Of a stretch of 55,968 nt of DNA, positions 1 through 55,968 are shown piece after piece. The notes beneath the pieces were generated by a model. The model saw only the letters and a program-made list of their open reading frames with translations. It did no database searches and had not been told where the DNA came from. Origin of the DNA: a virus (Duplodnaviria > Caudoviricetes); IMG/VR virus record IMGVR_UViG_3300044815_000221, positions 1 through 55,968 of that record, one strand, 5' to 3'. Each line of letters opens with the position of its first letter. The stretch's first letter is position 1. A program made the position numbers and the translations under genes.

Positions 1-207
1 TTAACTATCGGAGCCAAGATCATCACGCCTTTCCTGATCCAAAAATGCAGCCCTTCTGTAATCGGACATCTTTGATTTATAGAGACTCAGGATATAGCCG
101 ATGTCTTTGTTATCACTCCGCGTCAAATGCTCAATGACATGTACTAGCACCGAGCCGCACTGTTCGGGTGTCTTTGCTTCGTGCATCTCAGCTAAAAACT
201 TATCCAT
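1..207 (-). CDS. hypothetical protein
   Basis: 68-aa ORF co-oriented downstream of the tail genes. Confidence 0.45.
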   Translation of the reverse strand: MDKFLAEMHEAKTPEQCGSVLVHVIEHLTRSDNKDIGYILSLYKSKMSDYRRAAFLDQERRDDLGSDS

Positions 208-242
208 TTGACGATCAACTAAACGGATACTCGCGCCCTGCG

Positions 243-2141
243 TTATACAGCGATTACTTTGATGAAGCGTTCAGCAGTTTGAACGACTGCCGCACTCCCA
301 CCCACCGCGATAGATTCCAACTTCATAGACTGCACGCCTTTCAGCTTTGCACCATCTATATGAATAGCTCTGTTCACGGCAACAGTTGCTTTAATGCGGA
401 CGCCCGCATCGTCATAGAGCGGCACATAAGCTGCTCCGTCAAAAGAAACTTGAAACGCAATGTCGGCGGCTGTCCACGCCGCTGGCATAAAAATTTGCTG
501 TGGAGTCCGACCATCAAGATTGATAACGTCTGACAAACTTGTATTGATTAGAAAGAATGCACCGAAGTTTTGCAGATCGGGAGGAGCGAGTAAGACAGGC
601 CCACTGACAATAGTGTTAAGGTTTCCATCATCATCAGTTGTTAGCGGTGTATCCGCACCGTCCGATGCTGCTCGTCCTACCAGCTTCGCATTGCGCGAGG
701 TTTCAGTGATGCGAATTGCAACACGCGGAGCAAGGGTAGGGTTTGCATCATTCGGCTCACTTGACAAGCCGAAATGAATCGTCAAATGGTTAGCATCTGA
801 CGATTCATTTTTCGATGGGTCGTTATCAAAACCGAACTCACCTAAGTATTGAGTAGTTTGTCCTTTTGTAATGCCTTCAAAAATTCTACTGAAATTTACA
901 TCAACGTCATAAACGCTTCCTGTGTCGTTTACCACCAACATCTCAAGTTTTAGGTTCTTCCCTAGCCCATCGAAATCAAAAGTAAAAGACTCATTAAGAG
1001 CGCGAGGCGTTAAACTTAACACCTCCTCAAGCAAGACTCCGCTCTCAACAATCGGCGTGCGCGCTTCGCCAGCGACGAGTTTCGTCACGGAAAGTCCGTT
1101 AGGACCAATCGGGGTTACTTCGAGCGCATACTCCGGTAAGACTTCACTAAAGTCTGTGCCCCCTTGAAATGGCTGAACAATCGTTGCGCCGCTCGGCTCA
1201 ACTTGAAGCGTGATGTTATTGCCCGCGCTGCCGACCATCTTGGCGTAGAGATAAAAAATGTAGCCTGTATCGTCCGACTCGTAATCAACCGAGCAACGAT
1301 TGTAGGCCATCGTATCTTGATTGATTTTATTGGTCAGATTGACCATCGTATCTTGGAGCGTTGCGCCAATCTGGACGTGATATTGCTGTGAAGGAGTGCC
1401 AGTGACAAAAGCGAACTCCATGCCACCAATCCGAAGATGATTGCCGTTGGCTGGTTGAATCGTGAAGTGAAGAGTCGCAGAGGCCGTATTCCAATCAACA
1501 GATGAATACGCCACAACTTCTTTAATGCGAAGTTTAGAGCCAGTATTGGGGTCAACTAAGTGTGCGCCGACTCCCTCAGTCTTTTCTAATTGCTCAAACG
1601 CTTGTGCGCCGCCATTGAAGTCACTGACAGCAAGATTTTCGATGTTGCTATGAACAGGGCGTTGATTGTATGCCGCGCCCGCGACGCCGTAGGTTAAAGT
1701 CACCGCCGCGCCATCCACTACGGCTGTGGGAAACCACTCAATGAGATTATTAGCTTTAATGTAAGCAAGAACTCTTGCAAACTCGACAGCGTTATCATGC
1801 GGAGTTGATTTAATCTGACATTGATAAGGCTGCGTCGGAGTAACGAACCAGGCGATTAGAATCTGGTCAACTCCAATCACTGTCGGATTGCTGGCAGGTC
1901 TTTCCGTGATAGTCACCACATCAACGAAGTCAACCAATGCCTGTGCTGCTACGGCTTCCGTTGAAGCTGCGGCTATGCGTACATTGCTGGTCGGAAGTGT
2001 AGGCAGCATGTAATTGGTGCCGTTCAAATTCTTGGCTGTCGCCAACGTAACGATGGCTGCAAAAATCTTATGCACCACATCCCAAACTGAACCGAACATC
2101 GTCGTGTAATTCTGATAATCTTCGCGTGAATCTCTCGCCAT
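243..2141 (-). CDS. putative virion structural / tail-fibre-like protein
   Basis: 632 aa, rich in T/G/N/V, multi-domain beta-type appearance, distal position in tail operon. Confidence 0.5.
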   Translation of the reverse strand: MARDSREDYQNYTTMFGSVWDVVHKIFAAIVTLATAKNLNGTNYMLPTLPTSNVRIAAASTEAVAAQALVDFVDVVTITERPASNPTVIGVDQILIAWFVTPTQPYQCQIKSTPHDNAVEFARVLAYIKANNLIEWFPTAVVDGAAVTLTYGVAGAAYNQRPVHSNIENLAVSDFNGGAQAFEQLEKTEGVGAHLVDPNTGSKLRIKEVVAYSSVDWNTASATLHFTIQPANGNHLRIGGMEFAFVTGTPSQQYHVQIGATLQDTMVNLTNKINQDTMAYNRCSVDYESDDTGYIFYLYAKMVGSAGNNITLQVEPSGATIVQPFQGGTDFSEVLPEYALEVTPIGPNGLSVTKLVAGEARTPIVESGVLLEEVLSLTPRALNESFTFDFDGLGKNLKLEMLVVNDTGSVYDVDVNFSRIFEGITKGQTTQYLGEFGFDNDPSKNESSDANHLTIHFGLSSEPNDANPTLAPRVAIRITETSRNAKLVGRAASDGADTPLTTDDDGNLNTIVSGPVLLAPPDLQNFGAFFLINTSLSDVINLDGRTPQQIFMPAAWTAADIAFQVSFDGAAYVPLYDDAGVRIKATVAVNRAIHIDGAKLKGVQSMKLESIAVGGSAAVVQTAERFIKVIAV

Positions 2142-2162
2142 TGTTTTTCTCCAGTCAGCCCT

Positions 2163-2687
2163 TTAAGAAGCCACACAATCAATCGTTGAATTGAGCCGTG
2201 CGATCTGCCCGTTCAACTCACTTGCATATTCGTTGTAGCGCGTCAGCATCAAACGCTGAACATTCGTGCGCGCCGATTCAGGAATGTTCTGCAACGCGCT
2301 CTTCGCCTGATTCATCTCCGCGATCTTTGCGTTGCAAAACGAAATTGACGCCTGCGCTTCAGCCGTAACAGAAGTCGTCAGCGTGTTCAGCAGACTCACA
2401 AGCGAAGCGACCTGGCTAACCAACTGCGCCGCCCTCGCCGCATAGACAGCAGGCCGTGCCGCATCCGGCAACTCTCCCTTAATGAGTGCATAGATTTGTT
2501 CGTCCATGCTCTTCTTCAACGCCTTGATATGAGATATGGCATTGAGGTCAGGCAGATCACCAAACTGCTCGCCGATGTACGTCGCTCCATTGCCGCCAGC
2601 ACAACCTACGCTCGGAATCGTTGGCAGCGCGTGAATGTTTGGCAACGGCAAATGCGGCAGCCTGGCCGGAGGTAACGTGATGCTCAT
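2163..2687 (-). CDS. hypothetical helical protein (tail region)
   Basis: 174 aa, start overlaps the spike gene stop. Confidence 0.6.
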   Translation of the reverse strand: MSITLPPARLPHLPLPNIHALPTIPSVGCAGGNGATYIGEQFGDLPDLNAISHIKALKKSMDEQIYALIKGELPDAARPAVYAARAAQLVSQVASLVSLLNTLTTSVTAEAQASISFCNAKIAEMNQAKSALQNIPESARTNVQRLMLTRYNEYASELNGQIARLNSTIDCVAS

Positions 2688-3178
2688 CCAATCCTCCGAT
2701 CACCAATGAAGACGCCGCCGCCCGCAATGATTCTGAGAGAGGCATCAGTCTCGATATGCACGCGACCGGCGCGAAGCTGATAATCGCCCTCCGCGATGTG
2801 CTTCATGTCAGCAGGCGCGCGCACGCCGACGATGGCCGAGTCTCTGAAATCGGCAGGGACGATGAAGTCTTCGTTATACACAGACAGGAAATAAAGATTG
2901 TGCTTCTGTCCTAACCGTCCAAATAAAATAACCTCGCTTCCAACTGGTGGAACATAAAAGCTGCCGTAGCCTTCACCGAGCACAGAGCAACCGAGTTGAC
3001 GACACCATTTGTCATAGATTGAATTTTCATCAATGGCCGGAATCACAACCTTGATTCGGTGCTGATGTTCAGGGTCTTCATTGATGGCAACGATTCCTTC
3101 AATACACATCATCCAGCGGTCATTAACCTCTCTGCGACCATGCCCGCGATTCAAGCTACTTAGAATGTTCTTTCCCAT
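2684..3178 (-). CDS. baseplate spike, gpV/VgrG OB-fold type (helper copy)
   Basis: GIVAINEDPEHQHRIKVVIP...W...G.G.GSFYVPPVGSEV motif; paralog at 17609-18073. Confidence 0.85.
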   Translation of the reverse strand: MGKNILSSLNRGHGRREVNDRWMMCIEGIVAINEDPEHQHRIKVVIPAIDENSIYDKWCRQLGCSVLGEGYGSFYVPPVGSEVILFGRLGQKHNLYFLSVYNEDFIVPADFRDSAIVGVRAPADMKHIAEGDYQLRAGRVHIETDASLRIIAGGGVFIGDRRIG

Positions 3179-4216
3179 TTAATTCTTCCGATCATCTATA
3201 TCGCCAAACAATTCAAAAGAAGTGAACAACCCTCTCGATGAAAAGTCGTGTGCAACTTTGTCGCAGATATACTTTCCACCGAACAGCTTTCCAACAGCCT
3301 GTAATTCAAGCGTGTCGCGGACATCTATCCGAACCTTATCAAGCGGCGAAAGCATCTTCACCGAACCGGAGAATGAGTGCTCGCGTTCCAGTTCCTTCTG
3401 CGCTTGTGCGCGAGCATTGGCAGAGGATTTGGTGTGCTTTGGTAAATCTTTTTTGAGCGAGACATGTTCATTTCCACGCGGATTGATCTCTGACGCGCCG
3501 CTCAATCTCTTTCCACCTCTCCCGCGCCCTCTCACCTCAACTTTTTTGGAACGGCCTTCCTGGTTCTCCGGCACGTTGTAGGTCAAGTGAAAATCGCGGA
3601 GAACGTTGGAGTCTCTCTTACAATCAAGGTTCAATTTAGGAACTCCGGTTTTCGCCGGATACTTGGCATACAAAGTCTCGCTCCTGACAAACAGCACCAG
3701 CCCTGCATCCTGTGCGCGCTCGGCCACATGTTCCCAATCCGTTTGCTCGTCTTGAATCATGGCATCGTGATTTCCAAGTTTGAGCGGCTTCTCCGGCCCT
3801 TCAAATTTCAACCCGTTACGCTCGGCCAGCTTTTTGATAATCGCGAGATCATCAAGCTTGTTGTGATAGCCAGGACGTTTCACTAAACGCATCTTGAAAC
3901 CCATGTCATAGGCCAACAGCGTGGTATCAGGTCCCGTGCGCTCAACCCTTCCTAACAAGCCTTCAAAAACAGGCGCTCCCAAATTCGAGATTTCGCCATA
4001 GCCGAGCCAAAATTTCATCACGGCCAGCGGCACGCCATCGGCCTTCGTATACCTATCGAGCAACTTAAATTCAGGATCAAAAAACTCCCAGACCGCTTGC
4101 GATGCTTCGCCCGTTGCAAGCTCGATGCTGACAGATTTGAAAAGACGCGGGTGCTTCCACGAATCCCAAATCGTGCCATCAATTTCTACCAGAGCATGGG
4201 CGTTGCTTGGGGTCAT
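3179..4216 (-). CDS. baseplate hub, late control D (gpD/gp27-like) (helper copy)
   Basis: 345 aa, QDEQTDWEHV..RA...GLVLFVR and FGGKYICDKVAHDF motifs; paralogs at 18092 and 27249. Confidence 0.85.
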   Translation of the reverse strand: MTPSNAHALVEIDGTIWDSWKHPRLFKSVSIELATGEASQAVWEFFDPEFKLLDRYTKADGVPLAVMKFWLGYGEISNLGAPVFEGLLGRVERTGPDTTLLAYDMGFKMRLVKRPGYHNKLDDLAIIKKLAERNGLKFEGPEKPLKLGNHDAMIQDEQTDWEHVAERAQDAGLVLFVRSETLYAKYPAKTGVPKLNLDCKRDSNVLRDFHLTYNVPENQEGRSKKVEVRGRGRGGKRLSGASEINPRGNEHVSLKKDLPKHTKSSANARAQAQKELEREHSFSGSVKMLSPLDKVRIDVRDTLELQAVGKLFGGKYICDKVAHDFSSRGLFTSFELFGDIDDRKN

Positions 4217-4464
4217 ACGCGGTTCAAACTCGCACCTTCAGGAGACTGTTGAGGGATCAGCAAAATAGTGCCAGGCTCAATTTGCCGCACATCAATGATG
4301 TTGTTTCTATCTGCAATAAGACGCCAGAGCCTCCAGTCACCATAGAACCGGCTCGCCAATCCAGAGAGCGTATCAGTGGCCTTAAAAACATATTCCTCAA
4401 GATAAGCATCAGTGTCCGGTGACAACTCTCCGTAACGTTCATAGGGGCTAATACTGCGAATCAA
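4213..4464 (-). CDS. LysM / tail-X-like baseplate protein (helper copy)
   Basis: DTLSGLASRFYGDWRLWRLIADRNNI...I.PGT.L.IP LysM signature. Confidence 0.9.
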   Translation of the reverse strand: MIRSISPYERYGELSPDTDAYLEEYVFKATDTLSGLASRFYGDWRLWRLIADRNNIIDVRQIEPGTILLIPQQSPEGASLNRV

Positions 4465-4964
4465 GGTTGCGGCCCCTTTCCTCTAAAAATTACTTCATCA
4501 CTAAAATCAACATCGTCTCTATCAACCGTACCGAGTTGCTCGCCGTAGCTTTGAATTTCAATCAACTGCAAACGGACGCGAGCGCGTAAAGGCTCGCCGT
4601 CAGAGGAAAAGAATTGCTCCTCGACTGAAATTTCTTCGAGCACGACCTGTTCTTGTCTGTCGCCCCAGATCGCGACCAATGCCGGAGGCGTGCCCTTCTT
4701 CGTTTCATTCTGCAAAGCAAACAAGAGCTTGATGTCAGATGTAATCGAATTGCCTGAATCAGACTTATCAAGCCAGATTTCATCAACCGTGATACGGCGC
4801 GGATCGCGGTTGCCGTAGAACAACGGCTTTGTCCCAATCGTCACATCCTGCGCTTCCCAATTCGCGCGTCGAGTCGTGTTGATCTTCGCTGGAAAGAAAT
4901 CGAAGACGAATGAGCCTGGCCCTTCCTGATTAACCAACACAAATTGCCCAAGCTGGACGCTCAT
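4461..4964 (-). CDS. tube-initiator / CIS-tube-like (gpU-like) protein (helper copy)
   Basis: FDFFP..I...R.ANW ... PP.L..IWG ... F..DGEPLRARV.L.L.E; paralog at 17077. Confidence 0.75.
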   Translation of the reverse strand: MSVQLGQFVLVNQEGPGSFVFDFFPAKINTTRRANWEAQDVTIGTKPLFYGNRDPRRITVDEIWLDKSDSGNSITSDIKLLFALQNETKKGTPPALVAIWGDRQEQVVLEEISVEEQFFSSDGEPLRARVRLQLIEIQSYGEQLGTVDRDDVDFSDEVIFRGKGPQP

Positions 4965-7336
4965 CCCTGTGTACCTCGCGCATTACGCCGATCTATGCGC
5001 CGCGAAATGATGTTTTCCAATTCCTCCCCATGCTTATACAAAAGCGCTGCAAATTCATTCGGGTCGCCACCCGTAATCTCGATCTTCGGTGAATAATTGA
5101 CGTTGATATGGTGCGTATCGCCGCCTGTGGTATTGCGCCCTTGCAAACGGAAAGGCGGAAGCGCTGGCGGTGTAAACAATGGCCTGTTTACACCTGGCGT
5201 TGGAAAGCGAGGCTGAGGGGAGTTACCTCCTGGCTCGAATGGAAAGTTAGGAGAGCCTAAAGGTATGGATGGCATAATCGGCTGAAGATTACTCAAGCGA
5301 TCTGCAAAAGAAGTGGCTGATTGTTCTGCACGCGAGAATGCGAAAGGTAGCTTTTCGGTTGGGATCAACAATTCAGTAAAATTCTTCGTCGCGTCTCCTG
5401 TTGATTTGCCTAGTTCGCTCATCTCCTGCCGAAGTTCATCCGAAGCATTTTGAGAGGCGACCTTTGACTTCTCTGGAAGGGCTAACGATAAAATTTCTTT
5501 GAAGCGTTGAGACTGTTCGATGTTGAGACCTGTTTTGCCGGTATCTACCTGACGCAATAATCTTGTCAAAACATTCGGATCGCTCAAGACGGTTCCGACG
5601 CTTGATTGTTTGATCTCAGAAGCAGCTTCGTAGATTGAGAATTTGCCGCCCTGTGTGTTTTCAGGTTGGATGCCACGCTGAAAAGAAGGCATCATCTGAA
5701 TAACGCCGAACGCCTGCGTTGCTAAAACATCAAGATTCTCTCTGTTCTTCTGCGCTTCGTTACGCCTTGTCCATAATGCTCCGCCCTTAAAGTTTTCCTC
5801 ATAGCCTGTGCCGAGAGCTTCCTCGCGTTTTGCTTCCTCTGCGTTTCGCTTTTTATTTTCCTCGATGAGCCATGAAATAATTTCGACACCGGCCCCGACT
5901 GCGGCGATTCCGATGGTCAACTTCAAGGCGGAGATGCGGGATAGGAAGCCGACAGTTTTACCTAACTCTTCACCTTTCTCATTCGCGGCGGCAGCAGCGA
6001 TCCGCCACAGACTCCAAGCGGCAGCCCCTGCCTTCACCGTACCGGCCAGTGTTGCTGCAATGCTGCCGAGAGCAAAAAGCTCAGTTCCAACTTTCGCTAC
6101 ACCCTGATGTTCTTTGGCAATCCCCTGAAGTGTCCCAAGCCAACTATTGGTAGTGTCGAGTACAGGCTTGACGGTATCAAGCATTGGAGTAAAAGTGCTC
6201 GACTTCAAATTATCAAGCGTGCCCTGTACAGCTTCCAACTTCGAGTTGTATAGCTCCATCTGTTGGTTGATTTTCTCATTAACACGAACAGCCTTTGCTC
6301 CTTCAGTGGTGATTGACCGCCAACCTTCAGCCCCGCTCTGAACCATCACGCCCGCAACTTTTCCGCCTTGCTCGCCAAAGAGCTTGTTTAATAATTCGAG
6401 CCGCTTCTCACTTGAGAACTTGCGGAACTTCTCCATTTCTTTGAAAGCATTATCTAAGCCTAGAAACTCTCCCTTCTTATCGAATAGCTGAAGGTCAAGC
6501 CCCGTTTCTTTCTTGATCTTGGCGCGCTTGTCAGCTTGAGCAATGAACTGTTGGAAATATGATGTCGCGCTCGTACCGGCCTGGCTTCCCTCCATCGCCC
6601 CTTCACGCTTCAGGAGAGCGAAAAACTTTGAGGTCTCTGATGCTCCGCCAAAGCCAGTCAGCTTGAGGGAGTTGGCTGTGTTCTGGAAGTATTTGGCGCT
6701 CTCAATTAACTCGTTGGAATCAATATCGAATCTATCTTTCAGAGCAGAAAACAGATCAACTGATTTTCCAAACTCTTCAGGTTGGAGTTTGAACAATTTA
6801 CCGAATTGGCCTAGTCCTTTGGCCTGCTCATTCGCCATGCCGCTAGTCAGTGCGCCACTAACGTTGGCGAGGTTAGCCGCCGCTTCACCCGCGCCGTTCA
6901 ACACCGTCTCTGCATCAACACCGGCTTTTTTTAATGAGGCCAGAATGCCTATGTAGTCGGCGGTGCTGCCCTGCAAATTATTACCAAGTCGAGTGGCAAG
7001 GTGTTCGAGTTGATTAAGTTGATTGGCTTGTTCGGCGAGGCTCTTACTGCCCGCTCCTGACGCCTCCTGATATGCGCTTTTCAGGTCTAATAAACCTGCC
7101 TCAAAATTGCCGGCAGCTTGAACGCCATTTCTGAGCATCGCCATCATGCCGACGCCGACACCCGCAAAGGTCAATCCTTGTTTGAGGTCTTTGCGAAGGT
7201 CTTGAACAGTAAGCAGCATCGCGCGACCTTCCTTGCCCGTCGCGCGCAGACGATCCTCAAAGCGATCAAGACCGCCACTAGCAGCGTCTTTTAAGCTTAA
7301 TAGGATTGCTAATTCGTATGCTGAACCTGATGGCAT
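4961..7336 (-). CDS. tail tape measure protein TMP1 (helper)
   Basis: 791 aa, A/G/L-rich helical, GAMEGSQAGTS core motif, hydrophobic central segment, position after chaperone. Confidence 0.92.
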   Translation of the reverse strand: MPSGSAYELAILLSLKDAASGGLDRFEDRLRATGKEGRAMLLTVQDLRKDLKQGLTFAGVGVGMMAMLRNGVQAAGNFEAGLLDLKSAYQEASGAGSKSLAEQANQLNQLEHLATRLGNNLQGSTADYIGILASLKKAGVDAETVLNGAGEAAANLANVSGALTSGMANEQAKGLGQFGKLFKLQPEEFGKSVDLFSALKDRFDIDSNELIESAKYFQNTANSLKLTGFGGASETSKFFALLKREGAMEGSQAGTSATSYFQQFIAQADKRAKIKKETGLDLQLFDKKGEFLGLDNAFKEMEKFRKFSSEKRLELLNKLFGEQGGKVAGVMVQSGAEGWRSITTEGAKAVRVNEKINQQMELYNSKLEAVQGTLDNLKSSTFTPMLDTVKPVLDTTNSWLGTLQGIAKEHQGVAKVGTELFALGSIAATLAGTVKAGAAAWSLWRIAAAAANEKGEELGKTVGFLSRISALKLTIGIAAVGAGVEIISWLIEENKKRNAEEAKREEALGTGYEENFKGGALWTRRNEAQKNRENLDVLATQAFGVIQMMPSFQRGIQPENTQGGKFSIYEAASEIKQSSVGTVLSDPNVLTRLLRQVDTGKTGLNIEQSQRFKEILSLALPEKSKVASQNASDELRQEMSELGKSTGDATKNFTELLIPTEKLPFAFSRAEQSATSFADRLSNLQPIMPSIPLGSPNFPFEPGGNSPQPRFPTPGVNRPLFTPPALPPFRLQGRNTTGGDTHHINVNYSPKIEITGGDPNEFAALLYKHGEELENIISRRIDRRNARGTQG

Positions 7337-7340
7337 AATT

Positions 7341-7444
7341 AAAAAAGCCCGCCGATCATTTCAGATCAACGGGCTGCTGCTGATGAGCCTCTAGGATTAT
7401 TACTGAGAGCCGCTAATGGGCTGCGATGTCAGAAAAAAACTCTA
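7341..7444 (-). promoter_or_regulatory. conserved leader L1: -10-like box, small hairpin, GGCTCAT box, intrinsic terminator immediately before the TMP1 ATG
   Basis: - strand GGCTCATCAGCAGCA-GCCCGTTGATC-TGAAAT-GATCGGCGGGC-TTTTTT-AATT-ATG; homologous to four other sites. Confidence 0.8.
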
Positions 7445-7475
7445 CGCAACTTATCTTTGAGACCATGTATAGCTT

Positions 7476-7637
7476 TCAAAGATAAGTCGTGTAGAGCTTG
7501 ATGGAAAGACCGACCACAATCAGGATAACAAAAAAGCTAATAGCGAAGTGCGCTAAACTTATCCACCCACAATGAGGGCAAAAGAATGCAGTGTTTGAAA
7601 TTTTGCTCTCGCAATCTGGGCAAGACTCAAGGCTCAT
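7476..7637 (-). CDS. zinc-ribbon membrane protein (53 aa, not in the ORF track)
   Basis: Manual translation MSLESCPDCESKISNTAFFCPHCGWISLAHFAISFFVILIVVGLSIKLYTTYL; same CPDC..CP.CG plus TM architecture as 22802 and 55705. Confidence 0.75.
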   Translation of the reverse strand: MSLESCPDCESKISNTAFFCPHCGWISLAHFAISFFVILIVVGLSIKLYTTYL

Positions 7638-7694
7638 ATTGCGATATTAACATGTCGGCAAAACTAGCGAAAGAATGCGAAGGGAAGCGGCTTG

Positions 7695-7862
7695 CTACTT
7701 ATTGTTCGCTTCCTCGTAGAAAGAGGTGAGTGTCTCTATATATAGATGCACTCGCTCAAATGGGAGAGACAGGATAGCTTCCTCGCTCCATCCGGTTTCA
7801 CGGGCCAGTACCAGCACGGCTTTCGCCATTTCCTTCTGATACTGTGCTTCGGCCTGCGCGAA
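7695..7862 (-). CDS. frameshift extension (GT-like C-terminal part) of tail chaperone
   Basis: +1-frame ORF FAQAEAQYQKEMAKAVLVLARETGWSEEAILSLPFERVHLY... begins at TCG-TTT-CGC (7858-7866); homolog at 21886-22056. Confidence 0.7.
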   Translation of the reverse strand, partial: FAQAEAQYQKEMAKAVLVLARETGWSEEAILSLPFERVHLYIETLTSFYEEANNK

Positions 7863-8469
7863 ACGACTGCCGCCAGATCAAACTGGCGGCCCTCATATCT
7901 AAAATGTCAACCCCATCGAGTTTCTCAAAAACTTGAAGTTCCAGCGTCCCATCGAGGGAATACTTCCCATCTTCAGAGAGCAGCGTTTTAATCTGCTTGC
8001 CAATCAAAAAACATTCGCGCTTGAGTCCGGTCAGTTTCTCTTTTTCGGCTGCTATCAATTCCATTCCTGTAATTCTATTACCGAACTGGACTCGGTTGTA
8101 AACGATCCCATTATTCTCATAACCGACTGGTAGCTTGACTTCGCTCTCAGAGATGAATTGAGCCGTCCGGCCTTCTACTCCTTCAGCCAGAAAGTCGTTA
8201 TAGCCAGTCATCAAATCATCAATATCAATGACATCCAATTTAAGTAATGTGCTGAGAGGAACAGGAAGGGGCAACGTGCCAAAGGCCGTAATTGCCCCGC
8301 GCAAGACCATGAGTTTATGTTGTGTCGGAATCTCGCTCTGTTGGTCGGCGTCCATCTCAAAGAGTTCACGCCCACGCAGCCGTTTCCCAAATGAGACGTG
8401 CGTATGCCTGACACCCTTGCCGTCAGTGTGGCCGATCACAAGTTCGATTGTTTTTGATGTTGCGTCCAA
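7798..8469 (-). CDS. tail assembly chaperone (helper copy)
   Basis: Between tube and TMP; internally duplicated L..G......V.FG.R..G.EL unit; paralogs at 21971 and 30974. Confidence 0.75.
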   Translation of the reverse strand: MDATSKTIELVIGHTDGKGVRHTHVSFGKRLRGRELFEMDADQQSEIPTQHKLMVLRGAITAFGTLPLPVPLSTLLKLDVIDIDDLMTGYNDFLAEGVEGRTAQFISESEVKLPVGYENNGIVYNRVQFGNRITGMELIAAEKEKLTGLKRECFLIGKQIKTLLSEDGKYSLDGTLELQVFEKLDGVDILDMRAASLIWRQSFRAGRSTVSEGNGESRAGTGP

Positions 8470-8478
8470 CGCTTCTCC

Positions 8479-8910
8479 TTACAGCATGACCATATTTGCG
8501 GCACGCAGGCCGAAGGTGAACATGCTTGCCTCGTTGCTACTGGCGTTGTGCGTCTCCGGCTTGAACCTCGTCGGCACGCAATCCTGCAACTCGTATTCGT
8601 CCACAGGCGTTAGCCCCGACTCATCCATCACGATGAAGCGAACGGTGCGTCGCGTGACATCAGTACCCTGCACAAAATCTTGAATCCAAGCCATCAACTC
8701 GCGACCACTCTCATTAACAGCAGTCGCGTGCTTAAAGGTCAGTTCACCGATCTTGAAGTTACCGCGTAATAGACGTGGGTTCGCTTCGTTGCCGACGTGG
8801 AGTTCCGTGACTGTGTGCTCCATGTCAGGCATCGTTACCTCTGAAGCGATGAGCGACGTGACGCCATCAATCTCCAGAATGTATCTGCTTGCATTCGTGC
8901 CCTGCCCCAT
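8479..8910 (-). CDS. tail tube protein, T4 gp19/CIS-like
   Basis: 143 aa after the sheath; G...IGELTFK, WI......RR...I..D...PV..Y.L..C.P pattern. Confidence 0.85.
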   Translation of the reverse strand: MGQGTNASRYILEIDGVTSLIASEVTMPDMEHTVTELHVGNEANPRLLRGNFKIGELTFKHATAVNESGRELMAWIQDFVQGTDVTRRTVRFIVMDESGLTPVDEYELQDCVPTRFKPETHNASSNEASMFTFGLRAANMVML

Positions 8911-8944
8911 AACTCAAATTCTCCTTAACGGTTGAAGAAACTTT

Positions 8945-10498
8945 TTACTGTTGAAGAACGCCCAAATCCTGAAACAAGGGCACGTTGTCAATGTTGACGA
9001 TGATCTGCTCCGCAGTCGGGCTGAGTTTCACACCCCATCCAACATGCACACGTCCGACCGCCAGTTCTTCAGGCGGATTGTTGTCAGCATCGGCTTTGAC
9101 GACGAACGCATCCTGCTCGCGCTTGCCGAACAGTGCGCCGTCGCGGTAGAAGCCACGCAGGAAGGCCGCGCCCGTCGAGCGGAGATCGCGGAAGAGTCTG
9201 CCGCCGCCATCAACCACTTGAAAGACAGCCCACGCATACGCGAGCTTCGCCGAGTAATAGAAAAGATTGAGCAGACGAATTTCGTGAATCATCTGCACCC
9301 GACGATCACTCGTCATCACCCGCGCGCCGTAAATCTTCACGCCTTCATTTGTGAAGGGCGCGATCACGTTCACATCCTTGCCGTTCAGGTACTCACGCGC
9401 GCCATCATCAACCTGCGTTGTGCCGTTGGGCGCGCGTTCGACATCGAGCGCGGACGGGATCACGACGTTCGCCGGAGCTTTGTGAGTCCCGATGGTGCTA
9501 TCCACCTCGGCGCACGCGCTCGCCGCAAATATGCTCGGCGGGTAATAAAGGGGAATGCCTGAGCCAGCCAGGTCGGACAGTTTCACCCAGGGCCAGTGAA
9601 CCGCACCGTGCCAAGTCCCATACAGCGCGCGGATCGCAACGACGGTAGCCTTGTCTGAGCCGAGCGGCGGATCAATAAATGCTGTGCGATGATAGGCTTC
9701 GGCGTGAGCGATCAGAGCGGCGTGCGTCGCCGAGTTGGTGATTCCAGGAATGAGGACTTGCCCTGTGCCCAAAGATTCATCTTTGAAGACTTGCAATCCC
9801 GTCCGCGCGCTTCCATTGTCAGTGCCAACGAAAGTCGCGGCAGTCATTCCGGCAAAATCGTCACTGCCAGCAGTGCCATTTATCATCGCCGCACCGATGA
9901 TTTGCTCCGGCATCAATCTGATAGTTTGACCAGCACCCCAAGCGACGACGAGAGTGACAAGGCGCGAACGACTGTTGACTAATTCAACATCCTCAGCGTT
10001 TGGATGACGGAAATTATCAAAGACCTCTTTGTAATTGTTGAGCGCCACTGAACGAAACGTCAGCTTGTACGTTCCGTTATTTGTTCCGGCCTCAACCGTC
10101 ACGCGCACATCAACGCTGCTGCTCGGATAGCGCGCTGTGAGATAGAGCGATGTTTGCCCGGCCGCTCCACCTGAACCCTGCCCAACGGAGAGCAACTGGC
10201 CGGTCGCAGCCGCAGCCGAGGAGCCGACTACACGACAAACAACCAACTGCTTTCCGCGAAACAGATTGAAGAAGACGTAAGCGAATTTGTCGAGATAGCT
10301 GTTGACATGGAAGTTGCCGAAGAGCCGGACATATTCAAGCCAACTCGTCACGACTGTTGGCGTGTTGACCGGCCCCCAGGGTGCATAGCCAACCGCAAAC
10401 GCGGTTGATGAAGGCTGGCGCTCGATGGGGCGCGCAACTTGCGATGTATTGACCAGAGCAGTCACGCCTGGCAGTGTTGTTTCAACTACAAGATTCAT
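8945..10498 (-). CDS. contractile tail sheath protein
   Basis: PGV, TAFAVG.APWGP.N.P..VTSW.EY..FG, HWPWV, PPS...A, G.HKAPAN, IYGAR, P.AEQI motifs. Confidence 0.95.
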   Translation of the reverse strand: MNLVVETTLPGVTALVNTSQVARPIERQPSSTAFAVGYAPWGPVNTPTVVTSWLEYVRLFGNFHVNSYLDKFAYVFFNLFRGKQLVVCRVVGSSAAAATGQLLSVGQGSGGAAGQTSLYLTARYPSSSVDVRVTVEAGTNNGTYKLTFRSVALNNYKEVFDNFRHPNAEDVELVNSRSRLVTLVVAWGAGQTIRLMPEQIIGAAMINGTAGSDDFAGMTAATFVGTDNGSARTGLQVFKDESLGTGQVLIPGITNSATHAALIAHAEAYHRTAFIDPPLGSDKATVVAIRALYGTWHGAVHWPWVKLSDLAGSGIPLYYPPSIFAASACAEVDSTIGTHKAPANVVIPSALDVERAPNGTTQVDDGAREYLNGKDVNVIAPFTNEGVKIYGARVMTSDRRVQMIHEIRLLNLFYYSAKLAYAWAVFQVVDGGGRLFRDLRSTGAAFLRGFYRDGALFGKREQDAFVVKADADNNPPEELAVGRVHVGWGVKLSPTAEQIIVNIDNVPLFQDLGVLQQ

Positions 10499-10508
10499 CA
10501 GTATCTCC

Positions 10509-10691
10509 TTATGCGGGCGGGTCGCTCAGTTGAACCATTTGGGCATCAACGTACCGCTCCTGATCGTCGTCGCTGATCTGCGATTCCTGGACATCGCGCA
10601 TTGAACCGCTCGTCCCTGCGGCTGCCAGAATCACTCCGTTATCGAGCACGACCGGCTGCCGAAGTTGGTTGTAAAGTCTTTTGAGTGCCAT
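10509..10691 (-). CDS. small hypothetical protein
   Basis: 60 aa, GAGG RBS upstream, within late operon. Confidence 0.55.
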   Translation of the reverse strand: MALKRLYNQLRQPVVLDNGVILAAAGTSGSMRDVQESQISDDDQERYVDAQMVQLSDPPA

Positions 10692-10737
10692 TGATTTTTA
10701 CCTCTCAAAAAATTGTGCCTGTCATCTTCAGCGCACG

Positions 10738-10977
10738 TTAATTAACTTTGGGTTTCTCCGTCTTCACGGGCGTCGCAATAACCGGCTGCGGCTGCGCTGA
10801 AGTTTCGTTTGCTTCGGCTGCGGCGGTTTGCGCCGGTGTGTCTTTGACGCGCAGTGCGTTAGCAAGCTCTGGCGTCACTTCATGCTCGCCAGGCGAGTAG
10901 ATCGTGCCGTTATGTTTCACTTCACCTGCGAGCGTAATCTTTTCCATCTTCATCACAATTCTCCTGCTTTCATTCAA
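10738..10977 (-). CDS. small hypothetical virion-region protein
   Basis: VKHNGTIYSPGEHEV motif typical of small neck-region proteins. Confidence 0.55.
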   Translation of the reverse strand: MNESRRIVMKMEKITLAGEVKHNGTIYSPGEHEVTPELANALRVKDTPAQTAAAEANETSAQPQPVIATPVKTEKPKVN

Positions 10978-11611
10978 ACGTAACGCCTGGAAGATTCATT
11001 GCCGCCTTCGGTGCTTCACCGAGCGGCTCAACATCAACAATCAAACTCTGGACCGGCGTGCCTGGCAGTCGTCTGTCCGGCTCGACATACTTGAAATAAG
11101 TATTGAAGTGCTGCGCGTAAGCTGTTAGCTGCGGCATCCTGTCAATACTTCTGACACCCGCGAGCGTGAGCGGATCAAGTGTGAGCATGATCTGCTCTTC
11201 GCCGTCTGCCTTACGAAAGCGTCTGCCTGCGAGAAGCTCTCGCACGTCCGACAGCATCTCGTATGCGCCGACTGCGCCTGTGACCCCGCGACGCTGCGCC
11301 TGCTCGCCTCTCGCATCATTCGTGCAGACGATCACAGCAAATGTGCAATCGTGTTTGAAGATGCGTGGCTCTCCGAGTACTGGAGAGAACGCAGGCTGCA
11401 ATTCATCCTTACCGCCGACATAGCACACGAGCATTAACGGCATCTCCGGCGCGTTCTGGCTGATGAACTCATAGAGCAACTCGCTATCGAGTTCGCCACC
11501 GTAAGTTTCCAGAGTTTTCAAATAACCGTTCGTTCCATTTAGGAGCGGCGTCAGCAACGCGATCATGCCGTCTTCAATTCCACCGACGTAAAAAGAAAAG
11601 GGACGATTCAT
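10970..11611 (-). CDS. Mu gp37-like tail terminator/neck protein
   Basis: IED.MIA.L....LKTLETYGGELD, GAYEMLSDVRELLAG motifs; position before sheath. Confidence 0.8.
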   Translation of the reverse strand: MNRPFSFYVGGIEDGMIALLTPLLNGTNGYLKTLETYGGELDSELLYEFISQNAPEMPLMLVCYVGGKDELQPAFSPVLGEPRIFKHDCTFAVIVCTNDARGEQAQRRGVTGAVGAYEMLSDVRELLAGRRFRKADGEEQIMLTLDPLTLAGVRSIDRMPQLTAYAQHFNTYFKYVEPDRRLPGTPVQSLIVDVEPLGEAPKAAMNLPGVTFE

Positions 11612-11617
11612 CGTTGA

Positions 11618-12112
11618 TTACACAGCCGGATTAAAATGGAGATGTCTGCGAAACATATTCACGATCTCCTTAACGTCTTTATCCTGGAACAGCAGGAAAG
11701 GTCTCGCTGGAGTCCGCGCATGGCCGCGACCGACGCCGCCTGGATAACCGAATTGATGCCGCCGCGCATATTTCACGTTCGTTCCGATCTCAACACCGAC
11801 GCCGCCCCCGATGACTCTGAACTGAATCGAATTCTTGAGCCGCGCCGTGTCTATCAGAATCTGCGCGCTACCGCTTCCCCTGTTTGCCTTGCGCCGCCTT
11901 GAACCGCGCTTCGCTCGATTAGCAAGCGTGCTGACCTTAAGACCTTCCCACTTGTCAGGGCGTCCCTGTGCGCGGAAATTCTTTTCAACGCTGCCGAGCA
12001 TGTACGCGCCGACATTCGCCATCGCACGCTCCGTGCGTCGCATGTCCGTCTTGATTTCGTGGACACGCTTGAGAATGTTTTCCAGACCTTGAATGCCTTC
12101 GGCCATCTTCAA
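11618..12112 (-). CDS. virion morphogenesis protein (Mu gpG / P2 S-like)
   Basis: NFRAQGRPDKW..L, LIDTARLKNSI, IGTNVKYA..HQFG, PARPFL. Confidence 0.9.
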   Translation of the reverse strand: MKMAEGIQGLENILKRVHEIKTDMRRTERAMANVGAYMLGSVEKNFRAQGRPDKWEGLKVSTLANRAKRGSRRRKANRGSGSAQILIDTARLKNSIQFRVIGGGVGVEIGTNVKYARRHQFGYPGGVGRGHARTPARPFLLFQDKDVKEIVNMFRRHLHFNPAV

Positions 12113-12120
12113 ATATCAAT

Positions 12121-12606
12121 TCAATAAGTGTTCAATCTATCGTCTGTGAAGATCGGCTTGCTCGCGCCCTTCAACACTCGATCAGGAGTGCCAGGATTGA
12201 TGGCCGTCTCTTCCGTTGCCGGAATGTCGAGCGCAGCCTTGCCGCTCTGTAACGCTTCAAGAAACTTTATCGCCGCGTTATGCGTGTCGCGTCTCACCTC
12301 ATAAACACCGTCGTTCGTTGTGGCGCGACTTTTGTAGAGGTGATAAATCGCCAGGTCGAGACACGTTGCCCTAACCTTTTCAGTTACCGGAACGGGCAGC
12401 GTGTAGCGCGTGCGTGCGTATGAATCGAATGTGCCGATGGCATACGAGATGGCTTTGCCGACGCGCCCATGATCTATCTGTCCGCTCCGGTTGTTATCCG
12501 TTAGTTGAATGAGCTTGGCCTCGCCCAACTCTTCAACTAAATCTGTTTCAGTGATGTAGCTCAAAAATTTACTTTGCGCGACGCACGAGATTCCGTCGCT
12601 TACCAA
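12121..12606 (-). CDS. Mu gp36-like head-tail adaptor (true start probably ~12564)
   Basis: YIT..DL....GE..LIQLTD, DSY...RYTLPV, DLAIYHLY, A.KFLE..QSGK..L. Confidence 0.88.
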   Translation of the reverse strand: MVSDGISCVAQSKFLSYITETDLVEELGEAKLIQLTDNNRSGQIDHGRVGKAISYAIGTFDSYARTRYTLPVPVTEKVRATCLDLAIYHLYKSRATTNDGVYEVRRDTHNAAIKFLEALQSGKAALDIPATEETAINPGTPDRVLKGASKPIFTDDRLNTY

Positions 12607-13093
12607 GCAAGGCTAAGATTTCAGGGTCATCCGTAATCGTGCCTTTGCGAAGAAGATTGGGGCCGAGATTGTCCACCATCACTTCAACGTGAGTGGCCGG
12701 TTGCGCCAGTTCGCGCTGTTCACGCAAATGAGCCTCTTCCTCGACGCGCAGGCGTTCGGCTTCTTCCGCCTTGCGTTGTGCTTCCGCTCTCGCGTCGTCC
12801 TCTTCCAACTCGCGCTGCCGTCTTTCAATTTCTTCTGAAGCGAGCCGTTGGGACTCTGCATAACGCCGGTCGTCCTCTTCTTCCTCGACGCGCTTTCGTT
12901 CGGCTTCGTCTGCGTCTGCGAGCAACTGACGTTCTGCTTCTGTTGGGGCGAGTCCGGCCATCGCTTCACTCGCGGCATTTGCAGATTCCGCCGCAGCTTG
13001 AGCAGCAGGGATCGGTGTAGTTACCGCCGCCTGTGCCGCAGTCGGCTTTGGTTCTTTCTCAGTAGTCTTTCCCACAACTATTCTCCCAAACAT
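12569..13093 (-). CDS. hypothetical protein with E/R/A-rich coiled coil
   Basis: 174 aa between capsid and gp36. Confidence 0.6.
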   Translation of the reverse strand: MFGRIVVGKTTEKEPKPTAAQAAVTTPIPAAQAAAESANAASEAMAGLAPTEAERQLLADADEAERKRVEEEEDDRRYAESQRLASEEIERRQRELEEDDARAEAQRKAEEAERLRVEEEAHLREQRELAQPATHVEVMVDNLGPNLLRKGTITDDPEILALLGKRRNLVRRAK

Positions 13094-13131
13094 GATGAGT
13101 GATAGGTGAACTCGTCACCCATCACTCATCA
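13093..13131. other. stem-loop downstream of major capsid gene
   Basis: TGATGAGTGATAGGTGA-ACTCG-TCACCCATCACTCATCA inverted repeat; no clear U-tract. Confidence 0.55.
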
Positions 13132-13141
13132 CCCATTACCT

Positions 13142-14209
13142 TTAATCGAGGACATTCATCTTCACAACGGAACGCGGATAGAGCAGGCGCGGGCCACCGT
13201 AGAAGCCGCCTGTCACCTCGATGCGTGGATTCTTTCCTGCACCCAAATCACTTGTTGAGACTTCAACCGCGCTGCGATTCGGCTGCCCGTTGACCTCGAC
13301 AATCGTGAACATGCCAGGCGCGGGCATTCCGCGTTCCTCGCGGTGCAGCGAAGCCGTCATCACGAGATCGCCGACAACCTGACCCGCAGGGCGTTTGCCG
13401 ATAACGATCACCTCGCCATCTTCAAGGAACGTCTGGAACTCGTCGTCGTCATCAATGTAGCCTTCGTCGTAAGCCTCGAAGGTCGGCAGCCCGCGTGCGC
13501 TCTGAATGCGATTCAGTTCATCAATGCTGAACGCCGTCGAGAGGAAGTTCTGAGAGCGGAAGCCCTGGATGTCGTTCTGGTTGGCATTTTCCAGCAGCAA
13601 GTTGAGCGTGAATTGATTGCAATACGCGATTGCGCCTTTGGCCGACGCGCCCGTCCCGCGAAAGAGCAGCTTCACTGCGTTCATATCGCGAAGCGGCTTT
13701 GCGTTCGCGCGATCATCCCAACCAGTGGTGACGTTGTAGATTTGGATCGGGAACGTCTCATCAACATTGACGCCGTTTTCGTGGACGTGGATTTCGCCAC
13801 GCAGAGCCTGCCAGCGCAAAAACTCGGCGCGGATGAAGTTCTTGTCTTCACGCACTCTGATTGTGCGTCCCATCAACTCGCTCAAATCAACGACGCCGCC
13901 GAGCGTCCCCAACTGGCGCGCCCGCAGCAATTCGTCTTCGCGAATGACATCCGTTTCTTTGAAATAAATCGGATCGTATTCACGAAGTTTCGAGCCGCGA
14001 CGACCGACGATCCTCGGCTCCGTGCCGAGTTGATGTGCGCCTGTCATGCCGCGTTCGTTATCGCGTTCATCCCACTGCACGCGCTGCGCGAACGAAGGCG
14101 TGAACGGCAAAATCTTTTCGCCGATGAACTTTTCATGCTCAACGAAATACTCCTGCGTGACTTGATCGAGCGAAACGTTGCTCGGAATTCTGTAAACGAT
14201 TGCCATCAA
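13142..14209 (-). CDS. major capsid protein (lambda E-like family)
   Basis: 355 aa, PIYFKE...I.E.ELL..R..G, E...WQAL.G, W......PL.D; follows protease and decoration genes. Confidence 0.88.
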   Translation of the reverse strand: MMAIVYRIPSNVSLDQVTQEYFVEHEKFIGEKILPFTPSFAQRVQWDERDNERGMTGAHQLGTEPRIVGRRGSKLREYDPIYFKETDVIREDELLRARQLGTLGGVVDLSELMGRTIRVREDKNFIRAEFLRWQALRGEIHVHENGVNVDETFPIQIYNVTTGWDDRANAKPLRDMNAVKLLFRGTGASAKGAIAYCNQFTLNLLLENANQNDIQGFRSQNFLSTAFSIDELNRIQSARGLPTFEAYDEGYIDDDDEFQTFLEDGEVIVIGKRPAGQVVGDLVMTASLHREERGMPAPGMFTIVEVNGQPNRSAVEVSTSDLGAGKNPRIEVTGGFYGGPRLLYPRSVVKMNVLD

Positions 14210-14243
14210 TTTTCTCCTTTAGAACTTCAAGGCCGCCGAGGGC

Positions 14244-14795
14244 TTAGAACTTGAAGATGCCTCCGAGTGTGCTGACACCACCGAGTTCGGTTTTCGCCGA
14301 CGCATCGAGGCGGAGCAGTTTCGCTTCTTTCATCATGCCGCCGACGTACACCGCGACTCCGGTGTCGCCCACGCCGTCAGTCTCCTCATTCGAGATGCAC
14401 TGCGCGACCTGCGAACCGTCAGAGCCGAGCACCGCCGCGCCCGCCGCGCCCGCGACGGCAGCATTGCCCGTCAAGGTCACTGTGTTCGTGCCTGTGTTGA
14501 CAGATTGCACCGTGCCGATGGTTGTACCGGCTGCGTTCTTCAACACGTCGCCTGCCGCAAACACGGAAGCATCATCAACCGTGCCGGACGGGGAACCAGT
14601 GCCGAAGCCGCCACCAGTAGCGAGAGCGCGAGTGCGACGACGAATCTTGTCTGAAGCAGAGATCACGCCGCACACGCTGCCGCGCTTGACGATAAAACCT
14701 GCGGCGACTGTCGCGGCAACCAGCGTCGCCAGATCAGCGCGCACCGCTTCGAGCGCATCACGCTCTGCGTATGTTTCAACTATTCTGCTCGGCAT
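14244..14795 (-). CDS. head decoration protein
   Basis: VKRGSVCGVI.AS.K, SDGSQVAQCI, VYVGG....KL motifs; position before capsid. Confidence 0.75.
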   Translation of the reverse strand: MPSRIVETYAERDALEAVRADLATLVAATVAAGFIVKRGSVCGVISASDKIRRRTRALATGGGFGTGSPSGTVDDASVFAAGDVLKNAAGTTIGTVQSVNTGTNTVTLTGNAAVAGAAGAAVLGSDGSQVAQCISNEETDGVGDTGVAVYVGGMMKEAKLLRLDASAKTELGGVSTLGGIFKF

Positions 14796-15859
14796 TACTT
14801 CGCACCTCCTTCGGTCTTCTTCACACCCGCACCGGCGCGCAAGCGTTCCATCTCGGTCGGGTCAGCCAACTCTTTGCCATCGCCTTCTGAATGAAGATTT
14901 GAGAACTGCTCGCCGAACTGAATCACGGGGCCGATGCCCGACAGGAAATCTTTGAACCATTTGTATTGCGTTGATTCGGTTTTGATTTCCTTCTTTTGGC
15001 CGCCCTCTTCAGAGAAGGTGACGACGGTGACTTTGCGATCCGGCGTCGCGGCCAACGACTCCATGAACTCAACGACGCCCATCTTGTAAAAGGCCGGTGG
15101 AAACTTTGACTTGCCGAGGCTCTCGCAGAACGACACGATCTCGCCGCGAGTGGTCAGACCGGTCTGCTGCTCAACCTTGCGCTGCAATTCTTCGTTGGCA
15201 GTTTCGAGCGTCTTGAACTGTTCAGAGAATTTTGCTTCGACTGCGGCCACTGCATCCTTCACATGCTTGTTAATGTCCGCCTCGCTGAAAGCTGCTTGCG
15301 TCCCACCATCTTTCTTGCCGAACATCTCGCTAAAGAACTCCTTGACCGATTCGGCGATGGTCTTCTTCATCTCTTTCTCATCCATACTTTCTCCTTCACT
15401 AAAAGTGATTGACTCGAAGGTGAGTGTTTCGCCTTCGTTGAAATGAATCTCGCGCAAGCCCTTGACGGCTGGCGGCTGTGCCCCCAGAAACCCGACGTGA
15501 CGTAAAGAAGGCGCGCGACCTCCAGGGGCGGTCTGCGCGTCCAGATAAAATGAAGCCGATCTTTTCTTGAATTTCCCCTCACTCACCATTTGCTCGAAGG
15601 CCGGATCAACCTGGCCGAATTGCACCTGAAGAACATCGCCCTCAACGCGCTGTGCATCCACCCAACCGAACGCGGGCGCGTCCGTCTGCGGGTGTCCGAT
15701 CACTGCCGGAGGTTCATGCTCCTGTGTGTTGAAGTTCGCGACGACCTGCGCGAGAAAATCGTGAGTGATCGTATGCTTCCGGCCTTTGTCATCCGTATGA
15801 ACGCCGGTGCGGAAGATGTCCACCCACTGACCGCCAAAAGCTTTTTTAGATTGCGTCAT
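14795..15859 (-). CDS. Mu protease I / scaffold (start reassigned to ATG at 15859)
   Basis: IFRTG.HTD, PAVIGHP....PAFGWV, KKRSASFY, LRHVGFLGAQPPAVKGL. Confidence 0.9.
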   Translation of the reverse strand: MTQSKKAFGGQWVDIFRTGVHTDDKGRKHTITHDFLAQVVANFNTQEHEPPAVIGHPQTDAPAFGWVDAQRVEGDVLQVQFGQVDPAFEQMVSEGKFKKRSASFYLDAQTAPGGRAPSLRHVGFLGAQPPAVKGLREIHFNEGETLTFESITFSEGESMDEKEMKKTIAESVKEFFSEMFGKKDGGTQAAFSEADINKHVKDAVAAVEAKFSEQFKTLETANEELQRKVEQQTGLTTRGEIVSFCESLGKSKFPPAFYKMGVVEFMESLAATPDRKVTVVTFSEEGGQKKEIKTESTQYKWFKDFLSGIGPVIQFGEQFSNLHSEGDGKELADPTEMERLRAGAGVKKTEGGAK

Positions 15860-15867
15860 ACAAAATG

Positions 15868-15945
15868 AAAGCAGCCCGCCAGTCCTTTTCAGACTGACGG
15901 GCTGCACATGAGCCTTATCTAATAATGTGACCCTGCGAAGGGCGC
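15868..15945 (-). promoter_or_regulatory. conserved leader L2 before protease/capsid/tail operon
   Basis: - strand GCCCT-TCGC-AGGGT hairpin...GGCTCATGT-GCAGCCCGTCAGTC-TGAAAAG-GACTGGCGGGCTGC-TTTCATTTT. Confidence 0.8.
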
Positions 15946-15970
15946 TTAACTTAAAACTTACGAGAGCGAA

Positions 15971-16204
15971 TCAACGACCCGCGCTGCCAACCCACTTTAC
16001 TTTGAGGTTGCCGTCAAAACGAATAATCTCAACTGCGTTCCAGTTCCGGCAAGATTTGCATTTCCATCTAATGAGGCGAATCGGATCGCTCACTTCCATC
16101 TGTGGCCGGTTGCAATACTTGCAGCGTACCAACGACATTTCAATTCCTGAGACGTTCTGATCTGCGACTACATTAGACTTAATGGCTGCTTCTGGAAATG
16201 CCAT
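15971..16204 (-). CDS. Com-like zinc-ribbon regulator
   Basis: VRCKYCNR...IRWKCKSCRNWN, the C4 spacing of Mu Com-family proteins. Confidence 0.65.
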   Translation of the reverse strand: MAFPEAAIKSNVVADQNVSGIEMSLVRCKYCNRPQMEVSDPIRLIRWKCKSCRNWNAVEIIRFDGNLKVKWVGSAGR

Positions 16205-16649
16205 ATCTTGATTCCTAAAAACCGGCTCTCAAATACCTTCCAATGCCGCAAATATCATCCAATACAGCCCGACAGCAAAACCGTGTAGGGTAAGACGTAT
16301 TTTTCAATCGAAGGCTTACAGGCCATTTGTGGGCGACTTTGGTTCAAACGCCGGAGGTGACAGACGCAGGATCAGCTTGACTGATCTACATTGCAAGAGG
16401 CCGCTCTATCCTGCATCCGTTTTCAAGGAGACTCGACCATCGAAAATCAACATAAACTGAAAACAATTTAAGGGCAACCGAAAAGATTTACCTGGGTATT
16501 GAGTAACAGTTTGATAAACGCGTGTACCCTGTGGCCCGCGCGGATCAGGAACGGGCGTGTCGGATCGCAGCAGTTGGCGCAGAGCCAACTGGTCTTGATA
16601 TGTCGCCAGGTGTAAATCTCAGTGCCCGGCAATTTAGCTTTCCGGTTTT

Positions 16650-17075
16650 TCATTTCCGACTCTCTTTCGCTCTCTTCGCTCCAGCTTCGATGACCTCTCC
16701 AAGTCCACCCTGCGCTGGAATCCCTTTGAACTTTCCGACATTCAAATCATAAACCGCAGTTCCTACTTCAGCTTTGGCAGGGATGCCGCTCTTATCGTAA
16801 ACAAGCTCGGCCTCACCGCTCGGATTCTGATGATTATATCCAGTCGGCATCTTCGCCATCGCCGTCACCGTGCAGCGACAGTTAAATCCCCAGGGCGGAT
16901 AATGTTCATTCCAGAATTCGTGATCCGCAGGAAGGGTTAAACCATCGAGAGCGCGATGACGTGGCCGTGTCCGGTCATCGAGTACCGCGTGATACTGCCA
17001 CAAAGGTAAGTCAGCCGCGACTTCTTCAAACGCCTGTCGTCGCCCAACCCCATACGCAACTTGGCAGTTAGTTCT
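16650..17075 (-). pseudogene. muF (gpF/gp30, SPP1 gp7-like) 3' fragment
   Basis: RTNCQVAYGVGRR...WQYHAVLDDRTRPRHRALDG......FW..HYPPWGFNCRCTV; 5' part lies at 26396-26916. Confidence 0.9.
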
Positions 17076-17076
17076 G

Positions 17077-17628
17077 TTAAAACTGTGGCCCAAACGGACG
17101 CCGCCCCGAACCATTCCCCTCATCACTAAAGTCAACGTCATCGCGGGCGTTGCTGCTGTTGCGCTCATTCAATTCTTGATGCTCAAGTAATTGCAGGCTA
17201 ACGCGGGCGCGCAACGGTTCACCAAACGAATTGAAAAAGGTTTCCTCAATGCGAATTTCTTCAACTACCACAGGACGCACTTCTCCATCTTCGCCATAGA
17301 TAGCTAGCAACAATGGCGGCGTGCCGTTCTTCGTCTCATGGTGTAATTCCAGAAGGGCGTTGATGTCGTCTCTAATGGATTCGCCCGAATCTGTCTTATC
17401 AAGCCATAGCTCATCAATGCTAAGGCGTTGCGGGTCGCGGTTGGTGTAGGCAATAGGCTTCACGCCAATCGTCGTATTCTGTTGCTCCCAGTTTGCCCTT
17501 GCCAGCGTGCTGATGGAACGGGGAAAGAAATCAAAAACGAAAGCATTGACCTTGCCGCCTCGTGGCTCGGCAAATGCCAAGAGAAATTTTCCAAGTTGCG
17601 TTGACAATTTAACCAGACCTCCTGCCAT
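17077..17628 (-). CDS. tube-initiator / CIS-tube-like protein (element A)
   Basis: Paralog of 4461-4964 (FVFDFFP, DELWLDK, GTPP, GEPLRARV, RDDVDFSDE); stop codon sits at the element edge. Confidence 0.8.
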   Translation of the reverse strand: MAGGLVKLSTQLGKFLLAFAEPRGGKVNAFVFDFFPRSISTLARANWEQQNTTIGVKPIAYTNRDPQRLSIDELWLDKTDSGESIRDDINALLELHHETKNGTPPLLLAIYGEDGEVRPVVVEEIRIEETFFNSFGEPLRARVSLQLLEHQELNERNSSNARDDVDFSDEGNGSGRRPFGPQF

Positions 17629-18073
17629 TAAGAAATATGCCGCCAGGTGCGATGATTCGCAGAGAGGCATCTGTCTCAATGTGTGCGCGTCCGGCGCGCA
17701 GTTGATAATCACCTTCACAAATATGCTTTAAGTCAGCAGGCGCACGCACACCGCATACAGCCGTATCCCTGAAATCTGCCGGAACAACGAAGTCTTCGCC
17801 GTAAACGCTCATATAATAAAGATTGTACCGTTGGCCTAAGCGTCCGAATAAAACAACCTCGCTTCTAACAGGTGGAACGTAGAAGCTGCCGAAGCCATTG
17901 CCGCCGACAAAAACGCCAACCTGTTTTACCCACTTGTCATAAATAGTGCTTTCATCAATCGCGGGAATATACACCTTGATGCGATGTTGATTCTCAGGGT
18001 CTTCATTGATGGCAACGATGCCTTCAAGACCAAAGAAGTATTTATCGTCTAAATCGCGTCTGCCGTTTCTCAT
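17609..18073 (-). CDS. baseplate spike gpV-like (element A)
   Basis: Close paralog of 2684-3178. Confidence 0.85.
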   Translation of the reverse strand: MRNGRRDLDDKYFFGLEGIVAINEDPENQHRIKVYIPAIDESTIYDKWVKQVGVFVGGNGFGSFYVPPVRSEVVLFGRLGQRYNLYYMSVYGEDFVVPADFRDTAVCGVRAPADLKHICEGDYQLRAGRAHIETDASLRIIAPGGIFLNGRRSG

Positions 18074-18091
18074 CTACTTAACCCTTTTAAG

Positions 18092-19141
18092 CTACTCATC
18101 AATATCTCGGTATAGAATATAGTCAGTTGAAAATCCGCTGCCTGTTAAGTCATGCCTGATAGTGTCAATCAGATAAAGACCGCTCAGAAGATCACCAAAG
18201 CCAACGAGCTTTACAGTGTCACGAACATCAGAGCGCACAAGCGGCAAAGGTGGAATCGTGCGAACATTTGCGGAGAAGGCATGTTCACGATGCAGTTGCT
18301 TCCTCGCGTGAGCTTTCGTATCCGCGTATGTCTTGGTGTGAATCTCAAGGTCTTTCTGAACATCCAAATGCGTTACCCCGCGACGATGAACCTCAGACCT
18401 GCCAGTAAGCCGCCTGCCACCGCGCCCGCGTCCGCGCATCTCCACCTCAGATGGCCGCCCCTTCACGTTTTCAGGAATCTTATGAGTGAAATCAAACTGT
18501 TGTAAGATTCCAAATTCTTTTCGGTTGAGTGAGTAAGCGTCACTATGATTGGCTAGAGTAAGCGAAGGCGTTTTTGCCGTGTGTGCAGGCTCTTTCGCAT
18601 ACAACGTATCGCCGCGTACATAAAGAACCAGCCCCGCCGATTCAGCCCGCTCCATTGCAAGTTCCCAATCGGAATGCCCCGCCTGCATCATTGCCGAGTG
18701 TCGCTCATGTCGAAATGGTTTATCAGGCGCTTCAAACTTTAAGCCGTTTCGCTCTGCCAGCTTCTTAATGATTTCAACGTCGCTCAGTTTGTTGTGATAG
18801 CCAGTCTTCTTATGCTTGTGCATCTGGCTTCCCATGTCATAAGCGACGAGGGTTGTATCAAAGTCGTTGCGCTCCGTTCGATTGAGCAAGCCCTTAAAAA
18901 TAAACTCGCCCAAATCCATACCGAAGCCGAGCCAGAATCGCATCGGTAAATTGGTAAGCGCATTCTTAGTTGTGAAGCGATTGAGCAGCTTAAAGTCAGG
19001 GTCAAAGATTCTGAAATGTGCCTCAGAAATTTTATTAGTGGTTAGCTCGACGGTGACTTGCTGGATGAGACTCGGATGCTTCCATGAATCGAAAATTTCA
19101 CCGTTTACATCAATAATGGCGTGGGCGTTATCAGGAATCAT
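18092..19141 (-). CDS. baseplate hub gpD-like (element A)
   Basis: Paralog of 3179-4216. Confidence 0.85.
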   Translation of the reverse strand: MIPDNAHAIIDVNGEIFDSWKHPSLIQQVTVELTTNKISEAHFRIFDPDFKLLNRFTTKNALTNLPMRFWLGFGMDLGEFIFKGLLNRTERNDFDTTLVAYDMGSQMHKHKKTGYHNKLSDVEIIKKLAERNGLKFEAPDKPFRHERHSAMMQAGHSDWELAMERAESAGLVLYVRGDTLYAKEPAHTAKTPSLTLANHSDAYSLNRKEFGILQQFDFTHKIPENVKGRPSEVEMRGRGRGGRRLTGRSEVHRRGVTHLDVQKDLEIHTKTYADTKAHARKQLHREHAFSANVRTIPPLPLVRSDVRDTVKLVGFGDLLSGLYLIDTIRHDLTGSGFSTDYILYRDIDE

Positions 19142-19389
19142 ACAGAACCAAACCGCCCTTCATCGCGTGGCCTATTTGGAATAAGCAGAATTGTTCCAGC
19201 AGGTATCTGTCTTACGTCTATGATGTTGTTCCTGTCTGCAATAAGCCTCCAAAGTCGCCAGTCATCATAGAAGCGATGTGCCAGTCCCGTAAGCGTGTCA
19301 GCAGCCTTAAAAACATATTCCTCAAGATAAGCGTCGGATTCCGGCGATAGCCCGCCGTAGCGTTCGTATGGTGATATTGAACGGCTCAT
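19138..19389 (-). CDS. LysM baseplate protein (element A)
   Basis: Close paralog of 4213-4464. Confidence 0.9.
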   Translation of the reverse strand: MSRSISPYERYGGLSPESDAYLEEYVFKAADTLTGLAHRFYDDWRLWRLIADRNNIIDVRQIPAGTILLIPNRPRDEGRFGSV

Positions 19390-19391
19390 TG

Positions 19392-21899
19392 CTACGCGCC
19401 TCTCTCTTCGTCTCTATCTTTCTCTTCCGCAATCATGCGCGCCAATTGTCGCGGGTTAAGATTTGAGGCATTGTTAATCTTGATGTCGTACCGATGATGA
19501 TGCGTGTGATGATGCACTCCCCCGCGCGATTCTCTTGCAGAGAGCGATGAATCTGCATATTGACCAGACTCGCGCTGTGGCCTGCCGCCATACATTGCAT
19601 GTATAAGCTCAACTCCACGATCAGGCCGAACATAGCCATGAAGCGAGCCTTGAATTACCGTTGCCCCTTCCTTCTGGTCGCCAGTTGGCGGCGGGTTTGT
19701 TGGTGAAGCATTATTCAGCCGCGAAGCTGAATTGATAATGCTTTCAGTTAGGGTTTTTGACGCCTCTCCTACACTTAAAAAGGCATCGGGAACGGGCAAC
19801 ATCTTTAATTGAAGCTGCTCGAATAGCTGATTGGTTGGTGCTAATTGCTGGCTGAGATTCTGAATCTCTTGAGTTGTTTGCTGCGTCGCTTGGCGGTAGC
19901 TCTCAGGGAAAGCCATCTCAAGAGTTTTTGCCATCATGCCAAACTCATCGGGTTTAAGCTTACTTTTGGTAAGATTAAGAAACTCCCGCATCACATCCGG
20001 CACGGAAAGTTCTTGATGATGTTGCTGAAAATCTGCGGCGGCAACAGGGGCGCTCCAACGCCCTCCGAAGGTGTAAGGGTTCTGCGGTTGAAGCGAAGCG
20101 GCACGCACGACACTCTCAAGCATGTTCACAGTGCGACTACCCTTGAAGGCATCTCCCATGTAATCAATCGTATCGGTTTCGCCAAAATTCCCTACAAGCT
20201 TATCGCGCTTTGAGATGTCAGCCCACGCTGTTTGTGCGTTAGACTTATAAAAATCTTGAGGAACGGGCTGGCCTAACTCAGCATAATGCTTCCGCAGCTT
20301 AAGCAGTGATTTTAGATTGCCGCTGTTCGCGCTATCGGCACCTCTCTGCGCTTCATCAGCAGCGTTTTCGGCCTCGACGTGCTCAATAATTTTGCTGACT
20401 GTATAGACGGTAGCTATTGTGAGACCAATCGGACCAAGCGCACTCAGCGTCCCAAGCTTAGTCAACAGCCCACCTACCGACGCACCTGCACCGCCCGCCT
20501 CCCCACTCAAGCCAGCGAAATATCCGACCAACCCTGAGCCTTTCAAAATAGCGGCAGTTTCAGCGAGAGCAGACAACCCTTTGCCGCCCACAAGAACCGC
20601 AACAGCCCACTTCGCCGCCGTCGGATGCTCTCCAAAAATCTTAACGACAGGCGTTAATGAATCAACAAGTTTGGTTCCAGTTTCTACCAGAGGCTCGCCA
20701 ACTTTCGTCCTGAAATTTTCTAATGCTGCCGTGAACTTCTCAATTTTACCCATTGGCGAATCTAACGCCTGATCGTATGCTTGTCCGATGTCCTTAGATT
20801 TCTCAGTCATTCCTGATTCTTTTAGGACTTGATTCCTTTGCGTGGTAAGCAGGCTCATCATGCGAAAGGCGGTATTCTTCTGGAAAAGCCTGCCTAGCTC
20901 CGCACGCACAGCGTTATCATCGGCGGTATTGATGCCGTGAGTTTTCATCGCCCCCATGAGCATATCGGCGGCTTCTAAGGGGTCGCGCATGAACGGCTCT
21001 GCCAGCTTGTTACCACCTGGAAGAATCCGTTTTATCTTCTGCGCCTTGCCAAACTGAACTTTATTTTTATCAACCAACCCAAGCCGCGAAAATTCCTCTG
21101 CCGCGTATTGAGGCATCACACCTGTTACCAAAGCGCGATAGGATGCCTGCAAAGCCGTTCCCGCTCCTGCTCCTTTCAGTTCCATCAAAACGCTTTGCAT
21201 GTGGCGCAAGCCTTCAACGGATAAACCCTGAGCAGCAGGCGAACCCATGCGAGCGAAATCAAACAACTCCGTAGGAGAAACTTTTCCAGCGCGTGCAGTC
21301 TGCATCTGCACCATCACGTTGAAAAACTTCTCCATCTCATCGCGCCCCTTCGAAACCTTCCCTGTCACTTCAAGAAAGCGGAAAGCTGCGTCGGTTTGCT
21401 TTTCGACTTCTTCGGGGCTGTATTGATCTCCGAGCAGGGTCTTAAGAGAGAATTGATATTTTGAAGCAAGTGGTAATGCTTCTATGGCGTGATCTAAGCT
21501 GCCGAGTGCGGTATGGAGCGTTGCTATCTCAGTGGTCGCATCCGCTAGAGAGATGCCCTGAATGTTCTTGACGGTTTCTTCAACGGCCTTAAATGCGCGT
21601 GCATTCTCAGCAGGGGAAAGATTGATAGCCTGAAACTTGCCCTGTGCTCTGGCAAGTTTCATGTAGGCGTCGGTATAGACGCTCAATGAATCGGCTTGAC
21701 GACGCCACACATCGCCCACGCGGGACAACGGAGCAATGACCCTATCGTGGAGCGAAGCGAGATTGCCGAGAACTCCGGCGTGCTTCGTAGCCGCTCCACC
21801 TAACCTCCCAAGCCGAGCCTCGAATTTATCAAGGCCCTGTGAAGCGCGGTCTTGCAGGCTCAGGAGTATCTTTAGTTCGTATGTTTCACTTCCCGCCAC
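19392..21899 (-). CDS. tape measure protein TMP2 (element A)
   Basis: 835 aa; N-terminus YEL.ILLSL.D.AS.GLD.FE shared with TMP1 and TMP3; GAGAGTAL core; hydrophobic segments. Confidence 0.88.
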   Translation of the reverse strand: MAGSETYELKILLSLQDRASQGLDKFEARLGRLGGAATKHAGVLGNLASLHDRVIAPLSRVGDVWRRQADSLSVYTDAYMKLARAQGKFQAINLSPAENARAFKAVEETVKNIQGISLADATTEIATLHTALGSLDHAIEALPLASKYQFSLKTLLGDQYSPEEVEKQTDAAFRFLEVTGKVSKGRDEMEKFFNVMVQMQTARAGKVSPTELFDFARMGSPAAQGLSVEGLRHMQSVLMELKGAGAGTALQASYRALVTGVMPQYAAEEFSRLGLVDKNKVQFGKAQKIKRILPGGNKLAEPFMRDPLEAADMLMGAMKTHGINTADDNAVRAELGRLFQKNTAFRMMSLLTTQRNQVLKESGMTEKSKDIGQAYDQALDSPMGKIEKFTAALENFRTKVGEPLVETGTKLVDSLTPVVKIFGEHPTAAKWAVAVLVGGKGLSALAETAAILKGSGLVGYFAGLSGEAGGAGASVGGLLTKLGTLSALGPIGLTIATVYTVSKIIEHVEAENAADEAQRGADSANSGNLKSLLKLRKHYAELGQPVPQDFYKSNAQTAWADISKRDKLVGNFGETDTIDYMGDAFKGSRTVNMLESVVRAASLQPQNPYTFGGRWSAPVAAADFQQHHQELSVPDVMREFLNLTKSKLKPDEFGMMAKTLEMAFPESYRQATQQTTQEIQNLSQQLAPTNQLFEQLQLKMLPVPDAFLSVGEASKTLTESIINSASRLNNASPTNPPPTGDQKEGATVIQGSLHGYVRPDRGVELIHAMYGGRPQRESGQYADSSLSARESRGGVHHHTHHHRYDIKINNASNLNPRQLARMIAEEKDRDEERGA

Positions 21900-22056
21900 G
21901 CCTGACCTCGCTTATCTCTTCGACGATCTCTAAATATCCATTGCGCCGTTCAATAGACATCTCAAGGATGTCAGATTCTTTCCAATGAAATTCTCTGGAT
22001 AGAATCGCCACCGTGTAGGCTGTCGTCTTCCTGAATCTTTTTTCTGCTTTTGCGAA
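21886..22056 (-). CDS. frameshift extension of chaperone (element A)
   Basis: +1-frame FAKAEKRFRKTTAYTVAILSREFHWKESDILEMSIERRNGYLE... from TCT-TTT-CGC (22052-22060). Confidence 0.7.
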   Translation of the reverse strand, partial: FAKAEKRFRKTTAYTVAILSREFHWKESDILEMSIERRNGYLEIVEEISEVRRGGK

Positions 22057-22663
22057 AAGATTCCCGCCACCTACGGGCGGCGGCTTCTAAAGCGAAAATA
22101 TCAACCATGTCAAACTGCTTGAAAACTTCTAAATCAAGAGCGCCCTCAATGCGGCCTGCCCCCTCTGATTGTGAAAGCCTGACGACCTGCTGCCCAGCCA
22201 GATAACAAAGCCGCTTGACACCTTCCAGTTCGAGTTTGTCGGCTTCAAGTTCGTGCAGGCCGGTGAGACGCACGCCGAACGTCACCACGTCATAAACAGC
22301 GCCGTTGACTTCATGCCCGAAGGCAAGTTTGACCGTATCATCCGACAGGGACTCGGCAACACGTCCGCCAAGACCGCTCGCAGAAAAGAGATTGTAAGCC
22401 GCCGACAAATCATCTCTATCAATGGCATCCAAATGGAGTAGCCATAATTGAGTAACGGGCATTTTGGCTTCCCCGAATTTAGTAATAGCTTTGGCAAGAA
22501 TCATGTCGCTATAAGTCGTCGCAAGCTTTGCTCGCGGGTCGTCGCCAATGTAAAAAAGGTCAAGCCCTGTTAAGCGATGGCCGAAAGTAACGTCCTTATG
22601 CACCTTGCCTTGCCTGTCCGTGTATCCAATCTCTAGCGTGATGTCGAGCGGTTCAACTTCCAT
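21971..22663 (-). CDS. tail assembly chaperone (element A; start reassigned to 22663)
   Basis: Paralog of 7798-8469; AGGAGA RBS upstream of MEVEP. Confidence 0.78.
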   Translation of the reverse strand: MEVEPLDITLEIGYTDRQGKVHKDVTFGHRLTGLDLFYIGDDPRAKLATTYSDMILAKAITKFGEAKMPVTQLWLLHLDAIDRDDLSAAYNLFSASGLGGRVAESLSDDTVKLAFGHEVNGAVYDVVTFGVRLTGLHELEADKLELEGVKRLCYLAGQQVVRLSQSEGAGRIEGALDLEVFKQFDMVDIFALEAAARRWRESFRKSRKKIQEDDSLHGGDSIQRISLERI

Positions 22664-22689
22664 CTGTTTCTCTCCTAATTTGTAAAAGT

Positions 22690-22788
22690 AAAAGCCCGCC
22701 AACCTTTTCAGGTCAACGGGCTGCATGAGCCGGTAGATACCGCAATTCAGGGACTGTGAAAGTCCGCGAGATATTTGAATTGTTTATA
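22690..22788 (-). promoter_or_regulatory. conserved leader L3 driving element A tail genes
   Basis: - strand TATAAA...GGACT-TTCAC-AGTCC...GGCTCATGCA-GCCCGTTGACC-TGAAAA-GGTTGGCGGGC-TTTT. Confidence 0.82.
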
Positions 22789-22801
22789 GCACGCAGGCTA
22801 T

Positions 22802-23098
22802 CTAAGCGCCATTCCTTTGCTTCCCAAAGATTGCAAAAATAACAAGCAAAACAATCCCACCAAAGACGCCCCACACAACAAGAGCGGACATATGAGCGGA
22901 TTCAATTAAAAAGAGAGCCAAGAGATATAAAACCAAGAAAGCGAACCCCATCTTTACAAGTGCGGCCAGCGCGACGAGAACCGATAAAGCATTTGGCTTT
23001 TTAGGCACAGGCTTCCCACATTGCGGACACATCGCCGCCTGTGTTGAGACTTGCTTGCCGCAATCTGGACAGGTAACTAAAGGCATAACATTACTCAC
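22802..23098 (-). CDS. zinc-ribbon membrane protein (element A)
   Basis: CPDCGKQVS..A..CPQCG plus two hydrophobic helices. Confidence 0.75.
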   Translation of the reverse strand: MSNVMPLVTCPDCGKQVSTQAAMCPQCGKPVPKKPNALSVLVALAALVKMGFAFLVLYLLALFLIESAHMSALVVWGVFGGIVLLVIFAIFGKQRNGA

Positions 23099-23118
23099 TT
23101 CAAATTAGCGGACATTAA

Positions 23119-23334
23119 CTAATCGCTAGAGTCAGGCGAAAAAACAAGAAGATCATTAGGCTTACAGCGTAGCGTCTTACACAAAAGATCAAGCGTACCT
23201 ATTCCTATTTTCTCAAGATCGTTTCGCCACCATTTCGCAGCCATTGAGGGCTGAACGCTTGCAGCTTTTTGTAATTGATACGCAGTTGTAATACCGCGCT
23301 TCTCTGCCATCTCTCGAATAGCAATAGTAATCAT
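23119..23334 (-). CDS. Cro/C1-type HTH repressor (element A)
   Basis: IREMAEKRGITTAYQLQK...TLDLLCKTLRCKPNDLL; TTTACG-17-TAGGAT just upstream suggests a near-leaderless transcript. Confidence 0.85.
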   Translation of the reverse strand: MITIAIREMAEKRGITTAYQLQKAASVQPSMAAKWWRNDLEKIGIGTLDLLCKTLRCKPNDLLVFSPDSSD

Positions 23335-23450
23335 AGAAAGAATCCTAACATTCGCTCCACATTACGTAAAGAAAAAATATCCTTCTAGCGATTACTTGCA
23401 GACGCATTATCTCTTGACATAATAATACGTCTAGGAGTAATATAAGCATG
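23335..23450. promoter_or_regulatory. divergent promoter/operator region (element A)
   Basis: TTGACA (23414) with TAATAT 18 bp downstream; imperfect 20-bp inverted pair at 23391-23410 and 23422-23441. Confidence 0.65.
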
Positions 23451-23503
23451 TCAGTTGGACGTAACAACAAACCACTTTTGCAGAACTCAAGGAGACAAAG
23501 AAA

Positions 23504-23650
23504 ATGAATCGCACGATGAACCAAACCTCAATCAACATCAGCACCACGAACGCCAAGCCGCAGACAGTCAACGCCATCAAGAAAGTCATGGTCTATGACC
23601 TGAGAGGGCAGGGGCGCGCGATTGAGAAGGTGCGTGGGATTCAAGTATAG
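23504..23650 (+). CDS. 48-aa protein, first gene of element A rightward operon (not in the ORF track)
   Basis: MNRTMNQTSINISTTNAKPQTVNAIKKVMVYDLRGQGRAIEKVRGIQV; AAGGAG RBS; near-identical copy at 32623-32769. Confidence 0.7.
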   Translation: MNRTMNQTSINISTTNAKPQTVNAIKKVMVYDLRGQGRAIEKVRGIQV

Positions 23651-23744
23651 CGGGAGGGGATTCCGCTAAAGAGGGGGGCTGGCTGGATATGGGCATCCAG
23701 CCAGCCTCTACACCATTAACCACAACTGTTCGGAGGGGATAACG

Positions 23745-24293
23745 ATGCCAAAAGATTCTACAACACAAGAACATAAACCGCCTGAGATTTGGGTATTCCA
23801 CCCCATTGACAGCAGCGAGGCGAGAGGATTAGCCGAAGTCATCTCAAACAGAATCAACCTGTGGGAGCGTGGAGGTATAGCAGGGTTGCTTATCAAGCTC
23901 CTTGCTGGCTTGGCTGCGAATTGTGACGGTTCAGGAAATGAAAGTTGTGGGTGCGCTGTTGAAGATGTCACATGGCACGCGCTCTTTGAGTTCTTCAAGA
24001 CAACCCAAAAGTTTAATGACACGTTCCATGATTACGTCGTCAACGATTTAAAGATCGCGCACGATTTCAGGAAAGAGGAAGAATCCGAGCCAGTAGCGCA
24101 GCCGGAACGCAAGATGCACTTTGAAGGAACGCTTGAGCGCATCGCCTACATCATCGGCAAGACGCGCTTTCTACTCACAGACCAATGCGAACTAACCGAC
24201 GATGAAGCATTAGGGAAAATCCGCGACTTAATCTCGGAGATGGACTGGCGAAAGGAGGGCGCGGGCGATGAAGAAGAGGCGACCAATAACTGA
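23745..24293 (+). CDS. hypothetical protein (element A)
   Basis: 182 aa, GGAGGGG RBS. Confidence 0.65.
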   Translation: MPKDSTTQEHKPPEIWVFHPIDSSEARGLAEVISNRINLWERGGIAGLLIKLLAGLAANCDGSGNESCGCAVEDVTWHALFEFFKTTQKFNDTFHDYVVNDLKIAHDFRKEEESEPVAQPERKMHFEGTLERIAYIIGKTRFLLTDQCELTDDEALGKIRDLISEMDWRKEGAGDEEEATNN

Positions 24294-24630
24294 CCGCGAA
24301 ATAAGAGCCGCAGTCTTAGAAGCTCAGTTTATCGCATTGGTCATTGAGCACCCGCAAACGCCCGCGCACATTTTAGAGACGGTTAAATACATGGTGCTCG
24401 GCGCTTGTGAGGGGATAGCTAAATACTTGAAAGACCACAACCCCGACGCACAGATGGCGCATGACATTTACCCTTACGGTAGGGCGGCATTAGGCGTCCC
24501 CATGAAGAAGTGCTTCAAAATCTTCATGGAACAGGTTAAGAGTGATGCGCCCAACGTCTTACTCTCAATCATGGAGTCATTACCAAAAAGCGAGGCAAAG
24601 AACGATGAACCTAGCAATCAAACTAAATAG
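24268..24630 (+). CDS. hypothetical protein (element A)
   Basis: 120 aa, AAGGAGG RBS, overlapping operon. Confidence 0.6.
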   Translation: MKKRRPITDREIRAAVLEAQFIALVIEHPQTPAHILETVKYMVLGACEGIAKYLKDHNPDAQMAHDIYPYGRAALGVPMKKCFKIFMEQVKSDAPNVLLSIMESLPKSEAKNDEPSNQTK

Positions 24631-24904
24631 CAACCCCAATCCTGAGCCTTGTCCACTTTGCGGTCAAGAGACTAACCCTAACATCGGCGCAGAGCTAACA
24701 CTGGCTGAGAATGAGCTAGTCGTTTGTCGTGACTGCGGCCTGACTCACGCGCCCCTGCTCGTCTCACTTCTCACGCTTGGTTTTCTCGCCACCGATTACA
24801 GCCTGTGTGAACGCGACTACGGCGACCTCTGGCAAGCCTCGCGTGAAGCTAGTCCGCGTGAAAGCCTGAACTGGAATCAACACTTGGAAGCTGATGCGGC
24901 ATGA
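24605..24904 (+). CDS. zinc-finger protein (CxxC...CxxC), conserved in both elements
   Basis: MNLAIKLNSNP.PEPCPLCG...VCRDCG; near-identical to 34183-34482. Confidence 0.75.
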   Translation: MNLAIKLNSNPNPEPCPLCGQETNPNIGAELTLAENELVVCRDCGLTHAPLLVSLLTLGFLATDYSLCERDYGDLWQASREASPRESLNWNQHLEADAA

Positions 24905-25137
24905 GCGCGGCGATTCTCAACATCAATCTCATCAAGCATCCGTTGGATACTTATTTCGTGAGGTTTGGCGGCTCGATTCTAGTGGTAGATAGAGCCGCCA
25001 TTACAGATGATGGAGATACGGTGATAGTCAGACTTCACGATCAACTCATGGTTACAACACTCAACATTAAAGATGGTAGCGAGCGCGTTGATTATGAAGT
25101 TTGGGGCAAGGTTGCTTATTTCATCTTTGAAGCGTGA
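24901..25137 (+). CDS. truncated S24 (LexA/UmuD)-like domain protein
   Basis: LIKHP.DTYFVR..GSILVVDRA....DGD.VIV...VWGKV; lacks the GDSM segment; copy at 34479-34715. Confidence 0.6.
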   Translation: MSAAILNINLIKHPLDTYFVRFGGSILVVDRAAITDDGDTVIVRLHDQLMVTTLNIKDGSERVDYEVWGKVAYFIFEA

Positions 25138-25178
25138 AGGGAAGGGGCGCACCGTAAAAATGCGCCCCTATTAACACA

Positions 25179-26318
25179 ATGAGAAATCAATTATTAGATT
25201 GTCAAATATCGGAAATTTGTCGGCGGTATCAGGCTGGCGAATCCGCCTCATCCCTTGCAAGAGCATTCAGCGTGAACCATGAAACAATTTGCAATCGCCT
25301 TACTTGGTCGGGCATCAAGCTTCGCAGCCATAAAGAGTCGGCAGCATTAACCGGAAACTTATCCCAACATCAAATCGCTGAAATGGCATCGCTCTACCGC
25401 TCAGGCTCAACAACGCCTCAACTGGCGTCACGATATAAAATCAAGCCTCAATCAATTTCGTATCATCTCAAAAAGCAGGGCGTAGAGTTACGGGAAAGAC
25501 CCGAAGCGCGGCGCAAACATACATTAAACGAAGCGGCGTTTGATTCCCTGAATGAAGAAGGCGCGTACTGGATTGGCTTCTTGATGGCAGATGGTTGTGT
25601 CCATAAGAGAAATGGTGCTTCTCCGCGCATCTCAATAGCTTTAGCGCGTTGTGATATTGAACATCTTGAAGCATTCAAGATGTTCTTAGGAGCATCTAAC
25701 CCAATACACATAGACGGAAATTGCGCTTGCTTTTCGGTTTCCTCAAACAAGCTTTCAAACTCTATTGCAAGATATGGAATCACGCCAAGAAAATCTTTGA
25801 CGGCTAAAGTTATTGACCTTGAACAGAGCAAAGATTTCTGGCGCGGAGTAATTGATGGCGACGGCTCACTGTCAGACATTCAGAGATATTCAGACCTTAA
25901 AACCAAACATAGAACTCAATTATCCCTGCTAGGCTCTCAAGCTTTGATGGAGCAATTTTCGTTATTCGTTCAAAGCATCGCCAACTTCAAGCCTAAAACT
26001 TTTCAGCTTGGAAACATCTTCACGGTGGTTATCAGAGGGGCGACAGCCGCACAAGTTGTAACTGCGCTTTACGCGGATTGTTCGATTGCCCTTCCTAGAA
26101 AACTAAAAAGAGCAAAGAGGATAATTGAAGATTCAAAGAATATCGCACAACGTAAATGCCTAAGATGCGGGCATGTGTGGTTTCCAAATGCAAACAACCA
26201 AGCACCTAAAACATGCTCAAAATGTCGCAGCCAATGCTGGAACATCTCAAAACCTCAAAAGCATTTGCCAATTCATAATGAAGCCAAAAGCTTCTTTAAC
26301 CCAACCTTGCCGCAATGA
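25179..26318 (+). CDS. free-standing two-motif LAGLIDADG endonuclease with N-terminal HTH repeats (element A)
   Basis: AYWIGFLMADGCV and DFWRGVIDGDGSL motifs; C-terminal CLRC...CSKC zinc ribbon. Confidence 0.9.
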   Translation: MRNQLLDCQISEICRRYQAGESASSLARAFSVNHETICNRLTWSGIKLRSHKESAALTGNLSQHQIAEMASLYRSGSTTPQLASRYKIKPQSISYHLKKQGVELRERPEARRKHTLNEAAFDSLNEEGAYWIGFLMADGCVHKRNGASPRISIALARCDIEHLEAFKMFLGASNPIHIDGNCACFSVSSNKLSNSIARYGITPRKSLTAKVIDLEQSKDFWRGVIDGDGSLSDIQRYSDLKTKHRTQLSLLGSQALMEQFSLFVQSIANFKPKTFQLGNIFTVVIRGATAAQVVTALYADCSIALPRKLKRAKRIIEDSKNIAQRKCLRCGHVWFPNANNQAPKTCSKCRSQCWNISKPQKHLPIHNEAKSFFNPTLPQ

Positions 26319-26395
26319 TACGCCGCTCGCATATTCTTTCTAAATAGCACTTCCAAGTGAAGCGGGCTTATCGGATGGCACTCAAAAGTTTTGTC

Positions 26396-26916
26396 AAAAA
26401 TTGTCTCAAGGTGAAACGCTCCAAGCTGCGCCTGACTCGCGCCGTCGAGAATTTCACGAAAGCGTTTAATGGTCTCGCGCTGCGGCGTGCCCTCTTCGAG
26501 TGCGCGTGCAATCTCCGTCTTAAATCCTTCGAGAACGTCATCGCGATAGATGCCGCCAACTGTAAAGGCCGACGCACGCGCTTCATCGCGCAAGTCATCA
26601 AACTCTTTGCGCGTGACAACTTTCTTCCTGCGGAAATACTCAATCGCCTTTGTCGGGGCAACGTCGAACTTGAAGAAATCCTCTTCAGCGAACTCAACCT
26701 GATCGTTGACCTCCGACACCTGATCGCGCCCCAACAGATAAGACGCCAACAATCCATCGCCGAGCACTTCAAAAAGAAGATCGAATGAACCAATAAACTT
26801 TTCAAAGAACAGGGCTGGCAACTTCGCCAGGTTCTCTTGCTTTTCAAGATGGACGATGATTTCGCCTAACGCTTCATCGTAGAAGGGCGCAGCTTCTCGA
26901 AGCGTTCCATCTTCAA
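26396..26916 (-). pseudogene. muF 5' fragment, sandwiched between elements A and B
   Basis: AIEYFRRKK....FDDL.DEARASAFTVGGI...DVL......ALEEG......F.......HLETIF, the typical MuF N-terminal half. Confidence 0.88.
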
Positions 26917-26958
26917 AGGCTCGCCGTCGCCCAACCCCATAAGCGACCTGCATGTTCG

Positions 26959-27252
26959 TCAAACACGCTCGAAAGTTCCGCTCTCAAGCGGCCTTTGCGG
27001 AATCAACAGGAGCGTTCCCGCTTCGATTTGCCGCACGTCCGCGATCCTGTTGCGCTCGGCGATCAAGCGCCACAATCGCCAGTCTGAATAAAAGCGATGC
27101 GCTAAACCTGTCAGCGTGTCGCTTCCTCTGAAAATATATTCAGTACCTGTCAGCGTGTCGCTTCCTCTGAAAATATATTCAGTCAGATAAGCATCCGTCT
27201 CCGGCGACAACTCACCGTAGCGTTCGTATGGGCTAATGCTGCGCTTGCTCAT
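26959..27252 (-). CDS. LysM baseplate protein with 13-aa internal duplication (element B)
   Basis: Paralog of 4213 and 19138; TEYIFRGSDTLTG occurs twice. Confidence 0.85.
   Translation of the reverse strand: MSKRSISPYERYGELSPETDAYLTEYIFRGSDTLTGTEYIFRGSDTLTGLAHRFYSDWRLWRLIAERNRIADVRQIEAGTLLLIPQRPLESGTFERV
27106..27183. repeat. perfect 39-bp tandem duplication
   Basis: ACCTGTCAGCGTGTCGCTTCCTCTGAAAATATATTCAGT at 27106-27144 and 27145-27183. Confidence 0.95.
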
Positions 27253-28343
27253 TCCTCTCCCTCAATATCGGCATAAAGGTCATATTCAGTTGTGAAGCCT
27301 GCGGCAACGAGGTCGTGCGTAACCTTGTCGCAAAGGTACAATCCAGAAAACAGACTGCCAAATTCACGAAGTTCAACAGTATCACCAACATCAGCCCTCA
27401 CGCTTGGAAGCTGCGGAATTGTGCGAACGGTGCAGGAGAAAGAGTGTTCACGTTGAAGCTGTTTTTTTGCATGTGCAACGCGGTCAGCATAGCTTTGAGT
27501 GTGGTTCGCAATATCTTTCTGTAAAAAGACGTTGCCTGTGCCGCGCTTGTGCTTCCGAGATTTGCCGACGAGTGATTTACCGCCATGCCCGCGCCCGCGC
27601 ACTTCAACCACAGACGGACGCCCCCGCTTATTTTCAGGAAGCTTATAACTGAGGTCAAAGGGGCGGAGCAGCAACGCATCTTTTCTATAAGTCAAAACTA
27701 TTAATGGCTTTCTTTTGACTATGGCTGGCTCTTTTGCAAAGAGCGTATCACCTCTTACATAAAGAACGAGGCCGATTTCTCGCGCCCGCTCACTAGCCAA
27801 GTCCCAATCGGTTTGACCAGCCTGCATGTAAGAACGGTGGTGTCCTATCCTAAACTCTCTGTCAGGTCCTTCAAACTTTAGCTCACTACGTTCAGCGAGC
27901 TTCTTGAGAATTTTAAGGTCATCTCCCTTGTGGTATCCGGCATGTTCCATCTGCCGCATTTTGTAGCCCATATCATAGGCTCTTAAAGTTATGTCCGTTT
28001 CACTCTTTTCTATCCGCGCCAGCATCCCCTTGAAAACAGGCTCTCCCAATCCTTGACCAAAACCCATCCAGCAGCGCATCTCAAAAGGCAGAACTTCTTT
28101 TATTCCTAAAAGGCTGTCAACGAATTTGCCCGTTGAATCAAAGACCCTGAAAGCCGCCTCTGATGCCATGCCCGTTGTTAGCTGAACGGTAACTTGCTTG
28201 AACAGTCGAGGATGCCGCCAAGAATCCCAAACCTGCTGCCGAAGGATGATTTTGTCACCATGCTTGTCACGCGCATACTTGCCATGCTCATCATGTTTAT
28301 AAACCGTCAATTCTATTGCGGCGTGTGGGTTGTCGGGCGTCAT
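27249..28343 (-). CDS. baseplate hub gpD-like (element B)
   Basis: Paralog of 3179 and 18092 (WDSW.HP.LF, QTDWDLA.ERA...GLVLYVRG, GLYLCDKV.HD). Confidence 0.85.
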   Translation of the reverse strand: MTPDNPHAAIELTVYKHDEHGKYARDKHGDKIILRQQVWDSWRHPRLFKQVTVQLTTGMASEAAFRVFDSTGKFVDSLLGIKEVLPFEMRCWMGFGQGLGEPVFKGMLARIEKSETDITLRAYDMGYKMRQMEHAGYHKGDDLKILKKLAERSELKFEGPDREFRIGHHRSYMQAGQTDWDLASERAREIGLVLYVRGDTLFAKEPAIVKRKPLIVLTYRKDALLLRPFDLSYKLPENKRGRPSVVEVRGRGHGGKSLVGKSRKHKRGTGNVFLQKDIANHTQSYADRVAHAKKQLQREHSFSCTVRTIPQLPSVRADVGDTVELREFGSLFSGLYLCDKVTHDLVAAGFTTEYDLYADIEGEE

Positions 28344-30961
28344 CCTTCACCCCTTTCTCTATACCTATCTATCCGGTTTGAAAGTCGCGCCTCAACTATG
28401 TTTGTAAGTTGGTGTGCGTGTTCTTCAAGCAACGCCGCGAACTGTTGAGGGCTGCTGCCATCGCCTTTGATTTCAAGTTTCGGAGAGTAGGTAATATGAA
28501 CGTGCGTATCTCCGCCTTTCATAAGACCCCTTGCAAGACCTGCATTGAGCGCGGATGTGTTTAATTTAGACGGAGGATATTCAAATGTATTTTTGCCAAG
28601 CAGATTCAATGACGGAATCGGCGCAGGCGTGGGAGTAGGGCTTGGCTGAACCCCGCCGCTCGGTAAAGGAACATTATTCAATCGTGAGGCTGAGTTATTG
28701 AAGCTATCGGTTAAAGAGGTGGCCGCGCCTCCCAAATTGGAGAAGCTGGAAGGAAGAGGAAATAGCTGCGATTGAAGTTGACCGAAATACTGATTAGTAG
28801 GTATCAGTTGTTGGCTTAAATTCTGAAAACCTTCGGTTGCTTGTTGGGTTGGCTGTCTCAACCCCTCTATCTCTTTTTGATACTCCTGCCATGCCTTAGA
28901 GAATCCAACCGGAAATTCCTTTTGCAGTGACTTGTAAAGGTCGGGCGTAGCCTGTGGTGTCAAGCCAAGCTTGCCTAACTGGGCAAAGGCTTGGCGCATC
29001 ACTTTAGGGTCGTCGAGCATTGGCGCAACATGCCTAAAAATTCCGCCTGCTTTATCAGGGTCAAACGTATTAAATACATTCCAACGTGAGCCATAGGGGC
29101 GGTCAGCAGTCCAAGCATGGCCCCAGAAGCCTCCGAACTTTTCAGGCATGAGTGCAGATTCTAGTTCCTGCTTTCGATTTATTGCTTCAACTGCTTTTTG
29201 AGCAAGACCCCTTGAATCATCTCCCGATGTGTCTATCCCAAGAAGGCGGTTTGACCGTTGCCGCGATTTATAATCTGCAAACGACTCGCCCGATGATTTC
29301 GCAAAGTCACGCCTATCAGCCTCTCGCTTATCGTATTCGTCTTTTAATTCGAGCAGCTTTTCTAACGCCATCCCTGCAACCGTAAGCTTCAATGCCACAG
29401 TGAACGGCGATGATGTCAAAGATGTGAGCTTGCCTTTTAGACCCGATAATTTGCTTTCGGTTGACTTGATGGCATCACTAACAACGGGTGTTGATTTCTG
29501 CCATGCGCTTGTAAAGCCGATTGTTCTTTTCTCAGCCACTACTAATGAATCGCCTAGCCCTCTAGCTCCTTTGTCGCTATTGGAGAAGAAGCTGAATAAC
29601 TTAGAAGTGCCGAGAATGGTTGCCGTTTCTGCTATTCCACCTAATGCCTTACCACCGACAATCAGCCCTAAAGACCAGTTCGGATGATCGGACATCCATT
29701 GAAAGAAAGGCAAAGCTTTGGTTGCTAATTGCGTTCCAACTTCAACAAGCGGCTTCCCAACGCCAGCGCGAAAATTCTCAACCGACGCCTTATACTGTTC
29801 AAGCTTGCCCTGTGCCGAATCTAGCGCTTGCTTATTAAGCTCATCAACGCCTGTTGATTTTTCGGCAAGCCCAGATTCTTTTAAGACTTGATTCCTTTGC
29901 GTGGTAAGCAGGCTCATCATCCGAAAAGCAGTACTCTTCTGGAAAAGCAACCCTAGCTCCGCGCGAACAGCGTTATCATCGGCGGTATTGATGCCGTGAG
30001 TTTTCATCGCCCCCATGAGCATATCGGCAGCTTCTAAGGGGTCGCGCATGAACGGCTCTGCCAGCTTGTTACCGCCAGGTAGAATCCGTTTTATCTTCTG
30101 AGCCTTACCAAACTGAACTTTGTTTTTATCAACTAACCCAAGCCGCGAAAATTCCTCTGCCGCGTATTGCGGCGTCACGCCAGTAACCATAGCGCGATAA
30201 CCTGACAGCAAAGCCGTTCCCGCTCCCGCTCCTTTCAGTTCCATCAAAACGCTTTGCATGTGGCGCAAGCCTTCAACAGATAAGCCCTGAGCGGCAGGCG
30301 AACCCATGCGAGCGAAATCAAACAACTCAGTAGGAGAAACCTTTCCAGCGCGTGCAGTTTGCATCTGCACCATCACGTTGAAATACTTCTCCATCTCAGC
30401 GCGCCCCTTCGCAACCTTCCCCGTCACTTCAAGAAAGCGGAAAGCTGCGTCGGTCTGCTTTTCAATCTCTTCTGTGCTGTATTGATCTCCAAATTTAGCC
30501 TTAAAGCCAAACTCGTACTTAGTAGCAAGAGGCAAGGCTTCAATGGCCTCATCTAAACTACCGAGTGCGGTATGTAGGGTTGTTATCGCGGTTGTCGTGT
30601 CCGTGAGGGAGAGGCCGCCCAAACTTTGTACGTTTTTTCGGACGGCATCAAACGCCTTCGCGTTGTCAGATGGTGATAGATTTATAGCCTCGAACTTACC
30701 TTGCGCTCTCAAAAGCCTCATGTAAGCATCGGTGTAATCCTCAAGAGAATCAATTCGATTCTTCCAAACAGAACTAACACGCGCAATAGGGTCAAAGACT
30801 TCGTTGTGAAGCTTTGAGAGATGGCCGAGCGTTCCGGCATACTTCGCCGTCGTCCCGCCTAGCCCGTGAAGCTTCTTCTCGAATTTATCAAGCCCCACCG
30901 ATGCCCTATCTTGGAGGGATAGCAGAATTGATAATTCATATACTGAACCTGAATTTCCCAT
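28340..30961 (-). CDS. tape measure protein TMP3 (element B)
   Basis: 873 aa; core nearly identical to TMP2; C-terminal GGDTH.HI.YSPK.EI motif shared with TMP1. Confidence 0.88.
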   Translation of the reverse strand: MGNSGSVYELSILLSLQDRASVGLDKFEKKLHGLGGTTAKYAGTLGHLSKLHNEVFDPIARVSSVWKNRIDSLEDYTDAYMRLLRAQGKFEAINLSPSDNAKAFDAVRKNVQSLGGLSLTDTTTAITTLHTALGSLDEAIEALPLATKYEFGFKAKFGDQYSTEEIEKQTDAAFRFLEVTGKVAKGRAEMEKYFNVMVQMQTARAGKVSPTELFDFARMGSPAAQGLSVEGLRHMQSVLMELKGAGAGTALLSGYRAMVTGVTPQYAAEEFSRLGLVDKNKVQFGKAQKIKRILPGGNKLAEPFMRDPLEAADMLMGAMKTHGINTADDNAVRAELGLLFQKSTAFRMMSLLTTQRNQVLKESGLAEKSTGVDELNKQALDSAQGKLEQYKASVENFRAGVGKPLVEVGTQLATKALPFFQWMSDHPNWSLGLIVGGKALGGIAETATILGTSKLFSFFSNSDKGARGLGDSLVVAEKRTIGFTSAWQKSTPVVSDAIKSTESKLSGLKGKLTSLTSSPFTVALKLTVAGMALEKLLELKDEYDKREADRRDFAKSSGESFADYKSRQRSNRLLGIDTSGDDSRGLAQKAVEAINRKQELESALMPEKFGGFWGHAWTADRPYGSRWNVFNTFDPDKAGGIFRHVAPMLDDPKVMRQAFAQLGKLGLTPQATPDLYKSLQKEFPVGFSKAWQEYQKEIEGLRQPTQQATEGFQNLSQQLIPTNQYFGQLQSQLFPLPSSFSNLGGAATSLTDSFNNSASRLNNVPLPSGGVQPSPTPTPAPIPSLNLLGKNTFEYPPSKLNTSALNAGLARGLMKGGDTHVHITYSPKLEIKGDGSSPQQFAALLEEHAHQLTNIVEARLSNRIDRYRERGEG

Positions 30962-30973
30962 TGCTCTTTATCT

Positions 30974-31639
30974 CTACTGTGCTGCGGTTGGATTGTTGGC
31001 TTGCCTTTGGGCTAAACGCTCTGCCCGAACTGACAGCATCCACAGTTCGCTGTGAGACAAAATCGCTAAAACGTCTATGCCAGCCAAATCATCAAAAGCC
31101 CTTACATCAAGCAAGCCTTCCACAACTTTTTCACCGTTGCTTTGACGCAGGCGCACAATCTCACGACCCGCCAGAAAACATCTCATCCTTGACGCAGACT
31201 CGCGCTCGCTCTTTTCAGCATCAACGACATCACGCCCCGTCAAGACTCGCCCGAACTCCACGACATCAAAAACATCGCCGTTGACTTCATACCCGTAAAC
31301 AAGTTTGAGAGAGTTACTGCTGAGAGGCTGCGGTTCGCCGTGTTGCCCGACGAAGTTATTGTAGGCTTCAACTAAATCTTCAAGGTCAATCGAATCAAGG
31401 TCTAAAAGAACTCCTCGACTAACAGGAATAGGAAGGTCGCCAAATTTAGTAATAGCTCTTTCCAGTGCTAAGACGTTGAAAAGCGTCTCGCCCTTTTCAT
31501 TTCGATACCTCATATTCATTTCAATTAAAAAGAGGTCGCCGCCTTTAAGCAGGCTACCGATGGTGACATCTTTGTGATTCACCTCGCCTTTATCAGTATG
31601 ACCAACTTCCAGCGTTACTTTGACAGGAGATGCTTCCAT
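30974..31639 (-). CDS. tail assembly chaperone (element B), no GT extension
   Basis: Paralog of 7798 and 21971; shift-site equivalent reads TCA-GTT-CGG. Confidence 0.78.
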   Translation of the reverse strand: MEASPVKVTLEVGHTDKGEVNHKDVTIGSLLKGGDLFLIEMNMRYRNEKGETLFNVLALERAITKFGDLPIPVSRGVLLDLDSIDLEDLVEAYNNFVGQHGEPQPLSSNSLKLVYGYEVNGDVFDVVEFGRVLTGRDVVDAEKSERESASRMRCFLAGREIVRLRQSNGEKVVEGLLDVRAFDDLAGIDVLAILSHSELWMLSVRAERLAQRQANNPTAAQ

Positions 31640-31668
31640 GATTCGTTCCTTTCGATGTGATAAATAAG

Positions 31669-31770
31669 AAAAAGCCCGCCAACCTTTTCAGGCCAACGGG
31701 CTGCACATGAGCCGCTAATGATCGCTATTTAGGGACTGTGAAAGTCCGCAAGATTTCGGGATGAATATAG
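31669..31770 (-). promoter_or_regulatory. conserved leader L4 driving element B tail genes
   Basis: - strand TATATT...GGACT-TTCAC-AGTCC...GGCTCATGTGCA-GCCCGTTGGCC-TGAAAA-GGTTGGCGGGC-TTTTT. Confidence 0.82.
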
Positions 31771-31793
31771 AGCGTGAGAGATATTAGAGCAAA

Positions 31794-32003
31794 TTAAATT
31801 CCCCTTGTATTGCGTTCGACAGGCCACCGGACAAAAGCAAACACAAAAAGAGCAATGAGGTTGATTATAGGAATTAACACAATCAAACTATACCAACCTG
31901 AAAAACCAGCCTTTGTGCAAATTCGCCAAAGCGGAACGATGAAAACAACACAGACGAAGGCAAGCAAAAACAGTTCAGTAGTTCCTATATTCTCAAATCT
32001 CAT
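31794..32003 (-). CDS. small membrane protein (element B)
   Basis: IVPLWRIC.KAGFSGW.SL...IPIINLI.L..FAF..WP; two or three TM helices. Confidence 0.75.
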   Translation of the reverse strand: MRFENIGTTELFLLAFVCVVFIVPLWRICTKAGFSGWYSLIVLIPIINLIALFVFAFVRWPVERNTRGI

Positions 32004-32230
32004 CTCTGCCCTTCCTCATCGGTTTCAGCTTGAGCCTCAACAATCTTCTCAAGCTTTTTAGCATCGAACGTGCCTGCAATCGTGCCGTCAGGAAGCATGA
32101 TGACAGCCGTGTAAGTTGCGCCTCTCGCGTCGCTGTGAGTGTTCGTTCTAAGCACCATGCCAATCTTCCCCGCATAGCGTCCAGAGGGAACGCGCACATT
32201 ATCTTCAACATCAACCATAGCACCGCTCAC
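32000..32230 (-). CDS. small KOW-motif-like protein (element B)
   Basis: DNVRVPSGRYAGKIGMV resembles the KOW motif. Confidence 0.55.
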   Translation of the reverse strand: MSGAMVDVEDNVRVPSGRYAGKIGMVLRTNTHSDARGATYTAVIMLPDGTIAGTFDAKKLEKIVEAQAETDEEGQR

Positions 32231-32433
32231 TTCTTGCTAGGCTTCTTCTTGCTTTTATTTTTAGCATGATTGCGCTCAATAGTTTCCAGCGCAAGCGATA
32301 GATATTCCGGTATAGAGCGTGCGCCGCGCTCCCAACGTGAAACAGTCATAATGTCCACGCCCAAAGCCTCTGCCAGTTGCCCCTGAGTAAAACCAAGCGA
32401 CTCACGCCTCTGTTTTAATTCATCACCGCTCAT
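32227..32433 (-). CDS. XRE-family HTH repressor (element B; start reassigned to 32433)
   Basis: ELKQRRESLGFTQGQLAEALGVDIMTVSRWERG; TTGACG-17-TAGACT just upstream. Confidence 0.88.
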   Translation of the reverse strand: MSGDELKQRRESLGFTQGQLAEALGVDIMTVSRWERGARSIPEYLSLALETIERNHAKNKSKKKPSKK

Positions 32434-32444
32434 ATGTCGAAGTC

Positions 32445-32562
32445 TATGCCAATGGCCTACTAGCGTCAAGAATCTTTTACGCAGAGGCGAACGAAGGACA
32501 AATGTTAATTAGGCCAATGGCCTAATTATATTGTTGACATCATTAGGCCATTGGCCTATACT
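32445..32562. promoter_or_regulatory. three palindromic operators TAGGCCAWTGGCCTA over divergent promoters (element B)
   Basis: Copies at 32445-32459 (1 mismatch), 32506-32528 (23-bp palindrome) and 32544-32558, the last inside TTGACA-17-TATACT. Confidence 0.85.
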
Positions 32563-32622
32563 ATATTCATCAGTTGGACGTAACAACAAATCACTTTTGC
32601 AGAACTCAAGGAGACAAAGAAG

Positions 32623-32769
32623 ATGAATCACACGACGAACCAAACCTCAATCAACATCAACACCACGAACGCCAAGCCGCAGACAGTCAACGCCATCAAG
32701 AAAGTCATGGTCTATGACTTGAGAGGGCAGGGGCGCGCGATTGAGAAGATGCGTGGGATTCAGATTTAA
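32623..32769 (+). CDS. 48-aa protein (element B copy)
   Basis: Near-identical to 23504-23650. Confidence 0.7.
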   Translation: MNHTTNQTSININTTNAKPQTVNAIKKVMVYDLRGQGRAIEKMRGIQI

Positions 32770-32786
32770 GTAGCGGGAGGGGAACA

Positions 32787-33218
32787 ATGCCGAGAAAGAA
32801 TATCACAACGAAGAAACAACGGCGCAGATACAAAGACGTAAACAGGGATTATGAAGAAGAGTCCAACCTTGAAAACGTCAACCTCACAGATTTTGTAACT
32901 CAACACCCGACGCTGACCTTCTTGATGATGGTTGAAGATAGCTATAACGGGGGATTTGGAATACTGGCTGGCGATATTCTTATCGTCAATCGAGCCATCA
33001 AGCCACAAGTCGGCGACCTTGTAGTTGTTGAGCATTTGGGAGAGTCCATCATCGGAAAAATTGAGATTGAGAACGGAGAGTATTGGTTAAGCGATAACAA
33101 TATCTTAAGACTCTTTAGGGGTGACACCGTAACGCTTGGCCTCTCCGACCTTGATGAAGATGTCTTTGGAAGGATTACTCATTTAATCCGTGATTTCCGA
33201 GATGGAGGCAAGCAATGA
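32787..33218 (+). CDS. UmuD/LexA S24-like protein
   Basis: HP..TFLM.VEDS....GI..GDILIVNRAI.P..GDLVV...G.....K...FG.ITH.I. Confidence 0.7.
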   Translation: MPRKNITTKKQRRRYKDVNRDYEEESNLENVNLTDFVTQHPTLTFLMMVEDSYNGGFGILAGDILIVNRAIKPQVGDLVVVEHLGESIIGKIEIENGEYWLSDNNILRLFRGDTVTLGLSDLDEDVFGRITHLIRDFRDGGKQ

Positions 33219-33613
33219 ATCGCAAAGTCTCCATCACATACAACGTTGAAGAACTTTTCAGCTTGGCTGGCGACCAACCGACCCCAACAACGCACCACTT
33301 TCTCGCAACACGTACCGCCGTCGAACATCTACACGGCCTCATGGTGTTGCTTTCATTCATCGGCCACACCGAAACCTTTCAGACTATCGAAGATCGCAAC
33401 TTAGACGCCTTGACGGGCGCTCTGCGCTTGGTTGGAGAACTCGGCGCGGCTATCGGAGAACAATGCGGCGTGCGGTTCAACGACTTCGCGCAAGCGATGA
33501 AGAATCGGGTTCACGAAGTTGCCACAGAGTCAATGTTTGCGGAGCGCGAGCAGGCAAAGAGGCGAGCCGAATTTAAGAAGGAGGGCGCGAGCGATGAAAC
33601 CAGCAGAGGATAA
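33215..33613 (+). CDS. hypothetical protein (element B)
   Basis: 132 aa, GGAGG RBS, ATGA overlap. Confidence 0.65.
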   Translation: MNRKVSITYNVEELFSLAGDQPTPTTHHFLATRTAVEHLHGLMVLLSFIGHTETFQTIEDRNLDALTGALRLVGELGAAIGEQCGVRFNDFAQAMKNRVHEVATESMFAEREQAKRRAEFKKEGASDETSRG

Positions 33614-33878
33614 CAAACACGGCTTCAAAGCCATCGAGAGCGATGATGAAGTGAGCTATCTGGTTACTCAAATCTTGCAATCCGACAACGATCTCGGCGC
33701 GGTTTGCCTCATCTCGCTGTTGGGCAAAGTTGCGTATGCCAGCGAACCAAGCAAGACCGACGCGATTAGAAATGCCGCCAACCAAGCCCACTACTACACG
33801 AGCGAATTTGATAATGCCATTGAACGGCTAATTATGCAGGCGGTTAACCACAAATGGAATGGAGGCGATGAAGAGTGA
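33594..33878 (+). CDS. hypothetical helical protein, paralog of next gene
   Basis: FKAI..D.EV..LV.QIL.....GAV.LI.L.G..AY. Confidence 0.65.
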   Translation: MKPAEDNKHGFKAIESDDEVSYLVTQILQSDNDLGAVCLISLLGKVAYASEPSKTDAIRNAANQAHYYTSEFDNAIERLIMQAVNHKWNGGDEE

Positions 33879-34186
33879 TGAAAAGCAACCTTGAGCTTGA
33901 ACGCCAGAAAAGGCTAGAGAAGCTAAGTAACCCTTACAACTTCAAATCCATCACGGATGAAGAAGCCGCGCATCTAGTCGCACAAATTCTGTGGGCAAGT
34001 CAAAGCATCGGCGCAGTCGCATTGATCGCTCTCATCGGCAGCATTGCCTATGAAGAGAATCTTGTCCACAAGTGTGACCTCATCAGACACGCCGCGAACG
34101 AAGCCTATACAGCAACTATGGACTTTGATGAATCGGCGGAGAGCTTCATCAGAAAAACAGCTAAGAATTGGAGGAACGCGAAATGA
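33875..34186 (+). CDS. hypothetical helical protein, paralog of previous gene
   Basis: FKSI..EE...LV.QIL.....GAV.LI.L.G.IAY...R.AAN.A. Confidence 0.65.
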   Translation: MMKSNLELERQKRLEKLSNPYNFKSITDEEAAHLVAQILWASQSIGAVALIALIGSIAYEENLVHKCDLIRHAANEAYTATMDFDESAESFIRKTAKNWRNAK

Positions 34187-34482
34187 ATCTAGCAATCAAA
34201 CTAAACAGCAACCCAATCCCTGAACCCTGCCCGCTCTGCGGTCAGGAAACCAATCCCAACATCGGCGCGGAATTGACGTTAGCCGAAAATGAGCTAGTTG
34301 TCTGTCGTGACTGTGGATTGACTCACGCGCCCGTACTCGTCTCACTTCTCACGCTTGGGTTTCTCGCCAACGATTACACCTTATGCGAGCGTGACTTTGG
34401 CGACCTCTGGCAAGCCTCGCGTGAAACGCGCCCGCGTGAAAGCCTGAACTGGAATCAACACTTGAAAGCTGATGCGGCATGA
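34183..34482 (+). CDS. zinc-finger protein (element B copy)
   Basis: Near-identical to 24605-24904. Confidence 0.75.
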   Translation: MNLAIKLNSNPIPEPCPLCGQETNPNIGAELTLAENELVVCRDCGLTHAPVLVSLLTLGFLANDYTLCERDFGDLWQASRETRPRESLNWNQHLKADAA

Positions 34483-34715
34483 GTGCGGCGATTCTCAACA
34501 TCAATCTCATCAAGCATCCGTTGGATACTTATTTCGTGAGATACGGCGGCTCGATTCTAGTGATAGATAGAGCCGCCATTACAGACGATGGCGACACAGT
34601 GATAGTCAGACTTCACGATCAACTGATGGTTACAACACTCAATATTAAAGATGGTAGCGAGCGCGTCGATTTTGAAGTGTGGGGCAAGGTTTCTTATTTC
34701 ATCTTTGAAGCGTGA
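34479..34715 (+). CDS. truncated S24-like protein (element B copy)
   Basis: Near-identical to 24901-25137. Confidence 0.6.
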   Translation: MSAAILNINLIKHPLDTYFVRYGGSILVIDRAAITDDGDTVIVRLHDQLMVTTLNIKDGSERVDFEVWGKVSYFIFEA

Positions 34716-34725
34716 GGGGCAAGTT

Positions 34726-42740: not shown

Positions 42741-45338
42741 CTAATCATCGTGAGGATCATCTAACCTGCGTTCATACTTATCCAACCCCGCATTCTCACA
42801 TAAATACTCTCTTGCTTCCCGATATGCTTTCGAGTGTGGGAGAACTCCCGCCGCTTCCGCCGCGAGATTAAGGAGTAGCGACTCGACATGATCGCGTTGC
42901 TTCTCAATCAATTCCACCAGTTGCTTTTGGGTGCGAGCTTCCGCGTTGGCATCAATCGCTTCTTGCCTGGTTTTAGTCAATTCTTGTTCAATATATGACA
43001 TGCTCACCTCTCAAATCATTAAGTTGATTTATGGTTCTACAAGGACTTTCACAGGCTTGATTATCCAATTCGCGTTTTCCGCATATTCTTTTGCGTATAG
43101 CTCTGCCTGTTCTTTCATCGCGAAGACGGCGACAGGGTGCGAGGCATAAGCTCCATCAGGCATGTCATTGTAAAAGACACCATGATAAGGCCAAGCCGTA
43201 TCAAACTTTGAGCAATGTTGAAAGTGTTGTCCGAAATCTGCATTGCACTCGCTGCATTTCATCGCTGTGCATCCTCCCGTCCAATAGCTCATCAAGCATT
43301 CGCTAATCGTAAAAGTATATCAGCATGGCACGGCGCGCCTTCCCTGCAAAAACAAGCCAGATTCTTTCCCCGTAAGGGCAAAAGAAAATCGGAGCGCGAG
43401 GCGAGAATGATCTTGAGATTGTTCTCGAACATGAAAAGCGCCATGTTGCCGTACTCGCGCACTGTGAAGGGATTTCCGAACCGGCCTGGTCTGGTAACGC
43501 TCACGGTGTTTTCAGGCATCCGCCAGCCTTTAACTCTCTTGCGTTGAATTCTCTGTGGCATGAATCGCTCCGCCTTTCTCGCTAAAGAATCCTCTCTGCT
43601 CATTCAACTCTTTAATGATGAATTCAAGAACCTCGCTTGCGTCTTTCTTCTCCTGCGAACCTCTTTTTGATTCGATGAACTTCGCCAGGTTCGCGATCCC
43701 GATAGCCGCCATGTCTTGTTTGCAGTCGCCACGATCTTTGTAGTAACCAGTCTTTGCTAACTCCGCGACTTCGCGCTTCCATCCCTGACAGATTCCGACG
43801 CCGAGCACCTTCACATCTGCTCGTTTAGCTTTATGCGCTTCTGGATTCTGCCAGTCCAACTTTTCATGACAGTAAAAAGGGATCGCACCAAGCACACACA
43901 ACTGCGCCTTGATATTGTTCGCCGGTTCGCAGTTCGCCGCCGCGCCTGTCTTGAGCGCGCAGCCTTCACATTGAGATACTTGGTTGTCAGACATCATCAT
44001 CACCTGTTTCTGGATAGCGCATACCGAGCGGAAGGATGCAGCCGCAGCCGTGAAACTTTGACTCCTGACATCCTTTGCCCTCGCAGACATATTTCGCGAC
44101 GCAGTTAGAACACGTCACCCAATGTGCCCAGTTGCGCGGATCGTCTGGATGAAGCTCCGGCGCGGTTTCATCGGGTCTGTTATCCCAGGCGTGCCCGCAG
44201 GAATTACACACGCCGCGTGCGTCCGTGTCAGACATGACGTTTAGACTAGAGCAAGCGTGGCAACGCACGGAATTCACGAGACAGTTTCGAGGCAATGGGC
44301 GCGGAGGTGCTGCGCGTCCTTCAAGTTTCGCAATTACTTCTTCATGCGCCCACAATAAATAATCTTCGAGTTGATCTTCAGCGTATCCTCGCACGCGCAA
44401 GTCTTCCTTCAACTCGGCAAGCAAATCCCTGATAGGAACCGCGACGGTCTTAAATTGGAGTTTGATTTCCATATTCTCACTTCTCGTAACGCAGACACCT
44501 TGAACATCTTCGTTGCCCGAACGGTGAATACCAACCGCTCTTTACTCGCACCTTGCAAAGTGCCATTCCTTGCAAATTACCGCTCTCGCCTTCACGAATC
44601 ACACATAGATGCGCCACTTTGCCATGAAAGGTTTTCAACCAAACTCTTTGTTCCTGAACCACTCCGAGTATGCTCATTGAATTCCTCTGTTAAAACTGCT
44701 TTCAAAATTTCGCTTCAAGGCACAATGGCATCTGCCGCCTCGTATAAATTCCAACCTTCATCCAGACACACGCGGCATTTTTCGACCTCACCATCGCTGT
44801 GTATGAGTCGCCACTCATTACAATTCCCGCAGTAAAGCCCTCCTTCGGCAATTATTTCAGGAATAGATATTCCACAGGTTGTAGGCTCTGACATTTTTAC
44901 CTCACAAAAAGAAACCAGCTTTTTCATCTACTATCCGCGCATTCTCCGCGCTGGATGCTTCTCTTGCTGCTCATACCATTCGTGCAGCTTCTCAGCCTTG
45001 ATCGTCGTGTTCACGGCCTGGCTAATGGCGATACACCTTGAAGAGATACGCGACATGAGATGCGGAATTGCTTCCATTAGGATTTGGGCCAGCTTCAAAT
45101 AACGCTCGCGCACATCTTCCGGCACTTGATCCCAATGATGCCTGTCTCCATCTTGTTGATAAATCCAACGCGCCAACCAACGATGGTCGCTCTCTTCCGT
45201 GTTTCCCTCTAAGGCATAACCTTCGTTGTGCATCGTGGCGCGAATCATGTCGAGCATGTAATAGCGCGCCATACGTGAGAGGAATTCAGGACTCTCCTGC
45301 AAGAATGTTTTTTCGTGCTCTTTGTAATCGTGTGCCAT
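42741..45338 (-). other. cluster of small early/accessory ORFs (42741-43007, 43029-43295, 43530-44090, 43987-44472, 44477-44677, 44715-44927, 44931-45338)
   Basis: Tightly packed co-oriented short ORFs, several Cys-rich; typical semi-essential early region. Confidence 0.6.
43292..43561 (-). CDS. DUF4326-like protein
   Basis: PQRIQRKRVKGWRMP....V.RP.RFGNPF...LRGKNLACFC....PCHAD.L. Confidence 0.8.
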   Translation of the reverse strand: MPQRIQRKRVKGWRMPENTVSVTRPGRFGNPFTVREYGNMALFMFENNLKIILASRSDFLLPLRGKNLACFCREGAPCHADILLRLANA

Positions 45339-45355
45339 GTTGCTTCCTTTCTAAA

Positions 45356-45802
45356 TTAGCGACAGTGCCGCGCAATCAAATCAGTCAGCGTGCGCGGGTT
45401 GACCGGCTTCGTTAAGAGATCGGTGAAGCCCGAATTGCGCGCCCGCGCCCTGTCATCAAACATCGAGAAACCTGTCAGCGCGAACATCGGCGTATGGCGG
45501 TACTGCGACATCTTGCGAAGCTCCTGAGCCAGTTCATAACCATTCATCCCAGGCATCCCAATATCCGAAAGGATGAAGTTGAACGGCTCGGCGCGGGCAG
45601 CCTCAAGCGCAGCTTCCGCAGACATCACCGTCACAACCACGTAGCCCGCCACGCTGATCGAGATGCCAAGCAATTCAAGAATGTCGGGCATGTCATCAAC
45701 GATCAGAACGCGCAACATGGTCTCCGAAGATTTGTTATCAACTTTATTTTCTGTGTTCATTTTCTTTGTCATCCCAACGCACCTGCGCTGGCTCGACCTC
45801 AA
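45356..45802 (-). CDS. stand-alone response-regulator receiver (CheY-like)
   Basis: VLIVDD, ILSDIGMPGMNGYELA, ALTG, GF...L.KPV. Confidence 0.9.
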   Translation of the reverse strand: MRSSQRRCVGMTKKMNTENKVDNKSSETMLRVLIVDDMPDILELLGISISVAGYVVVTVMSAEAALEAARAEPFNFILSDIGMPGMNGYELAQELRKMSQYRHTPMFALTGFSMFDDRARARNSGFTDLLTKPVNPRTLTDLIARHCR

Positions 45803-46260
45803 TCGGCCTCATGTAATTGCTTCCGCTCTCCGGCAGCATAATGACCAGCAAGCCGCCCGCCCATACCGCGAGCAGTCCGCACTCTTCAACGTCCGGCGCA
45901 ACTTCCCAGATCACGCGCCGTCCAACATCACTTTCCTTGAGTTCGCTAATCTCGATCATCGTTAATTTCTTCCGTTTGACGCAGACGCTTCAAAACCCTT
46001 CGCAAGATAGATTCTGCTTCAGGTTCCAGATTGGAATTTTGTTCGGGATGTGACAATCGCCAAAGCAATCTATCAAGCAATTTGATCGCATCCGTCGCCT
46101 CGGTCACAGGCACATACTTCTTGCACACACAGCGCAAATATCGCGTTGGAGCGTTCAGGAAATTGACGTGCAACTCAGGGAAAAAATGGAGCGCATCGCA
46201 GCCCGAAGGCCCGTGCTCAAAGTCAAAGCAGTTAAGGCAGCGTATGCTTCGTCCGTCCAT
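45744..46260 (-). other. two small hypothetical ORFs (45744-45959; ~45946-46260)
   Basis: Co-oriented overlapping short ORFs. Confidence 0.5.
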
Positions 46261-46261
46261 A

Positions 46262-47194
46262 TCAATTCTCCAAAAGAAGCTCGCGATGGGGAAACTCCTC
46301 CCACGTCCGGCCATCAAGCACACGGCCTGCGATTTCCTTGCCGACGCGCTGAACAGCCCATACAGCACCGTTTGAATTCATCACGTCAGACCAAGTTGCA
46401 TCTTTGATTGAGCCATCAATGTGTAAGAGTTTAGAATCACCAATCGTCCACTTCATTCGTGGCGTTGCAACCGGAAGCCATTCGCCCCACTGCTTAAAGA
46501 AAAAGGAAACACCCGCACCCAAACATTGATCTCTCAGTGAGCGCGCCCATTCTGGATGCATCGGACGTGCTTTCTTTCCAGATTCACCACCCACGATGAC
46601 CTGTGCGCGTCTGCCTAACGCTAGAAAGTCCTTGGGCAAGATGATCTGACCAAGCAACGGCTCACACGAGACGAAGATCGTCCAACCCATTGCAGCCAGA
46701 TGCTTCACATGCTGCCACTCTTCATCAAACGTATCCTGCGTTCCGGCACTGAATCCTAGCCAGATATGCGACGGGGGCGCTGTTATGCCGCGTGCGATCA
46801 TCCACAGCTTGACAGAGGTCAACATCACCAGTCCTCGCTTGGTGAGTATCTGAAAAGTTTGCAGAGGCGCAGCGAGCATTCCATCAAGCATCTCGAAGTG
46901 CCATGAACGCTTCACCCATTCACCCATCACGTCCGTCATGCTCGCGACGAAATGCTTGCGAGGCTTCGTCTGTCGCGACCAGCGCGCGATCATCTCACAA
47001 CGCAACACGAGTTTCGGAGGCTTGCCGCTGTAAGGTAGATGGTTGCCTTTGAAGAAACTGTTATCGTTGAGGGCTTCGGCGTAACAGTTCTTGCAGAGTA
47101 GATTTTTCTTGCGACACCACCAGCCGTGACCTTCAACGACGATGATATTGTCAGTACAGTCCGTCCACTCGATGTTTGATCTATCGGCCATCAT
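46262..47194 (-). CDS. phage Gp37/Gp68 (DUF5131) family protein
   Basis: SNIEWTD, C.NCYAE, FV.SM.D, FQILTKR, FVSCEPLLG, VIVGGESG..ARPMHP.W.RSLRDQC...GV.FFFKQWG. Confidence 0.9.
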   Translation of the reverse strand: MMADRSNIEWTDCTDNIIVVEGHGWWCRKKNLLCKNCYAEALNDNSFFKGNHLPYSGKPPKLVLRCEMIARWSRQTKPRKHFVASMTDVMGEWVKRSWHFEMLDGMLAAPLQTFQILTKRGLVMLTSVKLWMIARGITAPPSHIWLGFSAGTQDTFDEEWQHVKHLAAMGWTIFVSCEPLLGQIILPKDFLALGRRAQVIVGGESGKKARPMHPEWARSLRDQCLGAGVSFFFKQWGEWLPVATPRMKWTIGDSKLLHIDGSIKDATWSDVMNSNGAVWAVQRVGKEIAGRVLDGRTWEEFPHRELLLEN

Positions 47195-47212
47195 CTACTC
47201 CAAGTGCGATTC

Positions 47213-47814
47213 CTATGATTGACTTTGCTGTGAATCACTTTTCTCCAATGCCTTCCACAGCAGGACAGTGACAGGACCGGCGGCATCCAAATTTCCACTA
47301 CTAAAAAACCTCTTGTACCAACCAGTGTCACCACGAAAGAGATAGAAAGGCAGATCAAATTTCTCAGCAAGTTCTTGTGCCTTTTTGTCCTGTGCATCCG
47401 TCCATTCGATTTTTGATTTATCAGCCATTGGTATTCCTTCTAAGCTGCAACAACTTTGCCCCGCGATTGAATAGCCATCACAGATTGATAAACAGCGAAA
47501 TTGATCGGGCGTGCATTAAAGTTCCAATCAACCGAGTGAGGGGAATATGCATGGAGCCAACGCTTGAATAAATGCTCATCAAAGGTCACTCCAAACATAC
47601 TTGAGACGTAACCAAGCTCATCAACTACTTCCTGAATGCTCTGCTCGCCTGCGGCTGCCACGAGCTTCAAGAATTCCTCGCGATGCTCAACGACATAATC
47701 AATTTTCGCTTCATGTGCGCGATGCTGTACTTCGTGAGAAGAGGAAATCTTTTGCGGCTGTGGGGCTTTATGTTTGTTCACTTCAACGACCTCCTTCATC
47801 ACTCTTCCGGTCAA
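47213..47814 (-). other. two hypothetical ORFs (47213-47428; 47440-47814)
   Basis: Co-oriented; the first begins MADKSKIEWTD. Confidence 0.5.
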
Positions 47815-48406
47815 TGCCGAGGCGCGCTTTCAGGGCTGGAATTTCTTCACGAATCATCAGGCGCGAGACGCGCTGGACGCTGCCACGACCTTTGATTGCA
47901 CGCGTCGCCGCGATGGTCAAGAGGATCATCGTCAGAGAGTTGGCTTGTTTGAATGTGAGCATCGCGGGGCTGCTCTTGAACTTCTGTTTGACAAAACTTG
48001 CGCGTAATTCATCATCCCAAGCGAGACAGTTGAACAGCTTTTCAATCGTGTGCTGTTGCTCGCTGCTCGCCAGGTGAATGATCTCCGCACTCGCGTTGCC
48101 CGCATTGGCCGCAACGTTTGCGGCCTGGCTGTTCGGAAGCTGCGGCTGTGTCTCAAGGCGCGAGAGCGCATCGAGCACAAGGCCGAGTTGACGATCCGAG
48201 AGGTCGCGCATCGAAATGATTGCGCGCTTCGATTTCAAGGCATCGTTGATAAATGCGAGACGTTCATCGCGGATTTCTTCATCCGAGCAGAAACGCAAAT
48301 CTGTTCGCAGCTTTTTGAACTTCAAATGAATGGCCGCGATCATCCGGCTTCGCACCGAACGCTCGCTGCTGCCTGTTCCTGGACGTGCTTGACGTGCTGG
48401 CTGCAT
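47783..48406 (-). CDS. GemA/gp16-like protein
   Basis: MIAAIH....L.....R......S.RDLS..QL..VL..L. Confidence 0.6.
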   Translation of the reverse strand: MQPARQARPGTGSSERSVRSRMIAAIHLKFKKLRTDLRFCSDEEIRDERLAFINDALKSKRAIISMRDLSDRQLGLVLDALSRLETQPQLPNSQAANVAANAGNASAEIIHLASSEQQHTIEKLFNCLAWDDELRASFVKQKFKSSPAMLTFKQANSLTMILLTIAATRAIKGRGSVQRVSRLMIREEIPALKARLGIDRKSDEGGR

Positions 48407-48426
48407 TTTGGTTTTTCCTTTCTGAG

Positions 48427-48837
48427 TTATTCATCAAACTTCAACTGACCCTGCAAGGCCGGATAGTTTTGCTTGATGATGGTTGAGAGCGTGTGGAGTT
48501 CATCGAGAGCCTGCGCGCGAAAGCTCTCGATGAATGCCTCCATTTCTTCTACTGAACCGCACCACCAGTAGCCGGTGGGACTTTTCCGGCGCGCGAGGAT
48601 CGGAAAGCCGTGTTCCTTACGCAGCTTGCGAACGGTCTGCTTGACGACCCGCTCGCTGATTTGGAGGTTCAACTCGCTCCTGATTGAGACGATGACTTCC
48701 TTGATCCCAATCGGTCTGTGAGTTGTCGCAGTCAACAAAAGCGTCGCGACGAATTTCTCCAACTCGGTCAGTTCATGGCCGCGCAGGGGATTCAGCAACT
48801 CCGCTTCGTAAACTTCAAATTTCAACTGCGTATTCAT
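48427..48837 (-). CDS. winged-HTH DNA-binding protein
   Basis: ISERVVKQTVRKLR..HGFPI.A......GYW. Confidence 0.65.
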   Translation of the reverse strand: MNTQLKFEVYEAELLNPLRGHELTELEKFVATLLLTATTHRPIGIKEVIVSIRSELNLQISERVVKQTVRKLRKEHGFPILARRKSPTGYWWCGSVEEMEAFIESFRAQALDELHTLSTIIKQNYPALQGQLKFDE

Positions 48838-48876
48838 CAGACAAAATCTCTCCGGCTCCGGTGCGTGCTACTCGCG

Positions 48877-49590
48877 TTAAGCGACCTGCGCGAATTCGTC
48901 GTAATCCGGCATCTGCCTCATGTGGTTGATGAATGACTGCCGCATCTCGGCAGCCATTTCCGTTGAGGATGAAACACCAAACTTGTCCTTCAACAATTTT
49001 CGATATTCAGAGACATCCTTCATGCCGCCAGGCAGATGTTTGATAAGACCCTTTTCGATTGCCAGCGCGTGAATCTGTTTCAGATCAAGATTCAGTTCAC
49101 GCACTGCTTCCACCTTTACCTGTCCGGCATCTTGGCCGAGATTTAAGTCGAGTGTGACGACGCCGCCAGGCCGGAGCGGATTGAATCCGGCTGCCGTCAA
49201 AACCGCGCCCACGGCGCGACCGGCAGCCAGCGCATGATCGTCAACGTCTTCGCGCTCGCGGACGGTCGCGATTCCGCAACGGCTGTATGAACGCCCGTTC
49301 TTGTCAATCACAGTGGCGCGGTGAACGATCTGATCGAGTTGTGGAATGTACTGGTCATAGCCTTCATCAATCGCCTGAAAGTTTTCCGACTGACGAGCGA
49401 TAGTGACCAGCGCTTCAGCCGAGAGCCAGGGTTCTTCCTGTTTCTTTTCGTTGAGGAACAGGACGCGCTCAGGGTCAATGTTGAATTTTTCCGCAAGCTC
49501 TTTTCTGATCTGTTCCTGTCTCAACGTTAGTGGTTGTGGTGATTTCATTTCTTTTCTCCTTCGGTCAAATGACGCTTCAATGCGCCACAT
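48877..49590 (-). CDS. possible single-strand-annealing (RecT/Rad52-like) protein
   Basis: PWLSAEAL..IA....F..I, A.V....G......G.A, LA..RA...VL..AG pattern; weak. Confidence 0.4.
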   Translation of the reverse strand: MWRIEASFDRRRKEMKSPQPLTLRQEQIRKELAEKFNIDPERVLFLNEKKQEEPWLSAEALVTIARQSENFQAIDEGYDQYIPQLDQIVHRATVIDKNGRSYSRCGIATVREREDVDDHALAAGRAVGAVLTAAGFNPLRPGGVVTLDLNLGQDAGQVKVEAVRELNLDLKQIHALAIEKGLIKHLPGGMKDVSEYRKLLKDKFGVSSSTEMAAEMRQSFINHMRQMPDYDEFAQVA

Positions 49591-50025
49591 AAAATTGATG
49601 CCAATTCAAAACTGCGGCCTCTACATCGGGAGCAACGTCCGTCCGCAGTAACGAACGTTTTGATGGGTAAAAGGTCATCGCCCGCGCAGTCGCCGCACAC
49701 GATCAACGTGGGCGTGACGAGCGGCGCGGAAGATGGCCGTGCGATTTGTTGTTGGAGTGCTGTTCTCATATTCAAAGTGCATCCAAGTTGTGAAGCGTTT
49801 GCTTCATCCCTTCATCAGATTGAAAAGGGTTGTTGGCAGTTCAAATTCCTTCCCGCATTTGTCGCAGGTGATTTGGCCGCTATGACCAATTCGCTTGATG
49901 TCTTTCTTGTCCCAACCAAATGAATTTGGATAAGTCGGAGGCCGTTGTGGAGCGCGACAGTAAGGGCACGCGACTGTGACGATGACATCATCAATCTTGA
50001 AATCTGCTTTTCTTGCTCTACTCAT
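49545..50025 (-). other. two small zinc-finger ORFs (49545-49775; 49804-50025)
   Basis: CxxC pairs in both. Confidence 0.55.
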
Positions 50026-50029
50026 CTCT

Positions 50030-51121
50030 TCACCCTGTCATCAGCCTGCGACCGGCTGCGTTGAGAACTGCCTTGCGTGTGATCTGACCGCTTTCCAGAT
50101 CAGCCTGATTGACCTTCACGAGTTCGTTGTAGCGCGGGATAATCATGTCAACGTGGCGATGAATCCCGCCCGTCACACTGTAAATTTCAGCGATCTCTTC
50201 GGCAGTCGCGTTCGGCCCCAGAGCGCGTTCGACAATGCCTTTGACTTCGCCGAGCGAGAGTTCTTTGAGCGGGTAGTGCATCGCGACACGCGAAGAGAGT
50301 TGAGCGCGCACGTCCTCCGTCATGCGGCTTGTGGTGAACAGGTCATAGAGGTCTTTTGTGCCTAATAGGACGATGGGCACGCGCGCCACTTCCCAGATGT
50401 AGCAGATTGTGCCGAGGCTCTTTTCGTTCAAATAATTTGCTTGATCCACGAAGATTGGGCGCGCATTGCGCTTCAACTTTTCGGCGATGTTGTCTTCAAG
50501 TTTTGCCGTTGGCGGCTTGTCATCGAGGCCGAGCGCGCGTGCGATCTTCTGCACGAAATAGCGCGGCGTCACGTTGGTCGAGCAGAGAATGTTGATGGGC
50601 GATGTCTCCATCTTCCTGACGGAGTATTCGAGCAGGCAGCGTGACTTCCCAACGCCAGGCTTCGCGTACACGACCACGATCACGTTCTCTGAAATCGCTG
50701 TCTTGCAAGCGTGTTGAAATTGATTCCAGGAATGCGTTTCAACAAATTTGTTTGTGTAGCCGTGCCGCGCCGTGCCCTCGACCCGCTCTCGATAAGCCTG
50801 GATAGCTTTTTCGATAGTTGAGCTTTGAGGATTGACGCCCAACCCGCCGAATTCTTTCGATTGAAAATAAGTTCCTTCGAGATAGGCATCGAGCGCGGTC
50901 TTCGATTTGCCGATGTGATTCGACCTGGAGAGAATGTTCGTCGTCAGGTGTGGATGCGCGGCAATGTGACGCTCAAGCCAGAGCCGGAGGTCTTCATCGC
51001 CATGCTGCGGTTTCCCGACGATTGTTAATTTGTCATTCATTGCAATTCTCCTTGAATTTTTGCAGTTGACCTGGCGGGAGGCTCGACGTATAAAGCGGAG
51101 TGGAAATTGTCTCCGGCTCAT
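50030..51121 (-). CDS. MuB-like AAA+ transposition protein (start probably ~51040)
   Basis: Walker A AKPGVGKS; Walker B position reads IFVDQAN; QLSSRV arginine finger; near transposase. Confidence 0.9.
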   Translation of the reverse strand: MSRRQFPLRFIRRASRQVNCKNSRRIAMNDKLTIVGKPQHGDEDLRLWLERHIAAHPHLTTNILSRSNHIGKSKTALDAYLEGTYFQSKEFGGLGVNPQSSTIEKAIQAYRERVEGTARHGYTNKFVETHSWNQFQHACKTAISENVIVVVYAKPGVGKSRCLLEYSVRKMETSPINILCSTNVTPRYFVQKIARALGLDDKPPTAKLEDNIAEKLKRNARPIFVDQANYLNEKSLGTICYIWEVARVPIVLLGTKDLYDLFTTSRMTEDVRAQLSSRVAMHYPLKELSLGEVKGIVERALGPNATAEEIAEIYSVTGGIHRHVDMIIPRYNELVKVNQADLESGQITRKAVLNAAGRRLMTG

Positions 51122-51157
51122 GTACGTCGAGCCTGCCTTTTGCTAAGGGTTCTCTCG

Positions 51158-51691
51158 TTAGCTGCGAGAGAGCCTTTTCTTTTTATTGCGCTCGATCAGG
51201 GTGCTATCCACGTCGAGCAATTCATCGCGGATTCTCATCAGTGCTTCGTCGTCCGCGATCTGCGACGCATCGCCCATCTCGGCGTATGTCTTGCCGACGA
51301 TAGCTGCAATCCGGTCGAGCACTTTCAGCACTTTGGTTGCGTATTCATCAGGCGTTTTGCCTGTTTCATCTTTCAAACCTTTCACCTCCTTTCCCCTTGA
51401 AATCATTCGTTCAATTCGTCGCCGGAGAGCATCAAACGCGGCACGCAGATTCTCTTCATTGACGACCGGCGCGGGCTGTGGCTTGAGCGCGGCTCTGACA
51501 CCTTCGGGATTTTCTTTGCCGCACTGGTTGCAAAAGATGTTGAGTGCACGCTGTTTCTTTTTCGGTTGAAAGAGCGGCCATGCTTTCCGCTCGCCACACA
51601 CAACGCAGAGCCGCAGCGCGTGTGCGCGCATCGCTCGCATCATTGGCGTGATCGTTCGCTTCTTTCCTAATCGTGTGCTGTTCATCATCAT
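51158..51691 (-). CDS. hypothetical zinc-finger protein
   Basis: CVVC...CNQC. Confidence 0.55.
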   Translation of the reverse strand: MMMNSTRLGKKRTITPMMRAMRAHALRLCVVCGERKAWPLFQPKKKQRALNIFCNQCGKENPEGVRAALKPQPAPVVNEENLRAAFDALRRRIERMISRGKEVKGLKDETGKTPDEYATKVLKVLDRIAAIVGKTYAEMGDASQIADDEALMRIRDELLDVDSTLIERNKKKRLSRS

Positions 51692-51853
51692 TTCGACTTT
51701 TCACCGTTTGCCCAAACGCCAGACTTTTAGAAAATCTTCAATCACGGACGCGAGAATCGCGAACGGAGCGCAAACCAGAATTAGCGTGCCGAGATAGACC
51801 CAGGCGCTTGAAAAGATGAACTCAAATAGTTGAAGCAAGTCAGTGTCCTCCTT

Positions 51854-52099
51854 TCACCTGTTGTTAATGACATCGAACCTTTCAAGTGCTTCTTCGCACA
51901 TCCAGCAATTAGCAACGCCGCGACAATAGCTGCGCGTTTCGTAATCGCCCTCTGCTATCGCCGGAACGAAATGCGGACCACACACCGAACCCTTTCCAAC
52001 AAAGAAATGACGCTCGCTGCCGACCAGCAGGAGCACCCAACCGCGTGGTTCTTCAGTCGCTCGCGGTGCGATAGCTAAGGCTCTACTCATCGAAATCAA
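51854..52099 (-). CDS. hypothetical protein
   Basis: Short ORF after the transposase. Confidence 0.4.
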   Translation of the reverse strand: MISMSRALAIAPRATEEPRGWVLLLVGSERHFFVGKGSVCGPHFVPAIAEGDYETRSYCRGVANCWMCEEALERFDVINNR

Positions 52100-54242
52100 A
52101 CTCCTTCACCTTTCCTGTGTCGGCTATTTCAAAGATCGAGTTATCAACGGCCACACTCGAAACTTGTTGTGCGCTCACCGAACGCGATTGCGGTACTGCG
52201 TGAATCTTCTTTCGGTCCATCCGTGTCATCATGTGAACCGGCGCGCCGCCACCGCCCGCCGCCACCACCGCCTCAATCACCTCAACCTCTTCTGGCTCGA
52301 TCAACGCCGCGACGCGATCCTCAGTCGTCTCTCCGCGCAGATTCGAGTGCGCCAGATAGGTGTACTCGCGCTGGAGCTTCCGTTCGTGCGCGCTCACTTC
52401 GGCGACAGTCTTCAACGTTTGCTTGTTGGGATTGATAAGCGAGGTGCGTGTGACGAGTTCGGCCTCGCAGATTGTGTTGTCAGGAAGAAAGACCCAGATG
52501 CGGCTGTAATCGTTGTCGTCGTATCTGAACTCGACGCGCTGCCCCTTGAACGAAGACATCTTCGGATGCAGGAACGACCAGCCCTTTTGAAAATATGTGA
52601 TCCCGTTCTTCCCGATCTCGCGGCTATCACTCTTCATGCACAGCAACGCCAGCGATTCAGCCGGAATCTCGAAGCGCGTCGGATACAACCGGCGCAACTC
52701 TTCGAGCGGCACGATACGCGCGCCGCCGAGCGTCGTTCGCTCGTGAACAGTTGAGTTGTGTTCGTGAATGAAGCCCGCGAGACCTTCGCGGTAATCGTCA
52801 ATCCTGATAAACGGGGACTCTTTACTTTTGCCTTTCAGGAAGCGTTGATGCTGCGCGTAATTCTCGCGATACTGGTCAGGCCGCTTGCTCGTCTCGCGCC
52901 CGCAAAAGCCATCGTTGATGAAAGTGTTTTGCTCCCAATCGGAGATGTCTCTATGAACACGCTCGACGGGTTTCTCTTTGGCGTTGTAACCGCGCGCCAG
53001 CAGATGCTTGACACCGAGATCATCGAGCAGTCCGACGCGACGCTGAACGCGCAAAACTTCCATCCCGCCATCAATCGCCGCCGCGTGTTCATGCACGTTG
53101 ATGACCTTGCCGTCCAAGTTGTGCGATTTGTAATCCTTACCTTGATCTGTGTAGAGGAAGCTCGCGTAACCATGATCAGGCCGCGACGGAGGCTGCGCGC
53201 CAAAGTTTCTGACGCCATCGGCATACGCCATTCCAATCGTCGTTGACGATGGCACGAGATCGAGATGCCAGCCCCAGATCAAATAGGTGCGAAGGTCCAA
53301 CCAGATTGTCAGCCAGGGACGCGCCACTGTTTTCCCGTCGCGCAAAAGCACCGCAACATCGCGCTCGCTGTGATCGCCGCAGAGAACCTGCAACGCTCCG
53401 AGGTCTGAATAGTCGCGCGGGACATAAGGAGAGAATTTTTGCGTGTAGGCTTTCTGGCCTTGCAACGTCGCGGCCTTCACAAGCTCAGGAATCTTGTCCC
53501 ACAGCCGGTAGAAATATGCTTCGCTCGGAATCGTCCACTTCTCCTGCGCGGCTCGCTTCTTCAACGCCTTGTGCAGATGACGTGCGCTGCGATAGTTGCG
53601 CCAGTATTTATTCACCCACTCGACGGCTCCTTCAGAGATGACTGCCTTGCGCCGATCACGTTTGTTTGTGTCCGTTTTAGGTTGGGATCGGAGGAAGGTC
53701 AGCAGCCCGTCTTTTCTGTATCTCCTCAACCAGCCATCGAGCGTGTAGGGTGAAGGGCATTGCGCCCTATGGGATTCACTCTCAAGAATGATTGCGTCCA
53801 TCGTCGTCGCCTGCGCGCACAGAGCCAGCACAGCCGGAACAAATTCAGAGACGCCCGTCGCCGGATTCGCACGACGCTTCGGCGAGATCGCGTCATAGCT
53901 TTCAACCACGCGCTTCATCTCCAGCGCGTAATCGAGCCATGCCTTTTGTTCTTCCGCCGACATACGTTTCAATGTCTCCGTCAACCTGTCATCATCAAGA
54001 CCATCACCGGCGACAACGGCCTGCGTCGCTGCCTCTGTGGTCTCTTCCTGAACCGTCGAACGCTGCGCCCAACGAAGCTGCAACTCCGGCGACAAACTCG
54101 CGAGCGCGACCTCGCGCAAAGGCTTTCCGTTGCGCCCGCGCTGCCCTGTCTCGCGCGATTGCCAATCGCCGGACGCGATTTTCATTCGCACCCAACGGTC
54201 AGTTATGCCTTGCTCGACAATTTCTTCCGGAGTCAGCCACAT
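52083..54242 (-). CDS. MuA-like DDE transposase
   Basis: GDH, YTDQGKDY, NAKEKPVER catalytic triad; C-terminal RYD..D...I.V Mu-type domain. Confidence 0.95.
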   Translation of the reverse strand: MWLTPEEIVEQGITDRWVRMKIASGDWQSRETGQRGRNGKPLREVALASLSPELQLRWAQRSTVQEETTEAATQAVVAGDGLDDDRLTETLKRMSAEEQKAWLDYALEMKRVVESYDAISPKRRANPATGVSEFVPAVLALCAQATTMDAIILESESHRAQCPSPYTLDGWLRRYRKDGLLTFLRSQPKTDTNKRDRRKAVISEGAVEWVNKYWRNYRSARHLHKALKKRAAQEKWTIPSEAYFYRLWDKIPELVKAATLQGQKAYTQKFSPYVPRDYSDLGALQVLCGDHSERDVAVLLRDGKTVARPWLTIWLDLRTYLIWGWHLDLVPSSTTIGMAYADGVRNFGAQPPSRPDHGYASFLYTDQGKDYKSHNLDGKVINVHEHAAAIDGGMEVLRVQRRVGLLDDLGVKHLLARGYNAKEKPVERVHRDISDWEQNTFINDGFCGRETSKRPDQYRENYAQHQRFLKGKSKESPFIRIDDYREGLAGFIHEHNSTVHERTTLGGARIVPLEELRRLYPTRFEIPAESLALLCMKSDSREIGKNGITYFQKGWSFLHPKMSSFKGQRVEFRYDDNDYSRIWVFLPDNTICEAELVTRTSLINPNKQTLKTVAEVSAHERKLQREYTYLAHSNLRGETTEDRVAALIEPEEVEVIEAVVAAGGGGAPVHMMTRMDRKKIHAVPQSRSVSAQQVSSVAVDNSIFEIADTGKVKEFDFDE

Positions 54243-54404
54243 AGTTCCGTTGGATTGGGGAAATTCAGGGTTAAGGAGTTCCGTTGGATTGGCGGCATAA
54301 ATAATGGGCGGCGCGCCTTAAACTGTTGATTTTTTTTCATTTGCGCGACTTCCGTTGGATTTCAGGAGTTCCGTTGGATAGTTCCGTTGGAGTTCCGTTG
54401 GATT
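54243..54404. repeat. six direct repeats of (A/C)GTTCCGTTGGA(T)-like motif upstream of transposase
   Basis: Copies at 54243, 54277, 54348, 54367, 54380 and 54391. Confidence 0.9.
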
Positions 54405-54961
54405 TGCTCCCGTTTGAAGGCCACGCGGCGCTGGTAATCAGCCGTCGCAATCTCTAAAAACATGCGAACGTTCTGCACAACGCGCTCGCCCGAACGATTC
54501 AACTCTTCCAACTCAGCCCACTCGATCACGCCATCTTCAAAGGCGTCCATGAACCGCTCGTAATGCCGCAGGTCATCGCGCACGGTCTGCGAGACCAGCT
54601 TCCCCAACTCGAACCCGTCAGGAATTTCCACCTTCGTTTCCTCACAGCACTCTTCAAGCGTGCGGATCAACGCGAGTGATCGAAACCGTTTGCACAAAAT
54701 TGGGAGTAATTCAGAGGGGAGAGAGCTTTTGCCGGAGCGGAAATTGTAAATCTGCCTGGCTTTCTTTCGAGTGAGGCTAGCGACTTCATTGACCAAATCT
54801 TCAAGCGTTAATCCTTCTTCTTTGGATATGCGCTTGAACTCTTCGTCCAGCGTGCGAGATAGCTGTTGCATTCGGGAGTCTCCTTTTGCAATGGATGCAA
54901 AGTCAGTTTGAGGATAAAAATTAAGCAGCTTTTTTCCGGCGACTCGGGAAAAGCTGCTCAA
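54362..54961 (-). CDS. phage CII-like regulatory protein (start probably 54871)
   Basis: N-terminal HTH and AFEDGVI...EL..L C-terminal motif. Confidence 0.6.
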   Translation of the reverse strand: MSSFSRVAGKKLLNFYPQTDFASIAKGDSRMQQLSRTLDEEFKRISKEEGLTLEDLVNEVASLTRKKARQIYNFRSGKSSLPSELLPILCKRFRSLALIRTLEECCEETKVEIPDGFELGKLVSQTVRDDLRHYERFMDAFEDGVIEWAELEELNRSGERVVQNVRMFLEIATADYQRRVAFKREQIQRNSNGTIQRNS

Positions 54962-55148
54962 CGTTAATGCCGAACTCGTCGGCCAATAAGTCTTGAAGCA
55001 CTGGATACTCGCGCACTCCGCGAAGGCACATGGATACCTCTTCGCGCCTGACTTCGCGGCGAAGAATTCCAGAAAACGCCCGCGCCAGATTACTGATCGT
55101 TCTATGGCGGCTACGGAGAACCAGAATTTTTCTCTCTAATGGGGACAT
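54921..55148 (-). CDS. Ner/Cro-like DNA-binding protein
   Basis: 75 aa basic HTH divergent from the repressor; G..VEQLFP. Confidence 0.65.
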   Translation of the reverse strand: MSPLERKILVLRSRHRTISNLARAFSGILRREVRREEVSMCLRGVREYPVLQDLLADEFGINVEQLFPSRRKKAA

Positions 55149-55153
55149 AAGTT

Positions 55154-55708
55154 GTGCTATGTTCCGAACGGAACATAAATGATAGTAGTGTATTGCTTAA
55201 CTTTTGGCAAGAGGAAAGTTTTGTATTGCTAAACCCGCCGGGCTTCTTCAAAAGAGTGTGTGAGGCTCTCAATGTGCCCCCTGGCAGGGGCGCAAAGGCA
55301 AAAGTAGCGAAAATTTTAGGTATATCGAAGAGTTCAGCAGGTTTTTGGGAAGAAGGTAAGATGCCAGGCATGAGCGGCCTTGAGAACGTGGCGCATGTCT
55401 CAAAGTTAAGCGGAGCTTCACTTCATTGGTTGCTTACTGGGGAAGGGCAGAAATATGTAAGAGATATTTCTGAGTATTCATTAGAAGACCTTTGGAAGCA
55501 GTTATCTACTCTTATTCATGAATTACCTGAAGCAAAAAGAGAATCTCTAATCTTAAGATTGATCGCTGATCTCATAAGTGAGGTTGAGATTCAGAAAAAA
55601 TCTAAAGGACATGGGTTTAGCGATGTAAGTCCAGTATTAATGAAAATTGCTGCTAGTAAAATCAGACGACCTCGAACGATTTCCAAAGAAGAGCCGAAGG
55701 ATGAATGA
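55154..55708 (+). CDS. prophage repressor, XRE HTH
   Basis: AKVAKILGISKSS..FWEEGKMP......SLHWLLTGEG; divergent from the early operon. Confidence 0.8.
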   Translation: MLCSERNINDSSVLLNFWQEESFVLLNPPGFFKRVCEALNVPPGRGAKAKVAKILGISKSSAGFWEEGKMPGMSGLENVAHVSKLSGASLHWLLTGEGQKYVRDISEYSLEDLWKQLSTLIHELPEAKRESLILRLIADLISEVEIQKKSKGHGFSDVSPVLMKIAASKIRRPRTISKEEPKDE

Positions 55709-55968
55709 ATATGCCTCTCATTCAATGTCCAGATTGTAAAAAGGAAATTTCAGACCAAGCTCCAGTCTGCCCAAACTGTGGAAGACCTTTTTCCCAACCT
55801 CGTATATCCGCTAAAAAGCGCCACGAAGAAGCTAATCGTTACAATCACATATCTTGGCTACTCTTCGCTGCAGCGATACTCACAGCACTAGCAGGTATAT
55901 GGTCGGTCGCGCCGATAATGTTTGTCGCGGCTTTAGTTGTCTCCATCATTTATCATATAAAGCGATGA
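55705..55968 (+). CDS. zinc-ribbon membrane protein co-transcribed with repressor
   Basis: CPDCKKEISDQA..CPNCG plus two TM helices. Confidence 0.75.
   Translation: MNMPLIQCPDCKKEISDQAPVCPNCGRPFSQPRISAKKRHEEANRYNHISWLLFAAAILTALAGIWSVAPIMFVAALVVSIIYHIKR

Follow-up and report, generated by a model that had tools for sequence, protein, structure and literature searches.

A muF relic at the edge of a LAGLIDADG endonuclease cassette as the probable footprint of ectopic relocation in a Mu-like prophage

How does a homing endonuclease cassette come to lie beside, rather than inside, the gene that it appears to target? The question is raised by the portal-muF region of a metagenome-derived provirus (IMG/VR record IMGVR_UViG_3300044815_000221; Duplodnaviria; Caudoviricetes), the whole stretch of which, 55,968 nt, was analyzed and is called the window below. 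The prophage is of the transposable Mu-like myovirus type, its genome is read on the minus strand, and its gene set comprises a Mu-type transposase C-domain protein, an AAA partner, terminase, Mu-type portal, muF, capsid, sheath, and a tail module. The same order of head genes is found in prophages of MAGs labelled Acidobacteriota (Blastocatellia, Pyrinomonadaceae). The portal-muF region of the window carries two insertions. Element A (17076–26395, minus; 9.3 kb) is situated inside muF, between the residues HLETIF and RTN, and separates an N-part (26396–26909, minus; DGTLREAAP to HLETIF) from a C-part (16650–17075, minus; starting RTNCQVAYGVGRRQAFEE). Element B (26960–35910, minus, for the element proper; about 8.95 kb) lies between the portal gene (35895–37352, minus) and the muF N-part. 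A first-pass annotation had proposed that B once abutted the same muF site in a sister phage, and that a 7-bp direct repeat bounds it and marks the crossover by which it was stacked upstream. Alignment of the portal-muF regions of related prophages, the check suggested there, upholds the relic of muF at the end of B and the same-site origin, but not the 7-bp boundaries.

Elements A and B are collinear homologs, with repeat families 60–96% identical at the nucleotide level and proteins 41–95% identical. On the plus strand, both hold a LAGLIDADG_3 endonuclease gene with HTH repeats near the portal-proximal end, an S24/UmuD-like gene, and unknown small ORFs; on the minus strand, both hold paralogs of the phage's own tail core (chaperone-like, tape measure, LysM, and hub-like genes). 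The spike and the CIS_tube protein are additional in A, and an HTH regulator on the minus strand is additional in B, which contains the LAGLIDADG endonuclease, S24/UmuD-like, HTH, and small ORFs, and then TAC-like, tape-measure-like, hub-like, and LysM genes. By predicted gene content, both elements are cassettes of a LAGLIDADG endonuclease with paralogous tail-core genes as cargo. No match to transposase or integrase families was obtained among the B ORFs scanned, and no integrase, transposase, intron, or tRNA was found in the two cassettes; in the window as a whole, no Rfam family reached the threshold and the tRNA scan was empty. With a length of 9 kb, genes on both strands, stops in the muF frame, and no Rfam match, neither element looks like a group I/II intron or an intein.

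The gene order of the tail core differs among its copies: TMP-LysM-hub-spike-tube in A (17077–22726), TMP-hub-LysM in B (26959–31639), and TMP, tube, a 245-nt gap (possibly a LysM gene), hub, and spike in the phage's own core (2684–8469). The tape measures of the three copies are 835, 873, and 791 aa long. A 193-nt stretch is 96% identical between A (23451–23643) and B (32570–32762). In B, it is flanked by the HTH gene (minus) and the S24/UmuD-like gene (plus), which diverge from it, and a common operator/promoter region or recent gene conversion is the probable explanation. The LysM gene of B contains a perfect 39-nt tandem duplication (13 codons; 27106–27183). The ORF best conserved between A and B (24542–24904) has no match in 401 genomes of the phylum.

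The position of A is that of a recurrent insertion site. Intact muF relatives (~281 aa) read GAFHLETIF RTNMQMAYGVGRRRALEE across it. The gene is intact in 11 loci (L164–L174) and split at HLETIF/RTN in the window and in P0004, P0035, P0164, P0169, and P0170. Two of these, P0004 and P0035, are N-halves that end at HLETV/HLETI and continue into foreign sequence; the other three are C-halves, whose called start is the Met of TNMQ or a residue two positions later. All five halves, from contigs of 13–133 kb, are cut at the same place. An endonuclease gene adjoins the split muF in the window and in a second case, where the muF half P0004 and the endonuclease P0051 have consecutive accessions. Judging from these splits, the HLETIF/RTN site is used repeatedly.

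At its 5′ end (26306–26371, minus), A adds to the muF N-half a copy of the target segment that is degenerate but remains open (LHLEVLFRKNMRAAYHCGK vs. FHLETIFRTNMQMAYGVGR; for each of four references, its score is reached by 0 of 2000 shuffles). Such a copy is also present in P0004 and P0035, and B is without it; it looks selected rather than decayed. An N-terminal extension of the muF-C ORF was considered as a second degenerate target copy but is not significant, its score being reached in 1843 and 1983 of 2000 shuffles. The two junctions of A (17070–17093 and 26386–26409) have in common a direct repeat, imperfect and roughly 20 nt long (ACA.TTTT.AC.A.AACT), which is not significant either (84 of 1000 shuffles).

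The endonuclease of B, HE-B (34651–35892, plus), contains a LAGLIDADG_3 domain and three HTH repeats, and its gene stops 18 nt from the left junction of the element. The Pfam LAGLIDADG_3 scores are 24.8 bits for HE-B and 24.3 bits for its counterpart in A, HE-A (cutoff 22.5). In an alignment of 16 sequences that contains both proteins, the motifs GFLMADG and WRG..DGDG do not vary, as expected of two-motif LAGLIDADG members. Profile search yielded weak matches to 2dch (annotated "putative homing endonuclease") and I-AniI, and single-sequence search found no PDB match. Both proteins are assigned to the LAGLIDADG homing endonucleases by domain and by their position at the edge of a presence/absence insertion, cleavage being predicted. 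HE-B is 50% identical to P0048 and 47% to P0051, and HE-A is 54–60% identical to P0045, P0051, P0044, and P0048. With the window's own records set aside (P0042 for HE-B, P0046 for HE-A), P0051 and P0048 are among the best 10 of the 433 homologs of HE-B. Both are tied to split muF, P0048 through the C-half P0169 and only by contigs of the same length (119,422), which is a hint of co-location. Its closest relatives thus place HE-B in a predicted muF-site clade.

In viral contigs, a single-protein scan with muF-N gave one distant locus, and scans with the portal and HE-B gave no matches. Endonuclease-profile scans of metagenome and viral contigs yielded 159 loci (L005–L163) of at most 45% identity, with no muF or cassette tail genes nearby; the only match to 24 window proteins was a capsid gene in L029. 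These homologs evidently serve other predicted targets. HE-B had no match in the genomes of five relatives, and the endonuclease profile matched 15 of 401 genomes of the class, with cassette genes in 1 (L191) of 10 regions fetched. Distant relatives of the cassettes occur elsewhere, namely, in the tail module (L191), upstream of the portal (L164), and at the 3′ end of muF (L172). The site specificity that the first-pass annotation had ascribed to the cassettes therefore seems to hold for this endonuclease clade, with its recurrent muF splits, but not for the cassette family.

The three distant loci differ in layout. In the tail module of L191 (3045–16309), a homologous LAGLIDADG gene has a LysM gene on one side and a second set of TAC and tape measure on the other, and hence that prophage has two tape measures in tandem. 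In L164 (2–3078), the 3′ end of a tape measure gene, a hub, a spike, a P_174-like gene, and a LysM gene are situated directly upstream of the portal, where the terminase would be expected. In L172 (4774–14131), an intact muF is followed by a block of about 9 kb. One gene of the block, HTH plus REase_MTES_1575-like, is read from the opposite strand; the others include a TAC-like gene and a tape measure of 934 aa, which shares 70% identity over 434 aa with that of the window phage, and residues 95–172 of the muF C-terminus recur here as a second copy.

The evidence that B, too, derives from the muF site lies at its end. Right after the LysM stop, the element reads TNMQVAYGVGRRRAFE; on the minus strand, the stretch from 26962 to 26910 begins with TTG ACG AAC ATG, ends with TTT GAA GA, and overlaps the LysM stop codon (TGA, 26961–26959). 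The encoded peptide, TNMQVAYGVGRRRAFE, runs in frame into DGTLREAAP. It corresponds to the 3′ flank of the HLETIF/RTN site: intact relatives read HLETIF/RTNMQ(M/V)AYGVGRRRA.E, and positions 26910–26959 are identical to the resident muF just downstream of A (17023–17072) in 39 of 50 nt, including the uninterrupted run of 17 that the first-pass annotation had noted. Apart from these two copies (17038–17054 and 26925–26941), the 17-mer is absent from the window, and shuffled sequences average 0.13 matches at ≤3 mismatches. We refer to the muF-derived stretch carried with B (TNMQVAYGVGRRRAF; 26917–26959, minus) as the relic.

The relic appears to be a foreign allele and not a copy of the resident one. 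Its peptide is closer than that of the resident allele to the family consensus (RTNMQMAYGVGRRRA.E), having M rather than C and R rather than Q. At the DNA level, the relic matches seven relatives in 34–38 of 50 nt, below the 39 of 50 for the resident allele; AF is common to relic and resident allele, and the relatives have AL. The start of the relic is within one codon of the start of the flank of A. We conclude that the relic is, by these comparisons, a sister allele of the muF exon just 3′ of the insertion site, as had been proposed. The former location of B next to RTN in a sister phage is likewise well supported, by the relic together with the recurrent splits of muF at the same place. TNMQVAYGVG upstream of (L)EDG in relatives lacking B, the arrangement named beforehand as contradicting this reading, was found in 0 of 9 such relatives.

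The boundaries of B tell a different story from the one first drawn. The heptamer TCTTCAA is indeed present at 26910–26916 and 35918–35924, but the word is common: 43 copies were counted in the window, 29 of them on this strand, vs. 13 expected. Nine relatives have an uninterrupted portal-muF junction, which in the muF frame reads KKKARR(V/I)ER(K/Q)(V/I)E(E/Q)AA(E/G)(L/V)E(D/E)G(A/T)L..AAP.YD; P0023 reads ALEEAVAIEDGAIFEAAAVYD. The segment x-E-(E/Q)-A-A-(E/G)-(L/V)-E-(D/E)-G is thus retained in 9/9 relatives and P0023. The window, in turn, reads KKKAQTIERQIEEAA followed by R and a stop to the left of B, and AF followed by EDGTLREAAPFYD to the right.

The junctions were mapped by local alignments of the window flanks to seven relatives. 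The left flank is collinear with the native sequence up to approximately 35911–35912 (position −4) in the two relatives aligning that far (L167, L168), i.e., collinearity extends 6–7 nt past the left heptamer. The AGCCGCT that follows this heptamer (E-A-A) is native, matching the consensus A GCC GCN exactly. The left junction is therefore situated between 35911 and 35910, next to the native portal/muF sequence TTGAAGAAGCCGCT (35911–35924, minus; I-E-E-A-A in the muF frame) that holds the left TCTTCAA, and no homology is visible there. The right flank is native from 26916 (position +1) in five of seven relatives, and the right junction (26910–26916, minus) consists of a TTGAAGA common to the relic (AFE-E) and the native LE-D, i.e., 7 nt of microhomology. 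Only the right heptamer sits on a junction; the left TTGAAGA encodes I-E-E and the right one L-E-D, which in the native sequence are distinct sites separated by 18 nt. Placed on that sequence, the ends of the insert are 4 nt from each other, and about 4 native nt (GAGC, of E-L) are missing if the ancestor had the same length as the relatives.

Hence the repeat is no boundary signal, and a PCR for the circle or the empty site designed on it would target the wrong junction. A transposon or IS with target-site duplication is likewise not what the element resembles: the left heptamer is off the junction, terminal inverted repeats at the element ends are not significant (371 and 705 of 1000 shuffles reach the score), and there is no transposase match. 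The 5′ edge of B (LKKPLDDVA-stop) was also considered as a homolog of that of A (LKKLLASL-stop) and rejected, the shared bases being explained by the native junction sequence.

The stretch is represented in the Logan contigs of only one run, which is probably the source sample, so these are not independent data. One contig covers 24933–27135 with 0 mismatches, crossing the right junction of B and the 5′ junction of A, and depth is even (5.8–13.2) across 30/30 bins of 16500–36400. Thus, the right junction is not an artifact of the window's own assembler, and A and B occur in one prophage at equal depth, which bears out the earlier suggestion that cassettes can accumulate. Among the contig pieces listed (8 of 30), the left junction of B is absent and the sole joint, 31713 to 16500, looks like a repeat artifact.

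Microhomology-mediated capture of DNA at a double-strand break is a general mechanism, and insert ends 4 nt apart, one-sided microhomology, and few bases lost form the pattern of single-break capture. We consider it probable that B and its muF flank were captured at a single break in the portal/muF overlap by illegitimate, microhomology-assisted repair. The relic, the positions of both junctions, the missing bases, and the in-frame fusion are read from the DNA itself; the donor, the break, and the repair route are what we infer from them. The donor would be a sister Mu-like phage with B at the HLETIF/RTN site of muF, as A is here. In the recipient, this site would already have been filled by A, making ordinary homing there impossible. 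The segment moved would extend from 18 nt beyond the endonuclease stop to about 45–50 nt into the downstream muF exon. It may have been captured at one double-strand break or acquired by template switching during break repair, the AFE-E codons pairing with the native LE-D over TTGAAGA at the right junction and the left junction being formed without visible homology, with loss of about 4 native nt (GAGC). The empty site would then read GAAGAAGCCGCT-GAGC-TTGAAGATGG.

Two observations speak against capture. Firstly, the left TTGAAGA is specific to the window (0/7 relatives compared have it), and its presence 7 nt from the junction has to be taken as a coincidence, with a chance of about 2% for a 40-nt span at the frequency of this word by our own arithmetic. 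Secondly, TTGAAGAAGCCGCT resembles the AFEEVA codons of muF (12/13 with the resident allele), and this stretch could therefore conceivably be muF-derived. The donor is hypothetical: no B-like cassette (>50% identity) was found at RTN or elsewhere in the contig and genome scans.

An alternative is the one originally put forward, that B entered from a circle or by unequal exchange at both TTGAAGA copies, the heptamers being its true ends and the empty site reading CAGATTGAAGATGGAACG (QIEDG) or CAGATTGAAGATGG. The heptamer is found at both places, the circle junction would read AFEEAA, which is muF-like, and the rejoined sequence is in frame in both the portal and muF frames. Removing the interval, however, does not restore a native site, since the rejoined QIEDG loses the 18 nt (six codons, E-A-A-E-L-E) kept in all nine relatives and P0023, and 7 of these 18 nt, matching the native consensus exactly, still stand to the left of B. 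Together with the abundance of the word, this makes such a crossover improbable. Neither a circle joint nor an empty-site joint was found in the contigs of the run, which is weak evidence, as contigs drop rare forms.

We regard as equally improbable a scheme in two steps, in which unequal exchange between the muF AFEE and LED codons yields an array portal-muFN-B-relic-muFN-A, and the upstream muF-N is then deleted with the original 5′ end of B. The right junction does offer the 7-nt match needed, and B lacks the degenerate target copy held by A, P0004, and P0035 at the 5′ end, as if it were truncated. Still, two events would be needed, only by coincidence could the left end of the deletion lie 4 nt from the homologous counterpart of the first crossover point, and exchange between the two copies of muF-N would sooner remove B itself.

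Nor does it seem likely that HE-B or HE-A recognizes the portal/muF junction, as a second cognate site or off target, and that a 4-nt staggered cut there led to the homing or capture of B. LAGLIDADG enzymes leave 4-nt 3′ overhangs, and the approximately 4 nt missing would fit; but the junction has no resemblance to HLETIF/RTN by eye, the relic places the earlier home of B at RTN, and no further cassette was seen at this junction in the loci examined. P0025, a muF protein from a 1.7-kb contig whose N-terminus is unrelated up to about 7 codons downstream of the insertion point of B, may represent another insertion at this junction and is a point in favor of the second-site explanation. Finally, an assembly chimera of two strains, one with B at RTN and one with A, would suit a metagenome-derived provirus whose cassettes share 92–96% identical stretches, but it is most implausible, as neither the bases shared at the joins (7 nt and 0 nt) nor the longest exact muF match (17 nt) comes anywhere near the word sizes used by assemblers, and a separate contig crosses two of the junctions at even depth.

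Under the preferred capture at a single break, the insertion also bears on how muF is expressed. In eight of nine relatives, the open muF frame reaches back 14–46 codons from (L/V)E(D/E)G with no ATG, GTG, or TTG, and the portal frame, offset by one base, ends 16–19 codons further on (8/9). All nine have a run of A8–A10 situated 34–71 nt upstream. L169 is the only case of the nine in which portal and muF form one frame, a direct fusion. Differences between L164 and L165 in the junction stretch, as read from their alignment, fall on third positions of the muF frame. The missing start codon, the A-run, and the third-position differences together suggest that translation of muF normally depends on a −1 shift from the portal. 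In the window, the portal-frame A_AAA_AAG (35946–35952, minus; run 35946–35956) is a candidate for such a site, which would join portal to MuF, and B is about 35 nt downstream of it. B ends the muF-frame extension at R and a stop and supplies the last codons of the portal gene (L DDVA-stop), so that the native tail of the portal 0-frame (LKMERFEKLRPSTMKR and stop) is now to the right of B, at approximately 26916–26866.

The relic is fused in frame with muF-N and provides its first in-frame ATG, the Met of TNMQ (26951–26953, minus); a TTG at 26960–26962 overlaps the LysM stop. In other contigs, the called start of the C-halves P0169 and P0170 is this Met. That the relic brings the ATG which starts muF C-halves elsewhere is probably why the fusion survived; this ATG would now start muF-N, separated by B from the frame that lay upstream of it. 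Selection for the fusion is plausible, and its being in frame has a one-in-three chance of arising by accident.

A bolder interpretation, which we offer tentatively, is that the cassettes are homing-endonuclease-driven spare-tail-core modules (chaperone, tape measure, hub, LysM protein, spike, tube initiator) with built-in adapters, and that the relic Met was re-used to re-express muF-N after the portal-MuF −1 fusion had been severed. The adapters, a similarly speculative component, would be the recoded target copy completing the N-half and the exon's own Met as a portable start of the downstream half. If so, the relic would be a working part, not a scar, and cassettes could stack without killing the phage. 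On the other hand, the prophage part of the window is about 36.5 kb without the cassettes, vs. 55–56 kb for the window itself, and phage Mu packages about 39 kb by headful. With a head capacity like that of Mu, the prophage could not package itself, and in such a grounded prophage the stacking of cassettes might merely be tolerated.

We regard the finding as the footprint of ectopic relocation of a homing cassette, a scar that is ordinary in itself, although the cassette that left it is of an unusual kind. In the relic we have direct evidence, at the sequence level, for the joint movement of a 9-kb endonuclease cassette and part of its target exon. When the cognate site is occupied, a cassette is able to land outside it, which provides one concrete route for pile-up in phage head-gene regions.

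Compared with break capture in general, the likenesses are the loss of few target bases, 7 nt of microhomology at one junction, and the lack of a target duplication and of terminal repeats; the difference is that the piece is a whole homing cassette with an exon flank and the outcome an in-frame gene fusion. Free-standing homing endonuclease genes are known to split nrdA of Aeromonas phage Aeh1 (mobE) and the topoisomerase genes 39/60 of T4 (mobA). As here, the insertion is in a conserved coding sequence, the halves are separate ORFs, and the downstream half acquires a new start. Those insertions, however, are a lone endonuclease gene, whereas here about 9 kb with at least 10 genes is inserted, the 5′ end of A adds a degenerate target copy to the N-half, and the working halves are putative. 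Direct portal-MuF fusions with one product have been described in Microbacterium phages (PMC7302621). There, portal and MuF-like functions are joined in one frame; in the relatives studied here, they would be joined by a −1 shift at a slippery A-run upstream of a muF frame without a start in eight of nine cases, and directly only in L169. A literature search by title and abstract retrieved no paper describing LAGLIDADG cassettes in muF or a portal-muF frameshift.

The nearest published concept is the HEG-island, in which endonuclease genes flank essential virion operons and the large cargo includes tail operons, fragments of essential genes are kept as proposed recombination substrates, and equivalent positions can be taken by different endonuclease classes (Barth, Dunham and Seed 2023, PMC10055350). 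The cassettes described here share with it an endonuclease gene beside an essential virion gene, a large tail cargo, and small fragments of an essential gene, i.e., the relic, the degenerate target copy in the 5′ end of A, and the second muF C-piece in L172. The exchange of endonuclease classes may have a parallel in L172 as well, with its HTH plus PD-(D/E)XK-like gene. The endonucleases of HEG-islands are situated at both ends, whereas each cassette here has one, at the portal-proximal end, with no nuclease family match at the other end. The cargo also differs, being a resident operon in the islands and a paralogous extra copy of the tail core inside a head gene here. The present case would thus widen the HEG-island concept, which would come to include LAGLIDADG enzymes, a cargo duplicating the tail core, and transposable Mu-like prophages of soil Acidobacteriota, in one of which two such cassettes are stacked.
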